Shown piece after piece: positions 1 to 34,874 of a DNA stretch of 34,874 bases (positions within the stretch are counted from its first letter, which is position 1; every line of letters begins with the position of its first letter). A program made the translations under genes and the position numbers. The stretch spans positions 1-34,874 of the forward strand of contig DAOVCF010000002.1 of assembly GCA_030670165.1 (NCBI GenBank), in the 5' to 3' direction. The notes below the pieces were generated by a model. The model ran no database searches. It was given only the letters and a program-made list of their open reading frames with translations, and was not told the DNA's origin. The stretch is from Candidatus Stahliibacteriota bacterium (GTDB lineage: Bacteria; Hydrothermota; Tepidihabitantia; B3-TA06).

Positions 1-2
1 CC

Positions 3-65
3 TACTTTATTACCCTGAGTAGCGAAGGTATCACGAAGTCTGCCAAGACGATAGTCATCAGATAG
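3..65 (+). CDS. 3' end of an unidentified CDS that runs off the window
   Basis: The frame is open from the window edge (..YFITLSSEGITKSAKTIVIR*) and ends at TAG 63-65. A strong hairpin follows 17 nt later. Only 21 codons are visible, so no family call is possible. Confidence 0.25.
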   Translation, partial: YFITLSSEGITKSAKTIVIR

Positions 66-81
66 CCATAACCACGATTGT

Positions 82-110
82 AAGAGGGGTCGGCTATCCC
101 GACCCCTCTT
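82..110 (+). terminator. Intrinsic-terminator-like hairpin
   Basis: Perfect 12-bp stem aagaggggtcgg (82-93) / ccgacccctctt (99-110) with loop ctatc, followed by ctatttg. GATAGCC at 61-67 could alternatively pair with GGCTATC at 91-97. Confidence 0.5.
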
Positions 111-114
111 CTAT

Positions 115-142
115 TTGACCGAAGCGTGATTACTCATATACT
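115..142 (+). promoter_or_regulatory. Sigma70-like promoter of the RuBisCO-PRK pair
   Basis: TTGACC (115-120), 16-nt spacer, TATACT (137-142). AAGGAGG lies at 164-170, 4 nt before GTG 175. Confidence 0.5.
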
Positions 143-174
143 CAATAAAAAGAAACTACCTTCAAGGAGGCCTT

Positions 175-1440
175 GTGGAATACCTGGATTTAGGATATGA
201 ACCCACAGATAACGATCTGTTGACAGTTTATCGGGTGCAGCCAGCAGAAGGCAAGAAGTTTGAGGAGGTTGCGGAAGCACTGGCAGGGGAGTCTTCTATC
301 GGAACCTGGACCGACGTTTCAACCATGATTCCCGAACTGGGTGAGAAACTGAGACCGCACATCTACATGATTGATGCTCCTTACGTATGGATCGCGTACC
401 ACTCGGAATTGTTCGAGCCGGGTTCGCTGCCCCAGCTTCTGTCCTCGATCGCCGGAAACATCTACGGGATGAAGGCGGTGGAGCGGTTGAGGTTGGAAGA
501 CTTCAGGCTGCCGAAAGGTATGGTTGAGGGTCTTCAGGGACCTGCCCTTGGCAGGGATGGGGTTCGCGATATGCTGGGTGTCAAGGATAGACCGTTGATC
601 GGAACGATAGTGAAGCCGAAGGTTGGGCTTTCGTCAGAGCAGTTCGCAGACGTTCTCTACGAGGCCATGGCTGGCGGCTGCGACATCGTGAAGGACGACG
701 AGAATTTGACCGATCAGGGATTCAACAGATTTGAGAAAAGGCTGGAGCTGTCCTTGAGAGCGGCGGAAAAAGCGGAACGCGAGACGGGCGAGCGCAAGGG
801 CTATCTGCCCAACGTAACCGCCCCTGCTGACGAGATGCTACGGAGAATGGAACTTGCAAAGAAGACGGGCTCGCGTTACGTTATGGCCGACGTGGTTACT
901 ACAGGATTTTCCGGAGTGCAGATGCTCCGCAATCATACCGACGGCCTGGCGATCCACGCCCACCGGGCGATGTACGCCGCGTTCACAAGGGTGCCTGAGC
1001 ACGGGATGAGCACCCTGGCGTTCTCAAAGCTGTGCCGCCTTGCCGGGGTTGATCAGCTACACGTGGGAACGATTGTCGGAAAGATGGAGGGCTCGAAGGA
1101 AGAAATCCTCAGGATTCACGAGGAGATGAACGGGGCGGTGGTGGGACCAAAGGATAGGTGGCTGGGCCAGGACTGGGGCGGCATCAAGTCGGTGCTATCG
1201 GTTGCCTCCGGCGGCCTGCATCCGTTCCTTATCCCGGCGATCATGGAGAACTTCGGACACCAGGTGGCCATCATGCAGGGCGGGGGCATACACGGCCATC
1301 CTTCAGGCACGAGGGCCGGTGCGAGGACGACGCGCAAGGTAGTGGACGCGGTGCTCAAAGGAGAATCGATGGAATCTCTCGCAGAGCGCGATCCTGATGT
1401 CGGTGCCGCCTACGAGATCTGGGGACATAAGAAGTGGTGA
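175..1440 (+). CDS. rbcL: Ribulose-1,5-bisphosphate carboxylase/oxygenase large subunit, form III-like
   Basis: 421 aa. Catalytic motifs are intact: GTIVKPKVGLS, DIVKDDENL (carbamylated Lys plus metal ligands), HAHRAM, LHVGT..GKMEG, SGGLHP, GGGIHGHP. The protein is collinear with archaeal form III enzymes as I recall them. No small-subunit gene is nearby. GTG start with a strong SD. Confidence 0.92.
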   Translation: MEYLDLGYEPTDNDLLTVYRVQPAEGKKFEEVAEALAGESSIGTWTDVSTMIPELGEKLRPHIYMIDAPYVWIAYHSELFEPGSLPQLLSSIAGNIYGMKAVERLRLEDFRLPKGMVEGLQGPALGRDGVRDMLGVKDRPLIGTIVKPKVGLSSEQFADVLYEAMAGGCDIVKDDENLTDQGFNRFEKRLELSLRAAEKAERETGERKGYLPNVTAPADEMLRRMELAKKTGSRYVMADVVTTGFSGVQMLRNHTDGLAIHAHRAMYAAFTRVPEHGMSTLAFSKLCRLAGVDQLHVGTIVGKMEGSKEEILRIHEEMNGAVVGPKDRWLGQDWGGIKSVLSVASGGLHPFLIPAIMENFGHQVAIMQGGGIHGHPSGTRAGARTTRKVVDAVLKGESMESLAERDPDVGAAYEIWGHKKW

Positions 1441-2366
1441 AGGCCTTTCTTGTGGGGGTGGCTGGCGATTCCGGCTCGGGCAAATCAACCTTTGCTGCCG
1501 GGGTTAGGCGATTGTTTGGAAAGAGTGAGGTGACGACCATCTCTCTGGATGATTATCATCTGTTAGATAGAGAGGAGCGCAAGCGCGCCGGTATAGTTGC
1601 CCTGGATCCACGGGCTAATGACCTTCGAAAACTGGCCGAACATGCTGAGATGCTCAAGGATGGAAGAACGGTCATGAAGCCTCGCTACAATCATTCCACC
1701 GGAAAACTCGACCCGCCCGTGAAATTCAGGCCTAAGAGAGTGGTGATCCTGGAGGGACTTCTGCCTTTTCATACCAGGAGGCTGCGCGAGCTCTTGGATT
1801 TCACCATCTACATCGACCCCGACGTAGAGGTGAAGAGGCTTTGGAAGATAAAACGAGACGTCCAGGAGCGCGGCCACTCAAAAGAGGCGGTGCTCAAATC
1901 CATCGCCGAGCGCGAGCCGCACTACAGGCGATTCATCACCCCCCAGAGAAGGCATGCGGAGATCGTGGTACAGATAAAAAAAGAGCTTGCCGAGGAGCGC
2001 TACCAGCGCGGCACCCCCTACTGGATCAGGTTGATTCAAAGGATAACCGGGGAGAAGCTCACCGACATCCACCTGCCCCTCAATCTCTCCCGCATGTGCC
2101 GAAGCGAGGGCGAGGAGCTTTACTTTGAGTATCGCAAAGGTCTCCGGGGCAAACAGCCGGTTTCCAAGATAGAGATCAACGGCATGATCCCCCGCGAGAT
2201 GATCACCGAGGTGGAGGAACGGATCGCTAATCTGGCTGGCAGGCCGGGTGCAAAGGTACTGCCACGCTCTGAAAGGATGGTTACAGAGATCGGCATCGCC
2301 AAGCTGGTAATCGCCTGGCGGGTTGTAGAGAGGATATTACCCCAAGATCATAAGCCCAACCTCTAG
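1434..2366 (+). CDS. prk: Phosphoribulokinase (plant/cyanobacterial/archaeal type, PRK/uridine kinase family)
   Basis: 310 aa. Motifs GVAGDSGSGKSTF, ISLDDYHLLDREERK, ALDPRANDL, KPRYNHSTGKLDPP and VILEGLLPF track the eukaryote/cyanobacterial-type PRK motifs closely. The GTG start overlaps the rbcL stop by 7 nt (GTGGTGA). Confidence 0.88.
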   Translation: MVKAFLVGVAGDSGSGKSTFAAGVRRLFGKSEVTTISLDDYHLLDREERKRAGIVALDPRANDLRKLAEHAEMLKDGRTVMKPRYNHSTGKLDPPVKFRPKRVVILEGLLPFHTRRLRELLDFTIYIDPDVEVKRLWKIKRDVQERGHSKEAVLKSIAEREPHYRRFITPQRRHAEIVVQIKKELAEERYQRGTPYWIRLIQRITGEKLTDIHLPLNLSRMCRSEGEELYFEYRKGLRGKQPVSKIEINGMIPREMITEVEERIANLAGRPGAKVLPRSERMVTEIGIAKLVIAWRVVERILPQDHKPNL

Positions 2367-2385
2367 ACTGACCAATCCATTCCCC

Positions 2386-2421
2386 CTGCGATCTTTTGGC
2401 CATTAGGCCAAAAGGAGCATT
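2386..2421 (+). repeat. Type-1 conserved-flank hairpin (terminator-like), copy a
   Basis: CTGCGATCTTTT-GGCC-atta-GGCC-AAAAGGAGCATT, 20 nt after the prk stop. The same 12-nt flanks with a different but still complementary inner stem recur at 18411-18445 on the other strand. Confidence 0.6.
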
Positions 2422-2427
2422 TATCTG

Positions 2428-2455
2428 TTGACAATCGTAAGTTTGAGACTAACCT
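2428..2455 (+). promoter_or_regulatory. Sigma70-like promoter placed for a leaderless or near-leaderless mRNA
   Basis: TTGACA (2428-2433), 16-nt spacer, TAACCT (2450-2455). Only 5 nt separate it from ATG 2461, and there is no SD. Confidence 0.45.
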
Positions 2456-2460
2456 AAAGC

Positions 2461-4683
2461 ATGTCTCTGATTCCAGTCTTTCTGGGGTTGGTTCTCTTTT
2501 CGCAATCGGAGGAGCCCGCCTTTACCGAGAGGGTAGATCCTTACTCCGATCAGCTAAGCAGGCTTGTTTCCATTGACCCGGAGGAAAGGCTACGTGCGGC
2601 GTGGTTTATTCCGGGGTTCTCGGTTAAAAGAGAGAGTCTAGCAGTGGCCGGTAGCAGGCCGGGCGAGGTGCGCGTTCTGCTCGACGGCGTTCCCCTATGG
2701 GACCCGCAGACCGGTGAGCATACCGTCCGGCTTCCCCCCAGTCTTCTTGAAGAAGCCGGCTTGAGGAACGAGGAAGCAAGCCTTACGCCTCTTGTGGCGC
2801 TTTCCTCAAGAACGGCCCTGGAGGGATGGGACGCGGAACTGCGTGGGAGCAGTTCCTTCTTTCTTTCCGGAGAGGAACCCGAAGGCCGTGCGGACGTTTT
2901 CCTGAACGTTCCACTGGGCAGTAAGCTAAGGCTTTCGTTTGACGGCGCCGCCGGGCTGTGGAGCGAGCGTCCTGAAACCAACCTTGAATTGCCGCGTCGC
3001 GGCCTCGCCGCTTACACCGGGGTCGCCTCTGCGACCCTTACACCCTCCGATGGCATGCTTGTTAGAGCCAGACTCCTTCTTTCCCAGGAGCAACGCGATC
3101 GCTTCTCGTCTTCATGGGCGTTCAACCCCGCCTCAGCACCCTCGACTCTAACCGCAGTCCAGCTGGTTATCTTCAATTATCGTTATCAAACCGATATACT
3201 GAACCTGGAGATGTCTCTTTCGGGCTACTCGAGCTTCCTGTGGAAGGGCAGCCGCAAGGAGGGTGAGCTGGCACTCTTTCGGCCCTTCGATGAACAGTAC
3301 TCGGCAGAATCGGCGGCAGCACTGGACATCCGCAACCCGTTCGGGGTCAAGGGGATTTTTTACTCGCAAGGTTTCTACCCCAGGCTTATCGCGCGGAACT
3401 CAACGGCGAATCGCGCCCGGGCGGCAGTCGGAATATTCGCGGGAGAGATGAACGAAATCCGTGCCCGCTTCAGCTACACCACCCTCAACCTGATTTCGGA
3501 TATCACTAAATGGGACGGCCCCAAGGAACGCACGGCAAACTTCCAGGAAACCCCTCGTCTGGCAGGGCTTTACCTGGGTGACCGCATCCACCTCAATCGC
3601 TTCTGGGTAGAACCGGGACTGGGGTTTACGTATCTGGAGATAGAAAAACCGGATACCAGCGAGGTAGGGTTTGAGATCTCCGAATATAAAATCTCCCTTG
3701 CCCCGCGAATCGAAACTCGTGCTTACCTGGGGGGAGTTCAGATACGAGCAGGGATGGATATGCCTGCCGTACCTCCTGCCTTTTCGCTCTTCTTCGATAC
3801 CAGGGATGAGATGCCCCTTACAGATTCTCTCATCATGATTTCTGAGCAGGACCCTGCACCTGAACGCGCCTGGCGCTCGTGGATTGAGGTCCAAAAGGAA
3901 TGGGGAGAGCGCTGGAGCACAGGCATCTCGTTTCACTCAAGTCTGGGTTACAGGGTTCTTTCCGGAGGTCTTAATCCGACCGAGGAGCCTGCCGACACCG
4001 TTCAAACGGCCGGGATCTTCCTGGAGGGCAAAAGTTTCAGCCTGGGACTGGGACCCTTGTTAGAGTACCGCTCGGAATGGCTGGGCATAAGAGCCGCCTA
4101 CCGGTTCGCATCAGCCAAGTCAACAACCCTGGGCCCTATCGGAGACTGCGAGCGCCTTTTGACCGGGGATTCTCTCTCGAATCAGATGCAAAGGCTGCCT
4201 CTCGATTCCCGCCACAAGTTTACGTTGCAAGCCAACCTTGCGACATCTGAAGGGACGCACTTCCTTCTAAGGGATTGGTTCTTGGAACCTGGCTTTGCTC
4301 TGGCCTCAGGCTTCCCTGGTGAGGATGGTGAGGAGGGAGATATTCCCTGGTGGGCATGGTGCGAGGTTAGAGCAGGCAGGGTAATCTCTATCGGCGGGCT
4401 CAAGGCGGAGGTCAGGGTCGAGCTTTTGAATCCATTTAACTGGAAAGAGCCGGTGTTCGGTGAGTTACCAGCCCCTGTTCTTCCCACCGAAGAAGAGTTC
4501 CCGGACAGGGTTGTGCTGGGCGATGAGGATTATCATCCTTCACGCGATGCTAACCACGACGGCTATATAACCGCAGCCGAAGAGGTCCATGCTTACAGAC
4601 GCGCCCGGGAGTTCTACGACGCATACACCCCAAGCCCATTGCCTGCCCGCAGCCTTGATATAAGGATTTCCCTAAAGTTCTAA
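2461..4683 (+). CDS. Outer-membrane beta-barrel protein, TonB-dependent-receptor-like with a divergent plug
   Basis: 740 aa. N-terminal signal-like segment (MSLIPVFLGLVLFSQ). Plug-like stretch PGFSVKRESLAVAGSRPGEVRVLLDGVPLWDP. Long stretches of alternating beta-strand-like pattern. C-terminal ..ISLKF aromatic terminus typical of OM barrels. A canonical EF-hand loop DANHDGYITAAE lies near the C terminus. Confidence 0.6.
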   Translation: MSLIPVFLGLVLFSQSEEPAFTERVDPYSDQLSRLVSIDPEERLRAAWFIPGFSVKRESLAVAGSRPGEVRVLLDGVPLWDPQTGEHTVRLPPSLLEEAGLRNEEASLTPLVALSSRTALEGWDAELRGSSSFFLSGEEPEGRADVFLNVPLGSKLRLSFDGAAGLWSERPETNLELPRRGLAAYTGVASATLTPSDGMLVRARLLLSQEQRDRFSSSWAFNPASAPSTLTAVQLVIFNYRYQTDILNLEMSLSGYSSFLWKGSRKEGELALFRPFDEQYSAESAAALDIRNPFGVKGIFYSQGFYPRLIARNSTANRARAAVGIFAGEMNEIRARFSYTTLNLISDITKWDGPKERTANFQETPRLAGLYLGDRIHLNRFWVEPGLGFTYLEIEKPDTSEVGFEISEYKISLAPRIETRAYLGGVQIRAGMDMPAVPPAFSLFFDTRDEMPLTDSLIMISEQDPAPERAWRSWIEVQKEWGERWSTGISFHSSLGYRVLSGGLNPTEEPADTVQTAGIFLEGKSFSLGLGPLLEYRSEWLGIRAAYRFASAKSTTLGPIGDCERLLTGDSLSNQMQRLPLDSRHKFTLQANLATSEGTHFLLRDWFLEPGFALASGFPGEDGEEGDIPWWAWCEVRAGRVISIGGLKAEVRVELLNPFNWKEPVFGELPAPVLPTEEEFPDRVVLGDEDYHPSRDANHDGYITAAEEVHAYRRAREFYDAYTPSPLPARSLDIRISLKF

Positions 4684-4719
4684 AAACATCTTCCCTATAG
4701 GTAAAAGTGAGGGTTTAAA

Positions 4720-5556
4720 TTATCCCAAAAGGGCGGAGGTGAACTCGGCGGCGGAGAAAACTGTTATATCCTCGGGCTGCTCGCCCATCCCTATGAAGTA
4801 GATGGGAAGCGAGAAGCGTTCGACTATCGGGATAACCACCCCGGCCTTACAGGTGCCGTCGAGCTTTGCGATCACGAGACCGGTGACGCCAAGGGCGTCG
4901 TAGAACCCCTGGGCCTGTCTTAATCCGTTCTGGCCGGTGGAGGCATCCATGACCAGAAGGACTTCATGAGGGGCTTCGGGTATCACCTTAGCAGCTACCC
5001 TTCTGATTTTCTCCGCCTCGGCCATCAGGTCGCGGCGGGTGTGAAGACGTCCCGCGGTATCGATGAGGACAACACCGTAATCCTTGGAGAGGGCCTTCTT
5101 TAGGGCGTCGTAGACCACCGCACCCGCGTCCTGTCCTTGAACCGAGGAGACGATATCGGTACCGGTTCGGGCGGCCCAACGCTCAAGCTGTAGACCTGCG
5201 GCGTCACGGTAGGTGTCTGCGGCGGCGATGAGAACCTTGCGGTTCTTCCACAGGGCGGCGAGCTTTGCGATAGTGGTAGTCTTGCCAGAGCCGTTGGTTC
5301 CTATGATCATTACAACCATAGGATGAGCGCGGAACTCGAACGGCTTTTCCGCCTTTTCTAATATACCACGGATAAGTTCAGCCAATCTTTCCCGCTCGCC
5401 CTTGGAATCGGCAAGCAGGGATTCGGCTCGCTCGACCCCGATGTCGGCCTCTAGGAGTATCTCTTCGAGTTCGTCACGATCACCGCTGCTGAAGGCCCGT
5501 GTGAACCTCCGGCGCAGGCTTAAGAAGCCTTGCCTAAGCTTCTTCCACTGCAACAT
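4720..5556 (-). CDS. ftsY: Signal recognition particle receptor FtsY (short form, NG domain only)
   Basis: 278 aa. Motifs GTNGSGKTTTIAKLA, DTAGRLH and IAKLDGT. The start overlaps the smc 3' end by 23 nt. Confidence 0.9.
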   Translation of the reverse strand: MLQWKKLRQGFLSLRRRFTRAFSSGDRDELEEILLEADIGVERAESLLADSKGERERLAELIRGILEKAEKPFEFRAHPMVVMIIGTNGSGKTTTIAKLAALWKNRKVLIAAADTYRDAAGLQLERWAARTGTDIVSSVQGQDAGAVVYDALKKALSKDYGVVLIDTAGRLHTRRDLMAEAEKIRRVAAKVIPEAPHEVLLVMDASTGQNGLRQAQGFYDALGVTGLVIAKLDGTCKAGVVIPIVERFSLPIYFIGMGEQPEDITVFSAAEFTSALLG

Positions 5557-8500
5557 GGTGGCGCTTTACGTCCTTTAAGCGCACTGAGATGACCTTTGAC
5601 ACGCCGGGGTCCTCCATCGTTATCCCGTAGATTGTATCCGCCTTCTCCATGGTACGTTTGTTGTGGGTTATGACGAAGACCTGGATGCGCTCCTTGATGT
5701 GCGAGAGATAGGACGCGAACTTGAGGACGTTAGAGTCGTCAAGCGGGGCGTCGAGCTCGTCGATAAAGAGGAAGGGCGCAGGCCGCACGCCGTAGAACGC
5801 GAAGAGCAGGGAGATACCCAGCATGGTACGTTCGCCGTCCGAGAGCTGGGAAAGCCTCTTGAGCTGCTTGCCCTCAGGTCGTGCCGTGATGTTTATCGGT
5901 GAGTTGAACGGGTCCTCCGGGCACTCGAGCCTGAGGTCCGCCTCTCCGCCCGGGAAGAAGAAGTTGAACGTGCGGCGGAACTCCTCGCGTACAGCCGTGA
6001 AGGTCTTATCGAACCGACTGCGGGCCTCCTCGTCTATCTCGCGGATGATGGTTGTCAGGCTTTCAGCCGCCTTCGTGATATCGGTATGCTGTGCCTTTAA
6101 GCGATCCAGCTCAGCCTTCTCCTCCTCGTATTGGACCGCGGCGTACTCGTTGACCGGCCCCAAATCCTCAAGGCGGTGCTTGACTGCGGCAAGCTCAACA
6201 TCCATCTCCTCAGGTGTCATTACTTTCGTGTCCGTGTCTTGATCCTGGGTCGGGGCGTTTGAAACCAGGGGTTCCAGTTCATCCTTCTGGTTTTTCAAAA
6301 GGAGCTGCTCGGTCCGAAGCTCGATAAGTCCCTTCCTTAAACCCTCAAGCTCGGCCTCGCGTTCGGCAAGTTCTGTCTCCTTCTCGCGCTTGGCCTGGAG
6401 CACCCCGGATGCGTCGATTCCTGACAGGCGTTCGGTTTCTTTCTTTCGCTGTTCGTTAAGAGCGGTTTGTTCCTCATCGAGTCCCTCGATAGCCTTGCCA
6501 AGCTCCAATATCTCATGCCGGGTGCTTTCAGCTTCCTTCTTTCGTGAGGTAAGAAGTCGATCTAAACGGGCCTGCTCGGCCTCCAGACGCTCGTTGCGCT
6601 CGCCGGCCAGATGTTCCGCCTCCTCATCCTTCCCCAGAGCAAGAAGCTGATCGTTGAGGCCTGCAAGCTTATCGCGCAGCGCTTCCTCTTTCCCGGCGAC
6701 TGTCTTCTCCAGCTCACTCAGGGCTTCTTCTTTCTCGGAACGCTGTGACTCAAGGGTGCTTATTTTCTCCTCAAGCTCCGCGAGCGTTTGTCGAGCGGAC
6801 TCTGACTCCTGCTCTCTTGATCGTGCCTCGGCTCTCAACCGCTCACGCTCCCTCTCCACCTCCGCGGCCTGTTCTTGCAGCCTGTCAACTTCTGCCTCCA
6901 AAGTCTGCCTGCGGGAACGTTCCTCAAGGTATGAGCTCCTCGCTTCATCGAGCTTGATGGCAAGGTCATCGCGTTCTTTGCGTAATCGGGTCAGATTTTC
7001 TTCCAGGGAAACAATCGAGGTCTTCTCTTGCTTTTCCTGATCTTCCAACTCCTTGAGTCTGCGCCGATCGGCAAGCACCCCGCGAGGTCTACCCAGAAGG
7101 ACAACCCCGTCTGAACGAAGCGCTGTCCCGTCCGAGCTAACGAAAGAAAGCCGGGGATATTGTCCTGCAAGAGAATCGAGATCGGCAGGGTCGGCAAGCA
7201 CCCAGCTCTCAAGACGCGCGGCAAGAAGCGCAGGTGCACCTTGCTTGATAGAAACTTTGTCTGCGAGCCAGAGTTTGAAACGAGCGTCCGAGGGGCGCTT
7301 GAGGGAGGAAGAAGCAGGCCCGCGATCAAGCACCAGACCCGCCTGCCCATCCAGGGAAAGCTCCGAAAGATCGGGCATCCCGGTTGCAGAGGCGAATCCG
7401 AGCACATCGTAAAGCACCGCCTCAAGGGCCGCCTCCAGTTCCGCTGGATAGCCCAGTAACTCCTCCATTAAACCGCTGAAGCGGGGACCCAGCCTCTTAC
7501 GCAACGCCTGTCGCGGTTGGTTCTCGATTCTTTCCCGAAGCGAGGCTACCTGCCCGGTCAGCTTTGAGCGACCCTCTATCCGCTCCTGGCGTTTAAGTTC
7601 AAAGGTTTGGATGTCTGCGTTCAATCGGGCGATTCGGCCTTCGGCTTCCCTGATCTCCCGCTCGAGTTCTGTCAGTGAAGATGTCTTCTTCTTGTGACTA
7701 TTCTTTGCTTCGACCAGCTCGCTGCGGAGGGCTTCGGCGCGCCCGGAGAGATTAGAAAGCTCGGCACGGGCAGCGGAGGCCAGGGAGCCGGCGTTCTCAG
7801 CACGTGAACGCTCACGGGTCCGTTCCTCTATGTATCTCCCAAACCCCTCGGAAAGCTTCTTCAACTCTCCGCGTGCTTTACGTAACCGGGAGCGGTAAGC
7901 GGCCAGGCGTTCTTCCTCCGTGCGCAACTTGCCTCTTGCCTCTTCTAGACGACCCTCCGCCCCCTGTCTGCGTCCTGCTGCCTCCTTCTGGGCGCGTTTG
8001 GTCCGCTCGATCTCCTTCTCAATCTCCTCGATGCGGCGCTCGGCTTCCTGGTTTTCCTCCTCGATTCGAGAAAGGTTTTCCGCAAGGGTCTCTTTTCGTG
8101 TACGTGAGGAGGAAAGCCTTGAGGCTACTTCGGAGAGCTTCGCGTTCACCTCATCAAGTGCTTCCCTGGTCCCTCTCTCAACCGCCAGTAGCCTTGAAAG
8201 CTTCGAATCCTTCCCCTTCAGTTCCTTTCTGACCCCATCCATCGCCAGCAGCAGCTTGCGTTCTTTCTCCTCCTCGAGAGAGATGATTTTGGCTTTCTCT
8301 TCCATCTCCTCAATGACCGCCTCAAAACGTGCATGCATTTTACTGGTTTCTAAGGCTACAAGTTTTTCACGCAGCTGTTTGTAAAGCCCAGCGCGCCTGC
8401 GCTGGCGGGCCAGGCTTCGAACAAAGCGCTTGCGTTCGGTTATTATGTCTTCCAACCGAACCAGATCACGACGGACCAGGTCGAGCTTGCGCCCGGACTC

Positions 8501-9013
8501 CTTGCGTTTCTCGCGGAATCCCAGCACCCCGGCCGCGGACTCCAAAAGGTTGTGCAGCTCGCCGCCAACGATGGCGGCAAGTTGTGTCGCGTCAAAGACC
8601 GAGTAGAGGCGGCCTCCGGCGGCACCACCGCGAAGGATCGCCTCGATATCCTTAAGCCGGCACTCCTCGCGGTTGATCTCAAAGCTCGACTCGCCGGTCC
8701 GGTAGTAGCGCCTGCGCAACTCCACCTCGGCTGGAAGATCGGGGAAGTCGCCTTCGTTTTCAATAATAAGGCTCACGTCGGCATAGCCCAATTCGGACAA
8801 CCGGCCGCTTCCGGCAAAGATAAGATCCGCGCTTTTGCCGCAACGAAGGCGAGATAAGATCTGCTCACCCAAGACCCATCGGATCCCGTCCAGTACGTTT
8901 GATTTGCCGCAGCCGTTAGGGCCGACAAGTGAGGTCATGCCAGGCGAGAGTTCCAGAGCCGTCTTGTACGGAAAGGATTTGAAACCGTAGAGTCTGAGTT
9001 CTTTGAGCCGCAT
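5534..9013 (-). CDS. smc: Chromosome segregation protein SMC
   Basis: 1159 aa. N-terminal Walker A GPNGCGKSN, very long Glu/Arg/Leu-rich coiled coils around a central hinge, C-terminal LSDGERTML signature and Walker B FLFIDELDAPLD. Confidence 0.93.
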   Translation of the reverse strand: MRLKELRLYGFKSFPYKTALELSPGMTSLVGPNGCGKSNVLDGIRWVLGEQILSRLRCGKSADLIFAGSGRLSELGYADVSLIIENEGDFPDLPAEVELRRRYYRTGESSFEINREECRLKDIEAILRGGAAGGRLYSVFDATQLAAIVGGELHNLLESAAGVLGFREKRKESGRKLDLVRRDLVRLEDIITERKRFVRSLARQRRRAGLYKQLREKLVALETSKMHARFEAVIEEMEEKAKIISLEEEKERKLLLAMDGVRKELKGKDSKLSRLLAVERGTREALDEVNAKLSEVASRLSSSRTRKETLAENLSRIEEENQEAERRIEEIEKEIERTKRAQKEAAGRRQGAEGRLEEARGKLRTEEERLAAYRSRLRKARGELKKLSEGFGRYIEERTRERSRAENAGSLASAARAELSNLSGRAEALRSELVEAKNSHKKKTSSLTELEREIREAEGRIARLNADIQTFELKRQERIEGRSKLTGQVASLRERIENQPRQALRKRLGPRFSGLMEELLGYPAELEAALEAVLYDVLGFASATGMPDLSELSLDGQAGLVLDRGPASSSLKRPSDARFKLWLADKVSIKQGAPALLAARLESWVLADPADLDSLAGQYPRLSFVSSDGTALRSDGVVLLGRPRGVLADRRRLKELEDQEKQEKTSIVSLEENLTRLRKERDDLAIKLDEARSSYLEERSRRQTLEAEVDRLQEQAAEVERERERLRAEARSREQESESARQTLAELEEKISTLESQRSEKEEALSELEKTVAGKEEALRDKLAGLNDQLLALGKDEEAEHLAGERNERLEAEQARLDRLLTSRKKEAESTRHEILELGKAIEGLDEEQTALNEQRKKETERLSGIDASGVLQAKREKETELAEREAELEGLRKGLIELRTEQLLLKNQKDELEPLVSNAPTQDQDTDTKVMTPEEMDVELAAVKHRLEDLGPVNEYAAVQYEEEKAELDRLKAQHTDITKAAESLTTIIREIDEEARSRFDKTFTAVREEFRRTFNFFFPGGEADLRLECPEDPFNSPINITARPEGKQLKRLSQLSDGERTMLGISLLFAFYGVRPAPFLFIDELDAPLDDSNVLKFASYLSHIKERIQVFVITHNKRTMEKADTIYGITMEDPGVSKVISVRLKDVKRHHVAVEEA

Positions 9014-9048
9014 GATTACCCTCTAAAAGCCCTGAATAGCTGCCCTGA

Positions 9049-9068
9049 CTCACTGAAAACACAGTGAG
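9049..9068 (-). other. Small hairpin between the Wzz-like gene and smc
   Basis: 7-bp stem ctcactg (9049-9055) / cagtgag (9062-9068) with a 6-nt loop. Possible attenuator or processing site. Weak. Confidence 0.25.
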
Positions 9069-9077
9069 GGAAAGTGC

Positions 9078-10220
9078 TCAGCGCTTGCGTCGGCCAAGGC
9101 TTTTCTTTACCTCGCTGCGAAGGCGGGACATCTTCTCGTGTGACTCGGGGTTGGCGAGGACGTGCTCCCAGTAGACTCTGATCATGGAGTATGCGAGGAT
9201 AAGCACCACCCCCACAAGAAGCGCAGCCAGCACCACGAGTTTTTTGGGCGGGAAGTAGGGAAGCTGGGGAGGCTCAACCAGCTCGAGAATGGAAATAAGT
9301 GGAGTGTCCTTGGCTTCCATGAGCTTGGCCTGTTCGTATTGCTGCATGAGCAGCATGTATATCTCCTGCTGTACCATGAAGTCCCGGTAAAGTTCCAGGT
9401 AACGGGATGCAACCGGAGGCAGCGATGCAAGCTTTGCCTGGATAAGCGCAAATTCGCGACGGGCAGTCTCATACTGCGGGTTGTTGGCGGTTGAAAAGGA
9501 ACGCATGTATTCGAGCTCCAACTCCTTCTGCATCGCCTGTGCCTTGAGTTCTGCGAAGGCTTGTATCTGCCCGCCGATCTCAGGATTCAGCATTGGCAGC
9601 TTGTGCTTGCGCTGGAACTCGGTGAGAGAATCCTGGGCGGCTTCCATGTCCACCTCAGCCTGCGCGAGTCGCCCTTCGATGAACTCCCGTAGATGCCTGC
9701 CTCTGGTGGTGCTCGAATGGGTAAGATAGTGATCCAGGGCCTGTGCGTAAGTATTGGCGATATCTGCCACTAGGACGTTGTCCGGTCCTACCACCTCGAT
9801 TACAAAAACCTGTTCCGGTGTCGTCAGCTTGTATACGGTCATCCCCGCAAGTTCCTCGCGCGCTTTGGTCCGATCGGCCACATCAAGCCTTTCTAAAAGC
9901 GAGCAGGAATCCATAACGTAATCGGTAATTGTCTGAGAACGCAGTATCTCCCCGTAGAAGAGCATCTCTCCCCCCTCCGCACCCGGGATAGTTAGACCGG
10001 TGATCCCCAACTGCGACTGGAGTGTGGAAATCGCCCCCACAAGGCCGCTTCCCTGTGTAACGGGAAGAAGCTTAACCTCTGCCCTGTACCTCTTTGGGAG
10101 AAGGAAGGCAAGGGCGATACCCAATCCGCCGAAGCAAACAAGCGCAATAAGCATCTTCCACCAGCGCCGAACGATGAAAACAAAAAGGTCGACAACGTTG
10201 AAACTCATCTCACTCACCAA
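9078..10220 (-). CDS. Polysaccharide chain-length determinant / co-polymerase (Wzz/GumC-like, no kinase domain)
   Basis: 380 aa. N-terminal TM followed by LPKRYRAEVKLLP, a long helical periplasmic region and a C-terminal TM (LVVLAALLVGVVLILAY). Overlaps the upstream Wza-like gene by 11 nt. Confidence 0.7.
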   Translation of the reverse strand: MVSEMSFNVVDLFVFIVRRWWKMLIALVCFGGLGIALAFLLPKRYRAEVKLLPVTQGSGLVGAISTLQSQLGITGLTIPGAEGGEMLFYGEILRSQTITDYVMDSCSLLERLDVADRTKAREELAGMTVYKLTTPEQVFVIEVVGPDNVLVADIANTYAQALDHYLTHSSTTRGRHLREFIEGRLAQAEVDMEAAQDSLTEFQRKHKLPMLNPEIGGQIQAFAELKAQAMQKELELEYMRSFSTANNPQYETARREFALIQAKLASLPPVASRYLELYRDFMVQQEIYMLLMQQYEQAKLMEAKDTPLISILELVEPPQLPYFPPKKLVVLAALLVGVVLILAYSMIRVYWEHVLANPESHEKMSRLRSEVKKSLGRRKR

Positions 10221-11484
10221 AGGTTAAGATAACGGCAATCAAACTCAAAACAGATGCGGTTAGTCCAACCCAGTCCCGCACGTCGTAAAGGGGTTTTCTG
10301 GGAACAAAGATCGTTGCCCCAGGTTCAAGCTGCATATCCGGGTGTGCGCGCCGGGTGCGTCCGTCCGGATAGATAACACGAATTGCTCCTAGATTAGCCG
10401 TCGAAGAAAACCCCCCTGCATGACCCAGATACTGGTTTAGGGTGAAGGCCTCGTTGTAGATGACAGGACCGGGTTTTTTTAACTCCCCTGTTACGTATAC
10501 AAACTGCTCAGAGCGGGGAACGGTAACTACATCACCATGCTCGAGGAGAGGATTTTCTCCTTGCCCGCTGGCGAGATACTCCTGCATGTCGAAAAAGATC
10601 CGCTCGTCCCCACGTTGGATGTAGCAGTGAGCCAGATCGCTTTGTGGAATAAGCACTGCACGGCTCGCAAGGAAGCCGCATACCCGCTCTTTCTTCTCGA
10701 ACTCCAGCCAGTGTTCGGCGTTGAACGCTCGACTCAGTGTATCGGCAATCAAAGACGCCTGGATGCTTGGTTCGTCAACGGCCTCCTTGGCCAAGACCGC
10801 ACCGCGCAGAAGAACGAAGCGTTCCATCTTGGGGACATAGATGATGTCGCCATCCGAGAGAGGAGGGTTAGCGTCCAACTCACCATCCTCACGATAACGA
10901 CGAAGATTGATCCTTAAGCTGTCACCGGAGCGCCTGACCAGCGCGATGTTTGAGACCGATCCCATCGAGATGATGCCGCCAGCCAGATCAATACCGTCCT
11001 CTACCCGCATAAAGGGAGTAACAAGATAACTGCCCGGCCACTGAACATCACCAAGGACGTTTATCTTGCAAAGCCTTGCTCCGATCAGAACAAAGTCTAT
11101 CTCCACGGGACGGATAAAATTCTCAAAGGCCTCAGCCACCTGCGTGCGAGCCTTCCTGACCGGAACGTCCACGATCTCGACGTAGTCAACCGCTTCGAGA
11201 TTAATCAAGCTGACATCTCCCCATTTCTGTCCGAAGGTTGCCATCCCGCGAGCAGAAGGCAGCATAATCACGAGCTGCCCTGCAGGGCTAATCCGGGTAG
11301 GATAGCTGTAGGAAAAACTGCCTCCTACCATAACCAGCAGGCTATCGCCGGCGTTGAGCACGTAGTCGTTTATTGAAACGGGCTGTTCGGTAACCGTCCC
11401 CAGCTCAAGGGACATCTCGCGACCAAAGGTCTCCCCTGTTATCTGACCAACCCCTGCAAGAAACCAAAACAATAACCCCATCAT
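10210..11484 (-). CDS. Polysaccharide export protein (Wza-like, Poly_export plus SLBB repeats)
   Basis: 424 aa. NDYVLNAGDSLLV export motif, repeated soluble-ligand-binding beta-grasp endings (GDIIYVP, GDVVTVP, GATIFVP) and a C-terminal hydrophobic helix. Confidence 0.72.
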   Translation of the reverse strand: MMGLLFWFLAGVGQITGETFGREMSLELGTVTEQPVSINDYVLNAGDSLLVMVGGSFSYSYPTRISPAGQLVIMLPSARGMATFGQKWGDVSLINLEAVDYVEIVDVPVRKARTQVAEAFENFIRPVEIDFVLIGARLCKINVLGDVQWPGSYLVTPFMRVEDGIDLAGGIISMGSVSNIALVRRSGDSLRINLRRYREDGELDANPPLSDGDIIYVPKMERFVLLRGAVLAKEAVDEPSIQASLIADTLSRAFNAEHWLEFEKKERVCGFLASRAVLIPQSDLAHCYIQRGDERIFFDMQEYLASGQGENPLLEHGDVVTVPRSEQFVYVTGELKKPGPVIYNEAFTLNQYLGHAGGFSSTANLGAIRVIYPDGRTRRAHPDMQLEPGATIFVPRKPLYDVRDWVGLTASVLSLIAVILTFGE

Positions 11485-11491
11485 AACAAGG

Positions 11492-11519
11492 ATTATACCT
11501 AAATCTCCCCCCGGGTCAA
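11492..11519 (-). promoter_or_regulatory. Sigma70-like promoter placed for a leaderless mRNA (Wza-like gene)
   Basis: On the minus strand: TTGACC (11519-11514), 16-nt spacer, TATAAT (11497-11492), then exactly 7 nt to ATG at 11484. No SD. Confidence 0.55.
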
Positions 11520-11583
11520 TGGTAGGAGTGAACCGATAGGGAGCACGAGTCCCTCGATCTCTCAGGCGGCGTGGTGGGCCGTA

Positions 11584-11611
11584 TTGACAAACCGCTGGTT
11601 TTCCTTACACT
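11584..11611 (+). promoter_or_regulatory. Sigma70-like promoter of the signalling operon
   Basis: TTGACA (11584-11589), 16-nt spacer, TACACT (11606-11611). Divergent from the Wza-like promoter. Confidence 0.5.
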
Positions 11612-11652
11612 ATGTTCTTAATTATCTTAAAGATGCAACAGAGTAAGGAGGT

Positions 11653-13209
11653 TTGGTGAACGTGGAAAAAGACAGGCGAACGAAGGAACTTTTGGAAGCC
11701 ATCAGGCTTAAGACGCAGTTTCTGGGTAACATGAGCCACGAGCTCCGTACGCCATTGAACTCGATAATCGGCTTTTCGGAGCTTCTCATGGATGGGCTTG
11801 TTGGGGAACTCAGCGAGAAGCAGGGTCACTATATAAAAATCATCCACTCCTCCGGTGCGCATCTTCTCAGGTTGATTAACGATACCCTTGACTTCTCCAA
11901 GCTTGAAGCGGGTATGCTTGAGGTCTTCAACGAACCTACCGATTTGGGCGAGGTGGTTGAAGATGTTTTGCGTGCCTACAACGTAGTCGCTGAACGAAAG
12001 GGACTCGATATCCATGTAGAGATCCCTGCGGATATGCCGCCAGTACTCACCGACAGGCGCAAACTCACCCAGATAATCGACAACCTCCTCTCCAACTCCG
12101 TAAAGTTCACCAGCCAGGGCCGGGTTGAGTTGGCAGCCAAGCGTAAAGAAGGTATGCTTGAGGTAACGGTAACCGACACCGGGATAGGGATCGAGCCGCA
12201 AGAGCTCCCGTATATCTTCGATCCATTCCATCAGGTGGATGCATCCACCACCCGGCGCTACGAGGGAACAGGTCTTGGGCTGGCATTGGTAAAGAAACTT
12301 CTTGAGATTCAGAAGGGTACAATCGAGGTTCAAAGCTTGCCTTCTCAAGGCTCCAGCTTTACCTTCCGTCTTCCCTTTGTGGAGTTCAAGCCCGAGAAGC
12401 CTACAGTGGCGACTACGCGAGAGGAGTTGATCCAGGGGCTTCCTGCGGCCGGCGAGCGACCCATCCTGGTGGTTGAGGACAACCCCTTGGCGGCTAACCT
12501 CATGTCGACGTGGCTTTCTGAGGCCGGCTACAATGTCCAGATCGCCTCCACTGGCGAGGAAGCCCTGCAGAAGGCGGTGAACCTCTGTCCAGCTGTGATT
12601 ACCCTGGACATCCTCCTTCCTCAGATGGACGGCTGGCGCGTACTGCATCGTCTCAAGGAGATGCCTGAGACCAAGGATACACCAATCATAGTGGTCTCGA
12701 TAGTGGAGGACAAAAGTTTCGGCCTCTCGCTTGGGGCGGTAGACTACATGATCAAGCCGGTATCGCGCAGCAATCTCATCTCGAAGATTGAGCGCCTCAC
12801 CAAGAGCGGCCGCAGGTTCCATCGTGTCCTCGTGATAGACGACAATCCCGCGGACATCAGCTTGGTAGAGGAGATACTTCAACTGGACGGCTACGAGGTG
12901 CTCAAGGCTACCTCCGGAGTGGATGGTCTCAAGGCCGCGCGCGAGGAGAAGCCGGATCTCGTGATTCTGGATTTGATGATGCCTGACCTGGATGGTTTCG
13001 ATGTTATGAGACTTTTGGAGTCCGACGAAGCCACCAGAGGATTACCGATTATTCTCTTTACTGCCAAGGACCTTACCCAGATTGAGCGAGCCAACCTGGG
13101 GGCCAACATCCACGATATCTTCGGCAAGGCGCAGCTTGACCGCGACTCCTTTCGTCAAAAGATCGCCGAGCTTCTGACATCCTCACAACCGGAAGGCAGT
13201 AACGAATGA
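11653..13209 (+). CDS. Hybrid sensor histidine kinase without an input domain (HisKA, HATPase, REC, REC)
   Basis: 518 aa. H-box MSHELRTPLNSI starts near residue 27. N-box DNLLSNSVKF, G-boxes DTGIGI and GTGLGLALV. Two receivers follow (ITLDILLPQMDG, VILDLMMPDLDG). No TM, PAS or GAF before the DHp. AAGGAGG at 11645-11651 makes GTG 11656 or GTG 11662 more likely starts than TTG 11653. Confidence 0.9.
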   Translation: MVNVEKDRRTKELLEAIRLKTQFLGNMSHELRTPLNSIIGFSELLMDGLVGELSEKQGHYIKIIHSSGAHLLRLINDTLDFSKLEAGMLEVFNEPTDLGEVVEDVLRAYNVVAERKGLDIHVEIPADMPPVLTDRRKLTQIIDNLLSNSVKFTSQGRVELAAKRKEGMLEVTVTDTGIGIEPQELPYIFDPFHQVDASTTRRYEGTGLGLALVKKLLEIQKGTIEVQSLPSQGSSFTFRLPFVEFKPEKPTVATTREELIQGLPAAGERPILVVEDNPLAANLMSTWLSEAGYNVQIASTGEEALQKAVNLCPAVITLDILLPQMDGWRVLHRLKEMPETKDTPIIVVSIVEDKSFGLSLGAVDYMIKPVSRSNLISKIERLTKSGRRFHRVLVIDDNPADISLVEEILQLDGYEVLKATSGVDGLKAAREEKPDLVILDLMMPDLDGFDVMRLLESDEATRGLPIILFTAKDLTQIERANLGANIHDIFGKAQLDRDSFRQKIAELLTSSQPEGSNE

Positions 13210-13586
13210 GCCGTATCCTCGTCGTTGAAGATAATGAAGGGAATCTCGAGCTTATACGCGTGGTGCTGGAGATGGCAGGCCATGAGGTGATAGGAGCGCC
13301 GAGTGCCGATGTGGGGCTCCTGGTGGCCAGAAAAGCCCGCCCCGATCTTATACTTATGGACATGCACCTGCCTGGTCTGGATGGATACGAAGCGACGCGA
13401 ATCATAAAGGCGGATGAGACATTGAAGGGCATTCCGGTCATTGCGGTCACCGCCATCACCGAGCGCACCGATGAGGAACGTATTCGTGCCTGCGGCTGCG
13501 AGGGATTCATCGCCAAGCCGGTGGATACCCGAAGTCTGGCCACCCAGATTGCCGGGTTCCTGAAACCGGGGGGCAAGACACAGTGA
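13206..13586 (+). CDS. Single-domain response regulator (CheY-like receiver)
   Basis: 126 aa. ILVVEDN.., DLILMDMHLPGLDG, AVTA.., GFIAKP. ATGA overlap with the kinase stop. Confidence 0.9.
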   Translation: MSRILVVEDNEGNLELIRVVLEMAGHEVIGAPSADVGLLVARKARPDLILMDMHLPGLDGYEATRIIKADETLKGIPVIAVTAITERTDEERIRACGCEGFIAKPVDTRSLATQIAGFLKPGGKTQ

Positions 13587-15154
13587 TGGAACAAGGGAAA
13601 ACCTCTCATCGAATACTGGTGGTAGACGACGACCCCCATCTTTTGAATCTCCTCGATATGCGCCTGGCTGATCAGGGATTTGACGTCATGCTCGCTTCAT
13701 CCGCCCAGGAAGCGCTCACAAAGGTAGAAGGCAGGATGCCAGACATCGTTATCGCAGACATCATGATGCCCGGCATGGATGGATATGAGCTCTGCGAGCG
13801 CGTCCGCGCAAACGAAAAGCTGCAGCACATCCCGTTCGTCTTCCTCTCCGCATTAGCCGACACCCAGGATAAGGTAAGGGGGTTAAAGCTGGGGGCGGAC
13901 GACTACCTCACCAAACCGTTTGAGTTCCACGAGCTACTCGCAAGGATAGAGATACTTTTGGATAGATACTCGCGCTACCAGGAGACCTTCGAACAAGACC
14001 CGGAGATCGCCACCACCGGGAACATCGAGGATCTGGGGGTCATTGACCTGTTGCAGATGCTCTCCTTCGGCCAGAAGACGGGCGAGGTGCATCTTAAGTC
14101 GGATGAAGAGGAGGGGTTTCTTTACTTGATGTCTGGCAAGCTCGTAGCAGCAACCTGCCGTTCGAAACAGGGACGGGCTGCACTGCCGACCCTGCTTTCC
14201 TGGTCGAAGGGCAGATTCAGAGTAAAGCTCACCGATAGCCTCTCTCTTACTCCTACGATCGAAACTCAGACCGACGAGGCGATCTTTGCGGCGCTACGTG
14301 AGCTGGACGAAACCGAACGTATAAAACAGGAGTTAGGCCCAAGGTCTATCCCAGTGTTCGCGGCGAAACCCAGGCCCGAAGCAAGGGTCGAGGAGGTCCT
14401 GCTCCGGCTGGTAGACGGTAACCGCAGTATCAAAGAGGTACTGGCAGCGAGTTCTCTCTCGAGCTTCGAGACAATCGAGGCGATAAAAAAGATGGTGGGC
14501 AAGGGACAAATCGAGCTGCGCCCTGCGGAAAAACCTGCTCCGAAGATTGCCACCAAACCTGAGAAAACCCCTGCTTTGGAGCCGGGAACCACCCTTTCCG
14601 GGGCGGCCAGGGTATGGGAACCGCAGATGCCTGGAGAGGAAAAAGAAGTCGAGAAGATTGAGAAGATGCAGGAGACTGCAGTTCCGGGGGAGATTGGACC
14701 CCAGGTATTCAATCTTATAGTGATCGGCACGAACAGGGATTCCCGCAACACCTTTATCCATACGGTCTCCGGCGAGGAAGAAACAGAGGGCAAAGGAGAG
14801 ACGGTTCTCAACTTCGGAAGGATAAAAATAGGACATTACCAACTGAACCTCTATGGGCTACCAGGGGCAAAACGCTTCGCTCCCCTCTGGCAGACCTTCA
14901 TTCAAAGGGTACACGGGATGATAGTTCTGGCGAACGCCAGCATCGAGGAAGAGGTAGACAACCTGCGGTTTGCACTTTCGCTTCTGGGTCCGCACATACC
15001 GGGTCCGAAGATCGTTATAAACACCGATCCCACCCATCCCGAGATCAAGCTCGGTCCGGAGAGTCATGGTGCAAAGGCCGTTGCCTGCCTGTCCTCTGAC
15101 CGCATCAAGGCCGCTGGGATCGTAAAGAACCTGATCGCAGAACTTACCCGCTAA
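13583..15154 (+). CDS. Response regulator: REC, DUF4388/PATAN, Pro/Lys/Glu-rich linker, degenerate Ras-like (COG2229/MglA-like) domain
   Basis: 523 aa. REC at residues 9-125 ([21 protein letters not shown]). PATAN-like [67 protein letters not shown] helix segment. Low-complexity linker. C-terminal [49 protein letters not shown] matches the layout of small GTPases of the MglA/CvnD type, but G1 and G3 are eroded. GTGA overlap with the upstream stop. Confidence 0.8.
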
Positions 15155-15161
15155 ATCCAAA

Positions 15162-17219
15162 ATGAACCTTGCTAAACTTCGCAACATAGGAATAGCCGCA
15201 CACATAGATGCGGGAAAGACCACCACGACCGAGCGTATACTCTACTACGCCAAAAAGATACACCGCATGGGCGAGGTGGACTCAGGTTCGGCAACCATGG
15301 ACTGGATGGCCCAGGAGCGCGAGAGGGGGATAACCATAACCTCGGCGGCAACAACCGTGGGCTGGAAGGACGCGAGGATTAACATCATTGATACCCCTGG
15401 GCACGTGGATTTTACGATAGAGGTGGAGCGCGCTCTCAAGGTGCTTGACGGTGCTGTGGTGGTGTTCTGTGCGGTTGGCGGTGTGGAGCCTCAGTCGGAG
15501 ACGGTCTGGCACCAGGCTGATAGATACCGCATCCCACGCATTGCGTTCGTTAACAAGATGGACCGCCTTGGCGCGGACTTCGAGCGGGTGGTGGATATGA
15601 TGTCATCGCGCTTCCTCCAGTTCCCTGTACCTGTGCAGATTCCCTGGGGTGCGGAGCAGGGTTTTGAGGGCGTGATCGACTTGGTGGGGTGGCGTGCAGT
15701 CCGCTGGAAGGATGAGACGTTGGGGGCGGAGTTCATGGAGGAGGAGATTCCCGGCGAACTCGTGGATGAAGCCAAGCGCTGGCGCCAGCATCTTGTGGAT
15801 AAGGCAAGCGAAGCGGAGGATACCATCATCGAAGACTACATGGCTGGCCAGAAGAGCGAAAGCGTGACCCTGCGGAAGGCGTTACGCAAGCTTACCCTGG
15901 AGAACAAGATAGTGCCAGTGTTATGCGGCTCCGCTTTGAAGAACAAGGGGGTGCAGCCTCTTCTGGATGCGGTAATAGACTACCTGCCCTCACCCCTGGA
16001 TGTGCCACTAATCGAGGGACACGATCCGGCAAACGTGGAAAAGATTCTCCTGCGTGAAACCTCTCCGGACGCGCCCTTCTCCGCGCTGGTCTTCAAGCTC
16101 GCCTACGACCCTCACATGGGGCCATTGGCGTTCACGAGGGTCTATTCCGGTAGGATCGAACGCGGCCAGACTGTAATGGGTTTCCCCGGGGGCAAGCGCT
16201 CACGCGCCACCAAACTACTCTTGCCTCACTCCAACCGCTTCGAGGAGGTTTCTAAGCTCGAGGCGGGCGAGATCGGGTTGATCACAGGTCTGCGTCACGT
16301 GACCACCGGCTCAACCCTGGCCGATCAGAAGAACCCCATCGTCTATGAGCTGATGCGTTTCCCTGAGCCGGTTATCCACCAGTCGATCGAGCCGCATACC
16401 AAGGCGGACGAGGCCAAACTGGGCAAGAGCCTTGCGATCCTTGAGCTTGAAGATCCAACCTTCAAGGTACGTACCGACCCGGAGACCGCCCAGCTTCTCA
16501 TTTCAGGGATGGGCGAGCTGCACCTGGAGATCATCGTTGATCGGCTCAAGCGTGAGTTCCGATTGCCGGTGCGGACCGGCAAGCCACAGGTCTCATACCG
16601 GGAGACCATCACCAAGAGGGTGGAGCACTCCGCGGTCTTCTCAAGGATCATCGCCAACAAGACCTATTATGCCGGCGTTACGTTAAAGCTTGAACCCTAC
16701 GAGAGCGGTAAAAAGGTAGAAATACACCTTCCTGTGCCGCTTGGACGCGAGTTCCTGGACGCCATTCGTTCGAGCCTTACCGATTCCTTCTTCGCCGGCC
16801 CAATGCTGGGCTATCCCATAACTAAGGTACGAGTTACGGTTACGGACGTGGAGTTCAGGGAGGAGGATGCTTCGGACATCGCGTTCAAGGCCGCGGCATC
16901 CCAGGCGTTCAGTGAAGCATACCAGAAGGCTTCTCCGGCACTTCTTGAGCCGATCATGGACGTTGAGGTAATAACCCCTGAGCCATACATGGGGGATGTG
17001 ATTGCGGATATCAACACCCGGCGCGGAAAGATAGAGGAGCTTACCAACATAAAGGAGCAAAAACTCATCAAGGGATTCATGCCCCTTGCCGCGAGCTTCG
17101 GGTATGCGACGGCGCTTCGGTCACTTACCCAGGGACGCGCCAGCTTTGCCATGCACTTCTCGCACTACGCGATACTCCCCGAGACAGAGCGCCGCAAGCT
17201 CTTCGACTACCTTGTGTAA
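15162..17219 (+). CDS. fusA: Translation elongation factor G (outside the str-operon context; possibly a paralog)
   Basis: 685 aa. [35 protein letters not shown], with all five EF-G domains collinear. Starts 7 nt after the upstream stop with no SD. Confidence 0.92.
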
Positions 17220-17229
17220 TAAATATCAG

Positions 17230-17505
17230 CTAGGTTAAACTCTCTCCCCACTCAAACCGCAGTTCCACGTCCTGCGCCTTCAATTTTTCAGCCAGCGCTT
17301 TGTACTGCGTAAAAAACTCACACGTCTTTGAAATCTTCCACTCGCAATAAGGGTTGCATTTTGATACGTCCTTATAGCCAACGTGGCAGTGCTTTTCGAA
17401 AAGAAAGTCGAGCAGTGTATTAACCGCTTCGTCGAATTTCTTCTTGCCTGGAGCGAGTTTGACGATTTCCTGTATAAGGCTTTCTGGTTTTTCTTCTTCA
17501 GGCAT
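17230..17505 (-). CDS. Small Cys-rich hypothetical protein
   Basis: 91 aa. HCHVGYKDVSKCNPYCEWKISKTCEFF gives four Cys and two His in 27 residues. The start overlaps the tmk stop by 8 nt. It shares the low G+C of tmk. I recognise no family. Confidence 0.55.
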   Translation of the reverse strand: MPEEEKPESLIQEIVKLAPGKKKFDEAVNTLLDFLFEKHCHVGYKDVSKCNPYCEWKISKTCEFFTQYKALAEKLKAQDVELRFEWGESLT

Positions 17506-18136
17506 CAGTTAGGGTCCGTGTTTGTATGATCTGGTCAATCAAGTTTAGTATGTGCCCGAACACCGTCGCTATTGGGGGGGTTGCGTCTACGAAACACATG
17601 CTCGGCACTTTAAGTGCAAGGAATGCCTCGCGAACCGATTGAAGGTAGTTTTCGTTCTCGAAAAGTGTCGTTCGATTATTGCGACCATTAACTATCCTCG
17701 AAAGTCCGACTCTTGGCGGCAAATCAAGAACAAACGTCAGGTCGGGTTCAGGTGCAAAGTGCCTGTTCTGTTGGAGTATTTCGTCCACTGTTTTTCCTAC
17801 GCTTCTCAGAACACCCTGATAAGCAGCTGTAGAATAAAAATACCTATCCATAATAACTATAGTCTTCTTCTTCAGGAGAGGCTTTATCTCGTTGGTGACG
17901 TGGTCTCTACGATCCTTAATGAATAGTTTTAACTCCTCAGGATGACTCAAGTTCCTATGCTCATGTACCAGTTTCTTAATCTGCTTCCCATACTTTCTGT
18001 TGGTTGGTTCCTTTAGGGTAACAACTGGGAAATTTTTAGTTTCAAGAACGGCCTTCAGGAGAGCAGCTTGGGTTGTTTTACCCGCCCCGTCTATTCCTTC
18101 AAGAGCCAACAGAATCCCTCTTCGAAGAGTCTTCAT
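17498..18136 (-). CDS. tmk: Thymidylate kinase
   Basis: 212 aa. P-loop LEGIDGAGKTTQ, DRYFYSTAAYQG, and a LID-like RIVNGRNNRTTLFE. G+C is clearly lower than in the flanking genes. Confidence 0.85.
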   Translation of the reverse strand: MKTLRRGILLALEGIDGAGKTTQAALLKAVLETKNFPVVTLKEPTNRKYGKQIKKLVHEHRNLSHPEELKLFIKDRRDHVTNEIKPLLKKKTIVIMDRYFYSTAAYQGVLRSVGKTVDEILQQNRHFAPEPDLTFVLDLPPRVGLSRIVNGRNNRTTLFENENYLQSVREAFLALKVPSMCFVDATPPIATVFGHILNLIDQIIQTRTLTDA

Positions 18137-18213
18137 CTTTTGGTCCCTTGGAACAGGTTAGCTCGACAGATATACTCCTCCTTACAATGTGTCCTCTGAT
18201 TGAGATACACAGA

Positions 18214-18241
18214 GTAATACACAACACGGAGGGATTGTCAA
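18214..18241 (-). promoter_or_regulatory. Sigma70-like promoter of the tmk cassette
   Basis: On the minus strand: TTGACA (18241-18236), 16-nt spacer, TATTAC (18219-18214). The leader is roughly 75 nt and contains an orphan AAGGAGG. Confidence 0.5.
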
Positions 18242-18310
18242 GATCAAAACATTTTATTGAGAAGAAAGCGGCTACTTGAAAAACAACGCCCGCTTTCACA
18301 ATCTTTGGGT

Positions 18311-18403
18311 TTAATAACTTACGCTCACGCTGCCGTAGAACCTTCTGGGCGCGGTGGGGTAGTCTTCACCCCACACATCTACTTCGTAGCTGTGCGGGGA
18401 CCC
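18311..18403 (-). pseudogene. Relic of a TonB-dependent receptor C terminus
   Basis: A 30-codon frame bounded by stops reads ..VWGEDYPTAPRRFYGSVSVSY*. The adjacent intact receptor ends ..LNDLDYPTAPRRFYAGLSVFY*. The 10-residue core is identical but most of its codons differ. Confidence 0.5.
18367..18402 (-). repeat. Type-2 REP-like hairpin, copy A
   Basis: Minus-strand reading: GGTCCCCGCACAGCTAC-GAA-GTAGATGTGTGGGGTG. 12 of 14 stem positions pair. The flanks are shared with copies B to E. Confidence 0.65.
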
Positions 18404-18410
18404 CTAATTT

Positions 18411-18445
18411 AATGCTCCTTTTCTCCTGCGGAGAAAAGATCGCAG
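18411..18445 (-). repeat. Type-1 conserved-flank hairpin (terminator-like), copy b
   Basis: Minus-strand reading: CTGCGATCTTTT-CTCC-gca-GGAG-AAAAGGAGCATT, 26 nt after the receptor stop. The flanks are identical to copy a and the inner stem is compensated. Confidence 0.6.
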
Positions 18446-18470
18446 GCCGTTCAGCTTGCTATCCTTTAGA

Positions 18471-20471
18471 TCAGTAGAAAACGCTCAATCCGGCGTAGAA
18501 TCTCCTAGGAGCAGTTGGATAGTCGAGGTCGTTAAGCCCGCCGAAGTGGGCTGGTGTCTGATCGTTGGTAAGATTCTTCACACCGATCTCGACAGTAAGG
18601 AGATTAAACAGCTTCTGGGAGACGGTGGCATCGAGTTTCAGGGAAGGCCTTATGATCTTTTCGATCACCCCGATCTCAGGATAGGGCGAGTAGTCCGGGT
18701 AGTAGTTGATGCGTTCAGCCGTCCATGCGACAGCGGTCGCTATCTCTCCGCCGCTCCAAGCCCGTATTGCCAGATTCCCTTTCAGGATAAGCGGCGGGAT
18801 GAACGCCGCCTGACGGGTGACCTCTGCGGTTTGCGTCTGTCCTGTCATCCAGTCGGAATAGGTAACTATGGTACGGGTTTCCGTTGCGTCGTTGTAGGCG
18901 ACGCCCAGCGATCCGCTGAACAGGCCGTCGGCAATCCGCCAATTAGTTGAGAACTCCGCGCCCAGGATGGTAACCTGATCCACGTTTGACGGCCTCCAGA
19001 AACCTGCCGAATCGGGCGACCACGAAATCATGTCCTTGATGAGCTTCCACGATCCGGCCAGGTAGAACTTGAGGAATCCAAACGGGCGGATAGTAGCAGA
19101 AAGAGTGGTGCTCTGTCCCTTTTCAGGAACCAGGGTTGAATCGCCCCCTGAGAAGCAATCTCGGGGCCAGTAAAGGTCGTTGAACCCGGGCGCGCGGAAC
19201 GCCTGGCCGTAGGCCGCTGAAACATAGAGCATCCGGGGAATAACCTCGACGCTCAAACCGGCCTCAGGTGAGATGAAGATTCCGTACTGAGCGGAGTTAT
19301 TGAGTCTTACCGCCGCGCTCGGGGTAAAGATGCCTGCCTTAGCCAGAACCTCGGCCCAGGCGCCTGTCTGCATATCGGAGGCTTCCCAGGTGGTGTCCTT
19401 GAGGGTGGCGTCAGTGGCGCTGTCTGCGGCAACCTGCGCGCCTTCAAACGTCTCCTGGACTATACAGGCTCCACCAGCAAGGGTGAGGAATTCGTCAATC
19501 GTTCCGGTCACCTGGAGATCGCCGCCCAGACGGGTGTCGTTGTAGCCATCGGTTTCAAGCGCGGTATAGGTCGTAAAGTCGGGGTTATAGCCCAGGTATT
19601 TCCAGTTATAGGTGAAATCCTGCTGGACCGCGTAGAAAGCCAGCGAGGCGGTGAAGCCCTGTAATGGAGAGAAGGAGGTTTTGAGACTTGCGGTGAATAG
19701 ATTGTCTGCCTGATCGTCGTAGAGCGATGTGACAAGCGAGTCGCCGAACGCAGGCGGCATAAAGGCGGTGCCCGAAGTATCAGGTGCGGGTCCGGGCACG
19801 CCCAGTTCGCGGGAGGTATAGCCTGCATCGACTTCGAGATGAAGCGCCTCGATGGGGGAAACCCACAAAGCTGCGCCTGTGTTGTAGCGCGATACGTCGT
19901 CGTTGTGCCGGAATCCAGGATTGGTAAGCCAGGAACCGGCGACACGCGCCCCAAAGATTCCAAAGTTGTGGGCGGCGCGAGCTCCGGCGTTCATGCCCAT
20001 CTGATCGGTGGCCCCGAGAGTTGCTGATACCCCGTTTTTCTTCGATGGGATAACGTTGACGACCCCGCCGATGGCCGATGAGCCGTAAAGTGCGGATAAT
20101 GGCCCCTTTACGACCTCCACCCGGTCGCCAGGCGCAAGAGGAATAAGGGAGAGATCTATAACACCGTCGCGCCGGGAGTTCATGTGTACGCCGTTTGCGA
20201 GAACCAGAACCCGTGATGCACTTACTCCCCCTAGAAACGGAAAGGCTGAGTGTCCCTCATAACCGTATGAGCGCACGTCTGCAGATACGCTTTGTGCAAG
20301 AACATCGGTGAGGTCGGTGACCTCTTCAGATTCCAGCACCTCCACCGGCCAGGGGGATGCCTCTGCGGGAAGCGAGAGTTTTGTGGCGGTAACCACAACC
20401 TCGGGCATCTCGTAGACGGTCAGGTCTTCCGCCTGCGAGAAAAGCAGGGATAAAAGCACGAGCTTTATCAC
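18471..20471 (-). CDS. btuB: TonB-dependent receptor, probably a cobalamin/corrinoid transporter
   Basis: 666 aa. Signal peptide, TonB-box/plug region (LTVYEMPEVVVTATK, plug with GGVVNVI), a 22-strand-sized barrel and a terminal ..AGLSVFY. The specificity call rests on the cobalamin riboswitch in its leader. Confidence 0.8.
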   Translation of the reverse strand: MIKLVLLSLLFSQAEDLTVYEMPEVVVTATKLSLPAEASPWPVEVLESEEVTDLTDVLAQSVSADVRSYGYEGHSAFPFLGGVSASRVLVLANGVHMNSRRDGVIDLSLIPLAPGDRVEVVKGPLSALYGSSAIGGVVNVIPSKKNGVSATLGATDQMGMNAGARAAHNFGIFGARVAGSWLTNPGFRHNDDVSRYNTGAALWVSPIEALHLEVDAGYTSRELGVPGPAPDTSGTAFMPPAFGDSLVTSLYDDQADNLFTASLKTSFSPLQGFTASLAFYAVQQDFTYNWKYLGYNPDFTTYTALETDGYNDTRLGGDLQVTGTIDEFLTLAGGACIVQETFEGAQVAADSATDATLKDTTWEASDMQTGAWAEVLAKAGIFTPSAAVRLNNSAQYGIFISPEAGLSVEVIPRMLYVSAAYGQAFRAPGFNDLYWPRDCFSGGDSTLVPEKGQSTTLSATIRPFGFLKFYLAGSWKLIKDMISWSPDSAGFWRPSNVDQVTILGAEFSTNWRIADGLFSGSLGVAYNDATETRTIVTYSDWMTGQTQTAEVTRQAAFIPPLILKGNLAIRAWSGGEIATAVAWTAERINYYPDYSPYPEIGVIEKIIRPSLKLDATVSQKLFNLLTVEIGVKNLTNDQTPAHFGGLNDLDYPTAPRRFYAGLSVFY

Positions 20472-20534
20472 GTAAGTCTCCAGGTTGTGGGCGTAGTAGA
20501 TACCCGCACCTGCCCTGCCCCGGAGCAGACACGG

Positions 20535-20748
20535 TAAGGCAGCACGACAGATAGGTCTCCTGGCTTACGGATCATCCTGTTTCCCCAGCCTTCCCACCTG
20601 CTTCGCAGGTAGTGGCTTACGACTCGCTATCGCAAGTCGAACGCGTCTTTGCCCTTGCAAATCCGCGGGGGAAACAGTCCCCGATCACAGTGGCGGGACC
20701 GCGGCCGATTCTCACGGCCTTCCCTGACTTCCGCCGTCTAGTCCAAAT
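20535..20748 (-). promoter_or_regulatory. Cobalamin (B12) riboswitch
   Basis: Minus-strand RNA contains AGGGAAGGCCGUGAGAAUCGGCCGCGGUCCCGCCACUGUGA, then ..GCCACUACCUGCGAAGCAGGUGGGAAGGC.., then the B12 box AAGCCAGGAGACCUAU (20568-20553). Order and spacing fit the RF00174 core. It lies between a promoter and the receptor GTG. Confidence 0.85.
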
Positions 20749-20757
20749 TGTTAAATG

Positions 20758-20786
20758 ATAATAAGGAATTAGGGGTGGGTTGTCAA
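20758..20786 (-). promoter_or_regulatory. Sigma70-like promoter of the riboswitch-receptor transcript
   Basis: On the minus strand: TTGACA (20786-20781), 17-nt spacer, TATTAT (20763-20758). Confidence 0.6.
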
Positions 20787-20880
20787 GTAAAATGGAGGTT
20801 AACTCCTTTGAAAAGGCGCATTCCCTTCGGGAGTAGATCTGGCTTTGCTGCGCTTCTCGCGATGACATTTATTGCGCAGA

Positions 20881-20914
20881 GTCCACGCCGGAAATCGAAG
20901 AGTTCCGTGAGGTG
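20881..20914 (+). repeat. Type-2 REP-like hairpin, degenerate copy E
   Basis: GTCCACGCCGGAAATC-GAA-GAGTTCCGTGAGGTG. It shares the outer flanks and GAA loop with copies A and C, but the stem is interrupted. It ends 2 nt from the radical SAM stop codon. Confidence 0.4.
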
Positions 20915-20915
20915 A

Positions 20916-22280
20916 TTAAAGGTATACCTGTTTGCGGTCGTTGATGAGCATTGAAGCAACCGGACTCTTTATAAAGGTACGCCACAGGAAATCCCTTGGA
21001 TTCTTACGCAGCCCGCCCCAGATGAACCTTGAGATACCCTTGCGGTAGACGTCGATTGGTCTGTTAAGGAAGGCTTTTATGGTTTTTAACAGGTACTGCA
21101 TCTGGAGCGGCGAGATGTGGGGGTGGCGCCAAACCAGGTGCCTTAGACGATAGTGACGGTAGTTGCGGTCGAAGATACCGTACTTGGAACTAAGTTCATC
21201 CCACAACGGTGTCTGGGGAAAGGGGGTAATGACGCAGACGGTGCTGGTATCAAAACCTACCTGTTTGAACCGGATCGCATCTTGAATTGTCTCCTCAGCG
21301 GTCATGCCCGCGTATCCGATCATGGAGAAGCCTATCCGCTGCATACCCAGTTTATCGTGTGTGCGACGGACGAACTCAAGGACCTCCTCGGTCTTCTGTC
21401 TCTTATTTACATTATCGAGAGCGCTCTGCGACATGGACTCTACGCCCACCGATGGGAGGCGCAGCCCACGTTCATACCAAGTATCCAGATAGCGCAGGAA
21501 CAGTGCGGCCCGGGACTGCGCCCACCAGCGGAACTTGTAGCGGGCAAAGAGACGGGTAACCTTATCCGCAAGCTTGGGGTGGACCCCGAACAGCTCGTCC
21601 AAGACAACTATATCGTTAATGCCCATCTTGTGATAGTAGGCAAGTACCCGCTCGATGCTTTCAAGGTTGATGGTGAAGCGGTGGCGCTCGAAAACCGGTG
21701 TTTGGCAGAAGGTGCACTTGAAGGCACAGCCGTGCGCGGTGTAGAGTAGGCCGAACGTCAGGTGACGTATGCCAGCGAAGTAGGAGAAGTGCGCCATCAT
21801 CACCGGATGCTCAATCTCGCCCTCGGGAACACGATAACCGAAGACCTGAGCGATTCTATCCTCCGCAGGCCCGATAAAGACGCGATCCACTAGGCTGGGG
21901 ATGTCGTAGTCAAGCACCCCGTAGTTACCAGCCCATATCTCCTTAACCCCTTGAAGCCGGGCTTCGGCAATCATCTCGCGAATCTCGCCGATTTGATTAT
22001 GGTAAAAGCTGAATCCTACGACGTCCCAGCCTTGCTTGAGTTTCTCAACATATTCATGCCACAGGGGATACTCAAGTATCTGGACCTCTGGCACGTTTTG
22101 CTTTATGAAGCGCAATCCCGGGCTTACCCTCAAGGGTGCCGAGGCCTTGGAGAAGCGGCGGCCAGTCCAACCTAAGGCGTCTATGTAGTCGCCCCTAAAC
22201 CGCCGGTAAACGGTGCATAAAAGCACCCTTGGATTGGTTAAAAAGCTTTTTATGAAAGCCTCCTCCTTATACTTATCCAA
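20916..22280 (-). CDS. B12-binding-domain radical SAM protein (class B-like)
   Basis: 454 aa. The N-terminal region resembles a cobalamin-binding Rossmann domain. CxxxCxxC cluster motif HGCAFKCTFCQ. TTG start. The substrate cannot be inferred. Confidence 0.75.
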   Translation of the reverse strand: MDKYKEEAFIKSFLTNPRVLLCTVYRRFRGDYIDALGWTGRRFSKASAPLRVSPGLRFIKQNVPEVQILEYPLWHEYVEKLKQGWDVVGFSFYHNQIGEIREMIAEARLQGVKEIWAGNYGVLDYDIPSLVDRVFIGPAEDRIAQVFGYRVPEGEIEHPVMMAHFSYFAGIRHLTFGLLYTAHGCAFKCTFCQTPVFERHRFTINLESIERVLAYYHKMGINDIVVLDELFGVHPKLADKVTRLFARYKFRWWAQSRAALFLRYLDTWYERGLRLPSVGVESMSQSALDNVNKRQKTEEVLEFVRRTHDKLGMQRIGFSMIGYAGMTAEETIQDAIRFKQVGFDTSTVCVITPFPQTPLWDELSSKYGIFDRNYRHYRLRHLVWRHPHISPLQMQYLLKTIKAFLNRPIDVYRKGISRFIWGGLRKNPRDFLWRTFIKSPVASMLINDRKQVYL

Positions 22281-22352
22281 CCTATCTCTTAGACGATGCG
22301 CTCCCCTTTCTCATCGCCCTCGGAAAGACGCCCCAAATCCTAATGTCAGTTG

Positions 22353-22380
22353 ATAATATCAAAATATCTTTATTTGTCAA
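22353..22380 (-). promoter_or_regulatory. Sigma70-like promoter of the radical SAM gene
   Basis: On the minus strand: TTGACA (22380-22375), 16-nt spacer, TATTAT (22358-22353). Confidence 0.6.
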
Positions 22381-22482
22381 CCCCTTTTGGGCTGTAATGT
22401 CTTTGCTTTTCAAAGAACGTGGGGCAAATTCCCCCGGTGTCGCGGCAAGGTTGTGAAGCGGCCTCGTGGGGTGAATCCTCGG

Positions 22483-22518
22483 GGTCCCCAACCGAACGCG
22501 TAGCGTTCGTTTGGGGTG
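22483..22518 (+). repeat. Type-2 REP-like hairpin, copy D
   Basis: GGTCCCCAACCGAACGC-GTA-GCGTTCGTTTGGGGTG. 13 of 14 stem positions pair. It ends 4 nt from the stop codon of the 192-aa gene. An extra GTGGGGTG half-site lies at 22466-22473. Confidence 0.65.
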
Positions 22519-22522
22519 CATT

Positions 22523-23101
22523 TTATTCCCAGCTTATCTCCCAGTGGCATGCGTCGCCGCCTTGGCTCCAGCGGCAGGAGCGCTCCCTTACCTTGACCTT
22601 CGAGCCGCTGAGAAGCCAGCATACCCTCTGTAGCCACGTTCGCGTAACGAAACAGTGCAGGGGGCCTCCATCGTAGCCTGAGATCACCAGCACCGCCTGC
22701 TTCGACCTTTCGTTTACCGAAAGCACCCTGAACTCGCCGCAGTCCTTGTATCTCGACCAGAGATAGGGGATACGGGCAACCACCCGTGGCATGGGCAGAA
22801 GCGCCAGACGGGTCTTGGGAGCACCTCCAAGCTCAGCGTCCGCGATGGCGCCGCCTAAGTTCTCCAGAACCTTGCCGTTGCCGTTCCCCAGATGAGCCGC
22901 AATGCCCTCGTAAACCTCTGTTAGATACTCCACTGGATACCAGGACCATACCTCACCCTTGGAAAGCACCCGCGCCACCGGAGTCCGCATCTCGGCGAGA
23001 AAACTTCTATAACCTTCTCTCTTCAGCCGCTCCGAAAGCCACCGGTTGATGGCTACAAAGGCACTTCCACGCACGCTTGCCACTAAGCCTCCTAAGGCCA
23101 C
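22523..23101 (-). CDS. Hypothetical cytoplasmic protein
   Basis: 192 aa with coding-like composition. The C-terminal CRWSQGGDACHWEISWE motif tentatively reminds me of the myxobacterial DUF2378/TIGR02265 family (unverified). AGGAGG at 23093-23088 favours GTG 23083 over GTG 23101 as the start. Confidence 0.6.
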   Translation of the reverse strand: MALGGLVASVRGSAFVAINRWLSERLKREGYRSFLAEMRTPVARVLSKGEVWSWYPVEYLTEVYEGIAAHLGNGNGKVLENLGGAIADAELGGAPKTRLALLPMPRVVARIPYLWSRYKDCGEFRVLSVNERSKQAVLVISGYDGGPLHCFVTRTWLQRVCWLLSGSKVKVRERSCRWSQGGDACHWEISWE

Positions 23102-23118
23102 AACATTACCTAATACAA

Positions 23119-23147
23119 ATAATAACAGAAATCGGTAAAGTTGTCAA
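23119..23147 (-). promoter_or_regulatory. Sigma70-like promoter of the 192-aa gene
   Basis: On the minus strand: TTGACA (23147-23142), 17-nt spacer, TATTAT (23124-23119). Confidence 0.6.
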
Positions 23148-23381
23148 GCCCGCAAGTCGTCGGGTTATACTGTTTATGATTAATATATCGTTGCCGGGAG
23201 TAGTGGCTAAGGGGAATGCCTTAAACCAAGTGCGTGTAGCTAAGCACCCCTTCTTTTATTCTACCCGATAGGGGCACTTCGTCCCCCATCAAGGGGGAGA
23301 TGGCAGCAAGGAATTTACTCCCCTCCGGTCGAAGGAAGAAGATGGCAGGGAAACCTGTTCTCATCCTTCTTTTATACCCCC

Positions 23382-23409
23382 TTTACCCGCCTCAATTTAT
23401 GACTATAAT
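23382..23409 (+). promoter_or_regulatory. Sigma70-like promoter placed for a leaderless mRNA
   Basis: TTTACC (23382-23387), 16-nt spacer, TATAAT (23404-23409), then 6 nt to GTG 23416. No SD. Confidence 0.4.
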
Positions 23410-23415
23410 TTATTT

Positions 23416-23778
23416 GTGAGTATTCCACGACGTCGCGATCGGCTGCCCAGCGTAAGGATTCTATCCAGGCCGATTCTTATATCGCTGATGGTCCTGCTCG
23501 GGCTTGTTCTCAGCCTCTTTTTGCTGCGCAGGAAAGCGGCGGCGCCTGAGGCGATAGATACACTCCAGGTTGCCTCGCAAGGGCTTAGCTTGAACGGCGA
23601 GGAAATCTCCTTAAAGGAACTTTGGGAGAGATACGCGAAGGTGCGTGCCCCGCGCAGGATAGACGTGATCTTTGATCCCCAGATGCTCTGGGGCGAGAGC
23701 TGGCCGATCCGCGACACCCTCAAACGGCTGGCGGAAAACCAACCCAACCTTACGATCACCGGGCTTGAGGGGTGGTAA
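23416..23778 (+). CDS. Small bitopic membrane protein, ExbD/TolR-like
   Basis: 120 aa. Arg-rich N terminus, one TM (ILISLMVLLGLVLSLFLL), then LQVASQGLSLNGEEISLKEL...RIDVIFDPQMLWG..IRDTLKRLAEN..LTITG. This follows the ExbD periplasmic-domain pattern. The family call is tentative. Confidence 0.5.
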   Translation: MSIPRRRDRLPSVRILSRPILISLMVLLGLVLSLFLLRRKAAAPEAIDTLQVASQGLSLNGEEISLKELWERYAKVRAPRRIDVIFDPQMLWGESWPIRDTLKRLAENQPNLTITGLEGW

Positions 23779-23843
23779 ACCCATCCTTGCCTCTCAGCCC
23801 TGTTGCCCAAAATGTCTTTCAGGGTCAGGGGGGACACGTTGCC

Positions 23844-23871
23844 TTGACAAAAGCCTGAGCTCTCCTATAAT
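23844..23871 (+). promoter_or_regulatory. Sigma70-like promoter of the exported-protein/LVIVD operon
   Basis: TTGACA (23844-23849), 16-nt spacer, TATAAT (23866-23871). AGGAGG lies at 23892-23897. Confidence 0.6.
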
Positions 23872-23901
23872 TCCTCACTAATCAGTCGTTTAGGAGGATT
23901 G

Positions 23902-24654
23902 ATGAAAAGAAGTATCCGCAGAGGGTTGTGGTTTATGGGATTATTTTGCGCTCTCTCGGTGCCCACGGCGACTCTGGAGGCAAACGAGTACCCTGAAGAG
24001 TTGAGGTTCCTGAGCGAAATCTCTACCCCCGATTATCTCGCTGTGAGCGGAATCATGGCGATACTCGACACCACAGACAAAGCGCTGCTTGAGGCCCCGG
24101 TTCGATTCTATTGGGAAGCGGAAGAAGAGAAGTTCGCCCTGGATATTCGGCTCCCCGGCGGGACACCCGGGGTGTACATCCTGGGGATAGCCGATACGTT
24201 CTGGTTATATGACTTTCTCCACGGGGTAAAAATCACCGCCTTCCGCGATCAGGGCTTTCCCTCCTTGAGCAACGTGCCTTTCTCTGCTGAGAACATCCTG
24301 GGCATCTTCGGCATCTTCCCCGAGGGTTTTACCGAGACCGACACCTTCTACCGCGAAGGTTCGCTCCTTGCAATCAAGCAGAACAGGGTTCTCTTTTCCT
24401 TCGACTCGGAGAACAAACAGCTGCTCAGTATGACGAGAGGAGAAAGCACGATTACCTTCCACGACTTTTCTGTAGACAAGAAGTGGATGTGGCCTGCAAG
24501 GATAGAGATAAACCGGGCTCTCTTTTTCCAGGATGCGGCATCGACCCGGGTCAACATCAGCGAGGTAAGCCTCAAGCGTCAGCGCAGGGATAACCTGTTT
24601 GACGTGGATCTGCCGCCTAACATGAAGCGTGCATTTGACATGCGCGGCCAATAA
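23902..24654 (+). CDS. Exported hypothetical protein, possibly a LolA/LolB-like (DUF4292-like) fold
   Basis: About 250 aa with signal peptide MKRSIRRGLWFMGLFCALSVPTATLEA. The sequence pattern predicts mostly beta structure. ATG 23902 sits 4 nt after AGGAGG and is preferred over the ORF-track TTG 23899. The fold suggestion is weak. Confidence 0.6.
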   Translation: MKRSIRRGLWFMGLFCALSVPTATLEANEYPEELRFLSEISTPDYLAVSGIMAILDTTDKALLEAPVRFYWEAEEEKFALDIRLPGGTPGVYILGIADTFWLYDFLHGVKITAFRDQGFPSLSNVPFSAENILGIFGIFPEGFTETDTFYREGSLLAIKQNRVLFSFDSENKQLLSMTRGESTITFHDFSVDKKWMWPARIEINRALFFQDAASTRVNISEVSLKRQRRDNLFDVDLPPNMKRAFDMRGQ

Positions 24655-24690
24655 ACCGGCTTTAAGTAATCTGATCAGAAACGTCCCGAA

Positions 24691-26448
24691 ATGATTCTTA
24701 CATTAATCCTTTTCCTACAGGTGGGATTTGAACATACCTCCTCGCTGCTCCTTGGGGGTCATTTCCAGTCGGGCGCGGCGGACGAGGAGCTTCTTTACGT
24801 AGCCGACGGCAGAGGCGTAAGCGTATTCGAGAAAAAAACCCTCAGTCGCCGCGGCGAGCTCATGCTTTCTGGTAGAACCAACCTGATCGTGCGCCATGAG
24901 TCGAGCCTTTTTGTTGGGGGCAGCAGAGGGCTTGCAAAGATAGAGGTAAGCAGCTTCTCGCAGGAGTACCCGCAGGCAGAGTGGCTCTATACCGAGCCGA
25001 TAACGGCGTTGGAGGTCTTTGGGCGCAAGCTTTGGTTTGCGGATGATAAGGCCCGGCTGTATGGTATGGATGTTGCAGGAGGCGCAAGCTCGCCATCTTG
25101 CTCGATCCAGCTGCCTCTGCCGCCTGTGAAGATCGTTGGTAACGAGGCAAGGCTCTATCTTGCGACAGACACAGGTGGGCTTTTTGTGCTGGACCTTGAA
25201 GCAAAGGCCTTACAGGCAAAGAGGATGACGATCGAGGGCGACCCGGCGGTTATGGATGTCTTGATTGCAGACCAGACGGTCTACCTTGCGTGTGCCGAGC
25301 AGGGGCTTTGGGTGAGCGAGCCCAGGCGCAACTCCCTTAAGGTCGTCAAGCGTATTGAGGTTACGGGTGAGGTAATGAGCCTGGAGCTGTTCGATGAGAG
25401 GATTGCAGCGGCTGCGGGAACCGGGGATTTCCTTCTCTTCTCGATTGCCGACCCGGATGAACCCGTCGAGATTCAGAGAGAACGTTTCCCTGGGATGGGA
25501 CTCAACCTTGCAAAAGCTGGCGAGGACTGCTTTTTGCTCACAGGTGCAGGCATAGGGCATATGGATCTCTCAACCAAACCCCTGGCAGGGCATGGATTGT
25601 TCTACAGGGGTGCGGGTTCCGGCTACGAGATCCTGAGCAAAGGAGGGGTGGCGGTTCTTGCGGCGGGCGACGCCGGAATAAGGACCGTCGGTCTAGGAGA
25701 CAGCCTGAGTTTCCTTGGCGAGCACTCTCAGATGTCAGGCTGCCGTAGGGTGTATCTCTTCGGCTCACAGGTCTATGTGCTGACCACAAGTAATATGATG
25801 TATGTAGTAGAGATAAAGGACCCCAAGCGTCCGGAGAAACGCACCTTCCTGCAGTTTGAGTCGGCAGCCTCGGGGGTGGACTCGGAGGGTGAGATGCTCC
25901 TTGCGGCGGAGCATGAGCGCGGGGTGGGGATCTGGTGGCGCTGTCCGTGCGGCCCATTCAAGGAGCAAGGACGCTGGGACTTCGGCGCCCAGGCGCTGGA
26001 CGTGAGGATCAAAGACAAGCTTGCCTTCGTTTCCGCAGACCCCCCGGCCCTTTACGTGATTGACTGGTCAGACAGCACCAACCCGGAGCAGGTGGCAAGC
26101 CTCGCGCTTGAGCGTGACTGCGAGAGGTTATACGCCGACGAAGACCTTTTATTCGGCCTTGATTCCTCAGGTGCGCTCACCGTTGTCAACGTGGCCCGCC
26201 CCACACGGCCTAAGAAACTCGCCGTGCTCGAACTGGAAGGCTCCCCCACCGCCCTGGCACGCTACGAGGATTATATGTTCATAGCGGCACAGGACGCAGG
26301 GGTGCACGTGGTGGATATATCCAAACCCCAATCCCCTGAGCTCATATCTACCCTGGACGTGGGACCGGCAATGGGGGTGGCGGTATCTGGAGACCTGCTT
26401 CTCGTCTCGACCCTCTACTCTATAGAGGCGTATAGGATTCAACCTTAA
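24691..26448 (+). CDS. LVIVD-repeat beta-propeller protein, paralog 1
   Basis: 585 aa. Hydrophobic N terminus. Repeated units such as LYVADGRGVSVFE, LYLATDTGGLFVLDL, VYLACAEQGLWVSE, MFIAAQDAGVHVVDISKPQSPELI, LLLVSTLYSIEAYRI. Confidence 0.75.
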   Translation: MILTLILFLQVGFEHTSSLLLGGHFQSGAADEELLYVADGRGVSVFEKKTLSRRGELMLSGRTNLIVRHESSLFVGGSRGLAKIEVSSFSQEYPQAEWLYTEPITALEVFGRKLWFADDKARLYGMDVAGGASSPSCSIQLPLPPVKIVGNEARLYLATDTGGLFVLDLEAKALQAKRMTIEGDPAVMDVLIADQTVYLACAEQGLWVSEPRRNSLKVVKRIEVTGEVMSLELFDERIAAAAGTGDFLLFSIADPDEPVEIQRERFPGMGLNLAKAGEDCFLLTGAGIGHMDLSTKPLAGHGLFYRGAGSGYEILSKGGVAVLAAGDAGIRTVGLGDSLSFLGEHSQMSGCRRVYLFGSQVYVLTTSNMMYVVEIKDPKRPEKRTFLQFESAASGVDSEGEMLLAAEHERGVGIWWRCPCGPFKEQGRWDFGAQALDVRIKDKLAFVSADPPALYVIDWSDSTNPEQVASLALERDCERLYADEDLLFGLDSSGALTVVNVARPTRPKKLAVLELEGSPTALARYEDYMFIAAQDAGVHVVDISKPQSPELISTLDVGPAMGVAVSGDLLLVSTLYSIEAYRIQP

Positions 26449-26461
26449 AGGAGAGCAAAAG

Positions 26462-28243
26462 GTGTTCGCAGGATTTCTTTTAACTGTGATGTTCGTATCG
26501 GCCCCAGATGCGCAGCCAGTGGAAGTATTATTCGAGGATGGCCGCAACTACTTTATATCAGGGGATTTTTCGGATCTGGTTGAGGTCAAAGGAACGCTTT
26601 ACGCCGCAAGCGGTTTCGGGCTTACGATAGTTCCTGCAGATCTCAGTACTCAGGAACACATCCCCACACCACACTACTCAAGAAAGATAGCGCTGGCGGG
26701 CAAGCAAGTATATCTTGGTGAAGGCAACCGGATCACTGAGTTCAAGATTTCGACCAAGGGAACCCAGATGTTGACCGCCTATCCTGTGGAAGGGAAGGTG
26801 ACGGCGCTTGCTGCCCGCAAGGATTTGCTGGCAGGGGGCACGGATTCGGCAAAGATCGTAATCTTCTCGCAGGGGAAGGAATCGAAGCTCCTCGGGGCGA
26901 TTGACGCACCCGGTGCGGTGAAAGACCTCTTTATCTACCGTGAGTTCCTCTACGCGGCGTGCGGCATGGGCGGGGTCGCGATCATTGAGCTTGGAGAGAA
27001 CCACTCTATTGTGCGGACCCTGGATGTTCCCGGTGCCCAGGCACTTACGGTTGCAGAAGACCTTCTCTTCGTTGCAACCGCCGCCGCAGATATCCTCGCT
27101 TTCTCTCTTGCCGATCCTTCCTCTCCCCACCAGGAAAAGGTCTTTTCAAGCGGTTCTGAGGTGGTCTCGCTTGCGTACTACGACAAGCATCTGTACGCAG
27201 CCCAGGGATATCAGGGTTATTCCATCTTCAACCTCGAGGGCGAACGTGTGGAGACAGCCGAGCCGTTCCGCCAGGGGGACGTTACCTGCATCCTCCCAAC
27301 CAAGGAAGTGGTGTTCCTGGCGCTCCGGGAAAGGGGTATGGTGCGCCTGGAAGGAAGCATGCCGCAGGAGTTAAGCGTGACTGCTCGCCTGCAGCAGAAT
27401 TCCCCCTCGGTTCACACCTCGCAAAGCGGCGCGTTCTGGGCGGTGGCACGGGGCAGGGACGGTGCAAGCATCGGGAGACTTTTGGAAGGGGAGGAGTGTG
27501 TAACCTGGGGTCATGCCGAGCCCGTGCCCAAAAGAGCCGCAGGGGTTCTTCTCTCTGGAACGTACCTTTACGTAGCGGACGCAGACCGCAGTGCTTCTAT
27601 ATTTGATTTAAAGACCTTCCCCTTTGCAGAACGCAAGTTGGACCTGAATCAGCCCGGTACACCCCAGCGTTTTGCCCTGAGCGGGGATTTGATATTCCTT
27701 GCCGCAGGCGACAGAGGGTTAAGGGCCCTATGGATATGCCCCTGCGGTCCGCTCCAGCAGAGGGTAGCCTTAGAAGGTATTGAGGCAGTAGACGTGGCGA
27801 CAAAGGATTCCATCGTATACGTGGCCGACCCCGACTCCGGACTGCGGGTGATGGCGGTAAGGAATAAGAATCAGGAAATTCACGAACTTTCTATCTATCC
27901 CGGCGTCATAAGCCCGCAAGCGCTCCTGCTGGATCAGGATCTGCTGTACGTAGCCGACTCGATCGGTGCTGTTGTGGCCCTTGATATCTCCGAGGCAAAG
28001 AATCCCAGACAACTCTCCTTCGCCTTCATCGAAACGCAACCCTACGGGATGGCTCTTGTGGATTCAACCCTGTACGTGGCCTGCGGCGAGGATGGGGTTT
28101 TGCCAATAGACGTGAGCGATCCCTCATCGCCGGTCGTGGGCGAGTTCATCAGCACCCCTGGAAAAGCGCTTTCGGTGGCCGCATCTCGTAAATATCTTGG
28201 GGTCGCCGACTACACATCCTGGGTGCTCGTACCTACAGATTAG
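26462..28243 (+). CDS. LVIVD-repeat beta-propeller protein, paralog 2
   Basis: 593 aa. Signal-like MFAGFLLTVMFVSAPDA. Repeats include LYAACGMGGVAIIEL, LFVATAAADILAFSLADPSSP, VYVADPDSGLRVMAV, LYVADSIGAVVALDISEAKNPRQL, LYVACGEDGVLPIDVSDPSSPVV. SD AAAGGAGAG lies before the GTG. Confidence 0.75.
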   Translation: MFAGFLLTVMFVSAPDAQPVEVLFEDGRNYFISGDFSDLVEVKGTLYAASGFGLTIVPADLSTQEHIPTPHYSRKIALAGKQVYLGEGNRITEFKISTKGTQMLTAYPVEGKVTALAARKDLLAGGTDSAKIVIFSQGKESKLLGAIDAPGAVKDLFIYREFLYAACGMGGVAIIELGENHSIVRTLDVPGAQALTVAEDLLFVATAAADILAFSLADPSSPHQEKVFSSGSEVVSLAYYDKHLYAAQGYQGYSIFNLEGERVETAEPFRQGDVTCILPTKEVVFLALRERGMVRLEGSMPQELSVTARLQQNSPSVHTSQSGAFWAVARGRDGASIGRLLEGEECVTWGHAEPVPKRAAGVLLSGTYLYVADADRSASIFDLKTFPFAERKLDLNQPGTPQRFALSGDLIFLAAGDRGLRALWICPCGPLQQRVALEGIEAVDVATKDSIVYVADPDSGLRVMAVRNKNQEIHELSIYPGVISPQALLLDQDLLYVADSIGAVVALDISEAKNPRQLSFAFIETQPYGMALVDSTLYVACGEDGVLPIDVSDPSSPVVGEFISTPGKALSVAASRKYLGVADYTSWVLVPTD

Positions 28244-28440
28244 TTTACCCCCCCCGGGGATTAGAGGCAAGGCGGAAGTTGGGTTGATAAGCTATCAGTC
28301 AAGGGTTACGAGTCCACCCGTCCCCGGAAGACAAGTCAGTCTGAGGACGCTTGACAAGTTAGTGGCAGGCTATAGGCTTTTTAAGACGTGGGGTCATTGT
28401 CCCAAAAGGCGCTCGCGGTGGTGGATAAGCGGCGGAATAC

Positions 28441-28556
28441 GGGATTTTTGACCGCAAACAGGTCTTCTTTCCCAAACTGGGTGAGAAAGAAACCAGAGGG
28501 TAAACCTTTAGTCAGAAGAATTCCCGCAGCCATTCGTGTACGCCTGTAAAAATCCC
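28441..28556. other. Long-range helix enclosing a roughly 80-nt structured segment in a convergent intergenic region
   Basis: GGGATTTTT (28441-28449) pairs with AAAAATCCC (28548-28556). ACAGG (28458-28462) pairs with CCTGT (28543-28547). An inner hairpin is TTCTTTC (28465-28471) / GAAAGAA (28485-28491). Confidence 0.3.
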
Positions 28557-28582
28557 ATGTTGATCCCCTCCCAAAGGGAAAG

Positions 28583-29752
28583 CTACTGCGGCTGGCCAGC
28601 CTCGGGCACGGCGAACAGCTGATCAAGGACCCTGCGAGCCGGCCTATAGCTCGGATCAACCTCAAGCGCTCTCCTCAGCACGATCACCGCATCGGAGAAC
28701 CTCTTATTCTCTATGTAGAGGTGGGCGAGGTTATCGTAGGAATCCATGAACGCAGGGTCAACACGGATTGCCTGCTTGAAGGCCGGAATCGCCTTCGCAA
28801 GCTGTCCCTCTTCGGCATAGACAAACCCCAGGTTATTCAGAAGCATGGCGTACACCCTGAAGTTAAGTGGAATCCATTCAGATATACGCACCCCCTCAAG
28901 CAGCGTCTCTCTGGCATCGCTCACTCGCCCCTCACGGTAAAGAAGGCTTCCCAGCTTTACGTACACCGTGAGGTTCTCAGGGTTCTCGCGCAACGCTCTG
29001 CGGTAAAACTCCTCCGCACGTGCATAATCCCTGCGGGACTCAGCTATCGCCCCCAGTATGGAGGAACACTGACTGCGGTCGTAACCCAACCGGTGCGCAT
29101 TAGTCATCATCTCTTCGGCCTTTATCTGATCGTTGCTCAATCTATAACAGACACCCAGCTGATAGTAGCAGTATCCAGGCTGGAAGTTGTAGCTTAACGC
29201 TTGCCAGAAAGCCCTCTCACCTTGCTTATAGTTGCCGGACTTCATGGCGGAAAGGGCATAGTTCAGGTGGACTACATCCAGGGAACCCAGAAGCGTATCC
29301 CGCATCAGACGTGCGAATATCTCGTAGGCGTTCTCGGAGCGTCCCAGGAAGTTGTGGCAGTAGGCGCGTTGAACGGCAACCCAGGGGTGCTCAAGCCCCG
29401 CCCGTTCGCTGTGCTCGTAGGCGGCCAGTGCCCTAGCGTAGTCGCCCTGGATGGCAAAGATTTGCCCCTTAAGGAAGTAGCCGGTTGCTGTAAGCTTGCG
29501 CTCCTGGGAGGGGGAAAGACGCATGGGATGCAGGACACCCACAATGCTCACGGCAAGAACCGCAAGGATCGCCGCAACCATGAGCAAGGAGTTTTTCCTA
29601 AGAAGAATCGCCGCTGCAGCCAAAAGACCAAGAGGCGGCGCGATGAACCACAAGATACCAATTCCCAAAACCAGCGGTGGGAGAAGGGCAACAGTTGCGG
29701 CCGCAAGCACCGCGGCGACGATAAGCCCTGCGGATATCCGCGAGCGCTTCAT
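28583..29752 (-). CDS. Membrane-anchored TPR-repeat protein
   Basis: 389 aa. Three N-terminal hydrophobic helices, then about seven TPR-like units (..YARALAAYEHS.., ..AYEIFARL.., ..AEEFYRRALRENPEN.., ..AIPAFKQAIRVDPAF.., ..AVIVLRRALEVDPSY..). Confidence 0.8.
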   Translation of the reverse strand: MKRSRISAGLIVAAVLAAATVALLPPLVLGIGILWFIAPPLGLLAAAAILLRKNSLLMVAAILAVLAVSIVGVLHPMRLSPSQERKLTATGYFLKGQIFAIQGDYARALAAYEHSERAGLEHPWVAVQRAYCHNFLGRSENAYEIFARLMRDTLLGSLDVVHLNYALSAMKSGNYKQGERAFWQALSYNFQPGYCYYQLGVCYRLSNDQIKAEEMMTNAHRLGYDRSQCSSILGAIAESRRDYARAEEFYRRALRENPENLTVYVKLGSLLYREGRVSDARETLLEGVRISEWIPLNFRVYAMLLNNLGFVYAEEGQLAKAIPAFKQAIRVDPAFMDSYDNLAHLYIENKRFSDAVIVLRRALEVDPSYRPARRVLDQLFAVPEAGQPQ

Positions 29753-31089
29753 CGCTCCTCCCCCTCCTCTTCAAACCCGGGTCTCGCACGCCGCAGGATG
29801 AACTCCCGTCCCAAAAACACCGCCCAAAGCGGCAAGAAAACAGCCAGCCCTAACTGCCACGGGAAAACGCTGAGGGTTCGCTCCATGCCGAACAGGGAAT
29901 ACCCCGCAGCTACGAGTATAAACATACCGAGGGCGTGGAAGAACGAGGAAGATACGGCAAAGCGTGACAGACGCAGGGGAGGGATATGTAAAACAAGACC
30001 GCAGACGAAGAAAGCGATGACTATGAAAAGTGCCGTATATCCAAGACACCAGGCAAGGAGCAAAGAGAGAATAAAAAGCCCCCCGGTAGCCCGACGGAAC
30101 GTCCGCCTGTCGCTTGCATCAATGGCAGGATCGTAAGCGTTACCGAAGAAAAGACTTGCACTGCCGGCCAAAACACCCAGAACCAAAAGCGCAAACAGGG
30201 CGATATAATCGAACGGGTTACGGAGCACCCCGACAAGCACGTCCCGCAGGTTAAGCCAACCGAACAGAAACCCGGCACCTGCGGCGAGTGCCGAAAGAAC
30301 GAGCAGGAAAGGCTTCAACGAACGCAGCAGCAGACGCACCTTCTCGCGGCTGTAGCGCCATAAGCCGAGCCAGATAAGCGGTATCAACGGCAAGAGCAAC
30401 ACCAATGAGTACTTGCGCGTCGCAGAGCTGATCAGACCGCCGGTGGCGTAGATAGATCTACCCATGAATCCGCCCCCAAAAATAGCCCCCACAACCATTT
30501 GCAATCCGCCCGCGGTAAGCGTAGCTACAATCAAAATGAGGGGAACAAGCAGAATCGAGATAACCTTCCGCCGTGTCGTGGGGGCTCGAAGACCGCTATA
30601 AATCGCAACAAGAATTACACCCAGCCAGCCCTCCATTAACATGCCTGGTGAACTGCCGTAGTAGAGCTTCCCCAAGCCGAAAGTCGCCTTGATGCCCTGC
30701 AAAATCATCCGCGGATCGCCTGGATAGACAAGGTTGTAGCCGCCCGGACGGAACAGAGGGTCAACCAATGGGGCGATGAGGATGATGAACGAGTAGATGA
30801 AAAGCACCCTCGTTATCTTGCGGATGTCGTGACCTGTGCTGAAGTGAATCAAGAGTATTGCGACGATAAAAAGCATGAAGTAGAACAGCGGGAAGTGCAT
30901 GAGCAGCATCTCGATAGTTATGATGGTGGTTGCGGCAAGTCCGATCCCGGGGGTCTCCAACACGCCCTCCAGCATGTCGCGGACGACCATGTAGCCGTAG
31001 GCTATGAGAATGAATGTGCCCAGAGGCATCTTTGAGTTCTCAATGGGCTTGATAAAGGTCGCATCCAACCACGTAAAGAATTTCTTCAT
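29749..31089 (-). CDS. Polytopic integral membrane protein of unknown function
   Basis: 446 aa with at least 10 hydrophobic segments. Its stop overlaps the TPR gene start by 4 nt. SD GGAAGGAGAG. I recognise no family. Confidence 0.7.
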   Translation of the reverse strand: MKKFFTWLDATFIKPIENSKMPLGTFILIAYGYMVVRDMLEGVLETPGIGLAATTIITIEMLLMHFPLFYFMLFIVAILLIHFSTGHDIRKITRVLFIYSFIILIAPLVDPLFRPGGYNLVYPGDPRMILQGIKATFGLGKLYYGSSPGMLMEGWLGVILVAIYSGLRAPTTRRKVISILLVPLILIVATLTAGGLQMVVGAIFGGGFMGRSIYATGGLISSATRKYSLVLLLPLIPLIWLGLWRYSREKVRLLLRSLKPFLLVLSALAAGAGFLFGWLNLRDVLVGVLRNPFDYIALFALLVLGVLAGSASLFFGNAYDPAIDASDRRTFRRATGGLFILSLLLAWCLGYTALFIVIAFFVCGLVLHIPPLRLSRFAVSSSFFHALGMFILVAAGYSLFGMERTLSVFPWQLGLAVFLPLWAVFLGREFILRRARPGFEEEGEER

Positions 31090-31129
31090 TAGACTCTCTC
31101 CTTCCGGTTCAAGTTACAAGACAGGTGGA

Positions 31130-31157
31130 ATTATAGGAGCGCACCCTCAACTGTCAA
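31130..31157 (-). promoter_or_regulatory. Sigma70-like promoter of the membrane-protein/TPR operon
   Basis: On the minus strand: TTGACA (31157-31152), 16-nt spacer, TATAAT (31135-31130). Confidence 0.6.
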
Positions 31158-31165
31158 CCCCGCGC

Positions 31166-31193
31166 TTGACATCGTAGTCATCGTCAATATGCT
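31166..31193 (+). promoter_or_regulatory. Sigma70-like promoter of the 253-aa gene
   Basis: TTGACA (31166-31171), 16-nt spacer, TATGCT (31188-31193). Its -35 lies 8 nt from the -35 of the divergent promoter. AAGGAGG lies 6 nt before GTG 31221. Confidence 0.55.
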
Positions 31194-31220
31194 TTTGTTC
31201 CAAGCCAAAGGAGGCGGATA

Positions 31221-31982
31221 GTGCGCAAGCGTTGGGGTATTGCGGTGCTGTTCATCGGGATGGCTGCGCTGGGCATCGTGTGGTGGCTCTCGCTCAACAA
31301 GTGGAGCTTTAAGGGCATTGTGCCGAGCAGAGAGAGCCAGCATTTCTCGCGGCACGCGGATTCGGTGGATTTCTCCGGGGTCTACGCGATCCGCGGCCCG
31401 GGCTATACCGGCACTCTGACCATCCGCCGGGCAGGCGACGGATACAACCTGTGCTGGGAGCTTTCATCTGGCAGCGTCTACTACGGTAACGGTCTGGCGA
31501 TTGGCGACGTTCTTGGCGCGGTGTGCGCGGTCGAGGGTCACAAGCATACCCGTGTGATGGCGTACAAGAAAGAGGCCGACGGCCTCAGCGGGCTTGCGGC
31601 CCGGATGGACGGCGACAAGCTGGGCTGCGAGAAGACCGCCGACGCGGAGCGGATCAAGGCATCCACCCATCCCCTGACCGGGGTCTACAAGGTGCAAGGC
31701 TCTCACCCCAACGAGAAGCCCTACAAGGGCGAGATGACGCTCGAACGCACCGGCGCTACCTACACCGTAAGGTGCCGGGCATCTGACGGCTCGGGCTACT
31801 GCGGCACCGGTTTTGCCGTGGACGATGTGTTCGTAACCGGCTACTCGAACGCGATGGGCGTGGGCATCGCGGTATACGAGATCAATTCCTCAGGCTTTGA
31901 AGGCTGCTGGCTTTATACGGACTACGATCGTCTTGTCACCACTTCGCAGATCCGCGCGGGCATGGAGCGGGTAGCGAAGTAG
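31221..31982 (+). CDS. Membrane-anchored hypothetical protein with an internal tandem duplication
   Basis: 253 aa. N-terminal anchor IAVLFIGMAALGIVWWL. Two units of about 90 aa each start GVY..(R/Q)G...Y.G..T..R.G..Y......GS.Y.G.G.A..DV (residues 53-140 and 154-243). Confidence 0.65.
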   Translation: MRKRWGIAVLFIGMAALGIVWWLSLNKWSFKGIVPSRESQHFSRHADSVDFSGVYAIRGPGYTGTLTIRRAGDGYNLCWELSSGSVYYGNGLAIGDVLGAVCAVEGHKHTRVMAYKKEADGLSGLAARMDGDKLGCEKTADAERIKASTHPLTGVYKVQGSHPNEKPYKGEMTLERTGATYTVRCRASDGSGYCGTGFAVDDVFVTGYSNAMGVGIAVYEINSSGFEGCWLYTDYDRLVTTSQIRAGMERVAK

Positions 31983-31986
31983 AATT

Positions 31987-32021
31987 GCCACACGAAGTTA
32001 CGGAGTAACTTCGCGGGGACC
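31987..32021 (-). repeat. Type-2 REP-like hairpin, copy B
   Basis: Minus-strand reading: GGTCCCCGCGAAGTTAC-TCC-GTAACTTCGTGTGGC. The upper stem is a perfect 9 bp. It lies between convergent gene ends. Confidence 0.6.
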
Positions 32022-32089
32022 ACGAGCCCAACCCAAAGAATCTCCCTCCATTTAAAAAAGTGGGATAAGACTACTGGATAGAGCTTAGA

Positions 32090-32644
32090 TTAAAATCGAA
32101 AATTAACGGCCAGACCTATGCCCCGGTCTGCGGGAACGAGTGAGAGCCGCTGGGATTGGCTGAAGCCGAACATGTGGGCGTCCACGTAGGCGTCTGAGAC
32201 CGCGAAGGCTACAACCGCGCCGGTAAAGAACGCGTATACGTTGCGCCTGTCCCGACGAAGGCCGCGAAGCGAATCTATCTTCGGTCCCTTCAGGGAATCG
32301 GGGACGTCCTCGGCCCACATCTCGTCCACGCCGATCATAAGAAGGTGTTCGCGGACGGTGAAACAGGCGAGCGTGATCTCGGCAGCCGCGATCAGCCCGC
32401 CCTTGGCGTAGCTCTCGTTGTATAACTGCCCTGCGCCCGGGATAAAGGTTGAAAGAAGCATGGCTGTCCTTACAGATTTACCTTGCTCCTTTGCACTATC
32501 AGCCGATATACTATCGGATTCAACCTCGATGGAATCGTGGGGGACTGATTCCACGGTTTCTACCGGCATTGACGCTTCGTCGGTTTGTCCGGCAAGCGGT
32601 AAGGCGATTGCAATAAACAGCGAGACGGGTAGAAGGCTCCTCAC
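32090..32644 (-). CDS. DUF5683-like membrane protein
   Basis: 184 aa. Signal-like N terminus. SVRTAMLLSTFIPGAGQLYNESYAKGGLIAAAE and the C-terminal AVSDAYVDAHMFGF resemble the Bacteroidota-type DUF5683 pattern. The GTG start overlaps the upstream stop (GTGA). Confidence 0.65.
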   Translation of the reverse strand: MRSLLPVSLFIAIALPLAGQTDEASMPVETVESVPHDSIEVESDSISADSAKEQGKSVRTAMLLSTFIPGAGQLYNESYAKGGLIAAAEITLACFTVREHLLMIGVDEMWAEDVPDSLKGPKIDSLRGLRRDRRNVYAFFTGAVVAFAVSDAYVDAHMFGFSQSQRLSLVPADRGIGLAVNFRF

Positions 32645-33495
32645 GGCACAACGAAGGTAAGCGCCCTGGGCAGGATACAGATTTCGAGTTCTGAGACCGC
32701 CTGTGGCGAGACCTCGCCGTCTATGTGGTAGTGAACCGGCCGGGAGTAGGAAAGCTTCATGCGGCGGAATCGGTGCATCGAGACCACGTCCGTGACCTCA
32801 ACGTGTTTGCCTTTGAAGCTCGAGGGTATGAGGCTGATGAAACGCAGTTTGGAGATCTTGCGCACCAGACACAGGTCGAGCTCACCGTCGGCAAGATCTG
32901 CTGTGGGGGTAAGCATGAACATCCCGCCGTGATAGCGGCCGTTGCCCACCGATACGGTCATTACTTCAAGCTCAAGCCGCTCACGGTCGGTCTGGACCGT
33001 AACCCGTGGTGATTCGAAGACCCGCAGTGTCCGCAGCACTGCCACCAGGTAGCCCAGATCGCCCTTAATACCAGAAAGTTGCATTCTGCGTGCGGTATCG
33101 GCATCGAATCCCGAACCGAAGATGTTAGCAAAGAGCCGATCATCCACCTTGCCCAGATCGATGCGGCGCAGGTTGCAGGGCTCGAGGTAGCGTTCCGGCT
33201 CAAAGAACTCCACGCCTGCGGTGTGAGCGAAGTCGTTACCCGACCCGCTGGGGATAACACCTATCTGGAGATCGGCACCTTCAAGCGCGTTCAAGGCGGT
33301 GTTCAGGGACCCGTCGCCGCCGACTATGACAAGTCGTTCGACCCCTTCTTTCACCGCTTCTCTTGTGAAGCGCTTGATCATACCCAGCTCCTCGCAAACC
33401 ATGTAGTCAAGCTTTTTGCCGGCAAAAAACTCCGGCCAGCGCTTGCTCGTTCTCCCCTTGTCCGCCGATGGGTTTATAAGGAATCGAACCTTCAT
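32641..33495 (-). CDS. Diacylglycerol-kinase-family lipid kinase (YegS/BmrU type)
   Basis: About 284 aa. RLVIVGGDGSLNTALNAL, GVIPSGSGNDFAH, C-terminal GEVSP... ATG 33495 with GAGG 5 nt upstream is preferred over the ORF-track GTG 33501, which overlaps that SD. Confidence 0.85.
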   Translation of the reverse strand: MKVRFLINPSADKGRTSKRWPEFFAGKKLDYMVCEELGMIKRFTREAVKEGVERLVIVGGDGSLNTALNALEGADLQIGVIPSGSGNDFAHTAGVEFFEPERYLEPCNLRRIDLGKVDDRLFANIFGSGFDADTARRMQLSGIKGDLGYLVAVLRTLRVFESPRVTVQTDRERLELEVMTVSVGNGRYHGGMFMLTPTADLADGELDLCLVRKISKLRFISLIPSSFKGKHVEVTDVVSMHRFRRMKLSYSRPVHYHIDGEVSPQAVSELEICILPRALTFVVP

Positions 33496-33589
33496 ACCCA
33501 CCTCAGGGATTTACACCGCAAACCCCTACGGACCACGAAAATGATACCCGAAAGTTCCTTCATTATGTATTCACTCTCTTTAATACGAG

Positions 33590-33617
33590 ATAATAGGCGA
33601 TAATCATCTTAATGCAA
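33590..33617 (-). promoter_or_regulatory. Sigma70-like promoter of the lipid-kinase operon
   Basis: On the minus strand: TTGCAT (33617-33612), 16-nt spacer, TATTAT (33595-33590). The leader is about 85 nt. Confidence 0.5.
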
Positions 33618-33627
33618 GTCACTTTTA

Positions 33628-33663
33628 CACCCCACGGATTTGCTTCGCAAATCCGTGGGGACC
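33628..33663 (-). repeat. Type-2 REP-like hairpin, copy C
   Basis: Minus-strand reading: GGTCCCCACGGATTTGC-GAA-GCAAATCCGTGGGGTG. Perfect 14-bp stem, 36 nt after the OmpA-like stop. Confidence 0.7.
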
Positions 33664-33699
33664 CGGTACTCTTTTCGATCGCCGCTCATGGGTCGTTTT

Positions 33700-34296
33700 C
33701 TATCTGAGGTATACCTCTACCCTGCGGTTTTTGGCCCTTCCTTCGGAGGTGGAGTTGGAGGCCAGTGGCCGAGCGGCTGAGATGCCGCAGGGAACGAGTC
33801 TTTTGTAGTCTATCCCCCGATCAAGCAGGTAACGAGCTATGGCGGCGGCACGCAGCGCTGTAAGCTCCCAGTTGGTGGGATAGCGATCGCGCAGCGAGGA
33901 GCCCACGCGTACGTTGTCGGTATGGACCATGATCACCACGTCGCCCTGGGAGGTTTTAAGGACGGGAAGAAGCTTGTCAAGCTCCCCCTTGCCCTTGGCC
34001 GAGAGCTGGCCCGGCTTTGACGAGGAGAAGAGGTCGTCTGAAGGGATGGTTGCAAGCAGACTGCCGTAGGTAAACTCCTGGGACCGGATCGATGCAGTAT
34101 CTAAAGCAACGGTGCTGTCCGAGACAGACATTGTATCGATCGGCCTCCCCTGCAGGGCCGCCACCTTCGCGGTCCACATCTTTATCTCCTCGGCCTGCTC
34201 GGCGTAGCCGCGCTCCAAGGACGCGTAGAAGATGAAGTAGGCCGCCACCCCGGCGGCAGCAAAGAGCAGCGCTAAAATCCAGCCTAAATATCTCAT
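33700..34296 (-). CDS. OmpA/MotB-family C-terminal-domain protein with an N-terminal membrane anchor
   Basis: 198 aa. Anchor ILALLFAAAGVAAYFIF, then VMVHTDNV, NWELTALRAAAIARYL, GRAKNRRVEVYL. The start overlaps the valS stop by 4 nt. Confidence 0.85.
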   Translation of the reverse strand: MRYLGWILALLFAAAGVAAYFIFYASLERGYAEQAEEIKMWTAKVAALQGRPIDTMSVSDSTVALDTASIRSQEFTYGSLLATIPSDDLFSSSKPGQLSAKGKGELDKLLPVLKTSQGDVVIMVHTDNVRVGSSLRDRYPTNWELTALRAAAIARYLLDRGIDYKRLVPCGISAARPLASNSTSEGRAKNRRVEVYLR

Positions 34297-34874
34297 GCCA
34301 GACCCTCCTTGAGCTCGCGCAAGCGCGCGATCTTTGCTACAAAAGTCTCCAGACGCCCCCTCTCGGCGGAAACGACGGCGTCCGGGGCCTTCTTTATGAA
34401 TTCCTCGTTGGAAAGCTTGCCGTTGGTCCTTTCAATCTCCGCTTCGAGATTGCTAATCTCCTTTGAGAGCCGGACGCGTTCGGCCTCAAGGTTCAGGGTT
34501 CCGGAAGAAACGAACTCCGCAAGCGGGAGATAGACCTGGCCCCATGAAAACACCGCGCCGGTGGAGGGGTGAGGCTTCTTTTTCGCCCTGCTGAGGCCCT
34601 CGATCCCGGCAAGACCGGCAAGAAAGATCATGTTTGCTTCAAGAGAGGCGTAGAGTGCATCGTCGGAGGTAACCACGGCAACCTTAACCTGCATCTCCTT
34701 AGCTATGCCAAGCTCGGAGCGCATGGTGCGCACGGCGGTGATAAGGTCGGTCATGGCATCCACCGATTGGGGCGATTGGCTGAACTGGGGGGGAACCTCG
34801 GGCCAGCGGTCGGAAAAGAGGCGGTGATCGGCAAAGCTAAACCGCTCCCAGAGCTCCTCGGTGATGAACGGCAT
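34293..34874 (-). CDS. valS: Valyl-tRNA synthetase, C-terminal part (5' end lies outside the window)
   Basis: PFITEELWE at the window edge, an anticodon-binding-domain tail and a C-terminal coiled coil (KLSNEEFIKKAPDAVVSAERGRLETF..). The leading Met in the ORF track is an edge artefact. Confidence 0.85.
   Translation of the reverse strand: MPFITEELWERFSFADHRLFSDRWPEVPPQFSQSPQSVDAMTDLITAVRTMRSELGIAKEMQVKVAVVTSDDALYASLEANMIFLAGLAGIEGLSRAKKKPHPSTGAVFSWGQVYLPLAEFVSSGTLNLEAERVRLSKEISNLEAEIERTNGKLSNEEFIKKAPDAVVSAERGRLETFVAKIARLRELKEGLA

Follow-up and report, generated by a model that had tools for sequence, protein, structure and literature searches.

Four tightly packed genes end in an EF-G gene

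The window, a 34,874-nt stretch of DNA from a Candidatus Stahliibacteriota bacterium, contains four tightly packed plus-strand genes at 11653-17219 (Table 1). They encode a HisKA-HATPase-REC-REC protein, a lone receiver (REC), a REC-PATAN-linker-small-GTPase-like protein and the translation factor EF-G. The start of gene 2 overlaps the stop of gene 1 in ATGA (13206-13209), genes 2 and 3 meet in GTGA (13583-13586), and the EF-G gene follows gene 3 after a 7-nt gap (15155-15161) with no Shine-Dalgarno (SD) sequence. A scan of the cluster found no plus-strand terminator-like site inside it. The packing is as the preliminary description had reported, and for the promoter that it placed before the four genes the consensus scan supplies a candidate.

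Table 1. Features of the four-gene cluster. Positions are nucleotides of the window or, where marked aa, residues of the gene product.
Feature	Position	Strand	Evidence and remarks
Promoter-like site TTGACA-16 nt-TACACT	11584..11611	+	Consensus scan, 10/12 matches; in 168-nt divergent intergenic region
In-frame TAA closing gene 1 frame upstream	11644-11646	+	Direct sequence reading
SD AAGGAGG, 5' of gene 1	11645..11651	+	Direct sequence reading
Gene 1, sensor-less hybrid histidine kinase, 518 aa	11653..13209	+	Pfam, NCBIfam hybrid-kinase models, motif location
Gene 1 HisKA	aa 20-87, His29	+	Pfam E=4.7e-23
Gene 1 HATPase_c	aa 134-242	+	Pfam E=2.7e-29
Gene 1 REC1, Asp in LDILLP	aa 271-379	+	Pfam Response_reg
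Gene 1 REC2, Asp in LDLMMP	about aa 393-505	+	Pfam Response_reg
Gene 2, single-domain receiver, 126 aa, Asp in MDMHLP	13206..13586	+	Pfam Response_reg E=1e-22
Gene 3, response-regulator adaptor	13583..15154	+	Pfam; alignment of 18 homologues; AlphaFold models; PDB profile and fold matches
Gene 3 REC	aa 11-123	+	Pfam
Gene 3 PATAN/DUF4388/PatA_N (PF14332)	aa 145-244	+	Pfam, 67.4 bits vs gathering cutoff 25
Gene 3 small helical, winged-helix-like segment	about aa 256-313	+	AlphaFold models, alignment
Gene 3 disordered Pro/Lys/Glu linker	about aa 317-370	+	Length differs among homologues
Gene 3 Arf/MglA-like pseudo-GTPase	aa 374-523	+	Weak Pfam Arf match 376-462; fold and profile matches
Degenerate P-loop	14723..14755	+	G382, R385, R388, N389 invariant where GTPases have GxxxxGK[ST]
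Switch II/interswitch-like block	14849..14899	+	Near-invariant; Asp of DxxG replaced by Gly; aligns to Arl8 WDIGGQPRFRSMW
Gene 4, EF-G-family translational GTPase, 685 aa	15162..17219	+	Pfam; TIGR00484; PDB matches; motifs located
Domain IV loop 1	16638..16676	+	Canonical F[IV]RQ[ST]GG[RK]GQ[YF]G; window copy has lost Gln507 equivalent and both conserved glycines
Domain IV loop 2	16845..16877	+	Canonical DGSYHEVDSSE; equivalent of His583 (E. coli)/His573 (T. thermophilus) is Arg

A hybrid kinase without a sensor domain and four receivers

Gene 1 contains the kinase motifs SHELRTPLN (with His29), DTGIGI and GTGLGL. The H-box His lies within HisKA, and HATPase_c carries the N, G1 and G2 boxes, as expected of a HisKA-family kinase. 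The input domain that usually, but not obligatorily, lies N-terminal to HisKA is absent, and just 19 aa precede HisKA. Translation likely starts at GTG 11656, after the SD sequence. Because the frame is closed by the in-frame TAA at 11644, an upstream extension encoding a sensor domain, a possibility raised in the preliminary description, is excluded. Homologues of gene 1 are 512-530 aa long and share its architecture. Pfam and motif location also agree with the earlier placement of the H-box near residue 29 and of two receivers on this protein. The term "input-less" holds within the window's clade but not for a sister operon variant described below.

The best NCBIfam matches of gene 1, all partial, are to the BarA, TorS and ArcB hybrid kinases, in which a HisKA-HATPase core is likewise followed by a receiver. 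Scores on the NCBIfam hybrid-kinase models are far below the equivalog cutoffs. Unlike these kinases, gene 1 has no periplasmic or PAS sensor and no histidine phosphotransfer (Hpt) domain, and it carries tandem receivers within its 518 aa.

Gene 2 matches Pfam Response_reg alone, in line with its description as a bare receiver, and is kept at 66-96% identity in those related loci that extend to it. In an alignment with E. coli CheY, each of the four receivers shows E/D-D, the acceptor Asp, S/T and K at the positions of CheY D12/D13, D57, T87 and K109, which bears out the earlier claim that the acceptor Asp is retained in each. An insertion, an atypical K region and the lack of the K-P motif set REC2 of gene 1 apart in the same alignment.

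Gene 3 ends in a pseudo-GTPase

ATG 13586 is the likelier start of gene 3, since its homologues begin at the second Met. All of these homologues have a DUF4388 match in Pfam. The C-terminal domain was modelled by AlphaFold with a pLDDT of 82.5, and helix alpha-4 was not predicted. Foldseek matched this domain to Rab, Arl8, Rheb and Asgard ArfR with probability 1.0 and a TM score of about 0.7, and its profile matched Arl8 in the PDB with E=2e-7. These models indicate that the C-terminus is a real Ras-superfamily fold of the Arf/MglA-like kind.

The nucleotide-binding motifs of this domain are degenerate. Where GTPases have the G1 motif GxxxxGK[ST], gene 3 reads GTNRDSRN (Gly to Ser, Lys to Arg, Ser/Thr to Asn), and this is invariant in 18 homologues. 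At G3, expected as DxxG(Q), it reads YGLPGA, with neither Asp nor Gln, and INTDPT occupies the NKxD position of G4. The RxxRN signature is retained in a gene 3 variant of 35% identity, and RxxR[N/D] in three further proteins (P0176, P0180 and P0188). Given the invariant degenerate P-loop and the missing NKxD, the C-terminus of gene 3 is a pseudo-GTPase. The domain composition and eroded G motifs that had been read from the sequence are thus both upheld. The nearest true GTPases have an MglA-like xPGQ G3 motif. A stand-alone pseudo-GTPase was also observed next to a PATAN protein, at a locus without EF-G.

The EF-G has an altered domain IV tip

Gene 4 scores 861 bits on the EF-G equivalog model TIGR00484 (cutoff 659), its best PDB matches are canonical EF-G, all five domains are present in Pfam (GTP_EFTU, D2, EFG_III, EFG_IV and EFG_C), and GTPase motifs G1-G5 are intact. 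[quoted passage not shown] Loop 1 has IIAN where canonical EF-G has Q-x-G-G, and loop 2 reads R-E-E-D-A-S in place of His-x-x-Asp-Ser-Ser. Every one of the 9 clade members has lost the second loop-1 Gly, and all ten operon-linked EF-Gs for which the region is available carry Arg or Lys in place of the loop-2 His. Both GG and His are retained in 19/19 compared sequences with a canonical tip. In the loops that contact the codon-anticodon duplex, gene 4 therefore departs from a canonical translocase.

Changes at these positions have known consequences. In E. coli EF-G, translocation is slowed and frameshifting arises when His583 is changed to Arg or Lys or when loop 1 is altered. H583R is dominant-lethal, although it lowers translocation-linked rates just about twofold in vitro (PMC7749637). 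The human mitochondrial EF-G2mt and Borrelia burgdorferi EF-G2, which act in recycling only, have also lost a loop-1 glycine; altered loop-1 glycines are held to disable translocation while ribosome disassembly is barely affected (PMC8203779). Because the tip is degenerate, the earlier idea that gene 4 is an EF-G paralogue is strengthened, and the paralogy itself stays putative. The EF-G gene does lie outside the rpsL-rpsG-fusA-tuf neighbourhood, as had been pointed out, but this is not special, since the canonical EF-G genes of WOR-3 are likewise found away from it, in varied contexts.

The gene 3-EF-G linkage is conserved

The four-gene set occurs in identical order in every clade relative fetched, unless cut by a contig end (besides the window, eight other groups of loci: L001, L002, L003/4/108, L005-7, L008, L101-104, L105-107, L109 and the partial L094). 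In these relatives the EF-G is 74-99% identical and the flanking genes differ. The gap before EF-G ranges from -1 to 17 nt. Gene order and tight junctions that recur amid unrelated flanks argue that the arrangement is not due to chance. The conserved operon belongs to uncultured WOR-3/Stahlbacteria-type bacteria.

Beyond the clade, EF-G identities show a sharp gap, with the next values at most 58%. In two deeper variants (EF-G 57-59% identical), the REC-PATAN-pseudoGTPase gene is again directly followed by EF-G, with a 1-nt overlap in L095-97 and a 12-nt gap in L100. The kinase of at least one variant carries a GAF-PAS sensor in place of the two receivers. The operon-linked EF-Gs are monophyletic in our tree (88% bootstrap) and separate from canonical WOR-3 EF-Gs, a grouping that could mirror organismal phylogeny.

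The preliminary description had proposed a survey of gene 3 homologues for linkage to EF-G and the kinase, with missing linkage as grounds for rejection, and the outcome speaks for its finding. EF-G is linked in 3/3 lineages nearest the window, as is the kinase, except that the third locus is cut before the position of the kinase. Linkage to EF-G does not reach the whole family: after two more distant REC-PATAN-pseudoGTPase genes come groES-groEL or a hairpin instead. An EF-G next door is therefore not needed for the signalling core to work.

A possible signalling pathway to the ribosome

Two-component systems are known to act through transcription factors, enzymes of second-messenger synthesis or breakdown, or motor and polarity proteins. 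Pfam found no DNA-binding output in the products of this operon, and gene 3 also lacks an enzymatic output. The sole non-signalling product is a modified EF-G, and this composition suggests a signalling pathway that acts directly on a ribosome-binding translation factor. Our preferred reading, which we hold tentatively and at slightly less than even chances, is that the output adaptor of a two-component pathway acts together with a specialised EF-G paralogue that does not translocate.

In such a pathway, the gene 1 kinase would autophosphorylate on His29 and, as there is no Hpt domain, hand the phosphate straight to receivers. The productive acceptor would be the receiver of gene 3, and the two C-terminal receivers of gene 1 and the receiver of gene 2 may serve as inputs, sinks or modulators. 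Since the output part of gene 3 consists of PATAN and, on a flexible linker, an Arf/MglA-like domain that is nucleotide-dead, gene 3 would act by protein-protein contact, with EF-G as the putative partner. The EF-G retains its GTPase and ribosome-binding domains intact, minus the tip residues with which canonical EF-G moves the tRNA-mRNA duplex. It would be a ribosome-binding paralogue but not the main translocase, presumably beside a second, canonical EF-G in the genome, and its role may be recycling, subunit splitting or a slowed translation mode. Phosphorylation of gene 3 would control the activity, ribosome access or location of this EF-G. A more specific version, in which phosphorylation of the adaptor puts a dedicated non-translocating EF-G onto the ribosome or takes it off, as in regulated splitting/recycling or a slow-translation state, is possible, and we rate it as rather less likely than the general reading.

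Four other explanations were weighed. The neighbourhood may have no functional link, the EF-G being an ordinary sole translocase whose gene left the str operon and merely lies downstream of an unrelated signalling cassette. Gene 4 is full length with intact GTPase motifs, and because it passes the TIGR00484 cutoff and is nearest to canonical EF-G structures, a fast-evolving lineage might have it as its only EF-G; the varied contexts of canonical WOR-3 EF-G genes fit this too. However, the adjacency to EF-G, without an SD sequence, is maintained across three lineages in which EF-G identity falls as low as 57%, and persists while flanks and even kinase architecture change. The tip residues lost here are also functionally critical (PMC7749637, PMC8203779) and are kept in every canonical-tip sequence compared. 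We consider an accidental neighbourhood unlikely.

It is quite unlikely that the signalling genes control type IV pili or polarity and that EF-G is co-transcribed for expression reasons only. In cyanobacteria, response regulators with a PATAN domain bind the motor of type IV pili, the nearest true GTPases of gene 3 resemble MglA in G3, distant family members lack an adjacent EF-G, and genes for PATAN proteins are known to lie close to mglA/mglB-type G-protein genes (PMC4316618). The MglA/MglB modules of Myxococcus polarity and of the actinobacterial conservon (CvnA-D) likewise combine a Ras-superfamily domain with histidine-kinase/receiver signalling. In contrast to these modules, the G domain here is fused to REC-PATAN and, with RxxRN and no NKxD, is nucleotide-dead and for that reason unable to cycle as MglA does. 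The operon lacks an MglB/Roadblock GAP and a CvnC-like gene, its linked effector gene is EF-G, and neither the operon nor the variable flanks of any locus contain a gene for pili, motility or MglB/Roadblock. Control of pili or polarity would leave the conserved coupling to a modified EF-G unexplained.

The preliminary description had favoured a multi-step His-Asp-His-Asp phosphorelay ending on a pseudo-GTPase scaffold, a model suggested by the hybrid kinase and by four receivers that each have an acceptor Asp. Such a relay requires an Hpt step, and Pfam found no Hpt domain in the four products or in neighbouring and flanking ORFs, so the model is unsupported; an unlinked Hpt is possible. The kinase sequence is wholly occupied by its four domains, and in the absence of Hpt its receivers probably serve as sinks or inputs rather than as steps of a relay. 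The kinase of the sister operon is an ordinary GAF-PAS type without a receiver, which argues that the ancestral circuit was a simple His-to-Asp system. A multi-step relay is therefore improbable.

Inducible ribosome protection, in which a Tet(M)/Tet(O)-like EF-G with an altered tip dislodges an inhibitor under two-component control, is very improbable: such proteins are EF-G paralogues and gene 4 matches tet_protect models partially, but it scores 381.6 bits against a cutoff of 775 (NCBIfam), is much nearer EF-G, and has neither a transcriptional regulator in the operon for inducibility nor a mobile-element context among the neighbouring genes.

If the more specific version, in which the adaptor switches a non-translocating EF-G, is correct, it would represent an output class undescribed for bacterial two-component systems and the first function for a bacterial pseudo-GTPase, here a small-GTPase fold fixed in a nucleotide-dead state with two invariant arginines. 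EF-G would be a defined candidate partner for the poorly understood PATAN domain. Natural variants of the domain IV tip also bear on how translocation and other ribosome tasks are divided among EF-G paralogues. Although the organisms are mostly uncultured, every part is a soluble protein, which makes assays of phosphotransfer, binding and ribosome action feasible.

Relation to known systems

PatA, PixG and PixE (PATAN-REC) contain both domains found in gene 3 and also signal through protein contact, not DNA binding. Gene 3 differs from them in its reversed order (REC then PATAN) and its additional pseudo-GTPase, and no pilus genes lie nearby.

Human EF-G2mt and B. burgdorferi EF-G2 resemble gene 4 in having five domains, an intact GTPase and altered loop-1 glycines (PMC8203779). 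In the operon EF-G, unlike these recycling paralogues, the loop-2 His is also replaced. In sequence, EF-G2mt (about 510 bits) and Thermus EF-G2 (311 bits) are farther from gene 4 than canonical EF-G is (736 bits). None of the known recycling paralogues is reported in the literature in an operon with a two-component system. The stress-specific EF-G2 proteins of Bacteroides and mycobacteria are condition-specific paralogues that exist beside a canonical EF-G. Gene 4 scores 420 bits on the Bacteroides EF-G2 model NF058620 (NCBIfam; cutoff 1000), and whereas the GTPase of those proteins is altered or lost, its own G motifs are intact and its change lies at the domain IV tip.

A sensor-less hybrid kinase, two receiver proteins and an EF-G form one operon

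The preliminary description, made from the sequence alone, listed four plus-strand genes encoding a hybrid kinase, a lone receiver, a REC-PATAN protein with a small-GTPase-like fold and an EF-G. Inspection of open reading frames recovered all four as described. Direct reading of the sequence also confirmed the junctions, which are ATGA and GTGA overlaps and a 7-nt gap that has no SD. Because gene 3 homologues start at the second Met, the ATG at 13586 is the likelier start of this gene.

Gene 1 had been described as a kinase without a sensor. We looked for an upstream extension, and the in-frame TAA at 11644 blocks it. Together with the SD (AAGGAGG, 11645-11651), this stop codon leaves no space for an N-terminal sensor, so the description stands. 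His29 is part of the motif SHELRTPLN, and both G boxes (G1 and G2) are intact. When aligned, all four receivers of the operon retain the acceptor Asp and the remaining CheY active-site positions; the surroundings of the Lys are atypical in the second receiver of the kinase.

A consensus scan identified a promoter-like sequence (TTGACA-16-TACACT) at 11584-11611, and a sequence scan for terminator-like sites on the plus strand found none inside the cluster. Rfam and tRNA scans returned no element within the operon, and a PADLOC scan returned no defence system, only generic receiver-domain matches. A 425-aa ORF lies antisense to the kinase gene (11605-12882, minus strand), and genes 3 and 4 likewise have long ORFs on the opposite strand. 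All of these probably arise mechanically from GC-rich coding sequence.

Operon genes and distant loci used for comparison
Feature	Position	Strand	Domain calls
Gene 1, hybrid kinase	11653-13209	+	Pfam: HisKA aa 20-87, HATPase_c aa 134-242, two receivers
Gene 2, bare receiver	13206-13586	+	Pfam: one receiver
Gene 3	13583-15154	+	Pfam: receiver, DUF4388/PatA_N, weak Arf match aa 376-462
Gene 4, EF-G	15162-17219	+	861 bits on EF-G equivalog TIGR00484 (cutoff 659)
Distant REC-PATAN-pseudoGTPase loci (P0188, P0180)	L098 208-2430; L099 231-4144
L110 stand-alone domain and PATAN-only ORF	9935-10459 and 11677-12669

The four-gene order is conserved, and the signalling core extends beyond EF-G

We searched 5.8 billion proteins with the PATAN and C-terminal part of gene 3. 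Only 19 clusters matched, all with REC and PatA_N, and cluster-member tracing showed that homologues of genes 3 and 4 carry adjacent accession numbers. The near relatives of the operon (the clade) were compared at loci L001, L002, L003/4, L005-7, L008, the partial L094 and L101-109. Gene order was the same in every clade locus fetched, and all four genes were present wherever no contig end intervened: a kinase of 512-530 aa, a receiver of 122-128 aa, a REC-PATAN-X protein and an EF-G of 685-688 aa, with overlapping junctions or very short gaps. The flanking genes vary from lineage to lineage. Relative to the window, gene 3 proteins are 55-99% identical and EF-Gs 74-99%; the locus recurs, with proteins 97-99% identical, on metagenome contigs of about 105-110 kb. 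Assemblies with the operon include GCA_016934635.1, GCA_965649265.1, GCA_964624585.1 and the MAGs that encode TET21725.1 and TKJ42752.1. Homologues are labelled candidate division WOR-3, Candidatus Stahlbacteria or TA06 B3_TA06.

The closest EF-G outside the clade, P0033 from hydrothermal sediment metagenomes, is 57% identical. Its gene lies directly 3' of a gene for a 451-aa REC-PATAN protein, stop and start sharing one base. This neighbour shares 44% identity with gene 3 across REC-PATAN and 35% across the C-terminal domain, and upstream of it are a GAF-PAS-HisKA-HATPase kinase without receivers and a lone receiver. In a third lineage (P0176, locus L100), EF-G begins 12 nt past the gene 3 homologue.

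Two more distant REC-PATAN-pseudoGTPase proteins have no EF-G after them. P0188 is followed by groES-groEL. The P0180 gene has a receiver and a GAF-PAS kinase upstream and, downstream, a hairpin plus AT-rich spacer. In addition, L110, a 196-kb contig from the same metagenome as L102, encodes a stand-alone copy of the pseudo-GTPase domain that keeps the RxxRN, YGIPS, NTDP and CFPSDR motifs. A PATAN-only ORF of 330 aa is found 1.2 kb away, on the far side of an ACT-domain gene. No EF-G gene lies within 10 kb. The linkage of gene 3 to EF-G raised in the preliminary description therefore spans three lineages but does not extend to the two distant members. Because P0188, P0180 and the stand-alone copy lack a neighbouring EF-G, these data indicate that the signalling core of receiver, kinase and REC-PATAN-pseudoGTPase is older and wider than its link to EF-G.

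The C-terminal domain of gene 3 is a predicted pseudo-GTPase

A profile of 18 homologues of this domain matched Arl8, Arl2 and Arf in the PDB (best E-value 2e-7). The AlphaFold model has small G-domain topology (pLDDT 82.5), and Foldseek matched it to Rab, Arl8, Rheb and Asgard ArfR with probability 1.0 and TM of about 0.7. The P-loop reads G-x-x-R-x-x-R-N, and its two Arg and its Asn do not vary across the 18-homologue alignment; the 13-residue switch II has neither Asp nor Gln, and NTDPT stands in place of NKxD. The 35%-identical variant retains RxxRN, YGLPG, NTxPT and CLPSD, and more distant members have RxxR[N/D]. The nucleotide motifs have been lost in a fixed form, and both the fold and the eroded motifs that had been proposed are borne out.

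Only 16 of 1.84 billion representatives scored below 1e-10 in an exhaustive profile search, and no NCBIfam model exists for the domain. Among true GTPases, the closest carry an MglA-like xPGQ motif and have kept GK[ST]. When hhalign was run against M. xanthus MglA, the match was limited to switch II-beta-5 (77% probability). We therefore label the domain a putative Arf/MglA-like pseudo-GTPase, not a member of the MglA family. Its nearest relatives include TIR-HEAT-GTPase and KaiC-GTPase fusions (P0187, P0210, P0221, P0203), and P0221 shows its own form of P-loop degeneration. In the full-length model, REC and PATAN are followed by a small helical segment (about aa 256-313), a disordered linker (aa 317-370) and the G-like domain; linker length differs by more than 100 residues between homologues.

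Operon-linked EF-Gs have an altered domain IV tip

Gene 4 had been called a complete EF-G. All of its G1-G5 motifs are intact and it passes the EF-G equivalog cutoff, but its domain IV tip is not canonical. Its best structural relatives are the canonical EF-Gs of T. thermophilus (736 bits) and E. coli (711 bits), compared with about 500-513 bits for mitochondrial EF-G1/2 and 311 bits for Thermus EF-G2. A divergent 13-residue loop 1 replaces the canonical F[IV]RQ[ST]GG[RK]GQ[YF]G, and a divergent 11-residue loop 2 replaces DGSYHEVDSSE. The nine clade EF-Gs compared carry a hydrophobic residue at the position equivalent to Gln507, Asn, Gln or Thr in place of the second conserved Gly, and Arg or Lys where His583 would be. 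P0033 retains Q-x-G-G and has Lys at the His position, while GG and His are kept in all 19 canonical-tip EF-Gs of the same alignment.

Tip residues of EF-G touch the anticodon loop, and H583R/K, Q507 and nearby changes slow translocation and increase -1 frameshifting, H583R having been found as dominant-lethal (PMC7749637). Translocases universally keep both loop-1 glycines; human EF-G2mt, which works only in recycling, and Borrelia EF-G2 each have a substitution at one of them. Mutating the loop-1 tip has little effect on ribosome disassembly (PMC8203779).

In a neighbour-joining tree (200 bootstraps), the operon-linked EF-Gs form a single clade (88% bootstrap) separate from canonical WOR-3 EF-Gs. 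The distribution of identities is gapped, from 74-99% to at most 58%. Three further EF-G-like proteins (P0363, P0366 and P0059, two labelled WOR-3) lack the loop-1 GG and loop-2 His and cluster apart from the operon clade. Their sequences hint that tip-degenerate EF-G paralogues are common in the phylum, possibly with these three as a second family.

Possible roles of the operon

Since gene 3 carries neither a DNA-binding nor an enzymatic output, it must act by binding something. EF-G is the sole non-signalling product of the operon, and the sequences indicate translational coupling to gene 3 and co-divergence of the two. On these grounds we tentatively propose, at a little under an even chance, that a specialised EF-G paralogue with poor translocation activity is controlled on the ribosome through phosphorylation of the gene 3 product.

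The main rival, which we consider unlikely, is that this EF-G is a housekeeping factor and a mere neighbour of the signalling genes. Cluster-member and accession tracing did not find a second EF-G of the same assembly. A genome-collection scan with back-translated TMDWMAQE matched generic EF-Gs (80 loci, 49-54% identical, from unrelated phyla), none at an operon-type locus. The preliminary description had stressed the position of gene 4 outside an rpsL-rpsG-fusA-tuf operon. This counts for little, since none of the canonical WOR-3 EF-Gs (L009-L013) lies within one either; they adjoin gyrB or follow a 441-aa ORF without a Pfam match. That ORF, compared at L011 as a candidate relative of gene 3, proved unrelated.

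It is less probable still that the signalling genes serve polarity or motility. PATAN genes in the vicinity of mglA/mglB genes are already known (PMC4316618). PatA-type regulators act on pilus motors, and their domain order is opposite to that of gene 3. 

Full-text literature searches found 17 co-occurrences of PATAN and EF-G, all incidental and none biologically relevant, and no paper in which EF-G2 occurs together with both response regulator and histidine kinase. There is precedent for EF-G paralogues specialised in recycling or in stress-specific translation. What is new is the combination of parts, the pseudo-GTPase subfamily and the EF-G subfamily; the parts themselves are of known kinds.

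The multi-step phosphorelay first proposed is improbable, as a domain search found no Hpt domain in the operon products or neighbouring genes and the sister operon uses an ordinary sensor kinase. For the same reasons, direct His-to-Asp transfer is the preferred reading of the circuit. In the window clade, two C-terminal receivers have taken the place of the GAF-PAS input; they may receive signals from other kinases or act as sinks. Ribosome protection by EF-G seems very improbable.

Genomic surroundings

A RuBisCO large subunit gene (175-1440, plus strand) overlaps a phosphoribulokinase gene (1434-2366, plus strand), a pair that fits the description of WOR-3 genomes, for which archaeal-type form III RuBisCO has been reported (PMC12542636). 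A 740-aa ORF without a Pfam match follows at 2461-4683 (plus strand). A cobalamin riboswitch (RF00174, 73 bits; 20553-20725, minus strand) lies directly upstream of a TonB-dependent receptor ORF (18471-20471, minus strand), a BtuB-like layout. In the clade loci L001, L005 and L008, too, TonB-dependent receptor genes are found a few kb beyond the 3' end of the operon. Two tandem genes of about 590 aa with LVIVD repeats occupy 24691-28243 on the plus strand.
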